From Clostridia bacterium (GTDB lineage Bacteria > Bacillota > Clostridia > Christensenellales > Aristaeellaceae), in contig JAFRFY010000111.1 of assembly GCA_017434085.1 (NCBI GenBank), positions 3,878 through 67,877 on the forward strand: DNA of 64,000 nucleotides. The letters run 5' to 3'. The notes beneath the pieces were generated by a model. It was not told the origin of the DNA. It saw only the letters and a program-made list of their open reading frames with translations, and searched no databases. Of the stretch, positions 1 through 64,000 are shown piece by piece. Both the position numbers and the translations under genes were made by a program. Numbering within the stretch: position 1 is the first letter of the stretch; each line of letters opens with the position of its first letter.

Positions 1-1
1 G

Positions 2-214
2 GTTTATTCGATGCGCCGTGACAGCATCGTCGATACTGTCAAGGGTTTCCTGGAGCTGGTGAGGTGCCAGGAGATGGATGTGCTGAATTGCGCGCTGGAT
101 ACCTACGGTGAACGCAGCCTCGATTTCGTCGATTGCGTGCTGTACGGATATCATGCGGTTAAGGGCGTGGAGATTGCCACATTTGACAAAAAGCTGCTGA
201 AGCTGCTGGGGTGA
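2..214 (+). CDS. PIN-domain (VapC-like) toxin, C-terminal part; 5' end lies outside the window
   Basis: Frame is open to the window edge. The C-terminal string SLDFVDCVLYGYH...IATFDKKLLKLL resembles the last conserved acidic segment of PIN nucleases. A hairpin terminator follows. Confidence 0.45.
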   Translation, partial: VYSMRRDSIVDTVKGFLELVRCQEMDVLNCALDTYGERSLDFVDCVLYGYHAVKGVEIATFDKKLLKLLG

Positions 215-230
215 ACCTGGCGGCAATGAA

Positions 231-265
231 GCGCCCCCGGCTTTCGCAATGAAAACCGGGGGCGC
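231..265. terminator. Bidirectional hairpin terminator between convergent genes
   Basis: GCGCCCCCGG (231-240) pairs with CCGGGGGCGC (256-265), with a 15-nt loop and flanking A/T. It sits between the stop at 214 (+) and the stop at 280 (-). Confidence 0.6.
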
Positions 266-279
266 TTCATATGAGACAA

Positions 280-1398
280 TCAGCCGATGCCCATCTGGTT
301 CTGCATGATCTGCTGCTGTATGATGGACGGGTCCTGCAGGTTGGCGGCGGCGTTTTCCAGCGTGGGCTGCTGGGTGACGGTGGGCACGTTGACGGTGGCC
401 GGGGCGCTGCGGGCGGCCTCGGGGGTGAGGTCCTCGGGCTCGGAGGTATCGAAGCCGCTGTCGGTCAGGGGCGCGGCCACGCCGGGTTGCACCGTGGCGG
501 TCTGCGCGCCGATGAGCGCCGCGCCGGCGTCGGCGGGCAGGGCGTTATCGATTTGAGACGCGCCGGCGGCGGCATTGCCGGACACCTTCACGGGCTCCAC
601 CACCTGCCCGGCCAGCACGGTGAAGTTCACGTCGGTGGGGAAGGGGTAGTAGGCGAAGGTGGCCTTGCGCTTGCGCGGCGGCTTGTAGCCGATCACCAGG
701 CCCAGGTTGTAGATATCCTCGGTGTAGAGGGTGCTCACGTCGAAGCAGACCTCCCAGTCGGCGGAGGCGGCGTTCTTGCACAGCGCGCCGTCGTGGGCCA
801 CGCCGGAGATGCCGGGCTTCATGGTCAGCTGATAGGCGATGAGCTGGTTGGTCTTGGTCTGGCTGACGATCAGGAAGCACTGCATCTTGGAGGCGTCGAA
901 GTTGGCGTCGTTGATGAAGCCGTAGCCCGCCAGGTACATGTATTTGTTGTTGTCCGCCGCGGACACGGTGCACTTTGTGATGGCGGCCTGGCAGTTCTGG
1001 GCGGCCTTGCCGGGCAGCGTGAAGCCCGCGGTGCGCGGCTGGGCCAGCATGGTGGGCGGCAGCGGCGTGGGCGAGGGCGTGGGCTCCGGCGTGGCGGTGG
1101 GCTCCGGCGTGGGGGACGGGGTGGGCTCGGGGGTGTCGGTGGGCGTGGTCAGGTCCACCTCCAGCGGGATCTCGTCCGGCTCATCCTCCTCCTCGGGCAT
1201 GTCAAGGGCCTCCGGCTCCGGCGTCATCTCCACATAGGAGCGCACCGTGGCGTCGGGGTCCTTCATGCGGTCGGAGTAGTCCAGCTCCACCAGCGCGAAA
1301 TAGATCACGGCCAGTATAATCAACAGTATGATTAATCCGATTATGAAATAGACAACCGCCAGGCCCTTCGCCTCGCGTTTGCGTCCCTTTTTGAACAT
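280..1398 (-). CDS. Membrane-anchored extracytoplasmic protein with Pro/Thr/Glu-rich linker, unknown function
   Basis: The ORF extends to 1440, but ATG 1398 (MFKKGRKRE) has GGAGGG 7 nt upstream. It has a single N-terminal TM helix (LAVVYFIIGLIILLIILAVIYFAL), a TPEPTPSPTPEPTATPEPTPSPTP linker, then a Cys-containing globular region. Confidence 0.6.
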   Translation of the reverse strand: MFKKGRKREAKGLAVVYFIIGLIILLIILAVIYFALVELDYSDRMKDPDATVRSYVEMTPEPEALDMPEEEDEPDEIPLEVDLTTPTDTPEPTPSPTPEPTATPEPTPSPTPLPPTMLAQPRTAGFTLPGKAAQNCQAAITKCTVSAADNNKYMYLAGYGFINDANFDASKMQCFLIVSQTKTNQLIAYQLTMKPGISGVAHDGALCKNAASADWEVCFDVSTLYTEDIYNLGLVIGYKPPRKRKATFAYYPFPTDVNFTVLAGQVVEPVKVSGNAAAGASQIDNALPADAGAALIGAQTATVQPGVAAPLTDSGFDTSEPEDLTPEAARSAPATVNVPTVTQQPTLENAAANLQDPSIIQQQIMQNQMGIG

Positions 1399-1571
1399 TT
1401 CGCGTTCCCTCCACATCCGTTGCTGACGTAAATAGCACATGATTACATATCCAATCTATATCTTAAAACACCGCCGGGGCAATGTCAATGAAGGTAGATG
1501 AAATATAAAGATAAAGACGATAATCGGTCACAAATCGGGCGCGGGGATGATTTAAGGGGAGGGAAAACCTA

Positions 1572-1600
1572 TGCAGGGGCGCCCGATGGGCGCCCCTGCA
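1572..1600 (-). terminator. Hairpin terminator of the alcohol dehydrogenase gene; also one copy of a dispersed hairpin repeat
   Basis: TGCAGGGGCGCC-CGAT-GGGCGCCCCTGCA is a near-perfect palindrome. On the minus strand it is followed by UAGGUUUUCCC. A near-identical copy lies at 61285-61313. Confidence 0.6.
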
Positions 1601-1641
1601 TGGCGTATCAAAATACCGTTTTTTGATATGGGGGGTTATGC

Positions 1642-2865
1642 TCAGAAATCCACCTCGGTGTCGTAGTAGCAGCACTTGAGCAGCTTCTCCATCTCCTCCT
1701 GGCTGGGCTGGCGGGGATTGGAGCCGGTGCAGGCGTCGGCGATGGCGTTTTTGGCGATCTCCGGCAGGCGCTCGAGGAACACGTCCTCCGGCACGAAGCC
1801 CTGTTCACAGGGATAGCTGTCCGCGCCGTAATTTTTGATGCAGTGGGGGATGTTGAGCTTGTCGTTCATGCCCCGCAGGAAGGCGATCAGCTTGGCGACC
1901 TTCACGTCGTCGCTGTCGAAATCGTCGGCGATGCCCATGTAGTCCACGATCACGCCGTAGCGCTTTTTGGCGGTGGCGTCCTTGGCGTTGTAGGCGATGA
2001 CCTTCGGCAGGTACATGGCGTTGGCCGCGCCGTGGATGATGTGCGCACCATAGTCGGCGAACACCGCGCCGGTCTTGTGGGCCATGGAGTGGACGATGCC
2101 CAGCAGCGCGTTGGAGAACGCCATGCCGGCCAGGCACTGGGCGTCGTGCATGCGGTCGCGGGCGGCCATATCGCCGTTGTAGGAGGGCACGAGGTCCTTC
2201 ATGATCATCTCGATGGCGTGGATGGCCAGCGGGTCGGTGTAGTCGCTGTTGGCGGTGGACACATACGCCTCGATGGCGTGGGTCATGGCGTCCATGCCGG
2301 TGTGGGCGACCAGCTTCTTGGGCATGGTCTCGGCCAGCTCGGGATCGACGATGGCCACGTCGGGGGTGATCTCAAAGTCCGCGATGGGGTACTTGATGCC
2401 CTTCTGATAGTCGGTGATGATGGAGAACGCGGTCACCTCGGTGGCCGTGCCGCTGGTGGAGGACACCGCGCAGAAACGGGCCTTGCGGCGCAGCTCGGGG
2501 ATGCCGAACACCTTGCACATGTCCTCGAAAGTGCACTCGGGGTACTCATATTTAATCCACATGGCCTTGGCCGCGTCGATGGGGCTGCCGCCGCCGATGG
2601 CTACGATCCAGTCGGGGCCAAAGTCGATCATGGCCTGAGCGCCTTTCATGACGGTTTCGACGGAAGGATCGCTCTCGATGCCCTCGAACAGCCTGACCTC
2701 CATGCCGGCCTCTTCCAGGTATTTCTGCGCGCGATCCAGGAAGCCAAAGCGCTTCATGGAGCCGCCACCCACGCAGATGATGGCCTTCTTGCCCTTGAGG
2801 CCCTTCAGGTTTTCCAGGGCGCCCTTGCCGAAATAGATGTCCCGGGGTAGAGTAAAACGTGCCAT
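1642..2865 (-). CDS. Iron-containing (group III) alcohol dehydrogenase
   Basis: 407 aa. Motifs: GGGSMKRFG, GGGSPIDAAKA, and the His-rich metal-site region HTGMDAMTHAIE ... HSMAH. AGGAGG RBS precedes ATG 2865. Confidence 0.9.
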   Translation of the reverse strand: MARFTLPRDIYFGKGALENLKGLKGKKAIICVGGGSMKRFGFLDRAQKYLEEAGMEVRLFEGIESDPSVETVMKGAQAMIDFGPDWIVAIGGGSPIDAAKAMWIKYEYPECTFEDMCKVFGIPELRRKARFCAVSSTSGTATEVTAFSIITDYQKGIKYPIADFEITPDVAIVDPELAETMPKKLVAHTGMDAMTHAIEAYVSTANSDYTDPLAIHAIEMIMKDLVPSYNGDMAARDRMHDAQCLAGMAFSNALLGIVHSMAHKTGAVFADYGAHIIHGAANAMYLPKVIAYNAKDATAKKRYGVIVDYMGIADDFDSDDVKVAKLIAFLRGMNDKLNIPHCIKNYGADSYPCEQGFVPEDVFLERLPEIAKNAIADACTGSNPRQPSQEEMEKLLKCCYYDTEVDF

Positions 2866-2919
2866 AGTGATTGCCTCCTTGTATTGTTTATGTCAGCAGT
2901 GTACAAGCACTGTTGGTTT

Positions 2920-3192
2920 ATACTAAATTTCTTCTAAATATGGACAAGAATGCGAGTGGATTTTTCGTTCTGGCAAGGCGAAGACCCGCAGGCTTGCTGG
3001 CGGATAGCAGTCGCGCCACTGCGCCTTCGCGCAGGCGCGACCAGCCCGGGCGCAGCCTCCGGCTGCCAGCCCGGCGCTGCCGCCGCTTCCGCGAAGCGGA
3101 ATAGCGGCGGTGCGTACAAGTCAAGGGGCTTCAACGCCGCCAGAGCGGAAAAGACGCCGCAGGATTGTCTACATTTAGAGGAAATTTAGTAT
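2920..3192. mobile_element. MITE-like element with 20-bp terminal inverted repeats (copy 1, long form)
   Basis: ATACTAAATTTCTTCTAAAT (2920-2939) matches the reverse complement of ATTTAGAGGAAATTTAGTAT (3173-3192) at 19 of 20 positions. The GC-rich, non-coding-looking core shares blocks with the element at 10658-10819 in opposite orientation (CGAGTGGATTT, CCGCAGRCTTGCTGGCGG, CAAGTCAAGGG, AAAGACGCCG). Confidence 0.5.
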
Positions 3193-3509
3193 TACGCCTT
3201 CCTCTGGAACAGCGCGCCCCTGACGACGCCCCTCGGATCGGCGACCAGCAGCCGCACCAGCCAGATGATCAGGCCCAGCGCGACGACGGATAAGCCCAGG
3301 AAGAGATCGTTGAGCATGTCGGCGGGCGCGGGCGTGAAGTATTCCGCCTTGAGCTCCGCGTACTCGAATACGGCGTCCACCAGCCACATGATCGAAGCGC
3401 CCCAGTACATCCAGCAGAGTATGCCCAGCTTCATCTCACCCTTCGGCGCGTCCTTATACCACTTCACCGTGGCGACGATCGCGGCAAATACGGTCACAAG
3501 CAATGTCAT
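3192..3509 (-). CDS. Small integral membrane protein (3 predicted TM helices), unknown function
   Basis: 105 aa. GAGGAGG RBS precedes ATG 3509. Hydrophobic segments: LLVTVFAAIVATV, LGILCWMYWGASIMWLV, LFLGLSVVALGLIIWLV. It starts 12 nt downstream of the preceding gene. Confidence 0.6.
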   Translation of the reverse strand: MTLLVTVFAAIVATVKWYKDAPKGEMKLGILCWMYWGASIMWLVDAVFEYAELKAEYFTPAPADMLNDLFLGLSVVALGLIIWLVRLLVADPRGVVRGALFQRKA

Positions 3510-3521
3510 GACGGCACCTCC

Positions 3522-3929
3522 TCAGTTCTTCGCGGCCTGCGGCTTCAGAGCGCGGTTCTCCAGCGCGCCGGAGACCGCCACCATACCCAGCCACACCACG
3601 GTGATCAGGACCGCCATCGTGACGCCCACGGTGGACATCTCATGCAGCATCTCCGCCGCGTCCGCGGGGTCCGCGGCCGCCGTCAGGAACGGGAACCACG
3701 GCACTACCTCGCCGTGCCAGACGTGCTCAAACGCCAGCAACGCGGAGCCGCCCCAGAGCAGGTTGGTCAGCCATTTCAGCTTGTGGGTGAAAGGAAGCTT
3801 CTCGGCGGTTTCGATCCTGCCGTCCCTGTTCAGCTTCACCTTCTCGGGCTTTACGCCCTTGGCTTCCATGGCCTTGCGAATCACCGTCGCAACGATGGCC
3901 TCGGTCGCCGGAACCAGAAAACATGCCAT
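3522..3929 (-). CDS. Membrane protein, unknown function (paired with 3192-3509)
   Basis: 135 aa. AGGAGGA RBS precedes ATG 3929. Has an amphipathic N-terminus, the string WGGSALLAFEHVWHGEVVPWFPFL, and a C-terminal TM helix VGVTMAVLITVVWLGMVAVSG. Confidence 0.6.
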   Translation of the reverse strand: MACFLVPATEAIVATVIRKAMEAKGVKPEKVKLNRDGRIETAEKLPFTHKLKWLTNLLWGGSALLAFEHVWHGEVVPWFPFLTAAADPADAAEMLHEMSTVGVTMAVLITVVWLGMVAVSGALENRALKPQAAKN

Positions 3930-3983
3930 ACACTCATCCTCCTGTCACATCGGTAACGTTTGCGTACAGGATCATTGCACATA

Positions 3984-4034
3984 CCAAAAAGGTGAGGCGC
4001 AAACCCCGATTGGCGGAGGGATTCGCGCCTCACC
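3984..4034 (-). terminator. Intrinsic terminator downstream of the flavoprotein gene
   Basis: GGTGAGGCGC (3991-4000) pairs with GCGCCTCACC (4025-4034). On the minus strand the stem is followed by a T-run (CCAAAAA at 3984-3990 on plus). Confidence 0.55.
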
Positions 4035-4194
4035 GCGGCATGCTTGACCCTGCCACGGGCATTATAACAACTCCGCATAGGGTTGTGAAGCCCGGGCGGG
4101 GGATGCGTTAACGAACAATTAACCGCGGATGAACAGACCGGGAGCCGCACTGTGTAAAGCGCGGCTCCCCGAAGCATGGCGGTCTGCGGCGATA

Positions 4195-6060
4195 TTACTT
4201 CTTCGCCAGCGCGGCGGCCTGCTCGCCGATCATGCGGCCGCCGTTGAAGGCGGAGCCGAGGGATACGCCCTCGATCAGCGGGTAGGAGTTGTTGTAGAAC
4301 TCAGCCACGTCGTTGCCGGCGGCGAACAGGCCGGTGATCACGGTGCCGTCCTCCTTGATGACCTGGAGGTTGGAGTTGACCAGCACGCCGCCGATGGCGC
4401 CCAGGCTCATCGGGCGGGCCTTGACGGCGTAGTAGCCCCTGTCGCCCAGGCTCGTCAGGTACTTGGGATCCTTGCCCAGCAGCTCGTCGAAGCCCTTCTC
4501 GCAGCAGGCGTTGTAGTCGCGGATGGTGGCGGCCAGCATGTCGGCGTTGACGCCCATGGCCTCCGCCAGTTCCTCGGCGGTGTCGGCCTTGAACACGATG
4601 CCTTTTGCGCAGCCGTCCTCCAGCGCGTCCACGAAGCCGGTCCAGCCCTCGGTGATGGAGAACAGCGGCACGGTGGGCTCGTAGCGTACCTCGGTGTCGA
4701 TGCCGTACACCTGCGCGCCGCCCTCCTGCAGTTTCCCGGCCATCTCCTGGGAGATGATGGCGTAGTAGTACTCGCCCTGGTTGAAGGTGGAGTTCGAGGA
4801 CAGGGCGGTGTCGTAGTTCAGGTCCTCCGGGCAGAAGCGGCTGCCGCGGGTGTTGACCCAGATGCAGTTGGGGATGTAGATGGCCTTGGCGATGTCGTCC
4901 ATACCGCTGCCGGTCTGTATGCCGGAGAAGCTGGTCACGCCGTGCAGCTGCTGGATGGTCTTGCCCTTGCCCGCGCCGATGGCCTGGCTCATGCGCGCGC
5001 CGTCGCCGGTCTGGGTGCCGGTGGTGAAGGTTTCGAGGTGGAAGCCGACCTCCGCCTCCACCATGTCGGTGTTCGCCGCGAAGCCGCCGGTGCACAGGCA
5101 CACGGAGGTGCAGTCGATGTCGAGTATGGTGCCGTCGGCGCGGCGGCACTTGACGCCGGTGATGGCGTCGTTCTCGGCCTTCAGCTCATAGGCCGCGGTC
5201 TCGAGGTAATACTCGCCGCCCGCCGCGGTGAAGGAATCCAGCAGGGCCAGGTACTCGCCCATCTTGTTCTCCTGGTCCGCGTAGATGTGGTAGGTGGGGA
5301 AGCCGCCCTCGTGCGCGGCCTGCTCGTTGCCCATGAAGTTGAACTGCATGCCGTTCTCCTCAAGCCAGTCCACGGTGCGGCCGGAGTCCTTGAACAGGTT
5401 GTAGAACAGCGTGCCGTCGCACAGCCAGCAGTTGTAGTCCATCCAGTCGCGCCAGACCTCCTGGATGGTGAAGGTGCCGGCCACGCCGGCCTCCTGCTGG
5501 TCCTTGGAGTCGATGCCCATCGGGCCGCCGGCGATGATGGACACGCCGCCGATGTTCGCGGCCTTCTCCACGAGGATGGTCTTCGCGCCATTCTGCTGGG
5601 ATGAAAGCGCCGCGGCCATGCCGGAAGCGCCCGCGCCGCAGACCACGGTGTCGCAGGTCAGGTGGATGGTCTCGCCCTCGGCGGCCTCGGCGGCAGCCAT
5701 CTCGAAGTCGGCGGGGCTGCCGCCCGCGGCCTCGATGGCCTGCTGAACGGCGGTCTCGATGGCGGTGGAGGTGACGGTCGCGCCGGTCACGGTGTCCACG
5801 TTCCAGGCGTTGTTCGCCACGATGGCCGCGGGGATGTCGGTGAGCGCCTTGCCCGCCACGTCGGGGTTCTCCACCTGCTCGGTGACGACCACGGACGTGA
5901 TGGCGCCGCCCTCGAAGGTGGTCTCGACCACCACGTCGCCGTGGTTGCCCGTGCCGGTGCCGGTGTAGGTGCCGTCGGCGACCTCCGCCATCGCGGCGCA
6001 GCCGAGCAGCATCGCCAGCGCGAGGACGAGGGCCATGATTGTCCTGGGTGTGTTACGCAT
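4195..6060 (-). CDS. Secreted lipoprotein flavin reductase: FMN-binding domain fused to an FAD-dependent fumarate-reductase/urocanate-reductase-like flavoprotein
   Basis: The ORF reaches 6132, but ATG 6060 (MRNTPRT) follows AGGAGG. Signal peptide with lipobox LLGC. FMN_bind-type flavinylation motif DTVTGATVTS. Dinucleotide fold VVCGAGASGMAAA and a long FAD_binding_2-like body. Confidence 0.85.
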   Translation of the reverse strand: MRNTPRTIMALVLALAMLLGCAAMAEVADGTYTGTGTGNHGDVVVETTFEGGAITSVVVTEQVENPDVAGKALTDIPAAIVANNAWNVDTVTGATVTSTAIETAVQQAIEAAGGSPADFEMAAAEAAEGETIHLTCDTVVCGAGASGMAAALSSQQNGAKTILVEKAANIGGVSIIAGGPMGIDSKDQQEAGVAGTFTIQEVWRDWMDYNCWLCDGTLFYNLFKDSGRTVDWLEENGMQFNFMGNEQAAHEGGFPTYHIYADQENKMGEYLALLDSFTAAGGEYYLETAAYELKAENDAITGVKCRRADGTILDIDCTSVCLCTGGFAANTDMVEAEVGFHLETFTTGTQTGDGARMSQAIGAGKGKTIQQLHGVTSFSGIQTGSGMDDIAKAIYIPNCIWVNTRGSRFCPEDLNYDTALSSNSTFNQGEYYYAIISQEMAGKLQEGGAQVYGIDTEVRYEPTVPLFSITEGWTGFVDALEDGCAKGIVFKADTAEELAEAMGVNADMLAATIRDYNACCEKGFDELLGKDPKYLTSLGDRGYYAVKARPMSLGAIGGVLVNSNLQVIKEDGTVITGLFAAGNDVAEFYNNSYPLIEGVSLGSAFNGGRMIGEQAAALAKK

Positions 6061-6187
6061 AGTAGATTCCTCCTTCTTCCCTTTGTGCGTAATACCATTC
6101 AGAAAAACCGAAAGCCGGTTTTCCATCATCATTATACCGGGGACGGAGAGGATAAGTCAAGCCTCCCCGGGGGATATGCCGGAGCCC

Positions 6188-6868
6188 TCATTTCACGCAT
6201 TTAAAGCACCCGATGCCCTCCACGCGGCTCACCTCGACGCGGCTGTACATGCCCTCAAGCCGCGCCCGCAGGGTGTCCTCGGTCTCGTAGGGCGGGGTGA
6301 AGAAGCCCTTCGGCTGGTAGAGATGCCGGATGAACCAGTCCGTCCGCGCGCAGCCGCCCCTGACGTAGAAGCAGCCGCAGAACGTGCCGCCCGGCTTCAA
6401 TACGCGGAAGGTCTCGCGGTAGGCGGCTTCCTTGTCGGGGAAGGCGTGGAAGCCGTTTAACGACAGCACGATGTCGAACGCCGCGTCCTCAAACGGCAGC
6501 GCGCCCACGTCGCCCTGCAAAAAGCGCACGTTTGAAAGCCCCGCCGCCCCGGCCTTGGCCTGCGCCGACGCCATCATGGCCTCGGAGTAGTCCAGGCAGG
6601 TGACGTCGGCCCGCGGCAGCTCCCGGTAGACCGGCATCGTCAATACCCCCGTGCCCACCGGCACCTCCAGCAGCTTCCCGGCGAAGCCCTCCGGCACGCC
6701 CGACAGCGCCCTTTCGAGGTAGTCGAGGTTCTTCTCCCGGTCCATGTTCCACACCAGGCGGCAGACGGCCTTGCCCGGCAGGGTGGAATAGGTCATCATG
6801 CCGTCGTAGAAGCTGGCGTTTCCGCCCGTCAGCCCATAGGCGCTTTTAATCTGTTCCCGCCGAGTCAT
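6188..6868 (-). CDS. Class I SAM-dependent methyltransferase
   Basis: 226 aa. Motif I LLEVPVGTGVL, acidic loop CLDYS, motif LKPGGTF. ATGA start/stop overlap with the upstream gene at 6865-6868. Confidence 0.85.
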   Translation of the reverse strand: MTRREQIKSAYGLTGGNASFYDGMMTYSTLPGKAVCRLVWNMDREKNLDYLERALSGVPEGFAGKLLEVPVGTGVLTMPVYRELPRADVTCLDYSEAMMASAQAKAGAAGLSNVRFLQGDVGALPFEDAAFDIVLSLNGFHAFPDKEAAYRETFRVLKPGGTFCGCFYVRGGCARTDWFIRHLYQPKGFFTPPYETEDTLRARLEGMYSRVEVSRVEGIGCFKCVK

Positions 6869-7554
6869 ACCCTCTCATCCTTTCCGACCAGCTTCATGGC
6901 GCACACCAGGTACATCAGCCCCCAGCCCAGGGATTCAAAGCCGGAATCCAGGCCGTTGGCGATCACGTTCATCAGCTGTCCGAGCAGCGCCACCGTCACG
7001 GGGTTGAGGATCAGCGCGATCCTCTTGAGCGGCAGCCTTCCCCCGACGACCATGCCGATCCACGCCACCGTCACGAAGCCGTCGCACACGATGAACCCCA
7101 GAGCCAGCGGCACGGCGATGCTCTTCAACACCCGAAGCGCCATGTCCACCGACGTGGGGACGTCCCCCGTGGCCGCCATGCCCGCGTTGAACACCACCGG
7201 CAGCATGCAGATGCCGATGTGTATGAACGCGAAGTACAGTATGCCGCCCCAGTTGGCGATCTTGAACAGCTTGTAGAGCTTCGATCCCCCGAGGGCGTAC
7301 TTGCGCTCCATCACGCGCAGAAGCGCAACCGCCGCCACGGCGAACAGCGCCGCGCTTATAAAGCCGAGCACGGACGACGCCGCGTAGCGCCAGTCCGGCG
7401 CGACGTTCCACGCGATGCCCATGTACGCGCCCGGGCCGGAGGACATCTCGATCGTCCCGTAGCCCAGCAGATAGTCGCCGACGATGGCCAGCGCCATCGC
7501 CGCGCAGCCCAGCAGTATCCTTTGCCTGGAGGTCCACTTTGACATGCGCGTCAT
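6865..7554 (-). CDS. Polytopic membrane protein, unknown function
   Basis: 229 aa with 6-7 hydrophobic helices. The alternative start ATG 7545 (MSKW) has better GGAG spacing. Translationally coupled to the methyltransferase. Confidence 0.65.
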   Translation of the reverse strand: MTRMSKWTSRQRILLGCAAMALAIVGDYLLGYGTIEMSSGPGAYMGIAWNVAPDWRYAASSVLGFISAALFAVAAVALLRVMERKYALGGSKLYKLFKIANWGGILYFAFIHIGICMLPVVFNAGMAATGDVPTSVDMALRVLKSIAVPLALGFIVCDGFVTVAWIGMVVGGRLPLKRIALILNPVTVALLGQLMNVIANGLDSGFESLGWGLMYLVCAMKLVGKDERV

Positions 7555-7651
7555 CTCCGTAAGAATTAGGATTATCTAACCTGTACCCGTCATCATTATA
7601 TGCCCCGGGGAGAAGAATGCAAGTCAAATTTGTGTGAAGATGGAAGCGATC

Positions 7652-7752
7652 GTTCAGTCCGGGCCTGCGTTTCGGACGGGCGATGAGGGCATCGCCCCTA
7701 CAATTGCGCGATACCCGTAGGGGCGATCCCCCGATCGCCCGCCGGACTGAAC
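7652..7752. repeat. Nested palindromic REP-like element (GGGCGATGAGGGCATCGCCCCTAC family)
   Basis: Inner arms are 7678-7701 (GGGCGATGAGGGCATCGCCCCTAC) and 7717-7740 (GTAGGGGCGATCCCCCGATCGCCC). Outer arms are GTTCAGTCCGG (7652-) and CCGGACTGAAC (-7752). Same core as 42780-42840. Confidence 0.7.
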
Positions 7753-7770
7753 AGTTGCGAATGGGCGGTG

Positions 7771-10053
7771 CTATTTCCGCGCGGCCAGCACGCGGCCGAG
7801 CAGGTCCGTGAGCTGCGCGATGTCCACGGGCTTGGACAGATGGGCGTCCATGCCCGCCTGGAGGCACTGTTTGACGTCATCCTCGAAGGCGTTGGCGGTG
7901 AGGGCGATGATGGGGACGGTCACGGCGTCGGCCCTCGGCAGCCTGCGGATCGCCATGGTGGCGGTGGGGCCGTCCATCACCGGCATGCGCATGTCCATCA
8001 GTATGGCGTCGAAGTGGCCGGGCGCGCACTGTTCAAACAGCTCCACGGCATTCTGGCCGTTCTGCGCCCACTCGGTGGTGACCTCCTCCATGTCCAGCAG
8101 GTCGGCCAGCACCTCCGCGTTGAGGGGCATATCCTCCACGATCAGCACGTGAAGCCCCGCCAGGGAGGCGCGGGGCGCTTCGTCCTGCCCGGCGTCGGCG
8201 GGGCCCGTCGGCTCCACATACTGCGCCCGCAAAAGCGGTATGCGGACCGTGAAGGTCGTGCCCCGGCCCTTTTCGCTCTCCACGCCGATCTCGCCGCCCA
8301 TCAGGTCCACGATGTTCTTGGTGATGGCCATGCCCAGGCCGCTGCCGCCGTAGCGGTTGGTGGTGGTGGCGTCCTCCTGGGCGAAGGGCTCGAACAGCCT
8401 GGGGATGAAGGCCGCGTCCATGCCGACGCCCGTGTCCTTCATGGTGAAGCACAGCACCGCCCTCTCCTCGGAGAGCGTCTGCTGCGCCACCTCGAAGGTG
8501 ACGGTCCCCGGCGCGTCGGTGAACTTGACGGCGTTGCCGAGGATGTTGATGATCACCTGCTTGAGGCGCAGGTCGTCGCCCTCGAAGTACTCGTCCAGGG
8601 GCTCGTCCCGGTTGCAGACGAAGCGCAGGCCCTTGTCCTTGCACTGTCCGTCCACGATGATGGAGATCTGCGACACCATCTCCCGGAAGGAGAACAGCGC
8701 GCTCTTCAATTCCATGCGGCCGGACTCGATGCGGCTCATGTCCAGTATGTCGTTGATGAGGGACAGCAGGTGGCGGGCGCTGGAGCCGATCTTCTCCAGC
8801 TCGTCGCGGGTCTCGGAGGAGATGTTGGGGTCCTTCAGGGCGATGCTGTCCAGGCCGATGATGGCGTTTAAGGGCGTCCGGATCTCGTGGCTCATGGAGC
8901 TCAAGAAGGCGGTCTTCGCGGCGCTCGCCTCCTCGGCCCGGGCCAGCGCCTCGGAGAGCGCGCGGTTCTGGGCCATGTCCTCCCGGGTCTCGCGGTCCAC
9001 GTCGGACAGGCCCGCGCCGATGGCGTGGATCATGTGGTCGTCCCGGTCCTCGATCAGCCGGACGCCCGCGATGCGCAGCATCTCATACTGCTCCACGCCG
9101 CCCTTGTTGGTCAGGTAGCGCAGGGAGATCATCGCCTCGTTGGCCAGGCCGGCGCGGATGTTCTCGGGCTTGATGAACGCCAGGAACGCCTCCCGGTCCG
9201 CCTCGGCGACGCAGTGCTCCGCGTACTCCGTGAAGCCCTCGGAGAAGCGGAAGCTCCTGCCCTCCCACATCTTGCCCGCGTACAGCTTGGAGGTGGCGCG
9301 CACGCAGCGGCTTTCGTCCTTGTCCAGATCGGCGTAGTAGATGCTCCGGTAGTCGGCGGCCATGGCCGTGATCATGCCCTGCAGCACCTCGCGGTTCTGG
9401 TCGTCCAGGTAGATCAGCACGATGGAGATCGCGCCGCAGGTCCAGGTGCCGGGCATGCCGGTCTGAAACAGGCTCACGATGGAGCCTATGATGGGCACGA
9501 GGTAGAACTTGAGCAGCTTCTTGATGTCGCGGCGCAGTATGTAGTTGCCGCGGTTGCGCACCAGCCGGATGATGATGTGGGTGAAGGATATCACGATCAT
9601 GCCGTAGGCGCCGATCATCTGAAGCCAGTACAGGGAGGCGTGCCGGTAGACGTTTTCGGGGGTGACCGTGAAGAACCAGCCGGTCCATATCGAGGCGATG
9701 TTGAGCAGCATGAACACGATGCCCGGCAGCATGACGACGGCGTGCAGCCTGCGGGTGATCCGGTAGCCCAGGGTCTCCAGCACGTACAGGTACCACAGGC
9801 AGCCGATCACCACGCCCCCGCCCAGGTACAGCGCGTTGATCACCAGGTTGGCCGCGATGGCGCCGGGGAAGAGGCGGCCCTCCACCAGCACCCACAGTAT
9901 GTCCAGCACCAGCAGTATGATGATACCGTAGGCCGTCGTGCGAAACAGCATGCGGTCCTTTTGCTGATTGACGTTCTTGTGGCTCTGATAGGCGATGGTG
10001 CACAACAGTATCAGGCACAGGGCGTCGAGCTCTATATGTATTGCGGGTGCCAT
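7771..10053 (-). CDS. Hybrid sensor histidine kinase / response regulator with multi-TM N-terminal sensor
   Basis: 760 aa with about 7 N-terminal TM helices. H-box SHEIRTPLN, N-box NAVKFT, G-boxes DTGVGM and GGSGLGMAI. C-terminal receiver: LIVEDMPLN ... LMDMRMPVMDG ... SKP. Confidence 0.9.
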   Translation of the reverse strand: MAPAIHIELDALCLILLCTIAYQSHKNVNQQKDRMLFRTTAYGIIILLVLDILWVLVEGRLFPGAIAANLVINALYLGGGVVIGCLWYLYVLETLGYRITRRLHAVVMLPGIVFMLLNIASIWTGWFFTVTPENVYRHASLYWLQMIGAYGMIVISFTHIIIRLVRNRGNYILRRDIKKLLKFYLVPIIGSIVSLFQTGMPGTWTCGAISIVLIYLDDQNREVLQGMITAMAADYRSIYYADLDKDESRCVRATSKLYAGKMWEGRSFRFSEGFTEYAEHCVAEADREAFLAFIKPENIRAGLANEAMISLRYLTNKGGVEQYEMLRIAGVRLIEDRDDHMIHAIGAGLSDVDRETREDMAQNRALSEALARAEEASAAKTAFLSSMSHEIRTPLNAIIGLDSIALKDPNISSETRDELEKIGSSARHLLSLINDILDMSRIESGRMELKSALFSFREMVSQISIIVDGQCKDKGLRFVCNRDEPLDEYFEGDDLRLKQVIINILGNAVKFTDAPGTVTFEVAQQTLSEERAVLCFTMKDTGVGMDAAFIPRLFEPFAQEDATTTNRYGGSGLGMAITKNIVDLMGGEIGVESEKGRGTTFTVRIPLLRAQYVEPTGPADAGQDEAPRASLAGLHVLIVEDMPLNAEVLADLLDMEEVTTEWAQNGQNAVELFEQCAPGHFDAILMDMRMPVMDGPTATMAIRRLPRADAVTVPIIALTANAFEDDVKQCLQAGMDAHLSKPVDIAQLTDLLGRVLAARK

Positions 10054-10527
10054 TGGCGCTTCACGTCCTTCGGTGGGGGGATATCCCCCCGGTATGGCTC
10101 TATTCTACCATAGGGAAGGGGGCGCGGGCAAGGGGAAATTGGGACGCGGGGACGGCAATTTGACTGTTTTTTTAACGATGTGTAAACCCTGGGGGGAGAT
10201 TTTACCCGATCGGTGATGAGGTAACCGGAAAAGTAACTCATGTGACATATAATGGATAATGTATAGTTAGCGATATTTGACCCTTCATGGGCAGAAGCAC
10301 TATTTTCATCCGAAAGGATATCGCCATGAAACAGATGATACAGCTCAGGGATGACATCATGCTCGGGAGGACGGGGGCCGTCAGGGCGACCCTGCGTCGC
10401 GGGCTCAGCCTGGCGTTGATGATCATGCTCTTTATCAATTCCGTGCCGTTTACGCATCTGACGTCGGCCGAGGAAACGGCCGGCGATGCGGACGCGCCGA
10501 CGTGATCTGGGCCGAGGATGTGGACGA

Positions 10528-10644
10528 GTGTCCGAAAATCAGGACGGGGACGCGCAGGTCGCCGACGTGTCCGAAAATCAGGGTGAAGATGCGCAGGTCG
10601 CCGACGTGCCCGAGGATCAGGGCGAGGACGTGCAGGCTGTTGAA
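10528..10644 (+). repeat. 3 x 39-bp tandem repeat encoding acidic 13-aa units (VSENQDGDAQVAD type)
   Basis: Units at 10528-10566, 10567-10605 and 10606-10644. The first two are nearly identical and the third is diverged. Confidence 0.85.
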
Positions 10645-10657
10645 GTATCCGGGGATT

Positions 10658-10819
10658 AGAGTGTGTTTCTAAAATGCCTGCAGCGCAATTACGGCGTCTT
10701 TGCCTGCATTTTTGCGTTGATTTCCCTTGACTTGCCGCCAGCAAGTCTGCGGAAAATCGCCTTGAAATGCAGGCAAATCCACTCGAAATTGCATCTCCCT
10801 GCATTTAGAAACACACTCT
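10658..10819. mobile_element. MITE-like element (copy 2, short form) inserted in the adhesin gene
   Basis: TIRs are AGAGTGTGTTTCTAAA(A)TGC (10658-10677) and GCATTTAGAAACACACTCT (10801-10819). The core is homologous in reverse orientation to 2920-3192 but lacks ~110 internal bp. TAG lies at both junctions (10657-59, 10819-21). Confidence 0.55.
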
Positions 10820-13800
10820 AGGGCGAAGCGGCCGCGGAGACGGATGCCGTCCCCGTGGAGGATGCCGTTCCCGAGACGCAGTATGAATACGTTGACGCCG
10901 GGGACGGCGACGCGGACGTTGCGGACGACGCGGCGCTTGAGGCGGAGTATGTGGCGGCGGAGCCCGTCGAGGCGGAGCACCGCGTCGTCGAGATCGAGGC
11001 GGACGCTTTCTCCATCTACGGCATATGCTATACCGTCGACTACGAGTTCAACGGTTTCGTATGGCGCATGAACGGCGGTTCGTCGATCTGGCTGTCGCGG
11101 CTGCTGGCGCGGCTGAACGCCGATTTCGGCGTAGAGGATGTGCGGGAGGCGACGTTCTCCGATCCGGCCCTGCTTGCGGTGACCTACGACGCGGAGGAGC
11201 GCGACTGGTATCTGAGCAGCCTGACCCCGTTTACCAGCGAGGAGACGCTGACGCTGACCCTTCTGGACGGCGAGGCCGTCGAAATCAGGGTGACGGACAC
11301 GCAGGATCTGCAGGACATCGAGGAATTCCTGACCGAAGCGGAATTTCTGCTGGACGGCGTTCACGTGGGCGGCTCGTCCGATCCGGACCCCATGGAGGTG
11401 CGCACCGCGCATATCTACCGCCTGAGCCTGGTCTTTCAGGAAGAAGAGGAAGGCCGTCAATTCCCCGACAGCGGCGGCATGATATACGAACTGCCCGAAG
11501 GGATCGACTGGCGGCTTTTGGATGGAACTGTAACCACCTTCGACATCGTTCTGGGCAAAAAGGACACGCTGTATCCTCAGCGGGTGGACATGGGAGATCC
11601 CGGAAAAATCGGCGAACGATTTGGATGCCAATACCCACTATACCTATGTCATTTCCTACTGGACCGAGACGGATCGCACGATGGTCAAGAGGGGCTTTAT
11701 CCGCAATCACGTGGAGGAGAGCATCGCCGGGCTGACGCGCGACAGGGTGCAGCATTTCCCCGGAAAGACCTCGACGCATATCGAGGTCGACAAGGAATGG
11801 GTCAAGGATGAAATCGTACCGGGCTCAGGCGGTGCTGACGACAAGGTGTACAGCCAGTGGCGCATCTCGTTTAAGCGGCCCATCGGCGGCCTGGAGCGCG
11901 CGCTGGCGGAGGACATGCTGCCCTATTCCTGAATTATACAGAAGATGGTGTGGAGAAACAGCGGCTGGTCATCGAGGATACGTTTGCGATCAGTACTACC
12001 CGAAAGAGGTGGTGACGCCCGAGGGGCACCTGAAGGAGGACATCATCTGGCGGTTCATCATCGGCGACAACGACGACTGGGGGAACTATGGTGAGGATTA
12101 CGAGGGCAGGGAAGTCGAGTTTGAGCTGTACGCGGACGGCAAGAAGTTCAATCTGACCGACGGCGAGGGAGGAAACGCCAGAGGCAATCTTGTGCTGCCC
12201 AGAATCAAGGAAGACGGAGGCAAGGAATGGCAGATCACGGTGGACACGCTGCCGATGTACAAAATCGTCAACGGCATGCAGACGTCCACCCCGATCGCCT
12301 GGACCGTCAGGGAGGTCGGCGCGACCTACGCCATGGGGGCAGGCGGTTCGGATATCGTCGCCTCCGGCGTTTACCTGGAGGAGCATTTTACCGTCGAGGC
12401 TGCGGGTAAGGATGAAACGACTGGCGTCACGCCCTTTGATGGCGACGGATATGTCAAATTCACAAACACGCTCAATTCCCAGACCACGGTGAGGGTCATC
12501 AAGGATTGGCCCGACCTGAATGAAGAGGAGAAGGCGAACAAGACGGGGTCGGTCTATTTCGACCTGTACCGGACGACCGTTGAGACGGAGGCGGAGAGCC
12601 GGGATACAGAAGGCGCTCAAAAGGTCATCGGGGATATCGCGCTGAACGCGGGAAACAACTGGACCTACGAAAACAACCTGCTGGAAAACAGAAACGATAT
12701 GACAGGCGATCTGTGGTACTATTTCGCGGTCGAGCATTCTGTGGCGGGATATACCACCACATACGGTATCAATAAAGAAACGAGCAAGACGCAGAACATT
12801 ACCATTACCAATGAAGTGGACGGCGGTGTTCCCGTACCCATCTCAGAGAAGGAGACCGTTGACGGCGAGGATGTCATCGTCGACGACTGCGCGGTCAAGG
12901 TCGATGTTGAGAAGGACACAACCAAGGAAGTCACAATCAGAAATACATATTCTTCGGGAACGAACCCCACGACGAGCTGGAGGTCACGCAGAAAATTGAC
13001 GTGCCCGTGCAGAAGCTGCTGAACGGGCGATTTGACTTGGGCGAAGGTGGGACGGGGACATATCCGCCCTTCCTGTTCGCGCTGTTCGACGGCGACGGCA
13101 ACCCCATACGGTACAATAGCGGCGATAAGGTGCCGGTGACCACCACGGTCAACGGCGTGGAGACAACTGAAGAAATGTACAAGCAGGTCACGGTGTGGAG
13201 CGATGAGCACGGCAAAGCGTCGTTTGACCTGGATGGCATCACCAACAATGAAGGTGACCCGTACATCGACCTGACCCGGATGCGCTGGTGGGACGACGAG
13301 AAGAAGCTGTACGGCAAGTACACCTTCTATATCATGGAGCAGGAGGACCGGAAGGAAGGGGATTCCTACAACGGCATCACCAACGTGACCGAATCGGCCA
13401 AGGCCGTGCTGAACGTGTACTACGACTGGCTGACGGGCAAGATATTCTACCTGAATGACCACCTGTATAATCCCCCGGAGGGAGAGGCGCCGTATCGGAT
13501 CACCGTGGGCACCAGGACGAACGATACCTACCATTCCGTGAATATCAACACGGTCAGGAAGGTCTGGGACGACGACGACAACCGCGACGGATTGAGGCCG
13601 GATCAGACCGTCACAGTGAAGCTGGTTGCGAAGGTCGGAAATGAAGAGATATCCTACGCGCAATTAGGCCATGAGGAAAGCTATTTCACGAAGGAACTGA
13701 CAATATCAAATGCCGACACTGAGAACCCCAATATCTGGGTGCTCAATAATGTCAATTGGACGGGCTTGCCGAAGTATTATGAAGGCAAGCTGATCGAGTA

Positions 13801-14275
13801 TACCCTTTTGGAGACGCCGGATTTCAGCACGTACAGTGATCAGACGCAAACGGTGGCTCTCACAAAGGACGAAACCAACAGCACCACGCAGAATCATACA
13901 TACAACGGCGCGCTGACCAACACCCACACGCCGCAGACGGTTGACATCTCGGCAAACAAGGCATGGAACCACAGCGGAAACAGCATTGAACATTATCCCA
14001 TCACGGCGAAGCTGTGCCTTGTCGCAACGGTGGACGGCTCGGAGGCGAACACCACGACAAAGGCGGCCATCGCGGGAAATAACTTCGAATGGGAAAAGAC
14101 GCTGACGTTCGCCAGCGCCGATGCTCAGCAAACCGTGGATTGGGGCAATCTTCCGTGCTATGTGCCCGGGCGCGAGGGCGCGGAGATCACTTACAGCGTG
14201 GCGGAGGTAGAGCTCAGGGACAACGCCAACAACGTGCTGGACGGCTACCCCTCAAGTTTCCGTGAAGAACCTGTT

Positions 14276-14959
14276 TCAGCGCTGGAGCGCGATATCCACG
14301 CACTCCCGGAGATCGGCGATCTCATATTCCGCGTGAACGCCGTCGGGCAGCGCCTTGCCGTGGGGATTGAGCCAGCAGGCGTCGATGCCGGCGTTGTTCG
14401 CGCCGCGGATGTCGCTGTTGACGCCGTCGCCGATCATCAGCGCGTCGCGGGGCGCGGCCCCCTGCCGCTCCAGCGCCAGCAAAAACAGCTCGGGCCGGGG
14501 CTTCGACGCGCCCACCTCCTCGGAGATCACCACGTCGGCGACGTACCGCGTCAGCGGCGAGCGGGCGAAGCGACTTTTCTGGACGGTCGTGATGCCGTTG
14601 GTGACGATCACCACCGGCAGCGCCGCGGCGATCGTCCGCACCACGTCCAGCGCGTGGGGCAGCAGTATGCTCTGCTCGCCCAGCAGCTTGACGAAGCGCT
14701 CCGCCGCCCAAGCCGGGTCGCCCGGCACCGGGTAGCGCGCAAAGAAGCGGGCGAAGCGCTCCCGCCGCAGCGCATTCTGGGTGAGCCGCCCCTGCTCCAG
14801 CTCCGCCCAGCATTCGAGGTTACACGCCTCGTACTGCTCGTAGCGGTCGGGGTCGCGGTAGCCCAGCTCGTCCATCAGGCGGTCCACCGCGATACGGTTC
14901 CCCGCCTGGAAGTCCATCAGCGTGTCGTCGTTGTCGAAGAGTATGACCTTGTAGCGCAT
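14276..14959 (-). CDS. HAD-superfamily hydrolase (subfamily IA, YjjG-like nucleotidase type)
   Basis: 227 aa. Motif I ILFDNDDTL, motif II VIVTNG, motif III/IV K...GDGVNSDIRG. Confidence 0.85.
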   Translation of the reverse strand: MRYKVILFDNDDTLMDFQAGNRIAVDRLMDELGYRDPDRYEQYEACNLECWAELEQGRLTQNALRRERFARFFARYPVPGDPAWAAERFVKLLGEQSILLPHALDVVRTIAAALPVVIVTNGITTVQKSRFARSPLTRYVADVVISEEVGASKPRPELFLLALERQGAAPRDALMIGDGVNSDIRGANNAGIDACWLNPHGKALPDGVHAEYEIADLRECVDIALQR

Positions 14960-15041
14960 GGCGAAGCCCCTTTCGGTACCGGCGTCCGTGTTTTCACGGA
15001 ACCATTATAGCACGCCGGGGTCGCCGGGGCAAGGCGGTCAT

Positions 15042-15275
15042 TCATGCGTTCGCCCTGACGATCTCGCCGCGCCCCGTGAGGCGGTCGACGAGGCGCTTCC
15101 ACCCGCTGTCGCGCCGGACGGCCTTCGCGGCCACCCGCGCGCGGGACTGCTCCCGCTGCAAAAGCCGCGCCGCCTCCGGCACGTTCCAGTCCTTCGCCTC
15201 CAGTGCGGCCTGCGCCTCCTCCATGGTCACGCATATGGTCTGGGAGAGCATCTCCGTCATTCTGGCCTGCGTCAT
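15042..15275 (-). CDS. Small UBA/TS-N-like domain protein (short paralog of 15430-16044)
   Basis: 77 aa. GGGAGGAG RBS. The N-terminal 45 aa (MTEMLSQTICVTMEEAQAALEAKDWNVPEAARLLQREQ) parallel the N-terminus of the next gene. Confidence 0.55.
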   Translation of the reverse strand: MTQARMTEMLSQTICVTMEEAQAALEAKDWNVPEAARLLQREQSRARVAAKAVRRDSGWKRLVDRLTGRGEIVRANA

Positions 15276-15429
15276 GGCTTTTCTCCTCCCTTGGATGGGC
15301 CTGTTTTCCCGTTTTCTGTGGGTTGGACGGCGTAATCCGCGTTTCGTTACAGGTGATTCTTATTTTAACATTGCGTGGCTTGAATATTCCCGCCCGGCGG
15401 TTGCATCGGGCGGGAATTGAATTGGCGTA

Positions 15430-16044
15430 TCAGGCTTCGGCGACGGCCTTCTTCATGTGCTCCGCGGCGCTGGCGGCCTTGTCGAGGGCGCTGTTGATGT
15501 CCCCCCGGCCGAGCTCCCTGCCCTCGAAGCTGTAGCGGCAGCCCGCGAACAGGCCGATCACCAACAGCGGCACGCATACCCAGAAGGCGCACAGCAGGAG
15601 CGGTACCAGCACCGTCAGCGGCAGGCGCAACACGGTCTCGCCGCCGCGCCGCACCACCAGGCGGTTGCGGTTGCCGCAGGCCACGGCCTTGCGGATGTGT
15701 CGGCCCAGGCCCTTGCGGCTCCGGCGGCGCTTCGCGGATTCGACGCGCGCGGGCTCGTCGGATTCGGCGGCCTGCGCGTCCGAGGCGATCTCATCGGTCG
15801 TGGCGGCCTGCGCGTCGGGGGCGATCTCATCGGCAGCCTCCTCCTCGGGCGCGTACTGCACCGCCATGCCCTCGCAGCCCGACGCCACCTCGTTGAGCTC
15901 CTGCATCCTGCGGAACTGCTCCTGCTCCAGCAGGTGCGTCGCGGTGAGCATGTTCCAGTCGCCGGCCTCCAGGGTGTTCCGGGCCTTCTCCAGGGTCACA
16001 TTGCACTTCTCAGAGAGCTTCTCAGCCATTTCATACTGCGTCAT
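15430..16044 (-). CDS. UBA-like N-terminal domain + DUF4342-like membrane-associated C-terminal domain protein
   Basis: The ORF reaches 16104, but ATG 16044 (MTQYEMAEKL) has a GGAGGA RBS. It contains a 2 x 36-bp tandem repeat (15766-15837, DEIA(S/P)DAQAA). The C-terminal string NRLVVRRGGETVLRLPLTVLVPLLLCAFWVCVPLLVIGLF is typical of DUF4342. Confidence 0.65.
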   Translation of the reverse strand: MTQYEMAEKLSEKCNVTLEKARNTLEAGDWNMLTATHLLEQEQFRRMQELNEVASGCEGMAVQYAPEEEAADEIAPDAQAATTDEIASDAQAAESDEPARVESAKRRRSRKGLGRHIRKAVACGNRNRLVVRRGGETVLRLPLTVLVPLLLCAFWVCVPLLVIGLFAGCRYSFEGRELGRGDINSALDKAASAAEHMKKAVAEA

Positions 16045-16147
16045 GGTCTTTGTCCTCCGTTCGATTTGATGGACACAGTATAACCCATGAACATGAAATG
16101 GCAAGAAAACAGGATTAGAGAAAGATTAGAAAAGAAGGAAAACGATT

Positions 16148-17158
16148 TCAGTTTTGCGATGCGCCCGTGGCGGCGCGGTACACCCTCAGCGCGCTGGGGA
16201 AGGCCAGGGCGTCGAGGTCGTCGGCGGGGGCGTAATCCGGGGGATAGGCCGCGCATATGGCGCGCCAGCCCCGCATGTGCCAGACCAGATGGGTGAACAC
16301 GTGCTTCGCGTCGGGCAGGGGTTCCAGTATCTCGACCCCCGAGAAGCCCTTTTCCCCGAGAAGGGCGGGCAGCGCGTCCCGGCCGGGATGCCCCTCCAGC
16401 GCGACGAATTCATACAGCCCGCCCAGCAGGCCCCGGGGACGGCGGCGCACCAGCGTCCGGTCGCCGCAGGTGATCAGCAGGATCGTCCAGTCCTGCCGCT
16501 TCTTTGCGACGGGCGCGCGCCTGCGGGGGTAGTCGAGGGCGGCGTCCTCCCGGCAGGCGACGCACCACGGCCTGACCGGGCAGCTGTCGCAGTCCGGCCG
16601 CTTCGGGAGGCAGATGGTGGCCCCCAGGTCCATCAGCGCCTGGTTGTAGTCGCCGGGGCGGTCCTTTGAGATCAGCTCGAGGGCCGGGGAGAGCAGGTCG
16701 AAGGGAGTCTTTAACGGCTCCTCCCAGGCCAGCAGCCGGGAGAGCACCCGCGCCTGGTTGCCGTCCAGCGCCGGGGCGACCTCCCCGTAGGCGATGGAGG
16801 CGATGGCGTTGGCTGCGTAGGGGCCGATGCCGGGTAGCCTCCGAAGCCCCGCGGCGTCGGCGGGAAAGGCCCCGCCCGAGGCCGCCACGGCCTTTGCCGC
16901 CGCGTGCAGGTTGCGGGCCCGGGAGTAGTAGCCCAGGCCCTCCCACAGCTTGAGCACCTCGTCCTCCCCGGCTGCCGCCAGCGCTTCCACCGTGGGGAAG
17001 CGAGCCAGGAAGCGGGCGTAGTAGCCCTTCACCGTCTCGGTCTGGGTCTGCTGGAGCATGATCTCCGAAAGCCAGATCCGGTAGGGGTCGCGGACGCCGC
17101 GCCAGGGCAGGTCGCGGCGGTTCTGGTCGTACCAGATGAGAAGGGTTTGTGAAAACAT
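16148..17158 (-). CDS. mutY: A/G-specific adenine DNA glycosylase
   Basis: 336 aa. N-terminus WYDQNRRDLPWR...YRIWLSEIMLQQTQ, HhH-GPD region, 4Fe-4S loop CLPKRPDCDSCPVRPWCVAC, and a NUDIX-like C-terminal domain. Confidence 0.9.
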   Translation of the reverse strand: MFSQTLLIWYDQNRRDLPWRGVRDPYRIWLSEIMLQQTQTETVKGYYARFLARFPTVEALAAAGEDEVLKLWEGLGYYSRARNLHAAAKAVAASGGAFPADAAGLRRLPGIGPYAANAIASIAYGEVAPALDGNQARVLSRLLAWEEPLKTPFDLLSPALELISKDRPGDYNQALMDLGATICLPKRPDCDSCPVRPWCVACREDAALDYPRRRAPVAKKRQDWTILLITCGDRTLVRRRPRGLLGGLYEFVALEGHPGRDALPALLGEKGFSGVEILEPLPDAKHVFTHLVWHMRGWRAICAAYPPDYAPADDLDALAFPSALRVYRAATGASQN

Positions 17159-17196
17159 AGGGGGATACCTCGGAGAGTGGAGAATAAACAGACAAA

Positions 17197-17218
17197 CCCC
17201 GCGCGTGATGGCGCGGGG
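17197..17218 (-). terminator. Intrinsic terminator after the capA-like gene
   Basis: CCCCGCGC-GTGATG-GCGCGGGG; on the minus strand it is followed by UUUGUCUGUUUAUU. Confidence 0.6.
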
Positions 17219-17233
17219 CTGGTTTGTTTTGTT

Positions 17234-18532
17234 TTATTCCGCCGATATGGTGGCCACGTCGGTGCCCATGATGTTTTGGATCTCGGACCACACGCCGCGC
17301 ATGCGGGTGACGTCGGTGTAGGCCATGTTTTCGGGCTGGTCCTCGCGCCACTGGCCCACCGCCAGGGTATGGTAGGCGTAATTGTCGCCCTCGCCCTGCG
17401 CGCGCCAGACGTAGGTCGGGATGTAGGTCGGCGCGGTGATGGTGTACTTGCCGGTGGCGGGGCCGGTCTCCTGGATGGTGAAATCGAATATGATGCCGGA
17501 GTCGAAGTACTGGTCGCGCTGGTCGGACAGGAAGTTGCCGGCGGAGCACAGTATCAGCGTGCGGTGCACGTTGCCCTCGGCGTCCTTCGGGCCGTCCACC
17601 CACGCGGCGGGCTGCACGCAGTGGGGGCCGTAGCCGATGATCACGTCCACGCCTGCCTTGACCAGCACCTTCATGATGGTCTTCTGGTTGGCGGTGATGT
17701 CGCGCTTGAGCATCTTGCCCCAGCTGACGTAGCACACGATCACGTCCGCGCCCGCCTCACGGGCCGCCTTGACGTCCGCGCTGGCGTTGGACTTGGTGAC
17801 CAGGTTCACGGCGTTCAAAAGGCTCTTGGACGCCTCCTTCTCCTTGCCGCCCAAATCCTCGGTGTAGGCCAGGAAGGCCACCTTGATGCCGTTGATATCC
17901 TCGATGACAGGGGTTTTCTTTTCCTCGGCGGAGGCCGCCGCGCCGATGTAGGCCATGTCGGCGTCCTTGAGGTTCTGCAGGGTGGCCTTGAGCTCCTCCG
18001 CGCCGCCGTCCAGGGCGTGGTCGTTGGCGAGCGTCAGCATGTCCACGCCGCAGTCCTTGAGCGTGTCGATCAGCGAGGGCGGGGTGATCATCTCGGAGAG
18101 GTTGCCCTTGACCCCGGCGACGCCGCCCAGCGTGCCCTCCACGTCGGCCACGGTGTAGTCCGCGTTGCCCATGATTTCGCTGACGTAGCTGAACATCTCG
18201 CTGAAGTCGAAGTCGTTGCCGTTGGCCACGGATTTGAGCAGGTTGAGCTGCATGGCGATCTCGCCCAGAGACCGTATCCTGGCGCTCTTCGGCTCAGGCT
18301 CCGGCGTGGGGGAGGGGGACGGCGACGGCGACGGCGTGGGCGTCACGCTGGCCGGATCAATGGTGGGCGTGGGCGTTTCCTTCACGAAGGGGCTGTCCAT
18401 ACCGCCGAAGGGGTTGAACACCACCATCACCACCACGCCAATTATAATAAGTAAGAGTATCGCCAATGTAATCAGGCCCAGCGGCGTGATGCGGTATTTG
18501 CCGATCCGCAAGCCCTTTACCGGTTTTGACAT
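17234..18532 (-). CDS. CapA/PGA_cap family metallophosphatase-like protein, membrane anchored
   Basis: The ORF reaches 18697, but ATG 18532 (MSKPVKG) has a GGAGG RBS. It has an N-terminal TM helix, a PTP-rich linker, and CapA-type motifs (GNADYTVADVEG, LANDHALDGG, VSWG). Confidence 0.8.
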   Translation of the reverse strand: MSKPVKGLRIGKYRITPLGLITLAILLLIIIGVVVMVVFNPFGGMDSPFVKETPTPTIDPASVTPTPSPSPSPSPTPEPEPKSARIRSLGEIAMQLNLLKSVANGNDFDFSEMFSYVSEIMGNADYTVADVEGTLGGVAGVKGNLSEMITPPSLIDTLKDCGVDMLTLANDHALDGGAEELKATLQNLKDADMAYIGAAASAEEKKTPVIEDINGIKVAFLAYTEDLGGKEKEASKSLLNAVNLVTKSNASADVKAAREAGADVIVCYVSWGKMLKRDITANQKTIMKVLVKAGVDVIIGYGPHCVQPAAWVDGPKDAEGNVHRTLILCSAGNFLSDQRDQYFDSGIIFDFTIQETGPATGKYTITAPTYIPTYVWRAQGEGDNYAYHTLAVGQWREDQPENMAYTDVTRMRGVWSEIQNIMGTDVATISAE

Positions 18533-18715
18533 AACACTACCTCCAATAATGCCGTAATGATTCCGCAAAATTATGGATATATTATAACACAATCGAAATT
18601 CGCAGGCAATGGAAGAATGTGATCTTTCGGCATATTTTTTGCGAAAATATTTCGATGTGTGACGAAACTGTTGCATTAAATTATGACAAAATTTCACTTT
18701 TTGTGCTCTAACCGA

Positions 18716-18744
18716 TTGACATTGCCCAATAGATGTTGTATGCT
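18716..18744 (+). promoter_or_regulatory. Sigma-70-type promoter of the 1124-aa repeat protein gene
   Basis: TTGACA (18716-21), 17-nt spacer, TATGCT (18739-44). It sits in an AT-rich divergent intergenic region and is followed by the direct repeat CTTGTAATGGCA x2 (18743-54, 18768-80). Confidence 0.45.
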
Positions 18745-18846
18745 TGTAATGGCATCAAGTATCATAGCTTTGTAATGGCAGCCGCCGCTGCCCGTGAAGC
18801 CGTCCGGCGCGCCTGCGCGGACGCGGAAATATAAGGTGGTAAAAAT

Positions 18847-21800
18847 ATGGCAACACATGCGATTGGAAAATTGAAATTCAATCTGTCGAAGCAGGGTCTG
18901 GCCTACCGCTGGGGCGAGGGCGAGATCCATCGGCTGTTTGCCGGAAGGCCCAAGGCGGGCGACGCGGATAATAATGAGGAGAATTACACCGGCTACGAGG
19001 GCGAGGACTACGACGCCGACTACGCCGATGACAACTACGCCGACCCCGGCTACGACGACAACTACGCCGACGACGGCGGGGACGACGGCTATGCCGACGA
19101 CCCCGGCTTTGACGACGGCTACGACGACGGCTACGACGACGGCAGGGACGACGGCTATGCCGACGATCCCGGCTACGACGACGGCTATGACGACGACGCG
19201 AACGCCGGCGACAGGTATGACGACGGCTACGACGACGGCTACGACGACGAGGCCTACGACGAGGGCGACGGCTACGACGATTCCGGCGAGTACGACGACC
19301 GCTATTCCGACGCGGACGCCGGCGACGGCTACGGCGAGGAGGGCTACTACGCCAGCGAGAGCCCGCTGATGCGGTATGTGGACGAGAACGACTGGGTCAC
19401 CTTCCTGCTGCTGTTCCTGTTCCCGCCGCTGGGCATCTACCTGCTGTGGCGCAGGAACCGTTTCGACAAGCCCATACGCTACGCCATCAGCGCGGTGTCG
19501 GCCATATGGTTCATCGTGGCGCTGATACTGCTGTTCCACAACCTGTTCGGCGGGGCCAGCGACAATCCCACCGACGCCACCATCACCCTCGCGCCCTCCG
19601 CCACGGTTTCGGCGCTGAACCTGGACGGCTCCACCGGGTCCGATCTGGACCTGACGGTGGACAACCTGGGGGATACCTCCGGGGACGAGACCGGCGATGA
19701 GACCGGCGACGAGGCGGACGACGCCGACGAAGGCGGCAGCGAGACCGCCGTGGCGCCCTCGCCCACGCCGCTGACCGGCTCCAGCGCCACCGGCGCGGCC
19801 ACCAGCTCGGCCTACGTGTACAGCCCGGCCACCGGATTGTACTATCACAGCAAGAGCGACTGTACCAACATCGACAAGGGCGTGTCGGTCTCCCGCGTGC
19901 CCAAGGACGTCGCGGAGAACAACCGCAAGCAGTCCGCCTGCCCGGTGTGTATCGGCGCGGCGGAGGACGGCGACACCACCACCTACTACGCCACCCGCGG
20001 CGGCACCTACTACCACGTGGACCGCACCTGCCAGGGCATGACCGACGCCACCGTCTACACCAAGGAGGCGGCCGAGCGCGCGGGCAAGACGCCCTGCCCG
20101 GTCTGCATACTCAAGACCGCCCAGAGCCTGAAATCCGGCTCGGTGAAGTTCATCACCTCCTCCACGAAGGACCGGAGCAACATCAACGTCTACTACACCA
20201 AGAAGGGCAAGTACTACCACATGACCGCCACCTGCTCCGGCATGACCGGCGCGTCCCGCAACTCGTTGAAGAACGCGCTGCTGGCCGGCAAGGAGGCCTG
20301 CCCCACCTGCTGCAAGGCGGCGGGCAGCGATGTGTACTGCACCAAGAACGGCGAGAAGTACCATCTGGACAAGGCCTGCTCCGGCATGACCAACGCCATG
20401 GAGGTCACGCTGGCCGAGGCCATGGTCATGGGCAAGAAGCGCTGCGACGTGTGTATCAAGAGCGGCGCGCTGCCCACCGCCAGCCAGCTGGCCAAGCAGT
20501 CCGAGGAGAATTCGCTGGACACCTACGTGTACGGCACGCCCAAGGGCCAGTATTATCACACGGATCAATACTGCTCCGGCATGAAGGACGCCCAGCGCTA
20601 CACGCTCAAGTCCATGCTGCTGCAGAAGCGCGCCCCCTGCCCGGTGTGCGCCTCGGCGTCCAACACCGTGGTCTACGCCAAGGAGGGCGGCACCTACTAC
20701 CACAGCTACGCCACCTGCTCCGGCATGAGCAACGCCTCCAGTGGCACCATGGCCCAGGCCATCGCCGCGGGCTACAAGCGCTGCCCGCGCTGCTGGAGCG
20801 AGACCGGCACCACCGGCACGCTGTCCACGGGCGTGGCGTCCACCACCTCCGCGGCGGCCACCGCCACGGCGGGCAACACCTACGTGTACGCCACCCAGGC
20901 GGGCTCCTACTACCACCTGACCAGCAACTGCTCCGGCATGAAGAACGCCAGCCGCATCACATTGAAGCAGGCCATCGATGCCGGGAAGAAGGCGTGCCCC
21001 ACCTGCGCGGGGGCGGCGAACCGAAAGGTGTATTCCACCAAGGAGGGCAAGAACTACCACTCCGCCCCGGCCTGCAAGGAATCCGGCATGAAGAACGGCG
21101 AGGCGCGCACGCTGGCACAGGCGCTGATGCTGAACCAGACCGCGTGCAAGTACTGCATCGGCAAAAAGAGCAGCGCGTCGTCGTCGAAGAGCTCGGCGAA
21201 GAAGGCCAGCAGCAAGACCGTGGAATCCATCAAGAACGCGGCTAAGAAGCTCAAGAACAGCCACACCTACAAGAGCGGCAAATCGGGCATCAAGGTCTAC
21301 GCCCGGGCCGACGGCAAGTACTACCACCGCAGGAAGAACTGCTCCGGCATGACCCACGCCAGCCGCATCACGCTTGAACAGGCGATGAACTACGGCAAGC
21401 GCGCCTGCCCGGTGTGCTGCTCGACGGCGCGGCGCACGGTGTACGCCACGCGGGGCGGCAGGTATTACCACTACAGCAAGACCCATGCGGGCTCCGGCGC
21501 GAAGAGGGGCTCGCTGGCCTCCGCGCTGGGCTACGGCTACGATCCCTGCCCGTACTGCGTCACCAAGACCAAGCGCCTCTCCCGCGTGGCCAGCTACAAG
21601 TCCGGCACCAGCGGCATCAAGGTCTACACCACCGCGGGCGGCAAGTATTACCACTCCAAGCGGGGCTGCTCGGATATGAAGAATCCCTCCCGGGTGACGC
21701 TGGAGACCGCCATGAACTACGGCAAGAAGCCCTGCCCGAAGTGCATGGCCACCGCCAGCAAGAAGGTGTACGCCTCCTCCGGCGACCGGTACTACCACTA

Positions 21801-22221
21801 CTACAAGATGCACGCCGGCGCGGGGGCCCAGGCGGGCACGCTGGCCCAGGCCAGGGCGTTGGGCAAGAAGCTCTGCCCCACCTGCGCCAAGGGCAAGACC
21901 GTGGGCATCACGCTGAGCGACAAGCAGGCCAAGAACGTCAGCAAGGCCGTGGCCGCCGCCCAGAAGCTGGGCACCGGCATCTCCGCCAAGAGCGCCATCG
22001 CCTACAGCAAGGCCCTGGCCTCGCAGACCAAGTACTCCGCCCCCGGCACCACCAAGGTGTACGTCGATTTGCAGGGCAAGCAGTATTACTACTACCACAA
22101 GTCCTCCAAGTGCTCCAAGACGGGCATGAAGAAGGGCACCAAGATCACCCTGCAATACGCCAGGGACTGGGGCTATAAGGCCTGCCCGTTCTGCCAGCCG
22201 CCGACGAGCGTGGCGAAATAG
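18847..22221 (+). CDS. Large membrane protein: poly-acidic Asp/Gly/Tyr N-terminal region, 2 TM helices, 13 tandem YYH-x4-C-x(19-23)-C-P-x-C modules (Ada-like / Zn-ribbon-like)
   Basis: 1124 aa. AAGGTGG RBS. N-terminal aa ~35-170 consist of DDGYDD-type repeats. TM helices: WVTFLLLFLFPPLGIYLLW and AISAVSAIWFIVALILLF. From aa ~325 there are 13 modules such as GGTYYHVDRTCQGMTDATVYTKEAAERAGKTPCPVC. A strong terminator lies at 22237-22266. Confidence 0.85.
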   Translation: MATHAIGKLKFNLSKQGLAYRWGEGEIHRLFAGRPKAGDADNNEENYTGYEGEDYDADYADDNYADPGYDDNYADDGGDDGYADDPGFDDGYDDGYDDGRDDGYADDPGYDDGYDDDANAGDRYDDGYDDGYDDEAYDEGDGYDDSGEYDDRYSDADAGDGYGEEGYYASESPLMRYVDENDWVTFLLLFLFPPLGIYLLWRRNRFDKPIRYAISAVSAIWFIVALILLFHNLFGGASDNPTDATITLAPSATVSALNLDGSTGSDLDLTVDNLGDTSGDETGDETGDEADDADEGGSETAVAPSPTPLTGSSATGAATSSAYVYSPATGLYYHSKSDCTNIDKGVSVSRVPKDVAENNRKQSACPVCIGAAEDGDTTTYYATRGGTYYHVDRTCQGMTDATVYTKEAAERAGKTPCPVCILKTAQSLKSGSVKFITSSTKDRSNINVYYTKKGKYYHMTATCSGMTGASRNSLKNALLAGKEACPTCCKAAGSDVYCTKNGEKYHLDKACSGMTNAMEVTLAEAMVMGKKRCDVCIKSGALPTASQLAKQSEENSLDTYVYGTPKGQYYHTDQYCSGMKDAQRYTLKSMLLQKRAPCPVCASASNTVVYAKEGGTYYHSYATCSGMSNASSGTMAQAIAAGYKRCPRCWSETGTTGTLSTGVASTTSAAATATAGNTYVYATQAGSYYHLTSNCSGMKNASRITLKQAIDAGKKACPTCAGAANRKVYSTKEGKNYHSAPACKESGMKNGEARTLAQALMLNQTACKYCIGKKSSASSSKSSAKKASSKTVESIKNAAKKLKNSHTYKSGKSGIKVYARADGKYYHRRKNCSGMTHASRITLEQAMNYGKRACPVCCSTARRTVYATRGGRYYHYSKTHAGSGAKRGSLASALGYGYDPCPYCVTKTKRLSRVASYKSGTSGIKVYTTAGGKYYHSKRGCSDMKNPSRVTLETAMNYGKKPCPKCMATASKKVYASSGDRYYHYYKMHAGAGAQAGTLAQARALGKKLCPTCAKGKTVGITLSDKQAKNVSKAVAAAQKLGTGISAKSAIAYSKALASQTKYSAPGTTKVYVDLQGKQYYYYHKSSKCSKTGMKKGTKITLQYARDWGYKACPFCQPPTSVAK

Positions 22222-22236
22222 GGCGAAAGAAGAACG

Positions 22237-22266
22237 ACAGGGACCGCGAAAAATCGCGGTCCCTGT
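22237..22266. terminator. Bidirectional terminator between the repeat protein gene and cobO
   Basis: ACAGGGACCGCG-AAAAAT-CGCGGTCCCTGT is a perfect 12-bp stem followed by TGTTGT. Confidence 0.65.
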
Positions 22267-22287
22267 TGTTGTGACAAACCGATTTGA

Positions 22288-22812
<525 letters not shown>

Positions 22813-22814
22813 GT

Positions 22815-23384
22815 TCAAACCTCCTGAAAGCGCGCGGGCCGTCCGTCGGCCACGTCGATTTTGTACCCTCCGCAGGGCCCGGGCTGCCACTGGTAGAAGT
22901 TGCGCGCCTCCCCCGGGAACCACGCCTGCATCAGGTTGACGATCACCCCGCCGTGGCACACCGCGCAGGCGGTTTTTTCCGTAAGTGCGATGAGCCGCGC
23001 GCCGTCATTAAGCACCCGCGCTTTGAAGGTGCTCAGGTTCTCCCCGCCGGGGCAGCGTACCGTCCCCGTCCGATCCCCGATCCAGTTCATATAGGCGGGA
23101 TCGTCCTTCAACTGTTCATAGGAGCGCATCTCGAACGCGCCGAAGTCCATCTCACGAAGCCCGGGCAGCGCGAAATCGGCATCCCGGCCCGTCATCAGGC
23201 GGAGGGTCTCGTCGGCGCGGCGCATGCCGCTGGAGACGTACACGTCGCAGGGGGGGACGGCGCCCCGCCGTTTAAGCGCGATCTCCTGGCCCTCGGCGGT
23301 GAGGGGGCTGTCGGTGCTGCCGCCGTAGAGCCTCAGGGCGTTGGCCTCGGTCAGGCTGTGCCGGATCAGATAGAGCGTATTCAT
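22815..23384 (-). CDS. cobC: Histidine phosphatase family protein (alpha-ribazole phosphatase type)
   Basis: True start is ATG 23384 (MNTLYLIRHSLTEAN), in an ATGA overlap with the upstream gene. RH catalytic motif, a second His in CHGGVI, and cob gene context. Confidence 0.8.
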   Translation of the reverse strand: MNTLYLIRHSLTEANALRLYGGSTDSPLTAEGQEIALKRRGAVPPCDVYVSSGMRRADETLRLMTGRDADFALPGLREMDFGAFEMRSYEQLKDDPAYMNWIGDRTGTVRCPGGENLSTFKARVLNDGARLIALTEKTACAVCHGGVIVNLMQAWFPGEARNFYQWQPGPCGGYKIDVADGRPARFQEV

Positions 23385-23746
23385 TTGAGCCTCTGGGGGA
23401 TGCCGCAGAACAGCCGCCAGACCTCGTCCGACTGGGACGCCAGATAGCTGTTCATGCGCCCGCAGGCCTCCCGCCAGGCGCGCAGCACCGGGTCCATGGG
23501 CACGACGCCGCCGGAGATGTCCGTGGTGATGACCACGCTGTCCCGAAGCGCGTCGATGTGTGCCCGGAAGAGGTCCGCGGGCTCTTTCCCCGCCCGGACT
23601 TCCTCCAGCGCCCAGCGCTCCACGTAGGCCAGGCATTTTTTGTCAAAATCCACCCCGCCCAGGCAGATGTCCGCGTCCGTAAACCCGAACCGCGCCTTCG
23701 CGTAGCTCAACTTGCCCTGATAACTCCCGCCGGTGATCAGTATCAT
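23381..23746 (-). CDS. Truncated CobU-like protein (degenerate P-loop, middle region missing)
   Basis: 121 aa. N-terminus MILITGGSYQGKL versus CobU MILVTGGARSGKS. C-terminus VVITTDISGGVVPMD...DEVWRLFCGIPQRLK matches the CobU C-terminus. The segment that carries the guanylyl-His in CobU is absent. Confidence 0.65.
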   Translation of the reverse strand: MILITGGSYQGKLSYAKARFGFTDADICLGGVDFDKKCLAYVERWALEEVRAGKEPADLFRAHIDALRDSVVITTDISGGVVPMDPVLRAWREACGRMNSYLASQSDEVWRLFCGIPQRLK

Positions 23747-23761
23747 GGAAACCTCCTGAAT

Positions 23762-24049
23762 CTACCCGTTCTTCCTCGCAAATTCAATCAACATCCCCAT
23801 CCGCTCGGCCACCTCCCGCGCGATTGGTATGCGGGCGTAGTCGGCGCGGAGGGCGTCGAGCTCGTCGAGGGCGTCCGTGAACTCCTCCGCGGAGTCGTCG
23901 GCCTTCGGGTCGATCTGGGACAGCATGAAAAGCGCGTCCTCGAGCTCGGCGTTGAGCTCCTCCATGTCCTCGCCGTCGGCGATATCATCCAGCACCGCCA
24001 AAATCTCCCTGAACCGCGCCTCGTATTCCGCGATGGGCAGCATGGGCAT
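23762..24049 (-). CDS. Small acidic helical protein, unknown function
   Basis: 95 aa. GGGAGTGG RBS. Highly acidic (DDIADGEDMEELNAELEDAL). Lies 15 nt upstream of the CobU-like gene. Confidence 0.5.
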   Translation of the reverse strand: MPMLPIAEYEARFREILAVLDDIADGEDMEELNAELEDALFMLSQIDPKADDSAEEFTDALDELDALRADYARIPIAREVAERMGMLIEFARKNG

Positions 24050-24173
24050 CCACTCCCTTCGTACAGAACCAGTATAGCCCCATTCGCCCCGGCTTTCAAG
24101 GAAAATTTTCGTTTTCGGCAGGGAAAAGCGCCTCTTTTATAGAATATCACAACGTTACGGAGGTTTGAAATAT

Positions 24174-24449
24174 ATGAACAGAAGTTTCATCCGCACGGCG
24201 CTGAGCCTGCTGATCGTCGCGCTGTACGTGGCGGGGCTCGTGGCGATGTTCATGGGCAACGCCCGGCTGGGCATCGACCTGTGGGTGGTCTCCACCCTGG
24301 GCGGCATCGGGCTTTTATACTGGATACACGTGATGAAGAAGCGGGCGGAGGACGCCGACAAAATCGCCAAGGGCATGCCCTACGGCGACCCGGACGACCC
24401 CGCCGCGCCGGTGAATCCCGTGGTCCCCGGGGAGAACGACGACCGATGA
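24174..24449 (+). CDS. Small two-TM membrane protein, unknown function
   Basis: ATG 24174 (MNRSFIRTAL) lies 10 nt after ACGGAGG; the track ORF starts at TTG 24165. Its stop overlaps the trmB start (ATGA at 24446-49). Confidence 0.55.
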   Translation: MNRSFIRTALSLLIVALYVAGLVAMFMGNARLGIDLWVVSTLGGIGLLYWIHVMKKRAEDADKIAKGMPYGDPDDPAAPVNPVVPGENDDR

Positions 24450-26194
24450 GGATGCGCAGAAAGCCCTGGACGGAGATCGAGCTGGCGGCCTGCCCCTTCA
24501 TGATTGACCAGCCCTCCACCCACATCGGCCGGTGGCGGGAATTCTTCAAAAAGGACCAGCCCGTGCACCTGGAGATCGGCTGCGGCAAGGGCGTCGCCAC
24601 GGCGCAGATGGCCCGGGCACATCCGGAGATCAACTACATCGCCATCGACGAGGTGCGGCACGTGCTGGCGGTGTCGGTGCGCAACGTCCACGCCGCCTAC
24701 GGCGACATGCCGGTGGAGAACATCGTGTTTTCCGCCGTGGACGCCATGATGATCCACGATACCTTCAACGCCGAAGACGGCATCGGGCGCATCTACATCA
24801 GCTTCCCCAACCCCTGGGACGAGCGGGCCAAGCACCACAAGCGTCGGCTGACCCACCCGCGGCAGCTCAACCAGTACCGGGCGTTCATGAAGCCCGGCGG
24901 CGAGATCTGGTTCAAGACCGACGACGACGCGCTCTTCACGGCCACGAAGCGCTACTTCCGGGAGGCGGGGTTCGAGGTCACCTACATGACCGACGACCTG
25001 CACGCCTCGGGCTTTGAGCCGAACTATTTAAGCGAGCACGAAATGCTCTACATGCGCGAGGGCAAGAAGATACACTTTATGATTGCGAAAATGAACGACG
25101 GAGGGATGAAGGACATGGGCAATTTCTTTGAAAAAAACGCCGGGGCGCTTGAAAGCTTCACCCGGGTCTCCACCGAGGTGGGCCTGCGGGCGGACTACGT
25201 GCAGGGCGGCGGCGGCAACACCTCAGCCAAGCTCGCGGACGGGCTGATGGCCATCAAGGCGTCGGGCTACTGCCTGAAGGACATCCGTCCCGACAGGGCC
25301 TACGCCGTGCTGGACTACGAGGCGCTGCGCAAATTCTACTACGGCACCGATCCCGCCGGCCTCGAGGACGTGGAGAAGGCCGGCAGTGACCAGGCGAAGG
25401 CCAACACCCGCGTGATCGAGGGGCTGCCGTCGCTGCGGCCGTCCGTCGAGGCGGGCTTTCACTCCATACTGGATACCTACGTGGCCCACAGCCACAGCGT
25501 GTACGCCAACCTGTGCACCTGCTCGAAGGAGCTGCCCGGGATCGCTCAAAAGGCGCTGGAGGGCGCGGACTACACCTGGGGCTGGGTACCCTATGTCGAT
25601 CCCGGCGCGCGGCTGACCTTCTCCATACGCGACGAATTGAAGCGCGTGGAGGCCGAGACGGGCCGACGTCCCGCCGCGATATTCATGCAGAACCACGGGC
25701 TGATCGCCCATGCCGACGACCCCGACGCCTGCGTGCGCATCCACACCGACGTCAACGACCGCATCGCCCGGGCCTTCGGGCTTCAAAACGGCTGCTTCCC
25801 GAAGGTGTCCGTCAAGGACCTGGGCGGCGGGCTGTGCGCGGCGGAGTGCCCCTACCTGAGCGAGGCGTTGAAGTCCGGCGCGTTCACCGAAAAGTTCCTG
25901 CTGGAGTCCCCGCTCTACCCCGACCAGCTGGTGTTTTTGACCGGCAGCTTCGCCTTCGGGGCGGGCGCGCCCGCGGAGGGCATGGCGCTTTATGACCCGG
26001 ACACCGGCGCGGTGACCTTCAACATGCCCGCGGCCAAGGCGCAGGTGATCGCCGAGACGCTGTGCGCCATCGTGTTCATCGTCAAAAACATCGAAGCGAA
26101 CGGCTATACGCTGTCCACGCTGGGCGAGAAGGCCAAGCAGTTCATCGCCAACTGGGAGAGCGAGAAGTACCGCAAGTCGCTGGCGGGGAAGTGA
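24446..26194 (+). CDS. trmB: tRNA (guanine-N7)-methyltransferase fused in frame to a class II aldolase/adducin-like domain
   Basis: Starts at ATG 24446 (MRMRRKPW). TrmB motifs: HLEIGCGKG and FPNPWDERAKHHKRRL. There is no stop before the second module (GGGGNTSAKL...IKASGYCLKDI, about 360 aa). An internal GGAGGG (25100-05) plus in-frame ATG 25115 looks like a relic or alternative start for module 2. Confidence 0.75.
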   Translation: MRMRRKPWTEIELAACPFMIDQPSTHIGRWREFFKKDQPVHLEIGCGKGVATAQMARAHPEINYIAIDEVRHVLAVSVRNVHAAYGDMPVENIVFSAVDAMMIHDTFNAEDGIGRIYISFPNPWDERAKHHKRRLTHPRQLNQYRAFMKPGGEIWFKTDDDALFTATKRYFREAGFEVTYMTDDLHASGFEPNYLSEHEMLYMREGKKIHFMIAKMNDGGMKDMGNFFEKNAGALESFTRVSTEVGLRADYVQGGGGNTSAKLADGLMAIKASGYCLKDIRPDRAYAVLDYEALRKFYYGTDPAGLEDVEKAGSDQAKANTRVIEGLPSLRPSVEAGFHSILDTYVAHSHSVYANLCTCSKELPGIAQKALEGADYTWGWVPYVDPGARLTFSIRDELKRVEAETGRRPAAIFMQNHGLIAHADDPDACVRIHTDVNDRIARAFGLQNGCFPKVSVKDLGGGLCAAECPYLSEALKSGAFTEKFLLESPLYPDQLVFLTGSFAFGAGAPAEGMALYDPDTGAVTFNMPAAKAQVIAETLCAIVFIVKNIEANGYTLSTLGEKAKQFIANWESEKYRKSLAGK

Positions 26195-26227
26195 TATCCC
26201 GCGCCGGAAAATACCAAGGAGACGCCT

Positions 26228-26701
26228 ATGCGCAGAAAAGCCCTGCTGATAAACTGCATCACCCGACGGCTGGCGATGGGATTGGTGCTCGTCACGCTGC
26301 TGTTCACCGGCCCGACCCAGGGGGAGCGCATGGTGATGACGGCGCTTGAGCACCTGGGGGAGCCCTACGTGTTCAACACCGCGGGGCCGGACCGGTTCGA
26401 CTGCTCGGGCCTGGTGCTGTTCGCCGCGGCGCGGGAGGGCCTGCCGCCGCTGCCCCACGCGGCCAAGGAGCTGTACCACCTGGGGCGTCCGGTGGCGATG
26501 CACGCGCTGCTGCCGGGGGACATGCTGTGCTTCGACACCGTGCGCGACTCGGACCCCAGCGACCACGTGGGCTTCTACATGGGCGGGAACATGTTCGTGC
26601 ACGCCTCGTCCTCCAAGCATCAGGTGGTGGTCAGCGCACTGGAGGGCTTCTACCTTGAAAAATGCACCGGGGCGCGGCGGTTGGGATGCGCTTATATATG
26701 A
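26228..26701 (+). CDS. NlpC/P60 (C40) family cell-wall peptidase
   Basis: 157 aa with a signal/anchor sequence. Catalytic motif FDCSGLV and His motif DHVGFYMG...FVHAS. Confidence 0.85.
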   Translation: MRRKALLINCITRRLAMGLVLVTLLFTGPTQGERMVMTALEHLGEPYVFNTAGPDRFDCSGLVLFAAAREGLPPLPHAAKELYHLGRPVAMHALLPGDMLCFDTVRDSDPSDHVGFYMGGNMFVHASSSKHQVVVSALEGFYLEKCTGARRLGCAYI

Positions 26702-26834
26702 GAATTGGGAATTGGGAATTGGGAATGAGGAATTAGGAATTAGGAATTGAGTTACCGGTTGTCGCGCGACAAAACCGTAGGGACGCCATGCTTCCGGCAT
26801 TCTATAATTCCTCACTCCTCACTCCTCATTCCTA
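26702..26834. repeat. Inverted arrays of 7-nt GAATTRG units flanking a ~55-nt core
   Basis: 26702-26750 holds seven heptamers (GAATTGG x3, GAATGAG, GAATTAG x2, GAATTGA). 26806-26834 holds reverse-oriented heptamers (ATTCCTC, ACTCCTC x2, ATTCCTA). The core contains GGTTGTCGCGCGACAAAACC and CCGTAGGGACGCCATG. Confidence 0.8.
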
Positions 26835-26868
26835 ATTAATGACTGAACAGTGACGAGGGATAATAAAT

Positions 26869-27969
26869 ATGGAAAAGGATATCATTGCCCTGCTCGCCTC
26901 CATCGCCCCCGCCGATCGGGGGGCCATGGACGCCGCGCGCGCGCGGCAGGACAGCCTGGCGAAGCCGCCGCACAGCCTGGGCAAGCTGGAGGACATCAGC
27001 GTGAAGCTGGCGGGAATCACCGGGCAGGTGTTCAACCGCGTCGGGAAGCGGCGGGTGATCATATTCGCGTCGGACAACGGCATCGCCCACGAGGGCGTGG
27101 CCAGCGCGCCGCAGAGCGTGACCCTGGCCCAGACCATCAACTTCACCCGGGGACTGACCGGCGTGGCGGTGCTGGCGAAGCACTTCGGCGCGGAGCTGGA
27201 CGTGGTGGACGTGGGCATCGACGCCGATTTCGTACAGCCCGGCGTGTGCGACCGCAAGCTGGCCCACGGCACGAGGAACTTCGCCCGGGAGCCCGCCATG
27301 ACGCGGGAGGATTGCGTGCGGGCCATGCGGGTGGGCGCGGAGCGCGCGGGTCTGGCGAAGCGGCAGGGCATGGACGTCGTCGGCATCGGGGAGATGGGCA
27401 TCGGCAACACCTCCACCTCCTCGGCGGTGCTGAGCGTCCTGTTGAACCTGCCCGCGGCGGACACCGTGAGCCGGGGGGCCGGCATCAACGACGACGCCTA
27501 CCTGCGCAAGGTGCGGCTGATCGACGAGGCCATCGCCCGCTACGCGCCCGACCCCGCGGACCCCGTCGACGTGATCGCCAAGGTGGGGGGCTTCGACATC
27601 GCGGCCATGTGCGGCGCGTTCCTGGGCGCGGCGGCGCAGCGCCTGCCGGTGGTGATCGACGGCTTCATCTCCGCCGTGGCGGCGCTGTGCGCGTACAGGC
27701 TCTGCCCGGCGGCCGCGGCGTATATGTTCCCCTCCCACGCCAGCCGGGAGAAGGGCTACATGCTGGCCATGGACGCCATGGGGCTTCAACCCATGCTCAA
27801 CCTCGACATGCGGCTGGGGGAGGGCAGCGGTTGCCCCATCGCCTTTGAGGTCATGGCGGCGGCCGAGAGCGTCATACGCAACATGGCCACCTTTGAGGAG
27901 GCCGCCATCAACGACGACTATCTGGCCGAGATCCGCCCGAACAAGCGGTATCAGGGGGAGGCGGAATGA
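26869..27969 (+). CDS. cobT: Nicotinate-nucleotide--dimethylbenzimidazole phosphoribosyltransferase
   Basis: 366 aa. Motifs LAKPPHSLGKLE, GEMGIGNTS and DGFISA. Confidence 0.9.
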   Translation: MEKDIIALLASIAPADRGAMDAARARQDSLAKPPHSLGKLEDISVKLAGITGQVFNRVGKRRVIIFASDNGIAHEGVASAPQSVTLAQTINFTRGLTGVAVLAKHFGAELDVVDVGIDADFVQPGVCDRKLAHGTRNFAREPAMTREDCVRAMRVGAERAGLAKRQGMDVVGIGEMGIGNTSTSSAVLSVLLNLPAADTVSRGAGINDDAYLRKVRLIDEAIARYAPDPADPVDVIAKVGGFDIAAMCGAFLGAAAQRLPVVIDGFISAVAALCAYRLCPAAAAYMFPSHASREKGYMLAMDAMGLQPMLNLDMRLGEGSGCPIAFEVMAAAESVIRNMATFEEAAINDDYLAEIRPNKRYQGEAE

Positions 27970-28006
27970 CGGCCTCCCGCGCCCGTCGCCAGGAGGAACG
28001 CGAGCT

Positions 28007-28540
28007 ATGAGCACTTTCATCTCCGGGGGCTGCAAGAACGGCAAGTCCTTCTATGCCCAGCGCATCGCCAAGGCGGCGGGAACGCCGCTTTACTACATCG
28101 CCACAATGATCCCCCGGGACCGTGAGGACAACGCCCGGATCGCCCGGCACCGGGAAGAGCGCGCGGGCTGGGGCTTTGAGACGCTGGAGTGCGGCGCGGA
28201 CATACTCACCTGCCTGGACAAGGCCGACCCCGCCGGGGCCTTCCTGCTGGACAGCGTGACCGCGCTTTTATCCAACGAGATGTTCACAGAATCCGGCATG
28301 AACCCCGGCGCGCCGGAGAAGATCGCCCGGGAGCTTGTGGCATTCGTGCGCCGCGCGCCCGGGACGGTGCTGGTGTCGGACTACATCTACTCCGACGCCA
28401 ACCTGTACGACGAGTGGACCGAGGCCTATCGCCGGGGGCTGGCGCGCGTCGACCGGGCGCTGGCCGCCGCCTGCGACAACGTGCTGGAGGTCGTGCACGG
28501 ACAGGTGATCGTTCACAAGGGGGTTCTGCCATGCGTCTGA
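28007..28540 (+). CDS. cobU: Adenosylcobinamide kinase / adenosylcobinamide-phosphate guanylyltransferase
   Basis: ATG 28007 follows AGGAGGA. P-loop SGGCKNGKS, motif IARHREER (His region), C-terminus VLVSDYIYSD. Confidence 0.85.
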   Translation: MSTFISGGCKNGKSFYAQRIAKAAGTPLYYIATMIPRDREDNARIARHREERAGWGFETLECGADILTCLDKADPAGAFLLDSVTALLSNEMFTESGMNPGAPEKIARELVAFVRRAPGTVLVSDYIYSDANLYDEWTEAYRRGLARVDRALAAACDNVLEVVHGQVIVHKGVLPCV

Positions 28541-29265
28541 TCCGCGCGTTTTTCATGGCCCTGGGGATGTTCACGGCGATCCCCTGCCCCTGGCGGCCCT
28601 GGGACGAGGACGCCCGGGACTGGATGCTGGCCGCGCTGCCCGCGGTGGGGCTGGTGATCGGGCTATTGTGGGCGGGGCTTGCGTGGCTTTCCCAGCGGCT
28701 GCTGCCCGGCGTCGCCGCGGCGCTGACGGTCGCGCTGCCCTGGCTGCTGACGGGGTTCATCCACCTGGACGGCTACATGGACACCTGCGACGCCATGCTG
28801 TCCTGGCGGCCGCTGGAGAAGCGGCTGGAGATATTGAAGGACAGCCACACCGGGGCCTACGCCGTGGTGGGGATGATCGTGCTCGCGCTGTTCAGCTATG
28901 ACGCCGCCCGGCACGGCCTTCACGACCTGCGGGCGCTGATCTTCGTGCCCGTCATCTCCCGCTGCGGCTCGGCGCTTTCGGTGCTGACGCTTAAACCCAT
29001 CGGCCACAGCCAGTACGCCGGCATGGCGGGGCGTATGCCCCAGAGGATGGCGGTGGTCGGCATGTGGCTTTTAGGCGTGATCATTTGCGCGCTGTGGCTG
29101 GGACGCCCTGCCCTGGCGCTGCTCGCCGAAACCGCCGCCTACGCCCTGGCCATGGCCTGGGTCTACCGCACGCTCAAGGGCGTGTCCGGCGACGTTGCCG
29201 GCTTCGCGCTGACGGTCTCGGAGTGCGTTGCGCTGATCGCGCTGACATTGATTCCCAATTCCTAA
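28531..29265 (+). CDS. cobS: Adenosylcobinamide-GDP ribazoletransferase (cobalamin synthase)
   Basis: ATG 28531 overlaps the cobU stop. Polytopic membrane protein: MRLIRAFFMALGMFTAIP ... HLDGYMDTCDA. The last four codons and the stop lie inside a heptamer repeat. Confidence 0.85.
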   Translation: MRLIRAFFMALGMFTAIPCPWRPWDEDARDWMLAALPAVGLVIGLLWAGLAWLSQRLLPGVAAALTVALPWLLTGFIHLDGYMDTCDAMLSWRPLEKRLEILKDSHTGAYAVVGMIVLALFSYDAARHGLHDLRALIFVPVISRCGSALSVLTLKPIGHSQYAGMAGRMPQRMAVVGMWLLGVIICALWLGRPALALLAETAAYALAMAWVYRTLKGVSGDVAGFALTVSECVALIALTLIPNS

Positions 29266-29285
29266 TTCCCAATTCCCCATTCCTA
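29251..29285. repeat. Heptamer array (ATTCCYA x5), same family as 26702-26834
   Basis: ATTCCCA ATTCCTA ATTCCCA ATTCCCC ATTCCTA. It supplies the IPNS-stop end of cobS. Confidence 0.8.
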
Positions 29286-29349
29286 ATTTTATACGCGGTA
29301 CTGGACATATCCCTCCCGAAATGTTAAAATAAGGTGAGGGAGTGATGTT

Positions 29350-30057
29350 ATGAACGAGCAGCTCAGGCAATGGGTCAGTGAATCGAAGCGCATCGTGTTT
29401 TTCGGCGGCGCGGGGGTGTCCACGGAGAGCGGCATTCCGGACTTCCGCTCGCAGGACGGCCTGTACAACATGAAGTACAAGTACCCCCCGGAGACCATCA
29501 TCAGCCGTCCCTTCTTCATGCGCAATCCCGAGGAATTTTACCGCTTCTACCGCGACAAGATGATCTACCCTGACGCCCAGCCCAACGCGGCGCACAAAAA
29601 GCTCGCCCAGTGGGAGGAAGAGGGCAAGCTTTTAGCGGTGGTCACGCAGAACATCGACGGGCTCCACCAGGCGGCGGGGTCGAAGAAGGTCTACGAGCTT
29701 CACGGCAGCGTGCTGCGCAACTACTGCATGCGCTGCGGCAAGTTCTACGGGCTGGACGCCGTCATGAGCGCCGACGGCGTGCCCAAGTGCGAATGCGGCG
29801 GCACCATCAAGCCGGACGTGGTGCTCTACGGCGAGAACCTGGACAACGACGTCATCAACGGCGCCTGCGCCGCCATCAGCCAGGCGGATATGCTCATCAT
29901 CGGCGGCACGTCGCTCAACGTCTACCCGGCGGCGGGCCTGGTGGACCTGTACCGGGGCAACCGGCTGGTGCTGGTGAACCTGTCCGCCACGCCCCAGGAC
30001 AGCCGCGCCGACCTGGTGATCCACGAAAAGATCGGCAAGGTCTTTTCCGAGCTGTGA
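29350..30057 (+). CDS. cobB: NAD-dependent protein deacylase (Sir2 family)
   Basis: 235 aa. Motifs GAGVSTESGIPDFRS, QNIDGLH, and Zn ribbon CMRCGK...CECGG. Confidence 0.9.
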   Translation: MNEQLRQWVSESKRIVFFGGAGVSTESGIPDFRSQDGLYNMKYKYPPETIISRPFFMRNPEEFYRFYRDKMIYPDAQPNAAHKKLAQWEEEGKLLAVVTQNIDGLHQAAGSKKVYELHGSVLRNYCMRCGKFYGLDAVMSADGVPKCECGGTIKPDVVLYGENLDNDVINGACAAISQADMLIIGGTSLNVYPAAGLVDLYRGNRLVLVNLSATPQDSRADLVIHEKIGKVFSEL

Positions 30058-30542
30058 GCGGGCGCATCGTCGCCTTCCCCCCGGTGGCGCGGCAGGATGC
30101 CCGCATACTGATACTGGGCTCCATGCCCAGCGTGGCGTCGCTTAAAGCCGGGTTCTACTACGGCCACCCGCGCAACGCCTTCTGGCGCATACTCTCCGAG
30201 GTGTTCGGGGCGCCGCTGCCCGAGAGCGTCGAGGAGAAGCGGACGCTCATACTGGACCACCGTCTGGCGCTGTGGGACAGCCTCACCGCCTGCGAGCGGG
30301 AGGGCTCGCTGGACAGCGCCATACGCCAGCCGGAGCTCAACGACTTCGGCAGGCTGTTCGCGGAATGCCCCGGCATCGAGAGAATACTGTTCAACGGCGG
30401 CACGGCCCACCGGCTGTTCGCCCGGACCGGCAAGGCCTATCTGGAGGGACTGGACTGGCGGGTGATGCCCTCCACCAGCCCCGCCTACACACTATCCTAT
30501 GAAAGGAAGCTGGCGCAGTGGCGCCAGGCATTGAAGCTATGA
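30054..30542 (+). CDS. DNA-deoxyinosine (hypoxanthine) glycosylase, UDG superfamily
   Basis: The GTG 30054 start overlaps the sirtuin stop (GTGA). Motifs ILILGSMPSVASL, YYGHPRNAFW, and the C-terminal MPSTSPA. Confidence 0.75.
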   Translation: MSGRIVAFPPVARQDARILILGSMPSVASLKAGFYYGHPRNAFWRILSEVFGAPLPESVEEKRTLILDHRLALWDSLTACEREGSLDSAIRQPELNDFGRLFAECPGIERILFNGGTAHRLFARTGKAYLEGLDWRVMPSTSPAYTLSYERKLAQWRQALKL

Positions 30543-31849
30543 ATATGAATCCCTGTGATATCATCCGCAAGAAGCGGTTCGGCGGCAGGCTGACCGGAGA
30601 GGAGATCCGCGCCTTCGTGCAGGGCGTGGTGGACGGCGGCTTTGCCGATTATCAGACCTCGGCGCTGTTGATGGCCATCTGCATCAACGGCATGGACGAC
30701 CAGGAGACCTACGACCTCACCATGGCCATGGCCCACTCCGGCGACACGCTGGACCTCGGGGACATCGTGGGTGTGAAGGCCGACAAGCATTCCACCGGCG
30801 GCGTGGGCGACACCACGTCCCTGATCCTCGTGCCCCTGGTGGCCTGCTGCGGCGTGAAGATGGCCAAGATGTCCGGCCGCGGGCTGGGCTTCACCGGCGG
30901 CACGCTGGACAAGCTGGAATCCATCCCCGGGCTGTCCATCGACCGGGACATCGACGCCTTCAAGGACCAGGTCAACCGCGTGGGCTGCGCCATCATCGGC
31001 CAGACCGCCGAGCTGGCCCCCGCCGACAAGGTGCTCTACGCCCTGCGGGATGTGACCGCCACGGTGGACTGCCTGCCGCTGGTGGTGTCCTCGATACTCT
31101 CCAAGAAGCTGGCCGCGGGCTGCGACGTGGTGGTGCTGGATGTCAAGGCCGGCTCCGGGGCCATCATGGACACCGAGGAGAAGTCCCGGCAGCTGGCCGA
31201 GACCATGGTGCGCATCGGCAACATGAGCGGCAAGAAGTTCTCCGCGCTGATCACCGACATGGACCAGCCCCTGGGCAACTACATCGGCAACGCGCTGGAG
31301 GTCGAGGAGGCTATCGACGTGCTGGCCGGGCGCGTGCAGGGCGAGCTGAAGACCGTGTCGCTGACCCTGGGGGCGCACATCTTGAGAAACGCGGGCGTGG
31401 TGAAGGACGTCCCCGAGGGCATCGCCATGCTGGATGAGAAGATCAAGAGCGGCGCGGGCCTCAAAAAGCTCTCCGAGATGATCGAGGCCCAGGGCGGCGA
31501 TCCGAGGGTGGCCTTCGACACGTCGCTGCTGCCCAAGGCGAAGTACCTCGTGGACGTGGTGGCCGACCGGGACGGCTACGTGACCGGCATGACCACCAGC
31601 GACATCGGCAACGCCGCCCGGCTGCTGGGCGCGGGCAGGCTGCACAAGACCGACGTGCTGGACCTGTCCGTGGGATTGGTGATGAAGGTGCGCGTGGGCG
31701 ATCAGGTGAAGAAGGGCGACGCGCTGTGCACGCTGCACGCCGGGGACGGCTCCGACCAGGCGGGGGCCGCCGCGCTGATCAGGCAGTCCATACGGATCGG
31801 TGACGAGAAGCCGGACGCCCGGCCGTTGATTCGCGGCGTCGTAGAGTAA
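30539..31849 (+). CDS. pdp: Pyrimidine-nucleoside (thymidine) phosphorylase
   Basis: ATG 30539 in an ATGA overlap. Motifs DKHSTGGVGD, SGRGLGFTGGTLDKLE, and the C-terminal PYNP_C-type domain. Confidence 0.9.
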   Translation: MNMNPCDIIRKKRFGGRLTGEEIRAFVQGVVDGGFADYQTSALLMAICINGMDDQETYDLTMAMAHSGDTLDLGDIVGVKADKHSTGGVGDTTSLILVPLVACCGVKMAKMSGRGLGFTGGTLDKLESIPGLSIDRDIDAFKDQVNRVGCAIIGQTAELAPADKVLYALRDVTATVDCLPLVVSSILSKKLAAGCDVVVLDVKAGSGAIMDTEEKSRQLAETMVRIGNMSGKKFSALITDMDQPLGNYIGNALEVEEAIDVLAGRVQGELKTVSLTLGAHILRNAGVVKDVPEGIAMLDEKIKSGAGLKKLSEMIEAQGGDPRVAFDTSLLPKAKYLVDVVADRDGYVTGMTTSDIGNAARLLGAGRLHKTDVLDLSVGLVMKVRVGDQVKKGDALCTLHAGDGSDQAGAAALIRQSIRIGDEKPDARPLIRGVVE

Positions 31850-32734
31850 ATGAGCAAAAGCAAGCGTATTATACAGGATGTGCCGCCGAAACCCCGGCGG
31901 CACTTGCTGCAAAATGACCTTTTCGCGCTCCTGGCGGCGGTGGCGGGGTACTTTGCGGTGACCGTCGCCGTCCGGCTGGGGCTGGGGAGGCTGCTGGGGG
32001 CGCTGTTTGAGGCGTGGAACCTGCGCCCCGACACCGTCGCCCGGGCTCCCGGATGGGCGCGGGCGCTGTACGGCTGGCAGGGCAGCGTTGTGACGCTGGT
32101 CGTGGACATCGCCGCGGTGCTGTACGCCGCGGGGGTCTGCAAGGCGCGGCTGCCCCGCCCGGACGTCAGGAAATGCGTCCCCCTCTGGGCGGCGGGCACC
32201 GCGCTGGCGCTTTTGTCCGCGGCGCTGTTTCTCGTGACGGACAGCCTGCGGCTTTTGTGGCCGCTGAGCCGTCCCCATATCACCCCCGGGCTTTTGCCGC
32301 TGTGGGCGCTGACGCTACTGACCGCGCTGGCGGAGGAGCTGTTCACCAAGGGCGTGGTGTACGACCGGGTTAAGCGCCGGTGGGGGAGGATATGGGCCGT
32401 CATGGCTTCGACGCTGCTGTTCTTCCTGATCAACGGAGGCTATTCGGGCACCTGGATATCCGCCGTGAACGTCGCCCTCATGGGGGTGTTCTGCGCCCTG
32501 TGCCACGACCGCCTCGGCCTGTGGGCCCCGGTGGGCTTTCGCTGGGGCTGGGCTTTCGCCGATGTGTTCCTGCTGGGGCAGGGCGGCGGCGATAACGCGG
32601 TGTATAAGCTCTACGGCGTGTCCGAGGCGCTGCTCACCGGCGGCGACGCCGGGCTGGTGTACGGGCTGTGGGTGACCGCGGCGCTGGCGCTGCTTACAGG
32701 CATTGCCGTTCGCAACAGACATCAATACGAGTAA
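31850..32734 (+). CDS. CPBP family intramembrane glutamic endopeptidase
   Basis: 294 aa, polytopic. EE-x3-[RK]-type motif LAEELFTKGVVY, with downstream FxxxH-like helices. Confidence 0.75.
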   Translation: MSKSKRIIQDVPPKPRRHLLQNDLFALLAAVAGYFAVTVAVRLGLGRLLGALFEAWNLRPDTVARAPGWARALYGWQGSVVTLVVDIAAVLYAAGVCKARLPRPDVRKCVPLWAAGTALALLSAALFLVTDSLRLLWPLSRPHITPGLLPLWALTLLTALAEELFTKGVVYDRVKRRWGRIWAVMASTLLFFLINGGYSGTWISAVNVALMGVFCALCHDRLGLWAPVGFRWGWAFADVFLLGQGGGDNAVYKLYGVSEALLTGGDAGLVYGLWVTAALALLTGIAVRNRHQYE

Positions 32735-32751
32735 CTACATCGAGGAAGGAA

Positions 32752-33646
32752 GATGGGAATGAAGTGTTTTCGCATCTTTGCGGCATTTGCCCTGATCGTT
32801 GCGCTGATGTCCGGCGTGTGAGCGGCGTGCGCCATGGCGGAGGGCGACAGCGCGCGGCAGTACGCCGAGGCCGCGGCCCTTTTGCAGGCGGGGAATTACG
32901 CCGGAGCGGCCCAGGCCTATTCGATGCTGGGCAACTATGGGGATTCCAGCCGCATGGCCATGTATTGTCAGGCCATCGCCGCGGGCGAGCGCGGCTATTA
33001 CAGCCTGGCGGTGTCCAACCTGAAAAAGCTGGGCGACTTCCGGGATGCCGCGCTCCAGTCGAACTACTACGCGGCCCTGTCCTATGAGGTGGCGGAGGAA
33101 TAAGAAAAGGCCCAGAAGCTGTTCGCGGGCATGGAGTATTTCATGGACGTGGCGGAGCGCCTGGCGACCTATCCCGGGAAGATACTGGCCCGGGACTATG
33201 CCGCGGCGGACGCGGCGGAGCGGGCCGGCGATTACGCCGCGGCCTACGAGGGCTTCAAGGCCCTGGGCGACTACGAGGATAGCGCCCGGAAGGCCTACGC
33301 GCTCAGCATCACGGAATTTGCCGAGGTCAGCGGTCGCGGGAAGGGGCTGGCGGCGTTCAAGCTGCACGACGCCTGGGGCGTGATCGACATCGCCAACAAC
33401 GACGTGGCGTCGCCCCGATGGGATGATATCGGCGATTTCAACAGCCTGGGCCTGGCGGTAGTGAGGCTCGATGATCGTTACGGCTACATCAACACCCGGG
33501 GCGAGGTCGTCGTGCCCTGCGAGTACGCGAGCGTGAGTGATTACAGCGGAAAGCGCTGTACGATTGCGACGAAAAGCGGCTGGGACTATCGGTTCGGCAT
33601 CGCGGACGAGGCCGGCAATACTGTAGGAGCGACCCGGCGCCTACGG
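32752..33646 (+). pseudogene. Decayed lipoprotein gene with LGDYxDS repeats and WG (KWG-type) repeats
   Basis: A signal peptide ORF (MGMKCFRIFAAFALIVALMSGV) stops at 32818-20. A 1-nt shift would give LMSGC plus the 32834 frame. There is an in-frame TAA at 33101-03 (AEE-stop-EKAQKLFAGMEYF). WG repeats (WGVIDIANNDV, YGYINTRGEVVV, GWDYRFGIADEAGN) are lost after a REP-like hairpin at 33622-33646. Confidence 0.55.
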
Positions 33647-33776
33647 TATTATTCTCCCTTCAATTGCCGTGAACGTGGATGCGTCCGTCGTCGGCAGCGA
33701 AGCGGCGGGCACGGCGGCCTGTGTGGATTTAGGTACGCTGACGATTTCCGAGTCCACCATGCCGTTACATTATACA

Positions 33777-33822
33777 GAAAAAAAGCGGAGTTGTTCTGTT
33801 TGAACTCCTCCGCTTCTTTTAT
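33777..33822. terminator. Bidirectional terminator (downstream of gnd and of the decayed lipoprotein gene)
   Basis: AAAAAAAGCGGAGTT...AACTCCTCCGCTTCTTTT; the stem is flanked by an A-run and a T-run. Confidence 0.6.
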
Positions 33823-33867
33823 TGTTTGATGATGATTGTCAGTGCAACAGCCCCGTCTTCCTGGCAG

Positions 33868-35316
33868 TTACCGATTATACGTCTGCGCGGTGGTATCTCC
33901 GCCCTCGCCGGTCCAATTGGTGTGGAAGAACTGGCCGCGGGGACGGTCCACGCGCTCATAGGTGTGGGCCCCGAAGTAGTCGCGCTGGGCCTGCAGCAGG
34001 TTTGCGGGCAGGCGCTCGCAGCGGTAGCCGTCGTAATAGGACAGCGCCGAGGTGAACGCCGGCGCGGGCACGCCGTTCAGCACAGCCGCCGCGCAGGTGC
34101 GCCGCCAGCCCGGCTGGGCCTTTTCCAGCGCGTCGCGGAAGAAGCCGTCCAGCATCAGGTTCACAAGGCCCGGGTCGCGGTCGAAGGCCTCCTTGATGCG
34201 GCCCAGGAAGCGGGAGCGTATGATGCAGCCGCCGCGCCACATCAGCGCGATGCCGCCGTAATTCAGGTTCCAATGATAGGTCCCGGCCGCCTGGCGCATC
34301 AGCTGGTAGCCCTGGGCGTAGGACACGATCTTCGAGGCGTAGAGCGCCCGGCGGATGTCCTCCGCCGCGGCGTCCCGGTCGCCTTCAAATTTCGGCGCGA
34401 CGCCGCACAGCACCTTTGAGGCCGCCACGCGCTCCTCCTTGATCGCGGACAGGCAGCGGGAGAACACGCTCTCACCGATCAGCGTCAGCGGTATGCCCTC
34501 GTCCAGCGCCTCGATGGCGGTCCACTTGCCGGTGCCCTTCTGGCCGGCGGCGTCCAGTATCTTCTCGACGATGGGACTTCCGTCCTCATCCTTATAGGCC
34601 AGTATATCCCGGGTGATCTCGATCAGGTAGCTGTCCAGCTCGCCCTGGTTCCACTCGGCGAACAGGGACTGTATCTCCGATGCCGTCATGCCCAGCCAGT
34701 CCTTCATCAGCTGGTAGGCCTCGCAGATGAGCTGCTTGTCGCCGTACTCAATGCCGTTGTGGACCATCTTCACGAAGTGGCCCGCGCCGCCCTCGCCGAC
34801 CCAGTCGCAGCAGGGCGCGCCGTCCACGTGGGCGCAGATGGACTGGAAGATCGGCGCGACGTGCGGCCACGCGGCGGGAGAACCGCCGGGCATCATGCTG
34901 GGCCCCTTCAGCGCGCCCTCCTCGCCGCCGGACACGCCGGTGCCCACGTACAGAAGGCCCTTGCCCTCCACATAGGCGCAGCGGCGGATGGTGTCGGGAT
35001 AGTGGGCGTTGCCGCCGTCTATGATGATGTCCCCCTCATCCAGATGCGGTAGCAGCTGCTCGATCAAATCGTCCACGGGCTTGCCCGCCTTGACCATCAT
35101 CATCACCTTGCGGGGCTTCTCAAGGCTGTCGCACAGCTCCCGTATGGAAGCGCAGCCGATGATGTTCTTTCCCTTCGCGCGCCCTTCCGTAAAGCGCGTG
35201 ACCTTCTCCACCGTGCGGTTGTACACGGCCACGGTGAAGCCCTTGCTCTCCATGTTCATGACCAGGTTCTCGCCCATCACGGCCAGCCCGATCAAGCCGA
35301 TGTTTGCCTTCTTCAT
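33868..35316 (-). CDS. gnd: 6-phosphogluconate dehydrogenase (decarboxylating)
   Basis: 482 aa. Motifs GLIGLAVMGENL, GTGVSGGEEGA, and IIRSRFL...NLLQAQRDYFGAHTYER. Confidence 0.92.
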   Translation of the reverse strand: MKKANIGLIGLAVMGENLVMNMESKGFTVAVYNRTVEKVTRFTEGRAKGKNIIGCASIRELCDSLEKPRKVMMMVKAGKPVDDLIEQLLPHLDEGDIIIDGGNAHYPDTIRRCAYVEGKGLLYVGTGVSGGEEGALKGPSMMPGGSPAAWPHVAPIFQSICAHVDGAPCCDWVGEGGAGHFVKMVHNGIEYGDKQLICEAYQLMKDWLGMTASEIQSLFAEWNQGELDSYLIEITRDILAYKDEDGSPIVEKILDAAGQKGTGKWTAIEALDEGIPLTLIGESVFSRCLSAIKEERVAASKVLCGVAPKFEGDRDAAAEDIRRALYASKIVSYAQGYQLMRQAAGTYHWNLNYGGIALMWRGGCIIRSRFLGRIKEAFDRDPGLVNLMLDGFFRDALEKAQPGWRRTCAAAVLNGVPAPAFTSALSYYDGYRCERLPANLLQAQRDYFGAHTYERVDRPRGQFFHTNWTGEGGDTTAQTYNR

Positions 35317-35320
35317 GCGC

Positions 35321-36379
35321 TCACCTCTTTACGCGGGCATTGCCCTTCCAGACATTCCAGACCTGGTCTTCGTCTACGGGCGTGGCGAAGTCCTCCACCA
35401 TCGTCGTGGCCATCGCCCCGGTCGCCCATCCGAAGTGCAGGCAATCCTCCGCCTTCCAGCCGCGGAGTATGCCGTACACCAGGCCGCTGACGAAGCCGTC
35501 TCCGCCGCCGATGCGATCCAGTACGAATATCGGCCTGGGCTCGACCACGTTCCACTCGTCTCCCATCAGCAGTATCGCGCCCCAGTTGTGCTGGTTGGCG
35601 TTCACGACCTCGCGCAGCGTGGTGGCGAAGGTGGTGGCGTTGGGGTAGCCGGCCTTCACGCGGGTGATCATCTCCTTAAAGGATTCGATCTTCCCCGCCA
35701 GGCCCTTGCCGCCGGCTTCGGGACCCTCTATGCCCAGCGCAAGCTGGAAATCCTCCTCGTTGCCGATGAGTATATCCGCCCTCGACGCGATGGACGAGAA
35801 GATCTCCCTCAGCTCCGCCTCGCGGCCCTTCCAGAACGACGCCCGATAATTCATATCGAAGCTGATGCGCGCGCCGTTGGCCTTTGCGTACTCCGCCAGC
35901 TTCAGGCAGGTCGCGCCGGTCTGGGGCGACATGGCGGCAAACAGGCCGGACATGTGTACGATCTCCACGCCCTCGTCCTCGAAGATGCGCTTTAAATCAA
36001 AGTCGTCGGCGCTGATGCCGCGGCCGACCTCGCCCGCGCGGTCGTTGTACACCCTCGGGCCGCGCATGCCGTAGCCGGTGTCGGCGATGTTGAACTGGTG
36101 CCGGCATCCCCAGGGACCCTCCTGCACGATCTCCGGGCCTTCAAACTCGATGTTGCGCCTGCGCAGGTCCCCCTTGATGAACGCCGCGATCGGGCTGTCC
36201 TTGACGAACCGGGTCAGCACCTTCGTGCGCATGCCCAGCGACGCCGCCACGTTCAGCACGTTGCTCTCCGCGCTGGTGGAGGTCATGGTATACAGATTGC
36301 CGATGCCCGCGGGCTGGTGGTTCGCGGGGGTGATCCGAACGCCCATCGAGGTGGCCGTGAGCAGTTGATATTTGGCCAT
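35321..36379 (-). CDS. PfkB-family sugar/sugar-acid kinase (KdgK-like)
   Basis: ATG 36379 (MAKYQLL) lies 8 nt after AAGGAG; the track start GTG 36388 lies inside the RBS. Motif DRIGGGDGFVSG (anion hole), and a ribokinase-like fold string. Confidence 0.85.
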   Translation of the reverse strand: MAKYQLLTATSMGVRITPANHQPAGIGNLYTMTSTSAESNVLNVAASLGMRTKVLTRFVKDSPIAAFIKGDLRRRNIEFEGPEIVQEGPWGCRHQFNIADTGYGMRGPRVYNDRAGEVGRGISADDFDLKRIFEDEGVEIVHMSGLFAAMSPQTGATCLKLAEYAKANGARISFDMNYRASFWKGREAELREIFSSIASRADILIGNEEDFQLALGIEGPEAGGKGLAGKIESFKEMITRVKAGYPNATTFATTLREVVNANQHNWGAILLMGDEWNVVEPRPIFVLDRIGGGDGFVSGLVYGILRGWKAEDCLHFGWATGAMATTMVEDFATPVDEDQVWNVWKGNARVKR

Positions 36380-36401
36380 AGCCGTCACTCCTTTTGCATG
36401 G

Positions 36402-37151
36402 TCACAGGCACGCCTGCCAGCCGCCGTCCACGTAGATGGTCTGGCCGCTGATGTAGTCCGACGCGGGCGAAGCCAGCATCACGGCGATGCCCGCCATATC
36501 CTCGGGCTTGCCCCAGCGGCGCAGCGGCACCTCGCTCTTGACCCAGGCGTCGAAGGTCGGGTCCTCGGCCAGCGGCTTCGTCAGCTCCGTCAGGCAGTAG
36601 CCGGGGCCGATGGCGTTGACATTGATGTTGTATTCGCCCCACTCGGTCGCCATGGACTTCGTCAGCGTGATGACGCCGCCCTTGGCCGCGCAGTAATTGC
36701 CGATGTTCGGCCGCACCATCGCGCCGTTGATGGACGATATGTTGATGATCTTGCCGTACCTGCGCGCGATCATGCCCCGGGCCACGGCGCGGCCCACGAT
36801 GAACGCGCCGGACAGGTTCACATCGATGACCTTGCGCCAATCCTCGACGGGCATGTCGATCAGCATATTCCGGCGGTGGATGCCGGCGTTGTTCACCAGT
36901 ATGTCGATGCCGCCGACCTCGCGCTCGATCCTTTCGACCGCCGAGATGACCTGCGCCTCGTTGGAGATGTCGAACACATAGCCGGGCGCTCCCATCTCCG
37001 CCATGGCGGCTTCCAATACCTTGGGATTGACGTCGTTCAAAACCACCGTCGCCCCGGCTTCCTTCATCCCCCTGGCGATGGTGTTGCCCAACCCCTGGGC
37101 GCTGCCCGTCACCAGCGCGACGCGGCCCTTCAGGGAAAACATGTCGGTCAT
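36402..37151 (-). CDS. SDR oxidoreductase (gluconate 5-dehydrogenase / KduD-like)
   Basis: ATG 37151 (MTDMFSLKGRVALVTGSAQGLG) follows GGAGG. Motifs NNAG and YCAAK. Confidence 0.85.
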   Translation of the reverse strand: MTDMFSLKGRVALVTGSAQGLGNTIARGMKEAGATVVLNDVNPKVLEAAMAEMGAPGYVFDISNEAQVISAVERIEREVGGIDILVNNAGIHRRNMLIDMPVEDWRKVIDVNLSGAFIVGRAVARGMIARRYGKIINISSINGAMVRPNIGNYCAAKGGVITLTKSMATEWGEYNINVNAIGPGYCLTELTKPLAEDPTFDAWVKSEVPLRRWGKPEDMAGIAVMLASPASDYISGQTIYVDGGWQACL

Positions 37152-37207
37152 ATTCGTCGCCTCCATATGAAAATAGGGCCAGGCGCGCCTGGCCCCGTCA
37201 TTACGCA

Positions 37208-38095
37208 TTAATGGTGGAGCACCTCTCCGGTCAGCTTCTGGTAGTATTTGAGCAGCGCGCTGTGGTCGCAGGAGCCGTCGCCGTCGTGGTGCAGCACCTT
37301 CATCATCTCCAGCACCGTCTGCGTCAGCGGGATGGGGGCGTCTACGGTCTTGGCGGCGTCCACCACGTTGTTCAGGTCCTTGATGTGCAGATCGATGCGG
37401 AAGCCGGGCTGGAAGTTCTGGTCCATCATCATGGGCGCCTTGGCGTTCATCACGGTCGAGCCCGCCAGGCCGCCCTTGATGGCCTCGAAGATCTTCTGGG
37501 GCTCCACGCCGCACATCTGGCCCATCTGCATGGCCTCGGCCAGCGCGGCGATGTTCACGGCCACGATGGTCTGGTTGCACAGCTTGGTCACGTTGCCCGC
37601 GCCGATACCGCCGCACAGCACCACGGAGGAGCCCATCTTCTCCAGGATCGGCTTGCACTTGTCGAAGATTTCCTGCTTGCCGCCGACCATGAAGGCCAGG
37701 GTGCCGTCGATGGCCTTGGGCTGGCCGCCGGAGACGGGCGCGTCCAGCATGTCGATGCCCAGCTTTTCAAGCTCCGCGCAGATCTCGCGGGAGGCGATGG
37801 GGTTGATGGAGGAGCAGTCCAGCACGATCTTGCCCTTCGCCATGGTCTTGGCCGCGCCGTCTTCGCCGAACAGGGCTTCCTTCACGTTGGGGGAATTGGG
37901 CACCATCGTGATCACGATGTCGCACTTCTCGCCCACTTCCATGTTCGTCGAGGCAGCCTGCGCGCCCGCCGCGACGACCTCGTCAACCGCCTTGGGGGCG
38001 AACTTGTCCGCCACCAGAACGTCGTAGCCGGCCTTTACCAGGTTCTTGGCCATCGGCTTGCCCATGATGCCCAGGCCGATAAATCCGATCCTCAT
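37208..38095 (-). CDS. NAD(P)-dependent beta-hydroxyacid dehydrogenase (tartronate-semialdehyde / 3-hydroxyisobutyrate dehydrogenase family)
   Basis: 295 aa. Motifs GFIGLGIMGKPMAKNL, DAPVSGG and LHIKDL. Confidence 0.85.
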   Translation of the reverse strand: MRIGFIGLGIMGKPMAKNLVKAGYDVLVADKFAPKAVDEVVAAGAQAASTNMEVGEKCDIVITMVPNSPNVKEALFGEDGAAKTMAKGKIVLDCSSINPIASREICAELEKLGIDMLDAPVSGGQPKAIDGTLAFMVGGKQEIFDKCKPILEKMGSSVVLCGGIGAGNVTKLCNQTIVAVNIAALAEAMQMGQMCGVEPQKIFEAIKGGLAGSTVMNAKAPMMMDQNFQPGFRIDLHIKDLNNVVDAAKTVDAPIPLTQTVLEMMKVLHHDGDGSCDHSALLKYYQKLTGEVLHH

Positions 38096-38116
38096 AACAA
38101 TACACTCCTTATTTGA

Positions 38117-39058
38117 TTATTGAATGGCTTCCCTGACCTTCGCGGCGATGTCCGCGGGCGTCAGATGGTATTCCACCAGAAGCTCGTCGTATTTCTGGGC
38201 GGAGGTGCCGAAGCAGTCCTGTATGCCCATGATAAGGGTCCTGATCCGGCTGTCGGCGTCGCCCGCGCAGAGCGCCTCGCATACGGCGGAGCCCAGTCCG
38301 CCGATGACGCTGGCCTCCTCCACGGTGACGGCGGCCTTCATACCCTTCGCCTCGGCGCGCGCGCCCTCGGAGTCGAAGGGCTTGATGGTGGCGACGTTGA
38401 CCACCTTCACGGAGATGCCCTCGGCCTCCAGCAGCTTCGCGGCCTCCAGCGACTGATAGACCATGTAACCGGTGGCGAATATCACGACGTCCCTGCCGTC
38501 GCGCATCCTGCGCAGCTTGCCGAACTCAAACGGGGCGTCCTCCGCGGTCACCACGGGCACGTCGTTGCGGTTCACGCGGATGTAGCACGGGCCGTCGATC
38601 GCCGCCATGGCCTTGACGATCTTCTTCGTCTCGAAGTAATCGGCGGGGGAGAACACCTTCATGTTGGGCAGGACCCGCATGATGGCGATGTCGTCCACGG
38701 ACTGGTGGGTCTTGCCGTCGCCGAAGTCCGAAAGCCCCGCGGAGGAGCCGCAGATCTTCACGTTCAGCCGCGGGATGGCCACGGAGGAGCGGATCTGGTC
38801 ATACGGGCGGCCCGAGGCGAACACCGCGAAGGTGCTGGCGAAGGCGATGTGGCCCGTCAGCGCCAGGCCCGCGGCGGTGGAGATCATGTCGGCCTCGGCG
38901 ATGCCCATCTGGAAGTAGCGCTCCGGGAACGCGCCGCCGAACATGTTGGACATGGTGGACTTGCCGAGATCGGCCTCCAGGGCGACGATCTTGCTGTTTT
39001 CACGGCCAAGCTCCAGCAGGGTTTCGCCATAAGCCTTGCGCATATTCATATTGCTCAT
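38117..39058 (-). CDS. Transketolase, C-terminal (pyrimidine-binding) subunit
   Basis: 313 aa. Motif FQMGIAEADMISTAAGLA. Split-TK architecture with the upstream gene. Confidence 0.9.
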   Translation of the reverse strand: MSNMNMRKAYGETLLELGRENSKIVALEADLGKSTMSNMFGGAFPERYFQMGIAEADMISTAAGLALTGHIAFASTFAVFASGRPYDQIRSSVAIPRLNVKICGSSAGLSDFGDGKTHQSVDDIAIMRVLPNMKVFSPADYFETKKIVKAMAAIDGPCYIRVNRNDVPVVTAEDAPFEFGKLRRMRDGRDVVIFATGYMVYQSLEAAKLLEAEGISVKVVNVATIKPFDSEGARAEAKGMKAAVTVEEASVIGGLGSAVCEALCAGDADSRIRTLIMGIQDCFGTSAQKYDELLVEYHLTPADIAAKVREAIQ

Positions 39059-39061
39059 GGT

Positions 39062-39901
39062 TTAAGCCTCCTCCTTCATCTTTTCGACACAGGCCTGGGC
39101 CTGGGCATACTCCTCGGCGTTCATCGCCGCGTTGTGATAGGCGGCCTTGCCTTCGGCAAAGGTGAAGCCCTTGCCCTTGACGGTATTTGCGATGATGGCG
39201 GTGGGCTTGCCCTTGCACGCCTTCGCCGCGTCCAGCGCTTCGAGGATCTGCGCCATGTCGTGGCCGTCGATCTCGATGGCGTTCCAGCCGAACGCCGTCC
39301 ACTTTTCCACCTGGCGCGGGTTCGGCAGCACCTTCTCCACCGTGTCGGTGGCCTGCACGCCGTTTTGGTCGATGATGGCGACGAGGTTGTCCGCGTTAAA
39401 GGCGGCCGCGGCCATGGCGGCCTCCCAGATCTGGCCCTCGGCCAGCTCGCCGTCACCCAGTATGGCAAATACGCGGGAGGCGCTGCCGTCCAGCCGCAGG
39501 CCCAGCGCCATGCCCAGCGCCACGCTCAGGCCCTGGCCCAGCGAGCCGGTGACCGCCTCGATGCCGGGGGTGTGGTCCATGTCGGGGTGGCCCTGCAGCG
39601 TGCCGTCCAGCGTCTTGACCTTGTGCAGGTCCTCATGGCTGACGTAGCCCAGCTCCACGAACGCCGCGTACTGCGCCAGCACCGCGTGGCCCTTCGAGAA
39701 CACGCAGCGGTCGCGCAGGGGGTTCTTCGGGTCGTCGAAGACCTTCATGTGCTTGAAGTACAGCGCGGCGGTGATGTCCATGATGGAGCTGCTGCCGCCC
39801 AGGTGCCCCACTTTTCCCGGCGGGATCATCTCGATCAGATTGCCGCGCAGCGTAGCGGCGATCCTTTTGAGGTCGCGGATATCCTTCTCAGTATAGCTCA
39901 T
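39062..39901 (-). CDS. Transketolase, N-terminal (ThDP-binding) subunit
   Basis: 279 aa. Motifs GHLGGSSS, GSLGQGLS and ILGDGELAEGQIWEA. Confidence 0.9.
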   Translation of the reverse strand: MSYTEKDIRDLKRIAATLRGNLIEMIPPGKVGHLGGSSSIMDITAALYFKHMKVFDDPKNPLRDRCVFSKGHAVLAQYAAFVELGYVSHEDLHKVKTLDGTLQGHPDMDHTPGIEAVTGSLGQGLSVALGMALGLRLDGSASRVFAILGDGELAEGQIWEAAMAAAAFNADNLVAIIDQNGVQATDTVEKVLPNPRQVEKWTAFGWNAIEIDGHDMAQILEALDAAKACKGKPTAIIANTVKGKGFTFAEGKAAYHNAAMNAEEYAQAQACVEKMKEEA

Positions 39902-39917
39902 GGGATCTCACTCCTTA

Positions 39918-40670
39918 TCAATAGCAGGTCACGCCGCCGTCGATGGGCAGCGCCACGCCGTTGAGGAAGCTGGCTTCCTCGCTGGCCAGGTACAGCACCG
40001 CGTTGGCGACATCCGCGGCGGTGGCCAGGCGTCCCAGCGGCACCTCGCCCACGCGCTCCGCGTGGAACTGGGGATCCTTCAGCCGCTCGCGCACCAGCGG
40101 GGTGTCCACCGTGCTGGGGTGGATGGAGTTGCTGCGGATGCCGTCCTTGGCGTACCGGGAGGCGATGGCCTTGGTCAGCATCGTCACCGCGCCCTTGGTG
40201 GCCGTGTAGGCTTCGGGGGTAAACTTGTGGCCCACCAGGCCGCACACCGAGGACGTGTTGATGATCGCGCCGCCGCCCTGCCGGCGCATCACGGGGATGG
40301 CGTACTTGCAGCCCAGGAACACCGAGCCGGTGTTGACCTTCATCATCGTCATCCACTCGTCGATGTTCATCTCCTCCACGGGCTTGCGGATGTTGATGCC
40401 GGCGTTGTTCACCAGCACGTCCAGCCTGCCGCCCTTTTCAACGGCGAAGTCCACCGCGGCCTTCCAGTCGGCCTCGCTGGTGACGTCCGCCTTGAAAAAC
40501 CAGGCCTGTCCGCCCTTGGCGCGGATGTCGTTCATCGTCGCTTCGCCCAGCTCCGCGTTCAGATCCAGTATGACCACCTTCGCGCCGTTTGCGCACAGCA
40601 GCCTGGCCATCTCGCTGCCCAGGCCGCCGCCCGCGCCGGTGATCATGACGACTTTATCCTTGACATTCAT
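39918..40670 (-). CDS. SDR family oxidoreductase
   Basis: 250 aa. Motifs ITGAGGGLG, NNAG and YTATK. Confidence 0.85.
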   Translation of the reverse strand: MNVKDKVVMITGAGGGLGSEMARLLCANGAKVVILDLNAELGEATMNDIRAKGGQAWFFKADVTSEADWKAAVDFAVEKGGRLDVLVNNAGINIRKPVEEMNIDEWMTMMKVNTGSVFLGCKYAIPVMRRQGGGAIINTSSVCGLVGHKFTPEAYTATKGAVTMLTKAIASRYAKDGIRSNSIHPSTVDTPLVRERLKDPQFHAERVGEVPLGRLATAADVANAVLYLASEEASFLNGVALPIDGGVTCY

Positions 40671-40694
40671 CGGTAAAACCCTCTTTGCATCGTT

Positions 40695-42206
40695 CTATTG
40701 TTTTGTCGAACCGAGGTCCGCCTTGACGCCCTTGACGGTCTTGATCGTGCCGGAAATCAGCGAATACAGCACCACGGCCAGCAGTATGTCGCCTACCACG
40801 CGGGTCAGCACATTGCCGCCCATCGTCAGCGATTGCCGGAAGTTGGTGTCCGCCGTCCGGCCCAGTATCAGGCCCAGCGTCAGCGGCGCAAGCGGGAAGT
40901 TCATCTTCCTCAGGAAGAAGCCGAGCAGGCCGAACACCAGCATCAGCTTCACGTCAAACAGGTTGGAGCGGGAGGCATAGGCGCCGACCACCGTCAGCGA
41001 TACGATGATGGGCATCAGCACCTTGCGGTTGATCTGCAGTATCCGGACCATGGGCTTGGTCAGCACCAGCGCCAGGCCCACCATCACGATGGCGGCGACG
41101 GCCAGCGTCAGGCCGACGGTGTACATGAACGCCGGGGCCTTCACGGTCAGCATCGGGCCGGGCTGCACGCCGTGCAGGTTCAGCGCGGCCAGGAACATGG
41201 CGGCCTGTGTGGAGCCGGGGATCGCCAGGGTCAGCATCGGGATCATGGCGCCCGGGATGCAGGCGTTGTTGGCCGTCTCGGAGCAGGCCAGGCCGGCGAA
41301 GCTGCCCTTGCCGAAGTTGGCCTTGTCCTTGTCGCGGGATTTGCCGGTGGAATAGGACAGCCACGCGGCGATATCCTCGCCGGCGCCGGGGATGGCGCCG
41401 ATGCCGCAGCCGATCAGCGACGACCGGATCAGCGGGCGCAGCAGCATCCTCAGCTCTTCCTTATTGGGTAGTATCGAGCCCATGTCCGAGTTGACCTGGA
41501 ACGGCGTCCTGTCCTGCAGTACCGAGAGCACCTCAGCGATGCCGAAGATGCCGATCAGCGCCGGGATCAGCTCGACGCCGCTGCGCAGCGGGGCGATCCA
41601 GGTAAAGCGGGCGGCGTTGTAGATCGACTCCACGCCGATCATCGCCACAAAGAAGCCCATGAAGCCGGCAAGCCAGCCCTTCAGGGGCGAGCAGTCCACG
41701 GACAGGTTGCCGCAGATGGTGATGCCGAACACGGCCAGCAGGAACATCTCCCACTTGCCGAATTTCAGCGCGATCTTCGAGAGGAACGGCGTGGCCACCA
41801 TCATGATGACGACGGACAGCAGCGTGCCCAGGCAGGAGGCGAACACGCCGCCGAACAGCGCCTTGCCGCCCTTGCCCGATTTCGCCAGCGGATAGCCGTC
41901 CAGCGCCGTGGCCGCCGCGTTCGGCGTGCCGGGGATGTTCAGCATGATGGCGGAGAACAGGCCGCCGGAAACCGCGCCGACGTACACGCCCAGCATGAAG
42001 GCCACGGCCTGGTCCGAGGGCAGCTTGTACGTCAGGTTGATCAATAGCGCCAGCGCCATCGTGCCGGTGAGGCCGGGAATCGCGCCGACCACCAGGCCCA
42101 GCAGCACCGCGCCGGCGACGATCAGCAGGTTGATGCCGTTGAACACGCCGCCCGCGGCCTGGCCGACCAGGCTCAGTTGCTTTAACAATTCACTCATGTC
42201 CCACAC
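40695..42206 (-). CDS. tctA: Tripartite tricarboxylate transporter large permease
   Basis: 503 aa, polytopic. The string GAIPGLTGTMALALL...GIGAIPGAGEDIAAWLSY is typical of TctA. The alternative start ATG 42197 has better RBS spacing. Confidence 0.85.
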   Translation of the reverse strand: MWDMSELLKQLSLVGQAAGGVFNGINLLIVAGAVLLGLVVGAIPGLTGTMALALLINLTYKLPSDQAVAFMLGVYVGAVSGGLFSAIMLNIPGTPNAAATALDGYPLAKSGKGGKALFGGVFASCLGTLLSVVIMMVATPFLSKIALKFGKWEMFLLAVFGITICGNLSVDCSPLKGWLAGFMGFFVAMIGVESIYNAARFTWIAPLRSGVELIPALIGIFGIAEVLSVLQDRTPFQVNSDMGSILPNKEELRMLLRPLIRSSLIGCGIGAIPGAGEDIAAWLSYSTGKSRDKDKANFGKGSFAGLACSETANNACIPGAMIPMLTLAIPGSTQAAMFLAALNLHGVQPGPMLTVKAPAFMYTVGLTLAVAAIVMVGLALVLTKPMVRILQINRKVLMPIIVSLTVVGAYASRSNLFDVKLMLVFGLLGFFLRKMNFPLAPLTLGLILGRTADTNFRQSLTMGGNVLTRVVGDILLAVVLYSLISGTIKTVKGVKADLGSTKQ

Positions 42207-42212
42207 ACCTCC

Positions 42213-42608
42213 TTAAGGCATGCTGATGCCGAAGCCCAGCTTGAACGCATAGAACACGATCACGGACATCGCCACCGCGATGATTATGCCCAGCCACCAC
42301 TGTTTCGTCGCCTTCAGGTACAGGAAGTTGGCGATCAGGTAGATCGACGTGGCGATGATAAAGTGAATGCGGCCCAGCAGCACGTAGATGTAAACGACCA
42401 TCATGGCCACCAGTATGACCACGCGGACCGTGGAATCGCTGGTAATAAACTGCTTCAGGAACGTCCCGTTGCAGACCTCCTTAAGCTCCCTCGCGCCGCC
42501 CAGCTTGAAGCCGATAAAGGCCAGCACCGCGCCCAGCAGTATCAGCACCGAGCCGATGAGCGTGGGGAAGAAGCCGGGGGCGTCGATGAAGGTGTTGTAG
42601 ACCTTCAT
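42213..42608 (-). CDS. tctB: TctB-family small permease, apparently 5'-truncated
   Basis: 131 aa from ATG 42608, with no RBS. The same frame upstream reads PKDFFCGILLVLFGIYVIIDSLN, which looks like the missing first TM helix, but has no ATG/GTG/TTG between it and the stop at 42754-56. Confidence 0.55.
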   Translation of the reverse strand: MKVYNTFIDAPGFFPTLIGSVLILLGAVLAFIGFKLGGARELKEVCNGTFLKQFITSDSTVRVVILVAMMVVYIYVLLGRIHFIIATSIYLIANFLYLKATKQWWLGIIIAVAMSVIVFYAFKLGFGISMP

Positions 42609-42779
42609 GTTCAGGGAATCGATGATGACATAAATCCCGAAAAGAACCAGCAGTATACCGCAAAAGAAATCCTTTGGAGGGAGGTGGCTCGGCGAAACCG
42701 AGACGGAGGGAGTGGGAGGCGCCTGGCGAAGCGTCAGGGGCGGAGAGGTTCCTTATAGCAATCTGCAATAATACTGCTC

Positions 42780-42840
42780 GGGCGATGAGGGCATCGCCCC
42801 TACAAGATCACCACCCGTAGGGGCGATGCCCTCATCGCCC
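42780..42840. repeat. Perfect 24-bp inverted repeat, REP-like (same family as 7652-7752)
   Basis: GGGCGATGAGGGCATCGCCCCTAC (42780-42803) pairs with GTAGGGGCGATGCCCTCATCGCCC (42817-42840), with a 13-nt loop. Confidence 0.85.
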
Positions 42841-42847
42841 AAAGCTA

Positions 42848-43972
42848 TTATTTTTGAAGATTGCTATCATTCCAGGCAAGGTCCTCCAAAGCGTTGGCGA
42901 TCTGCTCGGCGGTCGGGGGGCAGCCCATGACGCAGTGGGTCGCGCCCTTACAGCAGCGGCCGACGCCAAAGCCGTCGAAGGTCCTGCCCTGGAAGCCCTG
43001 GCCGATACAGATATCCAGATCATTGCCGTAGCCTGAGGCGTACAGCGCCCGCACGAGGTTGGCGAAGCACGCGGAGCAGGCGCGGTCCTGTTTGACGCGC
43101 CGCGTGAGCTTTGCCACGGTGCCGGAGGGCCTGGGATAGGTGCTGACATCGCTGGGCGCGTTCAGGTTGACGATGTCGCCCTCATCCAGCGCCGCGCTGC
43201 CGCCGCCGTAGCGTTCGGCCAGCTCGATGTACGGTACCTGGGACAGCGACAGTCCCATGAGGCGCGCGCCGTAGGCGTCGATCTGCACGGCGTCTGTGCC
43301 GAGGTACATGCGGTCGGTCTCGACGGGGGTGCCGCCCTCCTCAAAATTCAAGTCGCCGCAGATGCTGTCCACGACGATCAGCCGGGGCTTGAGCGCCGCG
43401 CCCAGCGCCGCGATGGGCTTCGTCAGCCCCATGGCGTGGAAGTGCCGCTTCTCCCGGTCGGGCAGGCAGCCCTTCAAATTCTTGAGCGCGCAGGTCATGA
43501 CCGTCTGGCAGTGCCCCTTCAGCACCGGCAGGTCCACCAGAAGGCCCGCGTCCAGCGCCCGGCAGCAGACGTCGATCTTCCCGACGGCGGTCTCCACGGG
43601 GCGCGTCTTATCCTTTTTCAGATCGTAAAACGGCACATCGTACCTTTTGCATACCTTATCATAACCGGCGCGGCGCATGGCGCGCAGGGTCTCATCGCCG
43701 ACCCAGCTCCCCTCGATGACGCTGATGTCCTTAACACCCTGCTCCCGAAAGTATTCGATGCACCCCGACAGCACGCCCGGGTGGGTGACCGCGCCGCTCT
43801 CCGGCGTGCCGGCCACCACCAGGTTCGGTTTGAGCGCCACGCTGCCGCCGGCGGGGACCTGGGCGATGGCACCGGACGCCTCCAGCAGCCGGAGGGTCAT
43901 GTCGCAGGCGTCGCTGCCGTAAATCTGGTAAATCCTTTTGCCCGTCATATGCGTCCTGTTCATATCGGTCAA
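42848..43972 (-). CDS. DUF362 domain protein with Cys-rich C-terminal extension
   Basis: 374 aa. Motifs VALKPNLV, LKGHCQT, and VVDSICGDLNFEEGG...VQIDAYGARLMG. C-terminal Cys clusters: CSACFANL and GRCCKGATHCVMGCP. Confidence 0.75.
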   Translation of the reverse strand: MTDMNRTHMTGKRIYQIYGSDACDMTLRLLEASGAIAQVPAGGSVALKPNLVVAGTPESGAVTHPGVLSGCIEYFREQGVKDISVIEGSWVGDETLRAMRRAGYDKVCKRYDVPFYDLKKDKTRPVETAVGKIDVCCRALDAGLLVDLPVLKGHCQTVMTCALKNLKGCLPDREKRHFHAMGLTKPIAALGAALKPRLIVVDSICGDLNFEEGGTPVETDRMYLGTDAVQIDAYGARLMGLSLSQVPYIELAERYGGGSAALDEGDIVNLNAPSDVSTYPRPSGTVAKLTRRVKQDRACSACFANLVRALYASGYGNDLDICIGQGFQGRTFDGFGVGRCCKGATHCVMGCPPTAEQIANALEDLAWNDSNLQK

Positions 43973-44073
43973 CAGAGCCTCCCGGTATTGAATGATCGCC
44001 TTTGCCTACTAAAACACATTCCCGCGGGGGCGTCGACCGCACCCCGCGGAAACGGATCCATACATCGATTTTT

Positions 44074-46062
44074 CTACCAGACGAAGCGCTCGCCTTCGCC
44101 CTCGGCGAACGGCCCGGGCAGGGTGTCCAGCCCGCGATGGGCGCCGAAGTAGTCCCGGTCGAAGGTGATGGGCGTGCCGTCGGGGTTCTCGAAGCGCTGC
44201 TCCGGCTCAAAGGCGCAGCCCAGCGTGTCGCTGGTGACGATGCCGTCCCGGAAATCCCCCAGGAAGTCGTAGACATTGGTTTTGAGCACCGGCCTTCCGT
44301 CCTTTTCGACGATTTCGACCGTCACCTTCGCGTCGCGGTCCGCCAGGCCGTGCGCCTCGTGTCTGCTGACGGTGGCGCCGTTGAAGTAGGCGTTGCCCGA
44401 CACCCACACCGGCAGGTGGCCGAAGTGGAACTGCGCGAGATGCCGCATGTCCGGCTCCCTGCCCATCATGAAGTTGGAGATCCAATCCTCATAGCTCGGG
44501 AAGATGTCGAAGCACGCGGTGCCCGCCACCTCGTAATCGTTGTTCTGCGGCGTCCTGGCGCCGTCGGTGACGGGCCATTTCTGCACGAATATGTTATTGT
44601 AGACGCGGTCGTCGCCGTGCAGTATGGTCATGAAGCCCGCGACCTCGGTGCGGTGCCTTATGTGGTAGGGGGTGTAGCGGGGCTCGCGCTGGCCGTTGAC
44701 CACGCTGTCCACGCCGGAGTTGATCAGGCCGAACGCGCCGCAGATCAGGTTGTGCACAAAGGCGACGCCCTCGCTGGGGATGGCCGCGGACAGCTTCGAC
44801 AGCATCACGTTGTTGTCGATGAGCGTCGGGCCGTGGCCCACCTCGATGAACACGTCGTTGTTGAACATCGCGCCCTCGGCCAGCGGCGTGCCCTCGGGCC
44901 GCTGGTTGTCGTGCAGCAGGTTCTGGCTGATGCGCGCGCCCTGGGCCTCCCAGTCCAGCCACACGCCCATGATGCAGTGGTGGATGTGGTTGCGGCGGAT
45001 GGTGACGTCGATGGCGGCGTGCAGCTTGATGCCCGCCGTCTCCGCGCCGCCGAGCTGCTGGGAGTTGCACACGTGGTGGATGTGGCAGTCCTCGATGGTG
45101 GAGAACACCGCGCCCATGCGGCCCACGATGCCGGTCTGCTCGCAGTGGTGCACGTGGCAGCGGCGGATGATGTGGCCGCCCACCTTCTCCTTGAGCCAGC
45201 CGTGGTACTGGCCGCGGCACACGGCGTCGCGCTCCATCTGGGTGGGGGACTTGACGTGCTTCGTGTAGAAGTACATGTCGTTCTCGGGGTCGCGGTACTT
45301 GCCCAGCGAGATGCCGCAGCACTTGCTGCCCCAGACTGCGCAGTCCTCGATGATCCAGCCCTTCGACCAGTGCGGCCCGATCAGGCCGTCCTGGTACGCC
45401 GCGGGCGGGGCCCAGGTGGTCGCGCCCTTGTTGATGTCGAAGCCGGACACGGTGATGTAGTTGATACCGTTTTCATCGGGCATGAAGCAGTTGCGCCGAA
45501 CCAGTATCTCCACCTTCTGTGCGTTGGGGTCAAGACCCTTGAAGTTGGCGTAGAGCACCGTCTCGTTCCCGTCCTGCTCGGTATACCACTTCCAGGTCGA
45601 CAGTTCGGCGTCGAACGCGCAGGGGTCGGCCTCTGCCTTCTCGCATTCCTCCAGCGTGACGGTCTCGTACATCATGCGGTCGTTGAGGAACACCGCGCCG
45701 GTGTGGCGCACGGTGGGGGCGAAGTACCAGTCGCCGCAGACCATCTCGGTATACGGGTTGTAGCGCCCGAATACGCCGTTGTCCACGCGGTTGACCCACA
45801 CGTCGCCCTTGAAGGGCTTCCAGCCGGTCAGCGGCTCCGCGCCGGTGATCACCGCGCCCAGGGGTTCCTCGGAGCGGTAGACGATGCGCTTATCCTCCGT
45901 GCCGCCGTGGCGGGGGGTCACCTTCTCGCGGTAGACGCCCGGCGCGACGAGGATCTCATCCCCCGCCACGGCCACGCGCGCCGCGTCGTCGATGTGCCTA
46001 AAGGGCATGGCCCTGGAGCCGTTGCCGTCCCGGGATGCGTTGGCGTTGACGTAGAGTATCAT
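44074..46062 (-). CDS. Cytoplasmic right-handed parallel beta-helix repeat protein (polysaccharide lyase/hydrolase-like)
   Basis: 662 aa, GAGGAGG RBS, no signal peptide. N-terminal cap DGNGSRAMPFRHIDDAARVAVAGDEILVAPGVY is typical of beta-helix enzymes. Three consecutive coils carry CHVHHC, CHIHHVC and NHIHHC. Confidence 0.75.
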   Translation of the reverse strand: MILYVNANASRDGNGSRAMPFRHIDDAARVAVAGDEILVAPGVYREKVTPRHGGTEDKRIVYRSEEPLGAVITGAEPLTGWKPFKGDVWVNRVDNGVFGRYNPYTEMVCGDWYFAPTVRHTGAVFLNDRMMYETVTLEECEKAEADPCAFDAELSTWKWYTEQDGNETVLYANFKGLDPNAQKVEILVRRNCFMPDENGINYITVSGFDINKGATTWAPPAAYQDGLIGPHWSKGWIIEDCAVWGSKCCGISLGKYRDPENDMYFYTKHVKSPTQMERDAVCRGQYHGWLKEKVGGHIIRRCHVHHCEQTGIVGRMGAVFSTIEDCHIHHVCNSQQLGGAETAGIKLHAAIDVTIRRNHIHHCIMGVWLDWEAQGARISQNLLHDNQRPEGTPLAEGAMFNNDVFIEVGHGPTLIDNNVMLSKLSAAIPSEGVAFVHNLICGAFGLINSGVDSVVNGQREPRYTPYHIRHRTEVAGFMTILHGDDRVYNNIFVQKWPVTDGARTPQNNDYEVAGTACFDIFPSYEDWISNFMMGREPDMRHLAQFHFGHLPVWVSGNAYFNGATVSRHEAHGLADRDAKVTVEIVEKDGRPVLKTNVYDFLGDFRDGIVTSDTLGCAFEPEQRFENPDGTPITFDRDYFGAHRGLDTLPGPFAEGEGERFVW

Positions 46063-46095
46063 AATCCGTTTCCTCCTCGTTTCAATGATTGCAGA

Positions 46096-46983
46096 TCAGC
46101 CCTTGACCGCGCCGGCCATCATGCCCTTGACCAGCTTGTCCTGGAAGATGATGAAAAGTATGATCATCGGAAGCGCCGAGAGCACCAGCACCGCGAGCAT
46201 CAGCGGCATGTCCATGGCGTGCTCGCCCTTGAACTGGCCCAGCGCCAGCGGCAGCGTCTTCTGGTCGGCCGACAGCAGCAGCGTATTCGCAAAGGCGAAC
46301 TCGTTCCACATCGAGACGCCGTTGTAGATGGCCAGCGTGCTGAGGCCCGATTTGGACAGCGGCAGTATGATGCGGAAGAACATGCTGTACTTGTTGCAGC
46401 CGTCGATGACCGCGGCCTCCTCGACCTCGCGGGGGATGGTCATCATGAAGCCGGTCAGTATGAATACCGCCATCGGCAGCGCGAAGGCCACGTATGGCCC
46501 GATCAGCGCGTACTTGTTGTCATACAGGCCCATCCAGTTGGTCATCTTGAAGATCGGTATCAGCGTCACGTGCATCGGGATCGACATCATGGCGATGATG
46601 CCGGCATAGATCAAGTTGCGCAGCCTGAACTTCATGCGCGAGAGCGGATAGGCCGCGAAGGACGATATGATCAGCATCAGCACCAGCGAGATGGCCACGA
46701 TCAGCACCGAGCGGGCGAAATAGCCGAAGAAGCCGTTTTGTATGATGTTCGGGTAGTTTGCAAAATACCAGGGCTCCGGCAGGTGGAACACGCCCTGCAC
46801 GAACATGTCAAACTGCTTGCGAAAGGAGTTGAAGACCATAAAGGCGAAGGGAACCAGCGCGATCAGCATCCAAAGGCACGCGAAAAACCACGCAAAGCCC
46901 CACGCGACGCGGCTCTTGACCCGCTCGCGCCGGTACTTTCGCTCGTCAAGCTGTTGCTGCGCCAATTTGACATCGTTGGTCAT
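46096..46983 (-). CDS. Carbohydrate ABC transporter permease (MalG-like)
   Basis: 295 aa, 6 TM. EAA-type loop EEAAVIDGCNKYSMFFRIILPL. Confidence 0.9.
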   Translation of the reverse strand: MTNDVKLAQQQLDERKYRRERVKSRVAWGFAWFFACLWMLIALVPFAFMVFNSFRKQFDMFVQGVFHLPEPWYFANYPNIIQNGFFGYFARSVLIVAISLVLMLIISSFAAYPLSRMKFRLRNLIYAGIIAMMSIPMHVTLIPIFKMTNWMGLYDNKYALIGPYVAFALPMAVFILTGFMMTIPREVEEAAVIDGCNKYSMFFRIILPLSKSGLSTLAIYNGVSMWNEFAFANTLLLSADQKTLPLALGQFKGEHAMDMPLMLAVLVLSALPMIILFIIFQDKLVKGMMAGAVKG

Positions 46984-46984
46984 G

Positions 46985-47896
46985 TCAATAATCCTCCTTT
47001 ACGACGAATACCTTCTGGAACAGCAGCGCGATGACGGTGATCAATATGAACATGCCGGCGGCCACGGTGGAGCCGTAGCCCATCTTCCACTGCTGGAAGG
47101 ACAGCTTGTACATATAGGTCGCCATCAATTCGGTGCCGCCGGCGGGACCGCCCTGGGTCATGTTCCAGATCATGTCGAAGTATTTCAGGGAGCCGATCAT
47201 CGACATGGTGCAGGCCGTCTTGAAAATCGGGCCCAGCAGCGGAATGGCGATCTTGAACAGGTACTGTCGGCGGTTCGCGCCGTCGATGATCGCCGCCTCA
47301 TACAGCGAGGTGGAGATATTGGAATAACCGGCGATAAAGTACACCATGTAAAACGGCGTGAACTGCCAGGCCATGACGCCGATGACCGCGAACAGCGCCT
47401 GCGGGCTCTTGCCCAGCAGGTCGACGATCGTCCGCTTGCCGTTGATCATCGTGGCGAGGGAGGTGAACAGGCCGTCGTTGGTGCCGAGGATGTAGTTGAA
47501 CAAAAACGCGATGGCGACCGAGCTCATCAGGTAGGGGAGGAACCATATGATCTTGAAGATGTTTGACCTGCGCCCCACGCTGTCGAGGAACGTCGCCAGC
47601 ATGAGCCCGAGCGGGATCTGCAAAAGTATCGAGAACACCATGACGATCAGGTTATGGACAAAGGAATCCCAGAACTTGTAGTCCTTGAACAGCGTCTTCC
47701 AGTTTTCCAGGCCAATGAACATCTTGTCCGCGGAGATGCCGTTCCACTGGTACTGGCTGGTGACGAAGGTATCGATCACGGGGTAGATCATGTACATGGC
47801 GATCAGTATCAGCGCCGGAGCGAGGAACAGCGTCGCGGCCAGCGCCGTACCCTTCTGCGACGTCTCCGCCAGAATCCTTCTGGATTTGTTTCCCAT
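46985..47896 (-). CDS. Carbohydrate ABC transporter permease (MalF-like)
   Basis: 303 aa. EAA loop YEAAIIDGANRRQYLFKIAIPL. Confidence 0.9.
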   Translation of the reverse strand: MGNKSRRILAETSQKGTALAATLFLAPALILIAMYMIYPVIDTFVTSQYQWNGISADKMFIGLENWKTLFKDYKFWDSFVHNLIVMVFSILLQIPLGLMLATFLDSVGRRSNIFKIIWFLPYLMSSVAIAFLFNYILGTNDGLFTSLATMINGKRTIVDLLGKSPQALFAVIGVMAWQFTPFYMVYFIAGYSNISTSLYEAAIIDGANRRQYLFKIAIPLLGPIFKTACTMSMIGSLKYFDMIWNMTQGGPAGGTELMATYMYKLSFQQWKMGYGSTVAAGMFILITVIALLFQKVFVVKEDY

Positions 47897-48077
47897 ATCG
47901 CATCCGCCTCCTTTTTGTTATCCTCCAATGCGCCCCGGCAACCGCCCGTCCACTGTGCGCTATCCGGTTGACCGTCGGCTGGCGCGGCGCATTCGATCGA
48001 CCTCATGCAAGAATACCCGCAGGGAAATTCCTGCGGGTATTCCGCACGTATGCCTAAGGCATTCCGTGTTCGCCTGA

Positions 48078-49397
48078 TCAGCCTTCGCGGGCGGCAGCCA
48101 TGGCCGCATCCTGCATTTCGCCGATCTCCTGGGGCGTCTTGGTCAGGCCGAACAGCTCGGTCATGCAGTCCTTGTGCACCTCGGTGACGGAGGCGGGCAG
48201 ATACTGGTCATACCACAGCTGCACGTTGGAGGCGTTGAAGAAGGTGCCGATGACGACCTTCATGTTCTCGTCCTCCACCTGGTCGAAGCCCTTGATGGAC
48301 GGGGTGCGGCCATACTCGACCTGCATCGCGTTGTACTCGTCGTCGCTGTAGTACTGGGTGGCCAGCACGTAGCAGGCGTCCAGCTTCTCCTGATCGACGG
48401 AGCCGTCTTCCTTCCAGCAGTTGAAGGAGAAGGCGTTGCCGACCGCGGTGCCGATCTCGACGTCCTGGGGCACGCCCTTGGCCGCGGCTTCGGTGTCCTC
48501 CGGGAAGCGGAAGGTGCCGAAATTGGCTTTGTACCAGTCCATATTATCCGTCATGACGGAACCGACCTGCCAGGAGCCGTGCAGCATCATCGCGCAGGTG
48601 TTGTTGTACATCAGGGCGCGATCCTCGCCGTTGTCGGTGATCATGCTGTTGAAGCCGTCGTTGAAGTAGCCCTTCTTCACCCAATCCTGGATCTTCTCGC
48701 CGGCCCAGATGAAGGCCTCGGAGGTGAAGGAGCCGGTGCCGTCATAGGCGGCGTCGAACTCGGCGTTGCCGGAGTGGCGGGCGACCAGGTACATGTAGTA
48801 CATGGAGCCGGTCCACTTGGAGCCGTTGGCCAGGGAGAAGGGCACATAGCCCGCCTCGAGGAGCTTGTCGCAGGCCGCTTCCAGCTCGTCGATGGTCTTG
48901 GGGACCTCGATGCCGACCTCGGCAAAGATGGACTTGTTGTAGAAGATGTCGCAGCCGGACAGTCCGCCGAAGGGGATCGCCAGGATCTTGCCGTCATAGG
49001 TGGCCTGGGCCACGGCGGCGTCGATGAAGTCCGGATGGTCGTACTTGTTGTACATCTCGGTCAGGTCGTTCACGAAGCCGGACTTGTAGTACTCGGCCAT
49101 CGGGCCGCCCGCCCAGTGGATGTACATGTCGGGGCATTCGCCGGCGCTCATCGCCACGACCAGCTGCTGCTTGTAATTGTCGTTCTGCTGGTGGACCTGT
49201 TTGACGGTGATGTTCGGATAGTCCGCCATGAAGCGCTGCACAGCGCCCTCCTGGATGGACTTGTTGGGCTCTTCGGGAGCGATGTCCCACAGCAGGATCT
49301 CGAGGGGCTCCTTGGTCAGCTCGGGGATCTCCGCCAGCGCGGCCATCGACGACACGATCAGCATCATGGCGAGGGCCAAAACCAGGATCTTCTTCAT
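48078..49397 (-). CDS. Extracellular sugar-binding protein of ABC transporter (family 1 SBP)
   Basis: ATG 49397 (MKKILVLALAMMLIVSSMAALA) follows AGGAGG; the track ORF starts at 49418. It is the first gene of the minus-strand island, downstream of an AT-rich promoter region. Confidence 0.9.
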   Translation of the reverse strand: MKKILVLALAMMLIVSSMAALAEIPELTKEPLEILLWDIAPEEPNKSIQEGAVQRFMADYPNITVKQVHQQNDNYKQQLVVAMSAGECPDMYIHWAGGPMAEYYKSGFVNDLTEMYNKYDHPDFIDAAVAQATYDGKILAIPFGGLSGCDIFYNKSIFAEVGIEVPKTIDELEAACDKLLEAGYVPFSLANGSKWTGSMYYMYLVARHSGNAEFDAAYDGTGSFTSEAFIWAGEKIQDWVKKGYFNDGFNSMITDNGEDRALMYNNTCAMMLHGSWQVGSVMTDNMDWYKANFGTFRFPEDTEAAAKGVPQDVEIGTAVGNAFSFNCWKEDGSVDQEKLDACYVLATQYYSDDEYNAMQVEYGRTPSIKGFDQVEDENMKVVIGTFFNASNVQLWYDQYLPASVTEVHKDCMTELFGLTKTPQEIGEMQDAAMAAAREG

Positions 49398-49647
49398 ACG
49401 GGTAACCTCCTTATACATATTCCAGCCGTTTTGCGGCTAAAATGATTCCCGACACCGGTACTTCGATTTAACAATACTATATCACAGTTCACAGAAACAG
49501 TCCATAGAATTAACAAAACATTCATATGTTATGACAAATGCTGCAAAGAATTAAGCGTTTTGGCATCATAAATGAGTATTGTTTGACGCGCGCATTACCT
49601 GGCTCAAACGGCGGGACCGTTGAAGGCCATGGCCGTTGCCTCAAGGG

Positions 49648-50751
49648 CTAAACCACGACCTGGTTTCGCCCGTGGACCTTGCCCATGTAGAGCTTGCGGT
49701 CGGCCCTGTCCACGATGGCCTCCGTCGGCGACTTGAAGTCGTACTCCTCCACGCCGATGGTGATGGTGATCGAGAAGTCGGTATCCCCGAAATGCAGGGG
49801 CATATCCTTTACGGCGCCGTTCAGGTCCTGCATCACGCGCCCGGCCTGATCTATATTCATCCCCGGCATGAAGAAGCAGAACTCCTCTCCGCCCCAGCGG
49901 CAGACGGTGTATTTGCCCGCGCCGACGGTCAGGAACAGCCGGGACAGCTCCTTTAGCGTATAATCCCCACAGTTGTGGCCGTAGGTATCGTTGACCTTTT
50001 TGAAATAGTCGATGTCCGCTATCGCAATGGCGAAGGAGGCGTCCGGGTTGGCGTTCCGGTACTCATCGATCACATCAAGTATCGCCCTGCGGTTCGGCAG
50101 TCCCGTCAGCGGGTCGGTCCCGGCCTCCTTGTACAGCTCCTGGTTGTTGAGGATGAGCAGCCTTTCGCTCGACTGGATACTGGAGCTGAAAAGTATGAAG
50201 TTCAATGAGAGAATCGCCAGCGAAACGACGCTGTGAAAGGCCTGGAAGCAGAGACTGGTGGTGCTGTCCAGGGCGCTGACGGGCACATGCCTCAGCGAAT
50301 AGGCAAACGAGGCAATGCGAAATACGACCAGCCCCAGGGAGCAGGCGATCTTTCCCATCGGCGACACATAGATATTGAAATAGGCCAGGGAGAGTATCGG
50401 GACGAGTATGATCGCCCCGCCCGTGACCCATCCAAACATATGGATAAACCAGGCCTGCCACAGTACGACCATCGCGCTGAAGCAGATCAGGTTCTCCGTC
50501 GCGCTCATATCGTTGAGGAACGCTATGATGACGACCGTTATGACCAGGAAGGCGACCGGAACCCAGAAAACATTGCCTGCGGTGGGAAACAACACCACGG
50601 CGCTCGCCAGGAAATAGACGGCGAGCATCACCTCGCTCAAAAAGAGCGCCCTGTGATAGTAGCCCGGCATGTCCTTGCCGTGCTTCGGCGTCTCCTGACG
50701 GAGGAAATCATTCAGGTAATTCATATGGCACCCCTTAGATCGGTACTTCAT
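49648..50751 (-). CDS. Membrane-bound diguanylate cyclase (GGDEF)
   Basis: 367 aa with about 6 TM helices, then a GGDEF domain with active-site RWGGEEF and motif DIDYFKKVNDTYGH. Confidence 0.85.
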   Translation of the reverse strand: MKYRSKGCHMNYLNDFLRQETPKHGKDMPGYYHRALFLSEVMLAVYFLASAVVLFPTAGNVFWVPVAFLVITVVIIAFLNDMSATENLICFSAMVVLWQAWFIHMFGWVTGGAIILVPILSLAYFNIYVSPMGKIACSLGLVVFRIASFAYSLRHVPVSALDSTTSLCFQAFHSVVSLAILSLNFILFSSSIQSSERLLILNNQELYKEAGTDPLTGLPNRRAILDVIDEYRNANPDASFAIAIADIDYFKKVNDTYGHNCGDYTLKELSRLFLTVGAGKYTVCRWGGEEFCFFMPGMNIDQAGRVMQDLNGAVKDMPLHFGDTDFSITITIGVEEYDFKSPTEAIVDRADRKLYMGKVHGRNQVVV

Positions 50752-51380
50752 GCCTTGCTCCCCGCAAGCCTGTCAAACATCCAGTTATATACTTTAACCA
50801 TGTTGCCGACCAGTATCGCGGCGATCACACTGCCTTCCCGAACGCCGGACAGCTTTCCCACGAAGACCAGACAGATCAGCGTCGCCGCCGCGATATACAG
50901 CACATCGAAAAACACCTTCACGTTTTCATAGCGTCTCCCCGTGACGATGCTGACGGCCCGGTTCATGGCCTCTCCCGGCATCATCGCAACGCCGGCCCTG
51001 TATTGTATCCAGATGCCGAGGGCGAGAACGCAGCCGCCAATGAGCATCACCGCGAAGCGCGCCGGATACGAAACCGGGTTGACGCCGATGAGGAGCTTGC
51101 AGGAGAAATCCGTCAGGTAGCCGAACAGAAGCGCCACGGCGGTCTGGACGATGATTTCCAGCGGCTTGCAGCGCCTGCGGAGCAGGGCGACCTGGACGGC
51201 GACCTGCGCAAGGCTGAGAAGGTTCAGCCACCAGCCGAAGGACAGCGCGCGGTTCACCAGGGAGATCGAGTACGGCACCGACGCCACCGGCGATGTGCCG
51301 AGGCCGGTTTTCGTGGAAAACGCGACTCCCAGCGAAGCCACGAAGAGGCCCGCCAGGAATAAAGCGTAGCGTTTGATCAT
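50748..51380 (-). CDS. YczE/YitT-like (DUF6198-type) membrane protein
   Basis: 210 aa. String LFLAGLFVASLGVAFSTKTGLGTSPVASVPY. Its stop overlaps the GGDEF gene start (ATGA). Confidence 0.65.
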   Translation of the reverse strand: MIKRYALFLAGLFVASLGVAFSTKTGLGTSPVASVPYSISLVNRALSFGWWLNLLSLAQVAVQVALLRRRCKPLEIIVQTAVALLFGYLTDFSCKLLIGVNPVSYPARFAVMLIGGCVLALGIWIQYRAGVAMMPGEAMNRAVSIVTGRRYENVKVFFDVLYIAAATLICLVFVGKLSGVREGSVIAAILVGNMVKVYNWMFDRLAGSKA

Positions 51381-51409
51381 TTTGCCTTGTCACACCCCTG
51401 AGACAGTAT

Positions 51410-53191
51410 TCACAAAGCAGGCACGGCATTGGCCTTCTTCCATTCCTCCCGGAGCCGTTTCCGCTCCTCGGGCATCTCACACGTGATGGTCTTGCTGCCC
51501 TTGCGCATCTTGTAGATGATCGAGGCGAGGGATTCCGGCTTGTAGTAATAGAATCCCTGCGCAAATTCACAGCCGATTTCGCGGAGGAATTTCAGATGCT
51601 CCTCCGTCTCCATGCCCTCCGCCAGGGTCCGTATGCCGAGCTTTGCGGCCAGCTCGACGAAGGATTTCATGATGTGGCGGTTGGCGCCGTTGTGGTCGTC
51701 CAGATGCCGGAGGAATTCCAGGTCGAACTTTATCACGTCCACGTCGAACTGGCTGAGCGCATTGAGCGAAGAATAGCCGCTTCCGAAATCGTCCAGCCAC
51801 AGGCGGTAGCCGTTGGCGCGCAAATCGAGGAGCTGCTGCTTGAAATGGTCGGTCGCCGTTGCGACATCCTGCTCCGTTATCTCAACGATGATGCTGTCCT
51901 TTCCCACGCCGTATTTCTCAAACAGCTTGTTGAGCGCCCCGACCACGTCGGCATGGTCGAAATCCTGGGCCGAGAAGTTGACGGAAATCGGTATGATCGG
52001 CAGGCCGACCTCGGCGCGCTTCGGTATCTCCTTGAGGAACTGCTCCACCATGTAGAGATCCAGTTTATATAATAGATGATACTTTTCCAGCACGGGGATG
52101 AATTCCCCGGGGCTGATGATCCCCCGGATGGGATCGACCCAGCGCGCCAGCGCCTCCAGCGCGGCGGCCTTCCCCGTCTTCGTCCTCATGATGGCCTGGT
52201 AGTAGATCTTGATCCATTCCTGCTCCAGGGCGGTGTCAAACGTCTCCAGCACATACTGCTGTTCCCAGTACTTTTCATCCGTTTTACGGGTATAGATGGC
52301 GTAAACCCTGTTCAGATCGGTGCCGATCTGCTTGTGCGCGTGGCTGGCGTGTTCCAGCGCCGTAACGGTGTCCATATCCTCGTTGCACAGGCAGATGCCG
52401 ACCTGGATGCCCATCGTGTTGCCAAACGCCCCGGCCTTTATCTTGCCGTTTGCCGATTCCACCCTGGCGGTGAGGGAATCCACATCGGTATAATCCGTGA
52501 TAACGACGAAGTGATCCTGCGAGCCGCGGGAGACGATCGCGCCGGGGAATTCCCCCTTCAACACGTCCGCGACCAATCGAAGCAGCGCGTCGCCCTGCTC
52601 GTAGCCATACTGGCCGTTATAGGCGCGAAAGCCCCGCACGTCAAAATACAGCACGGCGGCTTCCCGGCCGTTCTTATATATGCGTTCGACCCTGTCGTCC
52701 GCAAACTCATGGACATAATTGGTGTTTGGCAGGCCGGTGAGGGAGTCCATATAGAAATGATCCTTCCGGAGTATTTCATAGCTTTCCAGAAGCATCTTGC
52801 TTTCGCTCTGGCTCTCGGAGATATCGGCATAGACGAAAACGGCGAGGTCGCTGCCGTCCGGCGTCGGCTGGAACCGGCCGATGGAATGGATGTAATGGTA
52901 GTCGTCATCCGGATTGTATTTCCCGCGATAGATGACGTCATATCCGCAAAGGCGCGCGGCAAACTCCCTGACGGTGCGCATGAGCCGGTCCACATCGTCG
53001 GGATGGACCCGGTCAAACAGGCTGCCGTTCAGAAGCGCGGTGAGCTTCTCCCGATCGGCGTCCATCATTTGGCAGAGGCCGTCGGAAACGAGCGCCACCT
53101 CAATATGGCCTTTATCGTCGCGCGTGTAGTAGGCCAGCGGGACCGGCATGGCCTCCAGCGCTTTTCTGACCTCGGGTGAGAAAGAATACAT
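51410..53191 (-). CDS. PAS - degenerate GGDEF - EAL c-di-GMP phosphodiesterase
   Basis: 593 aa. The GGDEF position reads SQDHF, so the cyclase is probably inactive. EAL domain motifs: EALARW, DDFGSGYSSL and LAEGMETEE. Confidence 0.85.
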   Translation of the reverse strand: MYSFSPEVRKALEAMPVPLAYYTRDDKGHIEVALVSDGLCQMMDADREKLTALLNGSLFDRVHPDDVDRLMRTVREFAARLCGYDVIYRGKYNPDDDYHYIHSIGRFQPTPDGSDLAVFVYADISESQSESKMLLESYEILRKDHFYMDSLTGLPNTNYVHEFADDRVERIYKNGREAAVLYFDVRGFRAYNGQYGYEQGDALLRLVADVLKGEFPGAIVSRGSQDHFVVITDYTDVDSLTARVESANGKIKAGAFGNTMGIQVGICLCNEDMDTVTALEHASHAHKQIGTDLNRVYAIYTRKTDEKYWEQQYVLETFDTALEQEWIKIYYQAIMRTKTGKAAALEALARWVDPIRGIISPGEFIPVLEKYHLLYKLDLYMVEQFLKEIPKRAEVGLPIIPISVNFSAQDFDHADVVGALNKLFEKYGVGKDSIIVEITEQDVATATDHFKQQLLDLRANGYRLWLDDFGSGYSSLNALSQFDVDVIKFDLEFLRHLDDHNGANRHIMKSFVELAAKLGIRTLAEGMETEEHLKFLREIGCEFAQGFYYYKPESLASIIYKMRKGSKTITCEMPEERKRLREEWKKANAVPAL

Positions 53192-53329
53192 CTGTGATGC
53201 CCTCCTGTGCAGTATACGTCCTTTTGCCTTTCCGGTAAGGGAAGGCTCCCGGGATGCGGGGATTTATGATCTCTCGACGCGCGGACGGCGGCCCGGCGGC
53301 CGCGTCGTCCGGATGCCGCGAGTCAAGCC

Positions 53330-53602
53330 TCAATCGTCAATCAGCACGACATTGCTGTAATGCGTCAGGTAGGTCTTCCCGTCCATCGTGATCAGCACGA
53401 CGTCCGAATCGTTGTAATCGAGCCAGGAGGATACCCTCCCCTCGACCGCCTCGCCGTTCGGGAGGGAAATGATCGCGCGGTCGAAACGGTTCTTCGTATC
53501 GATCAGGCGGCGATTGCCGTGCGTGGTCTCCCAGTAGATGACCAGGGCGGCGATGGCGGTGACGAGTATGATCACGCCGGCGATGATGAGCTTCTTTTTC
53601 AT
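53330..53602 (-). CDS. Small membrane-anchored protein, unknown function
   Basis: 90 aa, GGAGG RBS, N-terminal TM helix KKLIIAGVIILVTAIAALVIYW. Confidence 0.55.
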   Translation of the reverse strand: MKKKLIIAGVIILVTAIAALVIYWETTHGNRRLIDTKNRFDRAIISLPNGEAVEGRVSSWLDYNDSDVVLITMDGKTYLTHYSNVVLIDD

Positions 53603-54033
53603 TGGTATTGAGCCTCCGTCTTTAATGCAGTCAGCCGATACACAGCCCGGGGTCGTTGTTCATGCCCTTTCCGCCGCCTCCAGCGAGGGATGGATATCGG
53701 CATAATACAATGCCCCGATCACGATAAACGGCGCGCCGACGACGATGGGCGCACGCTTTTATACCGGTATTGTATCCTTTGATACCATTCTACCATAAAA
53801 CAGGAATATCGGCAACTGTGAAATCTGCCCCCCGCCCTGTACCCGTTCCTCCGCAGTAATGAATTCCTTGGCGTCCTCGTCCATTTCAATGATTCGATCA
53901 TGGCTTATCACTTTCTCAAGGCCGCGTTGGACGGTATATTTTCTTTATACCTTAATCTCCAAACAGGACATATGTCAGGGACTTGTCTCGGATTGCAGGC
54001 TATGGTGATGGAAAAGTCAAGGCAGGAGGGAGA

Positions 54034-54099
54034 ATGATTATGGGTAAAGACAAACTGAGCCGTCGTTCATTTTTGAAGGGGCGCTTCACGTTTCGGTGA
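54034..54099 (+). CDS. 21-codon mini-ORF with a twin-arginine-like motif (possible gene remnant or leader)
   Basis: GGAGGG (54025-30) then ATG 54034, encoding MIMGKDKLSRRSFLKGRFTFR. Its last 8 codons form the terminator stem at 54076-54109. Confidence 0.25.
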   Translation: MIMGKDKLSRRSFLKGRFTFR

Positions 54100-54109
54100 A
54101 GCGCCCCTT
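54076..54109. terminator. Hairpin terminator (T-run on plus strand; abuts the stop of the minus-strand lipid kinase gene)
   Basis: AAGGGGCGCTTCAC-GTTTCG-GTGAAGCGCCCCTT, followed by TTAT. Confidence 0.6.
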
Positions 54110-54976
54110 TTATGGCCTGTAAAACCGGAGTTCCCCGTGGATCAGGCGGACGTCGAAGGGCAGGTTTTCGTAGATTTCACCGTCGATCTGGAGGGGCATG
54201 GGGGTGTCGGCGATCACGGTCAGGCGGGTCTGGCGCTTGAAGGACGTCTGCTTGAGCGTCAGCACCCGCCGCTTCATCAGCTTGATGAAGGCGCCGGGGA
54301 TGGCGGGCTTTTTGATGCCGTCGACGATGACCACGTCCAGCAGCCCGTCGTCGATCTCGGCCTCCGGGGCGATGGGGATGCCCCCGCCGAAGCTTTTGCC
54401 GTTGGCGGCGCAGGCGATCAGCGCCTCGTGGGGCAGGGTTTGGCCGTCGGCGACTTCGCTGAACCGGCGGGGCGCGTAGGACGCGACGGTCAGTATCAGC
54501 GAGGCCAGGTAGGCCGCGGAGCCCTTGAGCCGCTTCATCGAGGCGTAGCGGCGGAGGATGTCCACGTCGATGCCCGTGCCGATGGCGTTGATGCCCCGCG
54601 TCCCGGCGCAATCGAGGTAGTCGGTGGGCTTCGCCGCGCCGGTCAGTATGAGGCTGAGCGCCCGGGCCGGGTCCGTCGGGATGCCCGCCGTGGCGGCGAA
54701 GTCGTTGCCGCTGCCGCAGGGGATGAGTCCCAGCCGCACGCGGGACGGGTCGCGCAGGCCGTTGAGCACCTCGTGCAGCGTGCCGTCGCCGCCCATGGCG
54801 ATGATATCCGCCTCATCGGGGCTCGAGGTCAGCTGCCGCGCGATGGCCGTGGCTTCCCCGCGGGCGCGGGTGATGTGAAAGGCGTGGGGCGCCTCCCGAA
54901 GCAGGGGCTCGATGGCCCGGCAGGCCCGTTCGCCCGCGCTGTCGCCCGACAATGGATTGCAGATGAAATGCAGCAT
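54110..54976 (-). CDS. Diacylglycerol kinase-family lipid kinase (YegS/DagK type)
   Basis: 288 aa. Motifs NPLSG, IIAMGGDGTLHEVLNG and GSGNDFA. Confidence 0.85.
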   Translation of the reverse strand: MLHFICNPLSGDSAGERACRAIEPLLREAPHAFHITRARGEATAIARQLTSSPDEADIIAMGGDGTLHEVLNGLRDPSRVRLGLIPCGSGNDFAATAGIPTDPARALSLILTGAAKPTDYLDCAGTRGINAIGTGIDVDILRRYASMKRLKGSAAYLASLILTVASYAPRRFSEVADGQTLPHEALIACAANGKSFGGGIPIAPEAEIDDGLLDVVIVDGIKKPAIPGAFIKLMKRRVLTLKQTSFKRQTRLTVIADTPMPLQIDGEIYENLPFDVRLIHGELRFYRP

Positions 54977-55264
54977 GCTCCCGTCTCCCTCTGTTCAATA
55001 AAAAAGCGCGCAAAAAAAGCAGGCTGTGCCCCCGCGGATCGTTGAAGGGTGAAACGAATCCGAACTCCGAATTGAGGAAGGGGAGTAGGTTGAGGGGGGA
55101 TTCGGATCGAAGGCCAGCCTGCCTTACGGGGACAGTATACCAGCCTTTTATCAACTCACTGTTAACAAATCGCGGGAAACGATTGACGGTGACGATCATT
55201 TTTCCCAAACAACAGTATCATATACAGTATACCACGCCGCCGCGGGGATGTCCAGTGGGCGTCA

Positions 55265-55293
55265 TTGACACGCGACAGGGGGCATGATATAAT
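55265..55293 (+). promoter_or_regulatory. Consensus sigma-70-type promoter for the O-antigen-ligase-like operon
   Basis: TTGACA (55265-70), 17-nt spacer, TATAAT (55288-93), about 36 nt upstream of ATG 55330. Confidence 0.5.
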
Positions 55294-55329
55294 ACGCGGT
55301 GTATAAAGTAGAAGGAGATAGGATATCCC

Positions 55330-57024
55330 ATGCCGACGCGGATGGAAACGAGGGGCTGGATGTGGGCGCGGACGCTCTGCCTGTTCCTCGCGGTGATACT
55401 GTACTGGGCGAGCTGCGTGAACTGGGACGTGTACCTCTACGGCACGGCGTTCGTGTTCCTGCCCTGGGCGGTGCTGCTGGTTGCGCGGGCGCTGGCGCGC
55501 GGGCAGACGCGCCTGAACGTCCGAAACGGCCTGCTCTTTGGCATGGCGGGGTTTTATATGCTCTCGGCGCTGCGCAACGGCAACCTGTCCCCGAGGGGAC
55601 TCGCGGTGCTGGCGCTGGGATTTATGACCGTGTGGGCCGGGTGCAGGGCCTTCGGCGGCGACGCGGGACGCCGGAGGGTCTGGCGGCTGTGCTTCGCGGT
55701 GCTGGCGGCGGCGCTGACCGCGCTGCTCTTGACGGTCCTCACGGAGTTCTTCGGACATCCGGAGTGGCTGCCCTGGGGGGTCAAGCAGGTGGCCCGGCGC
55801 GGCGCGCGCGGCGGCGAGATGCTGCAATACAGTAAAAACCGCACGCTCAGGGGCGTGGTGACGCTGACCCACGCCTGCGGCGCGATGCTGGTGGCGGGGA
55901 TCATCCCTGAGGGCGCGGACGAGGCGCACCTGCTGCGGGAGGGCCGCATGCTGTGCCTGCTGATCGCGGGGCTTTGGCTGACGTACCTCGTGCCCGCGGT
56001 GGCGACGGTGTTCACCGGACGCCCCATCGAGGCGGACTGGCTGCCCTCCAAGCTGGGCATACAGATGCCGGGGCTGGTCGGCGACCGCATCTGGGCGCTG
56101 ATGCACCCCAACAGCACGGGCCGATGCGCCGTCATCGGCATGCTGTGCGCGATCTACTGCCTGTACGCCCCCGGGCGCCGGTGGCAGAAGGCGCTGTTGT
56201 GGGTGATCGTCGTCGCCGACCTGATGGCGCTGGCGCACAGCCAGTCCCGCACCGCCCAGATCGCCCTGGGCCTGGGCCTGGGGGCGATGGCGTTTCGCGC
56301 CGTCTGGCTGAAATGGGCGGACCATCCCCGGCGCGCGCTCGTGGGCGCGGCGGCCTGGGGCGTGACGCTGGTGCTGACGGTGCTGCTGGTCAGCGGCGTG
56401 TTCACCGTGGACGTGTTCGCGGCCAGCCGCATGAGCGCGGCCGCCGAGCCCAATCTGCTGGAGAGCATGAAGCAGAACGCGGAGGAAAAGAAGTACGTCG
56501 ACCGCATCGAGGACGTGGTCGTCGACGAGGCCACGGAGATCGCCGACGGCGTGATGGTGCCCCGCACCATGTCCGCGGGGCTTTTTGACGTGCTCAGCAA
56601 CGGCCGCGGCGCGATATGGTCAAACGGCGTGGACTACCTGATCCACCACCCCGCGGACATGCTGCTGGGCATGGGCTCGGACGACATCATCGAGCGCATG
56701 AAGGCCTACAACCCGGAGCGCTACCCCGCGCTGCACCTGCACAGCGGGTATCTGGAGGTGCTGGCCCGGGGCGGCGTGTTCATGCTGCTGTGCCTGCTGG
56801 GCACGCTGGCGCTGCTGATCAAACCGACGGCGCGGGCGCTGGTGGCCCCGGCCGGGACGGACGCGGGCGGCTACATGTTCGCCGTGCTGGTGGGCACGCT
56901 GCTGCTGCTGCCGCTGGTGGAGACGCTGCTGTTCACCGACGCCTCGGTGTACAACCTGTTGTTCTTCTACGCCGCCGGGCGGGTGGACAGGGCTTCAATA
57001 CGATATGGGAGAGATGGAAGATGA
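55330..57024 (+). CDS. O-antigen ligase / Wzy_C-family membrane protein
   Basis: 564 aa, about 10-12 TM helices. Wzy_C-like block HPNSTGRCAVIGML...LAHSQSRTAQIALGLGLG and late motif LHLHSGYLEVLARGG. Confidence 0.75.
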   Translation: MPTRMETRGWMWARTLCLFLAVILYWASCVNWDVYLYGTAFVFLPWAVLLVARALARGQTRLNVRNGLLFGMAGFYMLSALRNGNLSPRGLAVLALGFMTVWAGCRAFGGDAGRRRVWRLCFAVLAAALTALLLTVLTEFFGHPEWLPWGVKQVARRGARGGEMLQYSKNRTLRGVVTLTHACGAMLVAGIIPEGADEAHLLREGRMLCLLIAGLWLTYLVPAVATVFTGRPIEADWLPSKLGIQMPGLVGDRIWALMHPNSTGRCAVIGMLCAIYCLYAPGRRWQKALLWVIVVADLMALAHSQSRTAQIALGLGLGAMAFRAVWLKWADHPRRALVGAAAWGVTLVLTVLLVSGVFTVDVFAASRMSAAAEPNLLESMKQNAEEKKYVDRIEDVVVDEATEIADGVMVPRTMSAGLFDVLSNGRGAIWSNGVDYLIHHPADMLLGMGSDDIIERMKAYNPERYPALHLHSGYLEVLARGGVFMLLCLLGTLALLIKPTARALVAPAGTDAGGYMFAVLVGTLLLLPLVETLLFTDASVYNLLFFYAAGRVDRASIRYGRDGR

Positions 57025-58835
57025 TCTTTAAGGCGATCCGGCTGATCGCGCTGTGCGCGTCGATGTTCGGCTACATGCGGTATTTCAGCCGCAAAATCGC
57101 GCCGGAGCTGTCCATAGGCTTCACCTTTGTGAGCATCGGCAGCGTGATGTTTTTGGCCGGGCTCTTGAATGTGCTGCCGGAGACGGCGATACTGGTGTGC
57201 CTGGGCGGGCTTTTCTGCCTTGTATGGACCTTCGTCAGGGAGAAGCAGGGGCTGACGCTGTCGCTGGGCGGCGCGTTCTTCCTGATGATGTGCGCCATAC
57301 TGGTGGCGCGGCTGTGGGGCTGCCACTTCATCCATCTGGACAACTTCACCCACTGGGGGCTGGCGGTCAAGCACATGCTGACGAAGGACCGTTTCCCCAA
57401 CTTCACGGACAGCTACATCCGCTTCCAGTCCTACCCGCTGGGCGCGGGGGCGCTGATCTACTACTTTGCGAAGATCTCCGGCATACGCGCCGAGTGGTTC
57501 CAGATGCTGGCCCACTGGGCCTGCGCCGCGGCGATGTTCACGGGCTTCCTGGGCCTGGCGAAGAACACTCCGGCGAAGGTGCTGGGCTTCGTGGGGCCGA
57601 TGCTGCTATTGTGCGTGGACAACAACTTCGACCAGCTGCTGGTGGACAGCGCGCTGGCCTTCGTGGGGCTGGGCGCGGCGTCCTTCTGCGTGTACTACGG
57701 CAGGGAACTGAGGAAAAAGGGCTTCTACGTGATCCCCTGGCTGACGTTTTTGATTACCGTCAAGAACAGCGGCGCGCTGTTCGTGCTGTTCGTGGTGCTC
57801 CTGGTGTTCCTGTGGGGCGGCTTCAAAAAGGGCCTGGCGGCGCTGGTGGCGCCGTTCGCGTTTTTGCTGTTGTGGAACCGGCACGTGGCCTACGTGTATG
57901 AGTCCGGCATGATGGCCCAGCACTCCATGTCCATCGACAACTTCAAGCGCATGCTGATGAACAAGCGCGCCGGGTCCGTGCGCACCATCATCACCAAGAT
58001 GGTGCAGGAGGTATTCTCCTTTGCCAACCCGTACCTGGCGGTGTTCGTGCTTACGGTGGCCGCCTGCGTTGCGGCGTGGGTGCTTTTGAAGAAGGCGCGC
58101 ACGGTCAGGACGCTGCTGATCTACGGCGCGGTGTGCTATCTGCTCTACCAGGTGGGCATGACGGCCATGTACATCTTCACCATGTCGGAGAAGGAGGCCG
58201 TGCGGCTGGCCAGCTATCCCCGGTATCACGGCACGATACTGATATTCTCCACGGGCGTCCTGGTGATGGCGATGATACTGCTGTCCGAGCAGCTCAGGGA
58301 CGTGAAGAACGGCAAAAAATGGACGACCGCCTGCTGCGCCGCCTGCGTGCTGGCCATCGTGGTCTCCGGCATGCCCAAGTATTCCCAGTACCTGCGCACC
58401 GACACCGAGGAGGCCGCCACCCGCGCCGAGTACCGGCAGACGCTGGAGACGCTGGTGTCCGACTACGGGGTCGCGCCCGAGGCGAAGTACTACGTGCTGA
58501 TCGACCAGGATTCCAAGGACATGGGCTTTCTGTACAACATGATCAACTGCCTGATGCTGGCTGACGACGTGCAGGTGCGCAAGCTGGACCAGATATTCAG
58601 CAACGAGGAGATCGACGCCTGCGACTACATGCTCGGCTTCGGCAAGGATAAGGAGATCGGCGCGTACATCTACGATACCTACGGCACCCGCGACCGCGTG
58701 ATCAATCTGCGCGAGGCCCAGAGGAAGCCGACGGCCGATAAAACCGGTGAAGAGGCCGGGGCGGAGGACGTCGGCGATGAGCCCGCGGCGGGCCCGCTCA
58801 ACCTGAAGGAGGCGCTCATGGGGAGCGGACAGTGA
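57021..58835 (+). CDS. Large polytopic membrane protein with C-terminal soluble domain (envelope glycan assembly context), unknown function
   Basis: ATG 57021 is in an ATGA overlap with the ligase-like gene; the track ORF starts at 56616. About 12 TM helices plus a ~180-aa C-terminal hydrophilic domain with an acidic tail. Confidence 0.65.
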   Translation: MIFKAIRLIALCASMFGYMRYFSRKIAPELSIGFTFVSIGSVMFLAGLLNVLPETAILVCLGGLFCLVWTFVREKQGLTLSLGGAFFLMMCAILVARLWGCHFIHLDNFTHWGLAVKHMLTKDRFPNFTDSYIRFQSYPLGAGALIYYFAKISGIRAEWFQMLAHWACAAAMFTGFLGLAKNTPAKVLGFVGPMLLLCVDNNFDQLLVDSALAFVGLGAASFCVYYGRELRKKGFYVIPWLTFLITVKNSGALFVLFVVLLVFLWGGFKKGLAALVAPFAFLLLWNRHVAYVYESGMMAQHSMSIDNFKRMLMNKRAGSVRTIITKMVQEVFSFANPYLAVFVLTVAACVAAWVLLKKARTVRTLLIYGAVCYLLYQVGMTAMYIFTMSEKEAVRLASYPRYHGTILIFSTGVLVMAMILLSEQLRDVKNGKKWTTACCAACVLAIVVSGMPKYSQYLRTDTEEAATRAEYRQTLETLVSDYGVAPEAKYYVLIDQDSKDMGFLYNMINCLMLADDVQVRKLDQIFSNEEIDACDYMLGFGKDKEIGAYIYDTYGTRDRVINLREAQRKPTADKTGEEAGAEDVGDEPAAGPLNLKEALMGSGQ

Positions 58836-58870
58836 AACGCAGAAAGTTATCGAAAAAAAGGCGGCAACGC

Positions 58871-58899
58871 TTGACACGCCGCCGCCAATGCTGTACAAT
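58871..58899 (+). promoter_or_regulatory. Consensus promoter of the candidate antitoxin sRNA
   Basis: TTGACA (58871-76), 17-nt spacer, TACAAT (58894-99). Confidence 0.6.
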
Positions 58900-58905
58900 G
58901 GAGTT

Positions 58906-58986
58906 GGATGAGGGAAGTGCCCCCGCCATAGAGGTCTATGGAAAAGCAGCCTCCGAGTAGATCGCAACTACCCGGAGGCATTTTTC
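58906..58986 (+). ncRNA. Candidate ~80-nt small RNA (type I antitoxin-like), promoter-to-terminator unit
   Basis: Starts ~7 nt after the -10 box. Has a small hairpin CCATAG-AGGT-CTATGG (58926-41) and a terminator stem 58949-60/58968-79 plus ATTTTT. It is convergent with the peptide gene and overlaps its 3' end. Confidence 0.5.
58949..58979. terminator. Shared bidirectional terminator of the sRNA and the peptide mRNA
   Basis: GCCTCCGAGTAG-ATCGCAA-CTACCCGGAGGC (one mismatch). TTTTT follows on the plus strand and TGCTTTTCC follows on the minus strand. Confidence 0.65.
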
Positions 58987-58988
58987 AT

Positions 58989-59066
58989 CTAACGTGTAAC
59001 AGAGTAAACCGCTATCACGAGACTTGCGATAGAAATCAGAAGCGCCAACAGCTCGACGTTCGTCAT
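58989..59066 (-). CDS. 25-aa hydrophobic peptide, candidate type I toxin
   Basis: ATG 59066 lies 9 nt after GGAGGTGG. Encodes MTNVELLALLISIASLVIAVYSVTR, with stop TAG at 58989-91. Too short for the ORF track. Confidence 0.5.
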   Translation of the reverse strand: MTNVELLALLISIASLVIAVYSVTR

Positions 59067-59134
59067 ATACTACCACCTCCCGCCTTTTGTGTATCGTCGG
59101 CGGGAGTGCTTCCGGGCCATTGTCCAGCGTTGAT

Positions 59135-59164
59135 ATTATAGCATTGAACGATGATGGCTGTCAA
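59135..59164 (-). promoter_or_regulatory. Consensus promoter of the peptide (toxin) mRNA
   Basis: On the minus strand: TTGACA (59164-59159), 18-nt spacer, TATAAT (59140-59135). The leader hairpin 59108-59073 sequesters the SD. Confidence 0.6.
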
Positions 59165-59323
59165 TCATGTCCGAGCCTTGCCTTCGGTACGGCAATTTGG
59201 CGACATAGGGATATGATTTCAACAAGATTAACTAATGATTAAATAAAGCGCCAATTTTGGCATTTCATGGCCGGTTGGGTGTAGTATATAGTCAGAAAAA
59301 CAGCGACAGGGGGGTGTTCGACG

Positions 59324-59878
59324 ATGAGGATCCTGAGGAAGATGATCGCCGTGCTGCTGGTCCTGGCGGTGGCGCTGTCATCCGCGGCGCTGGCGGAGAC
59401 CTACGTCAAGTTCACCGGCAACGCCCGGGGCTACAAAAAGGCGGGCAGCGGCAAGACGAACGTGGTCATCAAGAAGGGCTCCGTCTCCTGCGCCGAGGAC
59501 GGCCTCGGCAAGAAATGGACCAAGGTGTACGTGGACGAGGAGCACGAGCTGTGGTTCAAGACCAAGCAGCTGAAAAAGACCAAGTCCGACGACGTGAAGA
59601 TACTGTACTACTCCGGCGGCAGCGGGCGCTCCACCTACGACGACGAGGGCGTGCACCGCTACAAGACCGGCAAGAAGTACGTCTACGCCACCGGCAAGTG
59701 CAACATCCGCAAGTCCCCGGGGCTGGACGGCAAGTCGCTGGGCACCCTCAAGAAGGGTGCGAAGCTAAAGTACCTGGGCAGGCGCGCCGAGGATGACCGG
59801 GGCGTCCACTGGTACAAGGTCAAGACGACCGGCGGCAAAAGCGGCTGGGTGTCCGAGGCGTTTACCAAATTGAAATAG
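59324..59878 (+). CDS. Secreted protein with two bacterial SH3 (SH3b)-like modules
   Basis: 184 aa, signal peptide ending AALA. SH3b-type strings: GNARGYKKAGSGK...WTKVYVD and CNIRKSPGLDGKSLGTLKKGAKLKYL...WYKVKT..GKSGWV. Confidence 0.7.
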   Translation: MRILRKMIAVLLVLAVALSSAALAETYVKFTGNARGYKKAGSGKTNVVIKKGSVSCAEDGLGKKWTKVYVDEEHELWFKTKQLKKTKSDDVKILYYSGGSGRSTYDDEGVHRYKTGKKYVYATGKCNIRKSPGLDGKSLGTLKKGAKLKYLGRRAEDDRGVHWYKVKTTGGKSGWVSEAFTKLK

Positions 59879-59898
59879 CGCAAAAGGAGAGCAAAGCC

Positions 59899-61224
59899 AT
59901 GAAGAAGCTGTTGACCGCGCTGGTGGCGCTGTTGCTGATCGCGGCGGTGGCGACGTCCGCACTGGCGGTGAAGATGTATGTCATCAACGATCAGGCCAAG
60001 GTCCGCAAGAGCAACAACAAGAAAGCGGAAGTCATCAGCCGCCTGCCCGAGGGCGGCAGCGTCGAGGTGCTCCAGACCGAGGGCAACTGGTCCTACATCG
60101 AATACGTCAACAAAAAGGGCAAGAAGCGCAACGGCTGGATCGCCAACAAGAACCTGAGCAGCACCGCGCCCCACAAACACACCTGGTCGGACTGGCGCAT
60201 CACGCGGCAGCCCACCTGCGCCAAGACGGGCCTCAAGGAGCACACCTGCACCACCTGCGGCACGACGAAGACCAAGGAGATCGAAAAGGCCAAGCACCAG
60301 TGGGGCAAGTGGACCGTCACCAAGAAGCCCACCTGCGCCGCGCCCGGCGAAAAGGTGACCACGTGCAAGAAGTGCGGCAAGAAGGGCAGTAAGAAGATCG
60401 AAAAGACGGGCCACACCTATGGCGAGTGGGTCGTGGAGAAGCCGGCCACCTGCGCCGAGAAGGGCGTGCGCAGCCGCACCTGCAAGGTCTGCAACAACAA
60501 GGAGACCGAGGAGATCGAGCAGCTGGCCCACACCCCCGGCGCCTGGACGACGCTGGTGCCGCTGACCCGCGAGGCCGACGGCGAGCGGGCCTACAAGTGC
60601 ACGGTGTGCGGCATGGAGGTGCGGGAGACCGTCAAGGCGGAGCCCAGCCTGGCCAGGAAGGATAAGGGCGAGCTGGTCAAGACGGTGCAGACCATGCTCA
60701 GCGCGCTGGGCTACAACACCGGGAAAGTGGACGGCATCTACGGCGGCAAGCTGGACAGCGCCTTCTCCCAGTTCGCCCGGGACAACGACGTGGTGTTCGC
60801 GGAGGGCTGGATCAAGCCCGCCCAGCTGGACGCGCTGGTCAGCGCCTGGGTCAGGTCGATCCCCGAGGAGAAGTGGATGGGCGCCAACGACAGCCTCGTG
60901 CTGACGGCGGATCCCGACGGCAAGCCGGGGGACGTGCTGAGCTTCAACTGGATACTGACCAACGACGGCTTCGACGACTGCACGCTGAAGGCCGTGCTGA
61001 TGGGCAAGGGCGCCGACCACGATTTCAGGGGCGACGACGTCGTGGCGCTGATGGGGGACGAGGCCCTCAAGGCCGGCACCGCCAACAGCCTGGGCGGGAC
61101 GTTCAGCATCCCCGCCACGGCGGCGGAGGGCGCAGACGCGCTGAGCTTCCGCGCCGTCGTCGAGAACGATAAGACCGGCGAGACCTGGCTCTCCAACGCC
61201 GCCGTCTATAAGATGGTCAGCTGA
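59899..61224 (+). CDS. Secreted SH3b - 4 x Cys-repeat (H-x-W-x2-W ... TC-x3-G-x5-C-x2-C) - peptidoglycan-binding domain protein
   Basis: 441 aa, signal peptide ALAV. SH3b module AKVRKSNNKKAEVISRLPEGGSVEVL..WSYIEY. Repeats include HKHTWSDWRITRQPTCAKTGLKEHTCTTCG. PG_binding_1-like segment GELVKTVQTMLSALGYNTGKVDGIYGGKLDSAFSQF. Confidence 0.8.
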   Translation: MKKLLTALVALLLIAAVATSALAVKMYVINDQAKVRKSNNKKAEVISRLPEGGSVEVLQTEGNWSYIEYVNKKGKKRNGWIANKNLSSTAPHKHTWSDWRITRQPTCAKTGLKEHTCTTCGTTKTKEIEKAKHQWGKWTVTKKPTCAAPGEKVTTCKKCGKKGSKKIEKTGHTYGEWVVEKPATCAEKGVRSRTCKVCNNKETEEIEQLAHTPGAWTTLVPLTREADGERAYKCTVCGMEVRETVKAEPSLARKDKGELVKTVQTMLSALGYNTGKVDGIYGGKLDSAFSQFARDNDVVFAEGWIKPAQLDALVSAWVRSIPEEKWMGANDSLVLTADPDGKPGDVLSFNWILTNDGFDDCTLKAVLMGKGADHDFRGDDVVALMGDEALKAGTANSLGGTFSIPATAAEGADALSFRAVVENDKTGETWLSNAAVYKMVS

Positions 61225-61284
61225 GGAGGGCGAGGGCACCGGAAGGGGCCGGCTCAAAACACATCATTATACATTCATACGCCA

Positions 61285-61313
61285 TGCAGGGGCGCCCAAT
61301 GGGCGTCCCTGCA
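61285..61313. repeat. Second copy of the TGCAGGGGCGCC hairpin repeat
   Basis: TGCAGGGGCGCCC-AAT-GGGCGTCCCTGCA. Together with its flank ATACGCCATGCAGGGGCGCCCA it matches the reverse complement of 1569-1606. Confidence 0.75.
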
Positions 61314-61559
61314 ATATGTATATCTGGAAGGAAGAGGTCGTCCCTTCATTTGAACCCCTCGCATATCGAAACGCCCGGACGCCCCATGGCGTTCCTACGG
61401 TGGGTTTGCCGCATCGGGAACGGTGTTTTGCCGCTCATGCGTAAGCCCTATGTTTTTACCCGTTGATGCTGGACAAACGAAACGGCGTATTCTATAATGG
61501 GAAAGGCCGGGTCCCCTCACTCTGCACTCTGGCATAATTTCCCGAGGAGCATTTCACAG

Positions 61560-62966
61560 ATGGTATTTTCGAGCATTGAATTTTTGTTTTACTTCTTGCC
61601 GGTGACGCTGATCGGCTATTTCATATTGATGCGCTGGCGCAGGGCGGCCAACGTGTTTTTATCGGTGATGAGCCTGGGCTTCTACGCCTTCGGCGCGCCG
61701 AAGTTCTTCCCGATCATGATGGCGTCCATCGTCATGAACTGGCTGTTCGGGCTGTGGGTGGACCGCGCGCGGGACGACAAAAAGCAGGCGAAGCTGGCGA
61801 TCACGCTGATGGTGGTGTTCAACCTCGGGCTGCTGGGCGTGTTCAAGTACCTGATGTTCCTGCTGACGAGCCTGAACCAGTGGACGGGCCTTCACCTGCC
61901 CGTGCCGCAGATCACGCTGCCCATCGGCATATCGTTTTTCACCTTCCAGGCCATGAGCTACGTGATCGACGTGTACCGGGGCAAGGGCAGGGTGCAGAAG
62001 AACCTGATGAACGTGTGCCTGTACATCTCCTTCTTTCCCCAGCTGATCGCGGGCCCCATCGTGCGCTACCAGACCGTGGCGGACGAGATCCAGAACCGGC
62101 GGGAGAACTTCGACGACTTCATCGAGGGCACGGTGCGCTTCATGCGGGGCCTGTGCAAGAAGATGCTGCTGGCCAACAACCTGGGCCTGCTGGTGGACAC
62201 CGCCTTCGCGCTGGAGACCAGCCAGCTCTCGGTGGTCAGCGCGTGGCTGGCGGCCTGCGCGTACCTGATGCAGGTGTACTACGACTTCTCCGGCTACTCC
62301 GACATGGCCATCGGCCTGGGGCGCATGTTCGGCTTTCACTTCCTGGAGAACTTCATCTATCCCTTCATCTGCAGGTCCGTGGCGGAATTCTGGAGCCGCT
62401 GGCACATCTCCCTGGGCACCTGGTTCCGGGACTACCTCTACATCCCCCTGGGCGGCAGCCGGGTGAAGCTGCCCCGGCTGGTGTTCAACATGATGGTGGT
62501 GTGGACCCTCACCGGCCTGTGGCACGGCGCGGCCTGGACCTACTTTTTGTGGGGCTTCGGCTTCGGCGTTTTCCTGGTGATCGAGCGCCTGACCGGGCTG
62601 GGCAAGTGGATGTCCGAACACAGGATCGGCCACTTCTACGCCATGTTCGTGGTGGTGACCATCACGGTGATGATCCGCTCGGATAATTTGCACGTCGCCC
62701 GCATATTCTATGGATCGATGTTCGGCCTCGGCGGCGCGCCGCTGTGGAATCCGCTGACCGGCGCGTTCCTGCGGGAATACGGGCCGTTCCTCGCCGCGGG
62801 GGTGCTGTTCAGCCTGCCTGTGCCCGAGCTTCTGCGGGACAGGCTGCACATGAACCCGAACCTGATGAAGGTGGCGGGGTCCGCGTGCCTGCTTGCGCTG
62901 ACCTTCATCTCCATCACCTACATCGCGGTGGGCAGCTACAACCCGTTCATCTACTTCAATTTTTAA
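61560..62966 (+). CDS. MBOAT-family membrane O-acyltransferase (AlgI/DltB-like)
   Basis: ATG 61560 (MVFSSIEFLFYFLPV) lies 11 nt after GAGGAG; the track ORF starts at 61497. Has the conserved block FWSRWHISLGTWFRDYLYIPLGG. Confidence 0.88.
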   Translation: MVFSSIEFLFYFLPVTLIGYFILMRWRRAANVFLSVMSLGFYAFGAPKFFPIMMASIVMNWLFGLWVDRARDDKKQAKLAITLMVVFNLGLLGVFKYLMFLLTSLNQWTGLHLPVPQITLPIGISFFTFQAMSYVIDVYRGKGRVQKNLMNVCLYISFFPQLIAGPIVRYQTVADEIQNRRENFDDFIEGTVRFMRGLCKKMLLANNLGLLVDTAFALETSQLSVVSAWLAACAYLMQVYYDFSGYSDMAIGLGRMFGFHFLENFIYPFICRSVAEFWSRWHISLGTWFRDYLYIPLGGSRVKLPRLVFNMMVVWTLTGLWHGAAWTYFLWGFGFGVFLVIERLTGLGKWMSEHRIGHFYAMFVVVTITVMIRSDNLHVARIFYGSMFGLGGAPLWNPLTGAFLREYGPFLAAGVLFSLPVPELLRDRLHMNPNLMKVAGSACLLALTFISITYIAVGSYNPFIYFNF

Positions 62967-62979
62967 TCGGAGGCATGCC

Positions 62980-63888
62980 ATGACTTCTCTGCTGGAAAAG
63001 CTCCGCGCCATGGCGCGTGAAGATCAGATACTGCTCGACGAGCCGATGTCGAGGCACACCACCTTCCGCGTGGGCGGCCCGGCGGACGTGATGTTTCTGC
63101 CGGAATCGCCGGAGCAGGCCGTCGGGGCCATCGCGGCGGCGCGGGCGGCGGGGGCGCCGGTCATGGTGATCGGCAACGGCTCCAACCTGCTGGTCAAAGA
63201 CGGGGGCATCCGCGGCTTGGTGATCGCGCTGGGCGAGGGCATGGCCGCCGTCGCACGGGTGGAGAACGTGATCACCGCGTGGGCGGGGGCGTCGCTTGCG
63301 CGGGTGGCGGCCTACGCGCAGGCTTCCGGGCTCTCCGGGCTGGAGTTCGCCTCCGGCATACCGGGCACGCTGGGCGGCGGCTGCGCCATGAACGCCGGGG
63401 CCTACGGCGGGCAGCTTTCGGACGTGCTCATCGACGCGCAGGTCTATCTGGACGGCAAAGTGCGCACGCTCACGAGGGACGATATGCAAATGGGCTACCG
63501 CACCACCCGGCCCCTCAGGGAGGGGGGCGTGGTGCTGTCCGCGCGGTTTGCGCTTCGGCCGGACGACCCCGAGGCCATCGCCGCGCGCATGCGGGAGCTG
63601 AACGCCCGCCGCCGGGACAAGCAGCCGCTGAACTACCCCAGCGCCGGGAGCACCTTCAAGCGGCCCGAGGGCCACTATGCCGGGGCGCTGATCGAGGCCG
63701 CCGGACTCAAGGGGCGGTCCGTCCACGGCGCGCAGGTCAGTGAAAAGCACGCCGGGTTCATCGTCAAGCCCGGCGAGGCTACCGCCGCGGACATCATCGA
63801 GCTGATCCATATCGTGCAGGACGAAGTCATGGCGCGCTCCGGCGTCGCGCTGGAGCCGGAGGTGCGGATCATCGGAGAGGATCAATAG
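62980..63888 (+). CDS. murB: UDP-N-acetylenolpyruvoylglucosamine reductase
   Basis: 302 aa. Motifs HTTFRVGGPAD, IGNGSNLL and SAGSTFKRP. Confidence 0.92.
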   Translation: MTSLLEKLRAMAREDQILLDEPMSRHTTFRVGGPADVMFLPESPEQAVGAIAAARAAGAPVMVIGNGSNLLVKDGGIRGLVIALGEGMAAVARVENVITAWAGASLARVAAYAQASGLSGLEFASGIPGTLGGGCAMNAGAYGGQLSDVLIDAQVYLDGKVRTLTRDDMQMGYRTTRPLREGGVVLSARFALRPDDPEAIAARMRELNARRRDKQPLNYPSAGSTFKRPEGHYAGALIEAAGLKGRSVHGAQVSEKHAGFIVKPGEATAADIIELIHIVQDEVMARSGVALEPEVRIIGEDQ

Positions 63889-63890
63889 CC

Positions 63891-64000
63891 ATGTCATTTA
63901 CCACGGATGTGCGGGGCGAGCTGGCGCGGGTCAGGACCGAGGACATCTGCTGCGCCCGCAGCGAGCTGGCCTCGGCGCTGCTGGCCTCGGGGGGCATCGC
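63891..64000 (+). CDS. whiA: DNA-binding protein WhiA, N-terminal fragment (runs off window)
   Basis: ATG 63891. MSFTTDVRGELARVRTEDICCARSELASALL matches the WhiA N-terminus pattern (SFT..VK.EL....... CC..AEL.A). Confidence 0.7.
   Translation, partial: MSFTTDVRGELARVRTEDICCARSELASALLASGGI

Follow-up and report, generated by a model that had tools for sequence, protein, structure and literature searches.

A conserved Clostridia membrane protein with thirteen predicted ADA_N-like modules in a most likely extracytoplasmic array

The window, a 64,000-nucleotide stretch of contig JAFRFY010000111.1 from a Clostridia bacterium, encodes a 1124-aa protein that combines a polyacidic N-terminal region, a membrane anchor and a long array of small His/Cys modules. 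This locus raises the question of what such a protein is, on which side of the membrane its modules lie and what they might bind. The coding sequence (18847..22221, forward strand, as are all features within it) has an ATG start and a stop codon, and its translation agreed with the membrane protein described in a first-pass annotation. From the N- to the C-terminus, the protein consists of a beta-meander, a D/G/Y tract, a two-helix hairpin, an acidic Thr/Ser/Pro linker and 13 modules. It is best explained as a cell-envelope protein that is conserved in uncultured Clostridia of the Christensenellales type.

Layout of the module array

All 13 of the His/Cys3 repeats reported earlier were located, with the consensus xxxxVYxTxxGxYYHxxxxCSGMxxAxxxTLxxAxxxGKxxCPxC (n=13). 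Module 1 (aa 320-370; 19804..19956) is divergent, with a longer helix region, and is followed by module 2 (aa 376-422; 19972..20112). The next ten modules are arranged as five tight A-B pairs in a register of exactly 48 aa: modules 3-4 at aa 444-490 and 492-538 (20176..20460), modules 5-6 at aa 557-603 and 605-651 (20515..20799), modules 7-8 at aa 676-722 and 724-772 (20872..21162), modules 9-10 at aa 813-859 and 861-906 (21283..21564), and modules 11-12 at aa 922-968 and 970-1015 (21610..21891). Module 13 (aa 1070-1118; 22054..22200), near the C-terminus, is again divergent (YYYYH...CSKTGM...DWGYKACPFCQP). Successive modules start 48-100 aa apart, rather than the 45-75 aa first given. The layout can be written as 1 + 2 + (A-B)x5 + 13, with a duplicated two-module unit, and modules 3-12 were shown to form five rigid units of this kind.

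A chance origin of the 13-fold pattern is excluded: the protein contained 13 matches, compared to a mean of 0.02 and a maximum of 2 in 2000 composition-preserving shuffles. Among the other ORF segments in the window that were 100 aa or longer, none matched the pattern. All 40 cysteines of the protein were found within the array and none in aa 1-319. Exactly 13 modules were present in 116 of 120 homologues, and comparison of the orthologues showed that every module position has its own conserved signature, non-ligand residues included.

The predicted metal ligands of each module are His15, Cys20, Cys42 and Cys45, of which the His, Cys42 and Cys45 were invariant in 117 sequences. Ligand 2 was Cys in all 117 sequences for modules 1-8 and 13, and in modules 9-12 its only substitutes were His, Asp or Glu, apart from a single Arg. 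The two units of the window protein in which the first Cys had been reported as replaced by His proved to be modules 10 and 12. Each module would hold one structural Zn2+, bound by His-Cys3 or, in some copies of modules 9-12, by His2-Cys2 or His-Asp-Cys2.

Predicted fold and likeness to Ada's N-terminal domain

The AF2 model of the pair formed by modules 7 and 8 was confident (pLDDT 94.1, pTM 0.79) and gave a strand-strand-strand-helix-strand order, with His-x4-Cys after strand 2 and CxxC after the short strand that succeeds the helix. All 13 modules adopt the same fold in the full-length AF2 model. A Foldseek search of BFVD with the pair, a check proposed in the first-pass annotation, returned Ada-annotated phage proteins with a probability of 1.00, rmsd of 0.9-1.6 A and 35-45% identity over 42-46 columns. 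The models thus show the C-terminal 800 aa as thirteen independently folded modules of ~47 aa with a predicted ADA_N-like (Ada N-terminal zinc-finger) fold.

The searches of solved structures and profiles spoke partly for and partly against this fold. Foldseek found nothing in the PDB with the pair model, and with the full-length model it found only four matches, three of them E. coli N-Ada and all above E = 1; HMM-versus-sequence searches of the PDB missed Ada. The Pfam Ada model matched one of the 13 modules at E = 0.043, below its threshold. Alignment of the module with 44 Ada cores by hhalign gave a local P of 3e-4, a score reached by none of 300 column shuffles. The likeness to Ada proposed earlier is real at the fold level, as judged by Foldseek, and modest but specific at the profile level, as judged from these alignments.

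Ada (PF02805 Ada_Zn_binding; 1u8b, 1zgw, 1wpk, 1eyf) resembles the modules in the order of its elements and in its four ligand positions. Global profile alignment placed the module ligands in register with Ada Cys38, Cys42, Cys69 and Cys72, with His at Cys38, and the helix plus CxxC is similar in the two (xxxEALAAGFRPCKRC in Ada, TLxxAxxxGKxxCPxC in the module). The module is without the N-terminal helix of Ada, and Ada differs further as a cytoplasmic protein that carries the domain once, with Cys4 ligands, joined to AraC-type HTH and methyltransferase domains. Since His stands at the Cys38 position in every case, the modules would not be Ada-type methyl acceptors. The acceptor in Ada is reportedly Cys38. 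In the ECOD paper, Cys69 is named instead (PMC12353581), and the Cys69 position is retained in the modules; loss of the repair chemistry, which depends on which of the two is the acceptor, is likely from the alignment. According to the same paper, the Ada N-domain resembles treble-clef zinc fingers and not zinc ribbons, and the second ligand pair of Ada lies in a short C-terminal helix, so that "Zn-ribbon-like", as the modules were first labeled, names the wrong fold (PMC12353581).

Proteins with the module or with ADA_N-like domains

The modules are classed with the recently defined ADA_N-like domain group, an ECOD X-group that includes Cwp27 (Q188M7) of C. difficile, the ComEC/Rec2-family protein Q187P0, ArfC and O07219 of M. 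tuberculosis and the RplD tail of C. acnes (Pei et al. 2025, PMC12353581). As described there, these domains are small zinc fingers that, like the module, have one pair of ligands after strand 2 and another near the C-terminal end of the domain, and they are found on proteins with signal peptides or TM anchors. The single-copy tails on secreted proteins that the first-pass annotation mentioned, MBL-fold proteins among them, agree with the Gram-positive MBL/ComEC-type proteins of this literature. The published cases are single-copy and mostly C-terminal, whereas here there are 13 in a fixed order derived from a duplicated pair, with His in every case, instead of Cys, as the first ligand. The array is accompanied by a hairpin anchor, a polyacidic head and a DUF4236-like N-terminus, and its gene has a CapA-like neighbour.

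The module was present in 7,173 representative proteins. Among the best 150 of these, 80 had an N-terminus of ~40 aa followed by one TM and 10 had signal peptides. All three of the single-TM proteins for which upstream DNA was available adjoin an ECF sigma gene, and the ~80 proteins, including P0263, P0282 and P0266, are putative ECF anti-sigma factors. They share with the window protein the YYH...CSGM...CPxC modules, the Pro/Thr/Ser linkers, an anchor on the N-terminal side and an array predicted to lie across the membrane from the N-terminus. They differ in their conserved ~40-aa N-terminal domain, single TM and adjoining ECF sigma gene, and their arrays of 3-19 modules are not collinear with the 13-module layout; no sigma-factor gene was found within ~10 kb upstream or 1.4 kb downstream of the 1124-aa gene. 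The domains that co-occur with the module (LytR_cpsA_psr, fn3, WG repeats, BspA-LRR and PT repeats) are all extracytoplasmic.

The closest single-module matches were phage proteins annotated as "Metal binding domain of Ada", "DNA methyl phosphotriester repair domain" or "DUF4236 domain-containing" (for example the BFVD models A0A8S5SJ74, A0A8S5NNA8 and A0A8S5PMT8), which are presumably cytoplasmic. Some of them pair DUF4236 with the module, the domains at the two ends of the window protein, and the C-terminal end of phrog_14556 (PHROG 14556) aligns with the module (E = 1e-8). The best matches cover mostly about one module (42-59 columns), and a few poorer ones cover 118-140 columns at rmsd 7-15 A. 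A tblastn search of the GenBank phage collection at E <= 0.01 gave no match.

Proposed function of the array

Overall, the data are best explained, tentatively and with slightly less than even confidence, by an extracytoplasmic array of ADA_N-like zinc modules that would serve as a multivalent binding or sensing device together with a CapA-like partner. The two-module units would be rigid binding elements on flexible linkers, and the array would act jointly with the invariably adjacent, membrane-anchored CapA-like ectoenzyme. The likeliest ligand would be a polyanionic polymer of extended form whose backbone is phosphodiester, for example a wall glycopolymer or extracellular DNA. A polyanion or DNA is suggested by PDB titles, according to which Ada-N binds DNA, by the ADA_N-like tails on ComEC-family proteins (PMC12353581) and by the net charge of the window protein's array (+83). 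This positive charge is not conserved (orthologue median +31, range -18 to +93) and anti-sigma-type arrays such as P0263 look acidic, which weakens a purely electrostatic polyanion-binding model; a polyanion or DNA as the ligand is the weakest step of the explanation.

Alternatively, though this seems unlikely, the array may be an extracytoplasmic chemical sensor in which the Zn-thiolate sites do the work. Loss of zinc from one or more modules, caused by oxidants, electrophiles or zinc starvation, would unfold the array, and the unfolding would be read out by proteolysis or a conformational change, with release of the ECF sigma factor in the anti-sigma paralogues and, in the 13-module family, a signal via the hairpin and head or altered cell surface properties. 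The same arrays form the ectodomain, the signal input, of the putative ECF anti-sigma factors, and Ada uses a Zn-activated thiolate. Zn-Cys anti-sigma switches exist, an example being the ZAS factor RsrA (PMC3177212), but they operate within the cytoplasm. Sensing of external oxidants would be useful to the hosts of the orthologues, which are strict-anaerobe gut and rumen Clostridia. However, the modules have His at the position of Ada's reactive Cys38, thirteen position-specific modules in fixed number are hard to square with a simple chemical fuse, and the 13-module family has no recognisable cytoplasmic output domain.

Membrane anchor and location of the array

The two TM helices and short basic loop of the first-pass annotation were borne out by hydropathy and AF2. 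The hairpin (aa 173-234; 19363..19548) was modelled with helices at 173-180, 182-191, 193-203 and 208-234, and its hydrophobic helices span ~aa 182-203 and 208-234, on either side of the loop RRNRFDKPIRY (net +4). Helix 1 (W183...PPLG...W201) is kinked at an invariant PP, and W183, P193, P194, G196 and W201 are invariant in the orthologues. The Thr/Asp/Gly linker that had been described is present as an acidic Thr/Ser/Pro/Asp/Gly-rich stalk at aa 235-319 (19549..19803; net charge -18 for aa 236-319), and is disordered as judged by AF2 pLDDT <50 and composition.

Helix 2 would span the membrane with the basic loop inside, which would put the stalk and the whole array on the outer side of the cytoplasmic membrane, as proposed also for the related proteins with signal peptides or anti-sigma-type anchors. 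An extracytoplasmic array is the most likely case, because most of the top module matches look like ECF anti-sigma factors or have signal peptides. This agrees with the outer location first proposed from the positive-inside rule, which was calibrated on the anti-sigma-type relatives: all 116 orthologues examined have an inter-helix loop of 8-12 aa with 3-6 K/R, between outer flanks that are acidic or neutral. If the C-terminus of a two-helix hairpin is outside, either the 180-aa head is exported without a signal peptide or helix 1 is re-entrant, as it could be.

A wholly cytoplasmic, membrane-tethered protein, with both ends of the hairpin inside and modules that bind chromosomal or incoming DNA or RNA, is a little less probable than the sensor. 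The protein has no signal peptide and a 180-aa N-terminal head, the array is basic in the window orthologue, and Cys-rich zinc fingers, Ada and the phage Ada-like/DUF4236 proteins are cytoplasmic by default. Such an N-in/C-in hairpin, however, would violate the positive-inside rule in every one of the 116 orthologues, exported proteins typically have Thr/Ser/Pro-rich segments of the kind found in the stalk and between the modules, and the nearest module relatives lie behind signal peptides or N-in single TM anchors.

The acidic head and the CapA-like neighbour

The N-terminal four-strand beta-meander (MATHAIGKLKFNLSKQGLAYRWGEGEIHRL; aa 1-30; 18847..18936) was modelled with strands E4-6, E9-14, E17-22 and E28-30 at pLDDT ~67-76. 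PF14020, and no other family, was matched by five of nine orthologue N-termini, with scores below the cut-off (E = 0.004-0.17), and this segment is probably a divergent DUF4236 domain; M1, G7 and G17 are invariant across the orthologues. The D/G/Y-rich composition reported for the head was found at aa 37-175 (18955..19371), where D (47), G (24) and Y (23) account for most of 139 residues in ~20 units of the type D(D)(G/N/P)Y, with a net charge of -54. This tract is predicted to be disordered (pLDDT <50). In 116 orthologues the head, taken from aa 37 to just before helix 1, had a median net charge of -53 (range -75 to -19) and a length of 107 to 221 aa, so acidity is kept while sequence and length drift.

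Divergently transcribed from the 1124-aa gene is a gene for a CapA-like protein (17234..18532, reverse strand; Pfam PF09587, E = 3e-52), whose start at 18532 (MSKPVKG...) was inferred from the translation and a promoter-like site at 18609-18581. In the protein, a TM anchor at the N-terminus and a Pro/Thr linker precede a PGA_cap domain; the domain is full-length and lies behind the anchor as in CapA/PgsA. Neither PgsB/CapB nor PgsC/CapC genes were found to adjoin the gene in the window or at four orthologous loci, and no solved structure was detectable for it by sequence. The gene was in the same divergent position at all 61 orthologous loci with upstream sequence, and it also adjoins the 16- and 12-module relatives, which share the head and hairpin. 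MutY is also conserved, at 49 of 55 loci, so the synteny could partly reflect lineage-wide gene order.

It is improbable, but consistent with this pairing, that the protein works through its acidic head and that the array serves mainly as a stalk or anchor. The D/G/Y tract would then be modified, for example epimerised, by the CapA-like ectoenzyme to build a polyanionic surface layer anchored in the membrane, comparable to a poly-gamma-glutamate capsule but encoded ribosomally. MslH, a peptide epimerase, belongs to the CapA family, epimerisation of poly-Glu by CapA has been proposed, the acidity of the head is maintained, and the two-TM reading of the hairpin places the head outside, beside the CapA-like ectodomain. 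However, the neighbour matches MslH weakly (31 bits, compared to a cut-off of 700), a subfamily (P0256) with a large acidic head has no CapA neighbour, and dN/dS is 0.14-0.17 in the array and ~0.3 in the head, which is unfit for a passive stalk.

Metal sites, gene integrity and expression signals

Surface buffering or capture of metal, with Zn, Fe or Cu stored or scavenged at the thirteen sites and perhaps by the Asp-rich head, is the least likely of the roles proposed in the first-pass annotation, and very improbable, because the ligand sets look structural, being invariant or changed ligand for ligand. There are 13 predicted sites per chain and the polycarboxylate head could bind divalent cations, but the ligands lie in the folded core of a small, confidently modelled domain, where sites are normally structural, tight and non-exchanging. 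Storage would not need position-specific conservation of non-ligand residues, and no metal transporter or regulator was found near the gene.

The gene is intact and under purifying selection. There were 237 homologues, full-length orthologues aligned at 41-95% identity, and dN/dS, calculated against two orthologues (L006 and L007), was 0.19-0.21 for the whole gene and 0.03-0.19 for the hairpin, with the array the most strongly constrained region of the protein. A low-complexity artefact, a pseudogene or a functionless recent repeat expansion has a negligible probability: the DNA of the D/G/Y tract is of low complexity (degenerate 12-15-nt periodicity) and a long antisense ORF overlaps the gene, but orthologues are intact in ~69 species-level genomes, the models are confident, and the pseudogene or recent-expansion reading is refuted by the fixed module number, the position signatures, a dN/dS of ~0.2 and a DNA identity between modules of only 60-76%.

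A Shine-Dalgarno sequence (AAGGTGG, 18833..18839) was read 7 nt 5' of the ATG. Upstream of it is a sigma-70-like promoter candidate (TTGACA-17-TATGCT, 18716..18744, forward strand) that matches the consensus, and only the consensus, at 10 of 12 positions; three promoter-like sites were found in the region scanned, compared to 0.8 expected. Directly 3' of the stop codon, a GC-rich inverted repeat of 13 bp (22237..22266, not assigned to a strand) is a possible bidirectional terminator, which satisfied the T-tail rule of the terminator scan in the minus-strand orientation only.

Gene structure and conservation

The open reading frame was found where the first-pass annotation had placed it, at 18847..22221 (+), with an ATG start and a product of 1124 aa, and the layout that had been read from its sequence was recovered as well. 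It consists of an Asp/Gly/Tyr tract at aa 37-175 (47 Asp, 24 Gly, and 23 Tyr among 139 residues, a net charge of -54, and ~20 D(D)(G/N/P)Y units), two hydrophobic helices with a short basic loop between them (RRNRFDKPIRY, net +4), an acidic linker of 84 aa rich in Thr, Ser, Asp, and Gly (net -18), and 13 modules with the consensus xxxxVYxTxxGxYYHxxxxCSGMxxAxxxTLxxAxxxGKxxCPxC, in which the first Cys is replaced by His in modules 10 and 12. Successive modules start 56, 68, 48, 65, 48, 71, 48, 89, 48, 61, 48, and 100 aa apart, and the recurring spacing of 48 aa indicates that modules 3-12 are arranged as five tight pairs. The module pattern occurred 13 times and was absent from every other open reading frame of the window; 2000 composition-matched shuffles gave a mean of 0.02 occurrences. 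All 40 Cys of the protein fall within the array, and no further open reading frame with modules turned up when the window and 74 loci were scanned.

A promoter-like site (18716-18744) lies upstream of the gene, the Shine-Dalgarno sequence AAGGTGG precedes its start, and a 13-bp GC-rich hairpin follows the stop codon; together these elements would frame a monocistronic unit. No Rfam elements were found in 17000-24000. An antisense open reading frame of 1153 aa, rich in Ala, Gly, Arg, and Val (18694-22155 (-)), is superimposed on the entire gene; it arises as a side effect of the GC-rich coding strand and has no support as a gene.

Among 5.8 billion proteins searched, 237 homologues were found. 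The best 120 of the 237 were 878-1206 aa long and 41-89% identical to the window protein (BLASTP); all were unnamed or annotated as 'hypothetical', and none had a Pfam domain. Repeat number, which had been marked for comparison across related genomes, was exactly 13 modules in 116 of these 120, and the four exceptions include evident fragments such as the homologue P0108. A distinct conserved signature marks each of the 13 positions, which makes the modules orthologous by position.

The gene is conserved and under selection. In comparison with the two closest genomes (95% aa identity, dS 0.13-0.18), dN/dS was 0.19-0.21 overall, 0.14-0.17 in the array, 0.03-0.19 in the membrane hairpin, about 0.3 in the acidic tract, and about 0.46 in the stalk formed by the linker. 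A value of ~0.57 obtained against 68-70%-identical orthologues was disregarded because synonymous sites were near saturation and codon usage is GC-biased. The modules of the window gene are just 60-76% identical to one another in DNA. The first-pass annotation had raised the prospect of a recently expanded low-complexity pseudogene; selection, positional signatures under a fixed count of 13, and DNA divergence therefore argue against this, and the chance that the gene is an artefact or a pseudogene is negligible.

Module architecture and the predicted metal site

Each module of ~47 aa has four predicted ligands, His15, Cys20, Cys42, and Cys45. His15, Cys42, and Cys45 were invariant, with the caveat that they were partly used in defining the modules. 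The second ligand position, for which there was no pre-selection, was always Cys in modules 1-8 and 13 (117 of 117 sequences), and in modules 9-12 of the same sequences it was Cys, His, Asp, or Glu only, save for one Arg. Such a range of substitution would be the behaviour expected of a metal ligand, and one structural Zn per module is predicted.

Profile-profile scores among the 13 position alignments grouped modules 3, 5, 7, 9, and 11 together and modules 4, 6, and 8 with 10 and 12, while modules 1, 2, and 13 were outliers. On this grouping the array can be written as 1 + 2 + (A-B)x5 + 13, and it derives from old duplications of a two-module unit. In the AlphaFold2 (AF2) model of modules 7-8 (pLDDT 94.1, pTM 0.79), each module folds as strand-strand-strand-helix-strand, and the model suggests a defined geometry between paired modules.

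An Ada-like rather than a zinc-ribbon fold

The resemblance to the N-terminal domain of Ada that the first-pass annotation had suspected was borne out when the model of the module pair was compared with predicted viral structures (BFVD) using Foldseek. Phage proteins annotated as 'Metal binding domain of Ada', 'DNA methyl phosphotriester repair domain protein', and 'Ada-like Zn-binding domain protein' were matched at probability 1.00, with an rmsd of 0.9-1.6 A over 42-46 columns and 35-45% identity. In a search of 350,542 PDB chains with the full-length model, three of the four matches were E. coli N-Ada (1zgw, 1u8b, and 1wpk), each non-significant alone (E = 2.7-8.2), and the pair model alone found nothing in the PDB. 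The third line of evidence was an hhalign comparison of the N-domain of E. coli K-12 Ada and 44 diverse homologues with 133 modules, which gave a local match (P = 3.1e-4, probability 39%) over 19 columns covering the helix and CxxC segment. None of 300 column-shuffled Ada profiles reached the local score (mean 8.9, sd 2.1, maximum 19.6, versus 21.9 observed), and the reversed Ada profile scored 9.9. Global profile alignment placed the four ligand positions on Ada Cys38, Cys42, Cys69, and Cys72.

Family-level searches returned much less. PF02805 (Ada_Zn_binding) was matched by one module of the 13 (E = 0.043), was missing from the 25 families that 62 module pairs matched most often, and had no match to the whole protein; HMM searches of PDB sequences with module profiles missed Ada and gave chance matches only. 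Nothing meaningful was found for the whole protein in Pfam and NCBIfam, where a match of the hairpin to DUF5658 (E = 0.017) was dismissed, as were spurious matches to FliH and LAS2. Matches of single modules and pairs to ZNF512_C2HC, DnaJ_CXXCXGXG, and several Zn_ribbon families were nonspecific, driven by CxxC spacing, and sometimes crossed module boundaries. A site formed by the CxxC of one module and the His/Cys pair of the next was also rejected: it would have to bridge linkers of 1-54 aa, and the first His/Cys pair and the last CxxC would remain without a partner.

The earlier label 'Zn-ribbon-like' has to be abandoned. The module does not have two CxxC-type knuckles in beta-hairpins that make up a three-stranded ribbon; its first ligand pair is His-x4-Cys after strand 2, and in the model its second pair, CxxC, comes after the short strand that follows the helix. 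Pfam zinc-ribbon matches were weak and scattered over many unrelated families, and the structural matches were to Ada-type domains. Since the hhalign and the two Foldseek lines, all independent, converge on Ada and the literature fits, we are confident, as regards the structural core, that the module is an ADA_N-like zinc finger and not a zinc ribbon.

Comparison with Ada and other ADA_N-like domains

Ada is the adaptive-response methyltransferase, with Cys38 as the acceptor of the phosphotriester methyl group, and module His15 is aligned with what we take to be this methyl-accepting residue. The repair switch of Ada thus has a nucleophilic Cys at a position where the window protein has His in 13 of 13 modules, as was the case throughout the 117 sequences. 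In section 2.2 of the study that defined the ECOD group 'ADA_N-like domains' (Pei et al. 2025, PMC12353581), Cys69 is named as the N-domain methyl acceptor and ADA is expanded as 'alkyladenine DNA glycosylase', a disagreement which bears on the reading of the His substitution. Whichever Cys is the acceptor, the modules sit in a non-repair context. Ada is cytoplasmic and its N-domain is fused to an AraC-type helix-turn-helix (HTH) domain and/or an O6-alkylguanine methyltransferase, whereas the window protein has a membrane hairpin and stalk-like linkers, and neither an HTH nor a methyltransferase domain was found in it by Pfam or NCBIfam.

The module and the ADA_N-like group have in common a small beta-sheet with short helices and four ligands, two after strand 2 and two near the C-terminal end; in the group the last helix packs as it does in treble-clef fingers, and in Ada the second pair lies within a short C-terminal helix (PMC12353581). 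The group admits members with altered or degenerate sites; single C-terminal copies are described in two signal-peptide proteins, C. difficile Cwp27 (Q188M7) and the ComEC/Rec2-family protein Q187P0, as well as in M. tuberculosis ArfC, which has a transmembrane (TM) segment (PMC12353581). The likeness of Cwp27, Q187P0, and ArfC to the module is drawn from their description in that study. According to its authors, what ADA_N-like domains do has yet to be established by experiment (PMC12353581), and the literature searched held no further mention of these domains. The domain superfamily as such was known before, though its definition is recent.

Distribution of the module and anti-sigma-type relatives

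An exhaustive HMMER survey of 1.84 billion representatives with a 133-module profile matched 7,173 proteins at E ≤ 1e-3, of which 793 reached E ≤ 1e-10 and 198 reached E ≤ 1e-30; the 7,173 are clusters at 50% identity. The top 150 had 3-19 matched stretches each. Among the 124 complete proteins of these 150 that lie outside the 13-module family, one hydrophobic segment preceded the first module in 90, two in 13, and none in 21. Eighty of the 90 had a conserved N-terminus of ~40 aa followed by one TM segment, and the remaining 10 had a signal peptide. The few extra domains found on module proteins, LytR_cpsA_psr, fn3, WG repeats, BspA-type LRR, and PT repeats, are all extracytoplasmic types.

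Upstream DNA is available for three single-TM proteins, P0263 (L075 4514-8792), P0282 (L077 3463-7294), and P0266 (L078 751-4265), and in each case the gene starts a few bases from the end of an ECF sigma factor gene, which is the classic anti-sigma arrangement. Such modules occur in a large class of putative ECF anti-sigma factors with an N-terminus of ~40 aa, one TM segment, 3-19 His-Cys3 modules, and Pro/Thr linkers; ~80 of the top 150 representatives are of this type. No description of such a class with module arrays was found in searchable papers. The window protein differs from these paralogues, which have a short N-terminal domain, one TM segment, and a place right after a sigma gene; it has instead a DUF4236-like motif, the 139-aa acidic tract, and two helices, and no sigma factor is present among its neighbours in the window. 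Collinearity of the anti-sigma-type arrays with the 13-module layout was rejected on comparison.

One PHROGs phage family of unassigned function carries the module at its C-terminal end. No match to the module pair was obtained by tblastn against plasmid and phage nucleotide collections.

Membrane topology and the N-terminal head

The loop between the two helices was 8-12 aa long with 3-6 Lys/Arg in every one of 116 orthologues; the stretch of 15 residues ahead of helix 1 was acidic (median net -4), and the 15 residues after helix 2 contained a median of 0 Lys/Arg. For comparison, the median for the cytoplasmic flank of anti-sigma-type relatives is 6 Lys/Arg. Because the loop is basic and its flanks are not, the loop should be cytoplasmic and the stalk and array outside. 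The Thr/Ser/Pro-rich linkers and the paralogues agree, and the array probably lies outside the cytoplasmic membrane, as first suggested from the window sequence.

The position of the head (aa 1-~180) divides our opinion roughly evenly between inside and outside. A two-TM hairpin would put it outside, but the head is 180 aa long, starts with a motif of net charge +5, and has no signal peptide. Alternatively, helix 1, in which W183, P193, P194, G196, and W201 were invariant and which the AF2 model breaks at the two prolines, could be a re-entrant helix-break-helix with the head in the cytoplasm. A re-entrant helix 1 would parallel the anti-sigma paralogues, which are predicted to have the N-terminal part in and the array out.

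Residues 1-30 were modelled by AF2 as a four-strand meander (pLDDT about 70) and residues 32-171 as disordered. Of nine orthologue N-termini, five matched DUF4236 (PF14020) and no other family; these matches share one register and score 12.8-17.9 bits (E = 0.004-0.17), all below the gathering score of 27 bits; the N-terminus of the window protein itself gave no DUF4236 match. Three of the phage structural matches in BFVD (A0A8S5PMT8, A0A8S5Q8A6, and A0A8S5MF86) were 'DUF4236 domain-containing' proteins that also have the module, and aa 1-30 (18847-18936 (+)) look like a divergent DUF4236 domain. The pairing of DUF4236 with an Ada-like module recurs in gut phage proteins. Nothing published was found on the function of DUF4236.

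Net charge is a conserved property of the head (median -53, range -75 to -19), whose length varies from 107 to 221 aa. The array has a net charge of +83 in the window protein and a median of +31 among orthologues, where the range of -18 to +93 led us to reject a strongly basic array as a conserved feature.

A CapA-like neighbouring gene and the taxonomic range of the locus

A scan of GTDB species genomes provided 69 loci, nearly all of them from metagenome-assembled genomes (MAGs) of uncultured Clostridia/Christensenellales (Ca. Pullichristensenella, Ca. Faecivicinus, and Aristaeellaceae) from rumen, chicken, rabbit, and human gut. One locus, L036, is on a short contig binned as Akkermansia sp. 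The window is ~94% identical over its best-matching segment to the rumen MAGs RUG11088 and RUG13574.

A gene for a CapA-like protein with a TM anchor, a Pro/Thr linker, and a PGA_cap domain (E = 3e-52) lies divergently upstream at 17234-18532 (-), and of the 61 loci whose sequence extends far enough, all 61 have a CapA-like gene in this position. A gene for a MutY-type glycosylase (HhH-GPD + NUDIX_4; 16148-17158 (-)) lies past it in 49 of 55 orthologous loci and is followed in the window by a gene for a DUF4342 protein (15430-16104 (-)). The downstream genes vary among loci; the downstream neighbour in the window is CobO. The 16-module P0243 and the 12-module P0250, both more distant relatives, share the head and a hairpin with the PPLG motif and keep the CapA-like and MutY neighbours. 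P0256 (L081 2969-5584) represents a 10-module subfamily that has a Glu/Asp/Tyr head of ~180 aa, a hairpin without PPLG, and the same terminal module-13 type; it follows alanine racemase and AzlCD genes and does not have a CapA-like neighbour.

In CapBCA/PgsBCA systems, CapA/PgsA occurs with the CapB/PgsB ligase and CapC/PgsC, whereas the window locus has the PGA_cap gene alone. Neither PgsB nor PgsC was adjacent in the window, where MutY and DUF4342 flank the gene, or in four further loci (L001-L004), where the flanking genes are unrelated. No solved structure was detectable by sequence for the CapA-like protein; it matched the lasso-peptide epimerase MslH weakly (NCBIfam), and CapA itself has been proposed to epimerise poly-Glu (Feng et al. 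2020).

Possible roles of the array

The explanation that we tentatively prefer, at slightly less than even chances, is that of a multivalent extracytoplasmic ADA_N-like array which binds a polyanion and works with the CapA-like protein. The array would serve for binding or sensing outside the membrane, not for repair or metal storage, and it would cooperate with the CapA-like ectoenzyme. The ligand class is the more doubtful part: extracellular DNA, a wall polymer, or another polyanion of the phosphodiester type is possible because Ada binds DNA, a ComEC-family association is reported in the literature, and the window orthologue has a charge that would suit it.

An extracytoplasmic chemical sensor based on Zn-thiolate sites is the strongest rival, and is unlikely; the placement of the related arrays beside sigma genes is in keeping with it. 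A wholly cytoplasmic, tethered nucleic-acid binder, which would suit a head without a signal peptide, is marginally less likely again, and is at odds with the topology of the loop and its flanks. The invariant pairing with the CapA-like gene and the conserved charge of the head are consistent with a polyacidic surface coat modified by the CapA-like enzyme, with the array as its stalk; this would require the head to be outside, and we consider it improbable. Metal buffering, which had been listed among the first suggestions, would make use of the 13 predicted sites, but these look like structural sites, and it is very improbable.

A more speculative combination, slightly less probable than the coat with a stalk, is that the CapA-like ectoenzyme epimerises or otherwise modifies an exported head to give a ribosomally encoded, membrane-anchored, protease-resistant polyanionic coat, organised by the zinc array as a rigid ligand-binding arm. 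The enzyme, whose family includes MslH, may act on the head; its gene is invariably paired with that of the array protein, and CapA is a proposed poly-Glu epimerase. Such a coat would be a gene-templated counterpart of the poly-gamma-glutamate capsule.

Several features were not described in the papers searched: tandem arrays of the His-Cys3 type; the family of proteins with a fixed 13 modules, whose N-terminal part combines a DUF4236-like motif, a polyacidic tract, and a hairpin; the invariant CapA-like partner; and the anti-sigma association of related arrays. Pfam and NCBIfam held no model for any of these, the His-Cys3 module included. The His-Cys3 version of the domain forms long tandem arrays, is abundant, lies mostly outside the cytoplasmic membrane, and is often the ectodomain of putative ECF anti-sigma factors; in Christensenellales-type gut and rumen bacteria it makes up a strictly conserved 13-module protein accompanied by a CapA-like enzyme. 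Should the array be a receptor or sensor at the surface, it would define, among uncultured gut anaerobes, a new family of extracytoplasmic input domains, and it offers a concrete route to the role of ADA_N-like domains beyond DNA repair. In practice, annotation would gain a new domain model, and a set of sigma/anti-sigma systems would become open to testing.

Other genes of the window

Two adjacent genes with Cna_B domains, pilin- or adhesin-like, are encoded at 11808-15010 (+), in a stretch with a GC content of 0.55-0.58 compared with about 0.64 for the window. Ordinary chromosomal genes occupy 44077-57024, which is partly a lower-GC segment (0.57-0.59). They encode a GH120-like beta-helix hydrolase, an ABC sugar transporter (two permeases and a binding protein), a GGDEF protein, a PAS-GGDEF-EAL protein, a DAG-kinase-like protein, and a Wzy_C O-antigen-ligase-like membrane protein.

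Follow-up and report, generated by a model that had tools for sequence, protein, structure and literature searches.

[quoted passage not shown] Toxin lengths are 29 aa for BsrH, 30 aa for BsrE and 38 aa for BsrG, and BsrE is toxic only on overexpression; the antitoxin RNA promotes RNase III-dependent decay of the toxin mRNA, tightens the helix that holds the Shine-Dalgarno (SD) sequence, or does both (PMC6562991). The Fst/RNAII (par, pAD1) and Lpt modules encode toxins of 29-33 aa (PMC8309996). Within Clostridia, a review describes type I modules from Clostridioides difficile and its close relatives only; these modules (CD0956.2/RCd10, CD2517.1/RCd8 and others) often lie in prophages, and their small hydrophobic toxins carry charge at the C-terminus (PMC6563280). 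Here we describe a locus in a 64,000-nucleotide stretch of a Clostridia bacterium genome (hereafter, the window) that is probably a type I TA module of the Gram-positive class, with two RNAs whose 3' ends overlap. Together with its relatives it would form a new family of the type I kind, with a putative toxin and a putative antitoxin.

A putative toxin gene and a predicted antisense RNA converge in a low-GC gap

The module occupies a gap between envelope genes whose GC content (0.44-0.53) falls below that of the flanks (~0.6 or higher), in line with the original prediction that the gap is GC-poor. All features listed in that prediction were recovered in the sequence at coordinates that were exact or off by at most 1 nt (Table 1). 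The proposed minus-strand promoter matches the consensus at 12 of 12 positions and carries a TG extension besides, and the plus-strand promoter matches at 11 of 12. Chance would place 0.7 +/- 0.9 promoter-like sites in 2 kb; two were found, the toxin and antisense promoters. The sigma-A-type promoter on the minus strand is predicted to drive an mRNA of ~190-280 nt that encodes a 25-aa membrane peptide with a single helix, read from the sequence just as first proposed, and the 12-bp GC-rich stem and U-run anticipated at the end of the plus-strand RNA are likewise present. The transcription starts of both RNAs and all their 3' ends are predicted from the promoters and terminators.

Table 1 Features of the module in the window (T1 and T2, the two predicted terminators).
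Feature	Position	Strand	Description
Toxin promoter	59135-59164	-	TTGACA 59164-59159, 18-nt spacer, TG-extended TATAAT 59140-59135; 12/12 consensus
Predicted 5' end of toxin mRNA	59117-59128	-	GCUGGACAAUGG; 7 nt after -10; 5' arm of long-range helix
Anti-SD arm	59099-59108	-	CACTCCCGCC = CACUCCCGCC; pairs with SD arm; also complementary to 58927-58913
SD arm	59074-59084	-	GGCGGGAGGTG = GGCGGGAGGUG; core GGAGG 59080-59076, 9 nt before ATG
Putative toxin ORF	58989-59066	-	MTNVELLALLISIASLVIAVYSVTR; 25 codons; ATG 59066, TAG 58991-58989
T1, 12-bp GC-rich hairpin	58949-58979	both	Begins 10 nt after stop; plus-strand tail ATTTTTC, minus-strand tail UGCUUUUC
3'UTR element	58913-58927	-	GGCGGGGGCACUUCC; complementary to leader GGAAGCACUCCCGCC; its antisense is the sRNA anti-SD mimic
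3' arm of long-range helix	58890-58901	-	CCAUUGUACAGC; overlaps sRNA -10 box on the opposite strand
T2, distal toxin-strand intrinsic terminator	58853-58886	-	Stem 58886-58860, U7 58859-58853; sRNA -35 in loop
Antitoxin sRNA promoter	58871-58899	+	TTGACA 58871-58876, 17-nt spacer, TACAAT 58894-58899; 11/12 consensus
Putative antitoxin sRNA	58906-58986	+	~81 nt; 5' segment, small hairpin 58926-58941, T1, U-run; ends inferred
Presence/absence segment	58836-59206		~371 bp; whole module; contig L004 joins 58835/6 to about 59207

Both RNAs are predicted to be structured. The short (189 nt) and long (277 nt) forms of the toxin mRNA folded with z = -4.4 and z = -6.5, and the sRNA (85 nt folded) reached -34.4 kcal/mol (z = -3.5). 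The locus combines, at the sequence level, three attributes of a type I system: a small (<60 aa) peptide with one predicted transmembrane helix and charged ends, an SD sequestered by a predicted mRNA hairpin, and a predicted antisense RNA that is complementary to the toxin mRNA and has a promoter and a terminator of its own.

To find homologues we used DNA patterns written in amino-acid classes (a degenerate-codon scan). The scan yielded 51 other loci, so that the module is present in at least 52 sequences including the window. The antisense promoter is conserved throughout the family: it is near-consensus and lies 80-102 nt past the toxin stop in complete copies (194 nt in one copy), it scores 10-12.5 in all 48 complete modules (a 12/12 match whose spacer has the optimal 17 nt would reach 12.5), and its -35 and -10 boxes are invariant columns in an alignment of 58% mean identity. 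The toxin promoter keeps its distance in most members (59-79 nt from -10 to ATG) and is variable, weaker there than in the window and weaker across the family than the antisense promoter.

The toxin mRNA is predicted to bury its SD and to pair its two ends

Folding of the leader placed the SD in a local hairpin (-18.0 kcal/mol in the window). This agrees with the earlier proposal that an upstream leader arm buries it, except that the SD arm ends at 59074 and not at 59073. An equivalent hairpin was predicted in all 22 representatives of the family, with stems that differ in sequence between subfamilies and stem extensions that covary between them. RNAalifold run on MAFFT alignments of T2 and of the SD hairpin gave no consensus because stem positions do not line up from one subfamily to another, and we therefore relied on per-sequence folds and a hand-registered alignment.

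Hairpins T1 and T2 also folded in 22/22 representatives, again with differing stem sequences. T1, in whose stem three pairs show compensatory changes, is the predicted terminator of the sRNA. It is possible that T1 also acts as a partial terminator of the toxin mRNA on the minus strand, where its U-tract in the window has 5 T in 8. T2 carries GTCAAG in or beside its loop in 22/22 representatives, on at least 8 different stem sequences. The original prediction assigned a single terminator stem to both RNAs; T1 does have tails on both strands, but the toxin strand has a second terminator in T2. Separately, T1 also terminates transcription of the upstream plus-strand gene.

Over its first ~36 nt the toxin mRNA is complementary to its own 3'UTR immediately upstream of T2, and in the minimum free energy (MFE) fold of the window its 5' end (59117-59128) pairs with 58901-58890. 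RNAduplex gave -38.3 kcal/mol for the leader and 3'UTR of the window (z = -5.0), a value reached by none of 200 shuffles. Across the family the duplex ranged from -29 to -55 kcal/mol, and 0/200 shuffles reached it in 19 of the 22 representatives. For the terminal 12-bp helix, 96% of cells pair compared with 71% in shuffles (0/500 shuffles reach the observed value), counts that an inverted DNA repeat of whatever origin would yield identically. Both sides have changed in 11 of its 12 pairs, which is covariation across the family, and transitions within the repeat more often give G.U on the toxin strand (59 vs 22); this asymmetry is absent from the window's own subgroup (15 vs 12). We rejected the idea that the repeat is a terminal inverted repeat or a MITE, since it is internal to the module, leaves both promoters outside itself and the empty site described below has no target duplication. 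T2, the leader/3'UTR inverted repeat and the insertion/deletion of the whole module were absent from the features originally listed.

These structures bear on how far the two RNAs overlap. They do overlap at their 3' ends as first proposed, yet the overlap is probably not limited to the 40-45 nt then estimated. Because T2 and the pairing of the 5' end beyond the sRNA start are conserved, we propose a long toxin transcript that would run across the whole ~81-nt sRNA and its promoter. Such a transcript is less certain here than in the other subgroups, because the window's own subgroup lacks the wobble asymmetry (15 vs 12) and the toxin-strand U-tract of T1 is usable. The sRNA had also been said to carry a mimic of the mRNA's anti-SD arm that could pair with the SD. 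The mimic is real, but pairing with the SD in trans was significant in only 9 of 22 members (in the window, 5/200 shuffles reached it) and is not supported as a family-wide mechanism. A better account of the mimic is that it forms one half of the inverted repeat shared by leader and 3'UTR.

A model for control of the putative toxin

If the module works as a type I system, some toxin transcripts would read through T1 to T2 and so gain the full complement of the sRNA. The long mRNA would then close as a 5'-3' panhandle and be stable and untranslated, like bsrG. An abundant sRNA would form a long perfect duplex with the 3'UTR, displace the 5' arm and trigger degradation, a step that we model on RNase III in Bacillus. 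Toxin read-through across the sRNA promoter would add transcriptional interference. When the sRNA declines, as might follow loss of the element, the peptide would be made, enter the membrane and stop growth.

The peptide and its RNAs lie outside the families of four databases

A peptide of this kind had been expected to be missing from family databases, and searches of Pfam, NCBIfam, PHROG and Rfam bore this out: no family in them covers the peptide or the RNAs. Rfam covariance models had no match to the module, either in the window (E <= 10) or in 8 related loci searched at E <= 1, PHROGs gave weak matches only (E 0.04-0.1), and NCBIfam returned KPN_two_small alone, at E = 0.48. The window peptide and four relatives did not match PF16935 (Hol_Tox, "putative holin-like toxin", the BsrG family) at E <= 10, while positive controls did (BsrG, E = 1.8e-8; a Metabacillus peptide, E = 2.3e-8).

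Profile-profile comparison with Hol_Tox is only suggestive of remote homology. Like the family described here, Hol_Tox proteins have a single N-terminal hydrophobic helix, and the two are collinear from Met1, with Glu5 conserved and small residues at matching intervals. One Hol_Tox gene (WP_396652995.1) was itself caught by the class pattern that had been written from the window peptide. The comparison set was reached through that match and is biased for this reason. With this biased set and with very short peptides, hhalign gave a probability of 40% (P = 3e-4) against 28 Hol_Tox sequences, and the score of 17.9-18.9 exceeded 200 of 200 column-shuffled controls. Against BsrG, again with very short peptides, the probability was 10% (P = 3e-3).

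In a more ambitious reading, the family would belong to the BsrG/TxpA (Hol-Tox) superfamily as a distant branch in Clostridia, and would combine a promoter-inside-terminator design with a three-way RNA switch. In such a switch, the leader from +1 to the anti-SD arm would pair either with the SD, turning translation off, or with the 3'UTR of the same mRNA; the antitoxin would be a partial copy of the leader, and occupancy of the 3'UTR would pick the winning pairing. A ribosome halting 10 nt before T1 could, in addition, favour read-through to T2. If true, ~320 bp would couple transcriptional interference, termination choice and SD accessibility. We regard this full scheme as conceivable but rather doubtful.

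The module is an accessory cassette of gut and rumen Clostridia

The 51 other loci come from metagenome-assembled genomes (MAGs) of uncultured Clostridia, from human-gut and other metagenome contigs and from one viral contig. The 52 loci and their 22 peptides were recovered from independent collections. One variant accounts for 22 loci, mostly human-gut contigs, where it sits beside a large serine recombinase; other variants come from rumen and other animal-gut MAGs. Neighbours of the relatives include large serine recombinases, primases, ParA and lysin-like genes, and the window copy sits among envelope genes with no mobile element evident. The module is an accessory cassette. Many relatives carry it on elements that are integrative or phage-like, a location suggestive of a role in stabilisation or addiction. 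Other searches were less productive. A tblastn search of phage and plasmid records with the peptide, a protein-homologue search with a tandem-duplicated peptide query, a search for a paralogue within the window and a strict synonymous-codon pattern run against viral contigs all returned nothing. A leader-hairpin DNA pattern matched only an unrelated phage gene start, and a looser pattern (SD, MTN and hydrophobic positions) was dropped since 9 of its 10 matches were unrelated small ORFs.

The genomic setting also bears on whether the peptide is a toxin at all. It might instead be a conserved non-toxic small membrane protein under antisense-RNA control, for instance a modulator of membrane or envelope proteins, and not an addiction or stress module. 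Toxicity does not follow from a coding signature and conserved regulation alone, and a short helix that bears a single charge at either end might just as well be harmless. BsrE, for its part, is toxic on overexpression only (PMC6562991). The copies in the window and in two relatives (L028 and L023), moreover, adjoin a gene for a secreted SH3_3-domain protein in an envelope cluster. Against such a role, the module moves among unrelated contexts, including recombinase-bearing elements and the viral contig, and it is, on the evidence of an empty-site allele, dispensable at the window site: contig L004 lacks it between flanks 87% and 99.7% identical to those of the window. Three copies have specifically lost toxin expression signals while keeping the ORF and the sRNA promoter, through deletion of the toxin promoter exactly up to +1 (L026), a ~95-nt insertion between SD and ATG (L012) and a ~85-nt insertion in the leader (L048), and appear to be natural knock-outs of toxin expression. 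A type I TA module is likewise what the combination of features signals: the SD is buried, the near-consensus antitoxin promoter is stronger than that of the toxin, the antisense RNA would cover the 3'UTR in full, and the mRNA is predicted to be locked 5' to 3'. We therefore consider a harmless membrane protein unlikely, and retain the type I module as the preferred reading.

The 25-codon frame is conserved as a coding sequence

In the window, residues 6-23 of the peptide have a mean Kyte-Doolittle hydropathy of 2.6, and 18 consecutive residues are apolar or uncharged, with Glu5 and the C-terminal Arg as the only charges. The 22 distinct peptides of the family are 23-29 aa long and all begin MTN[VI]E. 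The C-terminal residue is K or R in every variant but one (...TLRE, 3 loci), and proline is absent from all 22.

The original prediction would have fallen had homologous loci failed to conserve the frame; it is open over 23-29 codons in all 52 loci. The ORF is preceded by an SD at a distance of 6-10 nt in each of them except L012, where the insertion parts the two. Because amino-acid-class patterns defined the search, conservation over codons 1-14 or 1-21 arises partly by construction. The pN/pS over codons 1-21 is 0.36. Positions that the patterns left free also carry a coding signature. Thr2 and Asn3 were present in 13 of 13 true matches of the first scan although left free there, with variation at third codon positions alone, and across the family Thr2, Asn3 and Glu5 are invariant while the third positions of their codons vary. 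In codons 15-21, free in the second scan, entropy at positions 1/2/3 was 8.5/3.6/9.2: positions 1 and 3 vary and position 2 remains T-rich. Codons 1-21 have no indels, in contrast to the non-coding flanks, where indels abound.

These patterns make it very improbable that the ORF is fortuitous and the locus a non-coding element, such as an insulator, a bidirectional terminator or a pair of regulatory RNAs, even though its RNA structures are strongly conserved and both hairpins resemble terminators, one of which also ends the upstream plus-strand gene. Neither an alternative nor an antisense frame is consistently open over the family, and a 67-aa plus-strand ORF in the window (58938-59141) was rejected as an antisense frame that the family does not conserve. 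Leaderless bacteriocins are also very short and have no signal sequence. That the peptide is a secreted one of such a kind (bacteriocin, signalling or PSM-like), with the antisense RNA incidental, is nonetheless scarcely credible, as its 18 uniformly apolar residues, with only Glu5 and the C-terminal Arg charged, are neither amphipathic nor cationic, no immunity, transporter or modification genes recur beside the module, and an SD lock with an antisense RNA is, to our knowledge, not a known bacteriocin arrangement.

Significance

At 23-28 aa the ORFs fall under the usual 30-codon limit, and the family is therefore invisible to gene callers. It would represent a compact, sequence-defined and RNA-controlled kill or stasis cassette, putative as yet, in abundant gut anaerobes that are hard to culture, and it could serve as a marker for mobile elements in gut Clostridia genomes. 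It also offers a natural series of covarying RNA helices in which an antitoxin at the mRNA 3' end would control an SD ~200 nt away, and a possible evolutionary link from the Bacillus Hol-Tox toxins to Clostridia.

Comparison with known type I systems

In hok/Sok and aapA1/IsoA1, the full-length toxin mRNA is likewise locked by pairing between its distant 5' and 3' ends. The antisense RNAs of these systems act on the 5' region or on the ORF, the mRNA is activated when its 3' end is trimmed, and the hosts are Gram-negative (PMC8594479); the mok-like leader ORF of hok/Sok is absent from the window module. The C. difficile modules share with our family a host in the class Clostridia and small hydrophobic peptides. 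As described, their toxins differ in length (34-59 aa) and in their lysine-rich tails, and their frequent links to CRISPR arrays or c-di-GMP riboswitches are absent here.

Fst/RNAII and Lpt resemble the window module in converging into a common bidirectional terminator and in holding the SD in a 5' stem-loop (PMC8309996). In par, the direct repeats DRa and DRb give the two RNAs complementary 5' ends (PMC8309996 and general knowledge), whereas the repeats here are inverted, so that the two RNAs have like, not complementary, 5' sequences. Neither the APxxxG motif of Fst nor the direct repeats were found in our family.

The likeness to bsrG/SR4 goes furthest. Reading the SPbeta locus directly, we found the same layout as in the window: convergent genes, an antitoxin terminator that abuts the toxin stop, and a toxin 3'UTR antisense to the sRNA. 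The bsrG mRNA (z = -7.3) folded into a panhandle, a local SD hairpin and a terminator, as did the long form of the window mRNA, and both mRNAs pair their 5' end just upstream of the distal terminator. The bsrG/SR4-like geometry first proposed for the locus was thus borne out. A 5'-3' helix that closes the mRNA and an SD in a local hairpin are seen in MFE folds and supported family-wide. BsrG and our family also have a common N-terminal motif, M-T-x-[VY]-E-x-L, and both kinds of module occur on prophage or mobile-element DNA. There are also differences. The peptides are shorter (23-29 aa) than bsrG-type toxins and do not match PF16935, and the sRNA has ~80-100 nt compared with 180 nt for SR4. 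The distal toxin terminator encloses the antitoxin -35 box here but lies inside the SR4 transcription unit in bsrG, and T1, unlike its counterpart in bsrG/SR4, may serve either strand. Whereas the bsrG-type hosts are Bacillales, those of the present family are uncultured Clostridia of gut and rumen. By these comparisons, the family appears to be a previously undescribed relative of the BsrG/SR4 systems of Bacillus.

Two convergent promoters and a distal terminator frame a candidate toxin gene

The module lies in the 488-bp gap between a 739-aa ORF (end 58835) and an SH3_3 gene (start 59324), where GC is 0.44-0.53 compared with ~0.6 or more in the flanks. A promoter scan of 58000-60000 returned exactly two sites (chance expectation 0.7 ± 0.9), and these are the two promoters of the original prediction, which had read the locus as a type I toxin-antitoxin (TA) system. 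The leader hairpin, start and stop codons and peptide were also as described, apart from the end coordinate of the Shine-Dalgarno (SD) arm, which was off by one. Folding gives z = -4.4 for the toxin mRNA ending at T1 (short form) and z = -3.5 for the 85-nt RNA of the plus strand. The loop of the second minus-strand terminator, T2, contains the plus-strand -35 hexamer in the window. The two RNAs had been predicted to overlap at their 3' ends by 40-45 nt; because of T2 the overlap would probably be longer.

Features of the module in the window
Feature	Position	Strand	Detail
Toxin promoter, TTGACA-18-TATAAT	59164-59135	minus	12/12 match, TG extension
sRNA promoter, TTGACA-17-TACAAT	58871-58899	plus	11/12 match
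Leader hairpin	59108-59099 with 59084-59074	minus	CACUCCCGCC paired with GGCGGGAGGUG
Candidate toxin ORF	ATG 59066, TAG 58991-58989	minus	peptide MTNVELLALLISIASLVIAVYSVTR
T1 hairpin	58949-58979		just past the toxin stop
T2 (distal toxin-strand terminator)	58886-58853	minus	stem 58886-58860, then seven T; found by terminator scan

For the plus-strand gene that ends at 58835, the first terminator encountered is T1 (58836-58986, where the T2 hairpin on the plus strand is followed by AATGCTG), so read-through from this gene would add antisense RNA over the toxin 3'UTR. In its longest form (56616-58835, plus strand) this ORF is overlapped by ~400 nt by a Wzy_C (O-antigen ligase-like) ORF (55330-57024, plus strand); public gene calls put its start at 57021, and the resulting 604-aa protein had no Pfam match.

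The reading frame is conserved across a family of related loci

For the homologue search, the peptide was rewritten as an amino-acid-class DNA pattern. Among viral contigs this pattern found one match, L006, a true homologue (MTNVELLAILIAIASLVISVYNSK) with the entire module conserved. The GTDB genome set yielded 22 matches: 12 copies of the same module (in uncultured Clostridia or Clostridiales MAGs, Ca. Ventricola and a Lachnospiraceae MAG), one Bacillaceae 'putative holin-like toxin' and 9 unrelated sequences. A tighter family pattern gave 38 matches in metagenome contigs, all 38 of them true members. In total the family comprises 52 loci, whose ORFs take 31 different forms at the DNA level and encode 22 different peptides of 23-29 aa; these counts are lower bounds shaped by the search patterns. 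Peptide residues M1, T2, N3, E5, L10 and A14 are invariant. The variant MTNVELLCVLLSVASLLMAVYTLRK accounts for 22 loci, mostly human-gut contigs; a rumen MAG (RUG13574, locus L028) shares both peptide and genomic context with the window, and two divergent copies (L010 and L026) occur together in a single MAG. At three loci (L044, L050 and L054) the common human-gut peptide ends in ...TLRE, not ...TLRK, a C-terminal charge reversal that may mark an attenuated toxin.

Codons 2 and 3 were unconstrained in the first pattern, as were codons 15-21 in the second. Thr-Asn nevertheless occupied codons 2-3 in 13/13 true matches of the first pattern, with variation only at third positions. Across codons 15-21, summed entropy at codon positions 1/2/3 was 8.5/3.6/9.2, the pattern expected of a hydrophobic coding region. 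Over codons 1-21 as a whole pN/pS was 0.36 (pS ~0.6), with values of 0.08 in codons 2-4 and 0.63 in codons 15-21. The frame is open in 52/52 loci and, except in L012, is preceded 6-10 nt upstream by an SD (GGAGG, GAGG or GGGGG, then TG). Indels are absent from codons 1-21 of the family alignment and numerous in the leader and 3'UTR. No antisense frame was consistently open, the three being open in 14, 6 and 10 of 34 distinct regions. Together, these data demonstrate that the 25-codon frame, whose loss in relatives had been named as grounds against the prediction, is conserved.

The module is absent from one contig and disrupted in three copies

Of the public contigs that encode the SH3 protein, three match the window exactly. 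In a fourth, L004, a 1,002-bp metagenome contig (ERZ28613548) with flanks 87% and 99.7% identical to the window's, the upstream-gene stop codon is joined directly to ~59207 (junction L004:143-149). This contig therefore lacks the ~371 bp (58836-59206) holding both promoters, the ORF and both terminators, and we interpret the segment as a presence/absence polymorphism of the whole module. No target-site duplication was visible at the junction between L004 and the window.

The window copy, L028 and L023 adjoin a secreted SH3_3 gene, and L020 and L070 adjoin NlpC/P60-SH3_3 lysin-like genes. L066 adjoins a serine recombinase, L058 a CHC2 primase and L006, on its viral contig, ParA, and the L010-type copy is flanked on one side by a D5_N/DUF5906 primase-like gene and on the other by an HTH_3 gene with a large serine recombinase. 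Lying ~2.3 kb off in L010 and unrelated to the module is an Rfam SpF59_sRNA (ldcC RNA) match (L010:1749-1803, minus strand; 47.1 bits, gathering 37.2). A TG/CA-type simple repeat at L006:8842-8958, inside a low-complexity ORF (HMHMHICTCT...), gave spurious matches to many microRNA families.

In three copies, signals for toxin expression have been lost but the ORF and sRNA promoter remain. In L026 (upstream of 3464, minus strand) a deletion removes the toxin promoter precisely as far as the predicted +1, so that GTAGGCAGG directly adjoins an upstream terminator. The leader of L048 (upstream of 4905, plus strand) carries a ~85-nt insertion that separates its 5' arm from the anti-SD arm, the strand that pairs with the SD. 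In L012 (Ca. Ventricola MAG, ATG 5400, minus strand) a ~95-nt insertion parts the SD (GCGGAGG) from the ATG; with its sRNA promoter intact, this copy looks like a natural translational knock-out.

Promoters, hairpins and a predicted 5'-3' helix are conserved in the family

Promoters were scored so that a 12/12 match at the optimal 17-nt spacing receives 12.5; by this measure the antisense promoter reaches 10-12.5 in 48/48 complete modules. The toxin promoter is weaker and variable (6-12), the usual asymmetry in type I TA systems. In an alignment at 58% mean identity, the reverse complements of the antisense -10 (ATTnTA) and -35 (GTCAAG) are invariant. The antisense RNA is predicted to start 80-102 nt beyond the toxin stop codon, or 194 nt beyond it in L019. 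The larger distance in that copy is due to a ~110-120-nt insertion between T1 and the sRNA 5' region (L019:4786-4968, plus strand), which predicts an antisense RNA of ~195 nt there; the same copy has a strong toxin-strand U-tract at T1 (UUUUUU) and a T2 without one.

The SD hairpin, predicted from the window, folds in 22/22 representatives, as do T1 and T2, each with differing stem sequences (at least 8 for T2). RNAalifold confirmed double-sided changes at three T1 pairs. T residues after the T1 stem average 5.5 of 8 on the sRNA strand versus 4.4 on the toxin strand, and nearly every member has a canonical U-tract at T2. Among the 22 representatives, only ~6-20 nt separate the stop codon from T1 (10 nt in the window, 58979-58989, minus strand). 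A ribosome terminating at the stop codon would sit on the 5' arm of T1, so that, speculatively, translation could favour read-through to T2.

In the window, the segment directly ahead of T2 (58927-58890) is complementary to the initial 31 nt of the predicted toxin mRNA, counted from G59128. This leader/3'UTR duplex (-38.3 kcal/mol, z = -5.0) was matched by 0/200 shuffles, and when the 277-nt long form, which ends at T2, is folded (MFE, z = -6.5), its 5' end pairs with 58901-58890 and the SD hairpin is retained. The predicted 5' end pairs with the 3'UTR beside T2 in all subfamilies, through 5'-end sequences that differ among them (GCUGGACAAUGG, GUAGGCAGGUAG or GUAACCAAGAGG). Duplex energies range from -29 to -55 kcal/mol and are reached by 0/200 shuffles in 19/22 representatives. 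Over the terminal 12 bp, in a hand-set register, 96.1% of cells are paired versus 70.6% in shuffles (0/500 as high) and 28-49% with the partner slid, and double-sided changes occur at 11/12 pairs. Repeat transitions favour G.U on the toxin strand (59 versus 22, in sequences that are not independent); two subfamilies show this bias (44 versus 10), and the window's own is without it (15 versus 12).

The sRNA had also been proposed to mimic the anti-SD arm and pair with the SD. The mimic is present as sequence, but direct pairing in trans is not family-wide, being significant in only 9/22 members (in the window, -19.3 kcal/mol with 5/200 shuffles as good, against -18.0 for the cis hairpin). Because the 5'-3' pairing runs on into the anti-SD arm, an sRNA antisense to the 3'UTR resembles such a mimic, which we interpret as one half of the cis 5'-3' pairing.

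The module probably functions as a type I TA-like system

These analyses establish which sequence elements are present and that they are conserved and covary, and from them we consider it likely that the module is a functional type I TA-like system. The main rival, a non-toxic small membrane protein, would be under the same control and appears improbable. By analogy with Bacillus (PMC6562991), a type I TA-like module would hold the toxin in check through excess sRNA that base-pairs perfectly with the toxin 3'UTR, over ~81 bp in the long form or ~40-45 bp in the T1-terminated form. This duplex would displace the mRNA 5' arm and lead to RNase III-type decay, with the leader hairpin keeping the SD closed, and toxin read-through over the sRNA promoter would add transcriptional interference. 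Upon loss of the sRNA, the peptide would be made and act on the membrane.

The family resembles known systems in architecture

As anticipated, no family in Pfam, NCBIfam, PHROG or Rfam covers the module (NCBIfam gave only KPN_two_small, E = 0.48). Neither MTNVELL nor MTNIELL occurred in any of the papers searched, and a 15-billion-protein collection holds the 29-aa form only, unnamed there. A class-pattern match in Metabacillus arenae (L013:580-666, plus strand), the 28-aa 'putative holin-like toxin' WP_396652995.1, prompted a comparison with Hol_Tox. This protein matches PF16935 (E = 2.3e-8), as does BsrG (E = 1.8e-8), whose sequence we verified in SPbeta at 100% identity; the new peptides did not match the PF16935 model. 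With hhalign, the family aligned to 28 Hol_Tox sequences, a set led to by the pattern match, with a probability of 40% (P = 3e-4), collinear from Met1 and scoring above 200/200 column-shuffled controls. Against BsrG alone, the probability was 10% (P = 3e-3). Given the PF16935 result and these probabilities, we do not claim Hol_Tox membership, and the family may be a remote relative.

We regard the family as new and the kind of system as already known. The predicted likeness to bsrG/SR4 holds in SPbeta. There the terminator of SR4 sits right beside the bsrG stop codon, the mRNA of bsrG extends as far as a distal terminator, and in its MFE fold a local SD hairpin is enclosed by a 5'-3' panhandle, as in the module. 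The distal terminator, however, lies within the SR4 unit in SPbeta and around the antitoxin -35 in the module. C. difficile type I toxins are 34-59 aa with Lys-rich tails (PMC6563280), compared with 23-29 aa here. Fst/RNAII has an APxxxG motif and direct repeats (PMC8309996), neither found in this family, but shares with the module a bidirectional terminator and an SD stem-loop.
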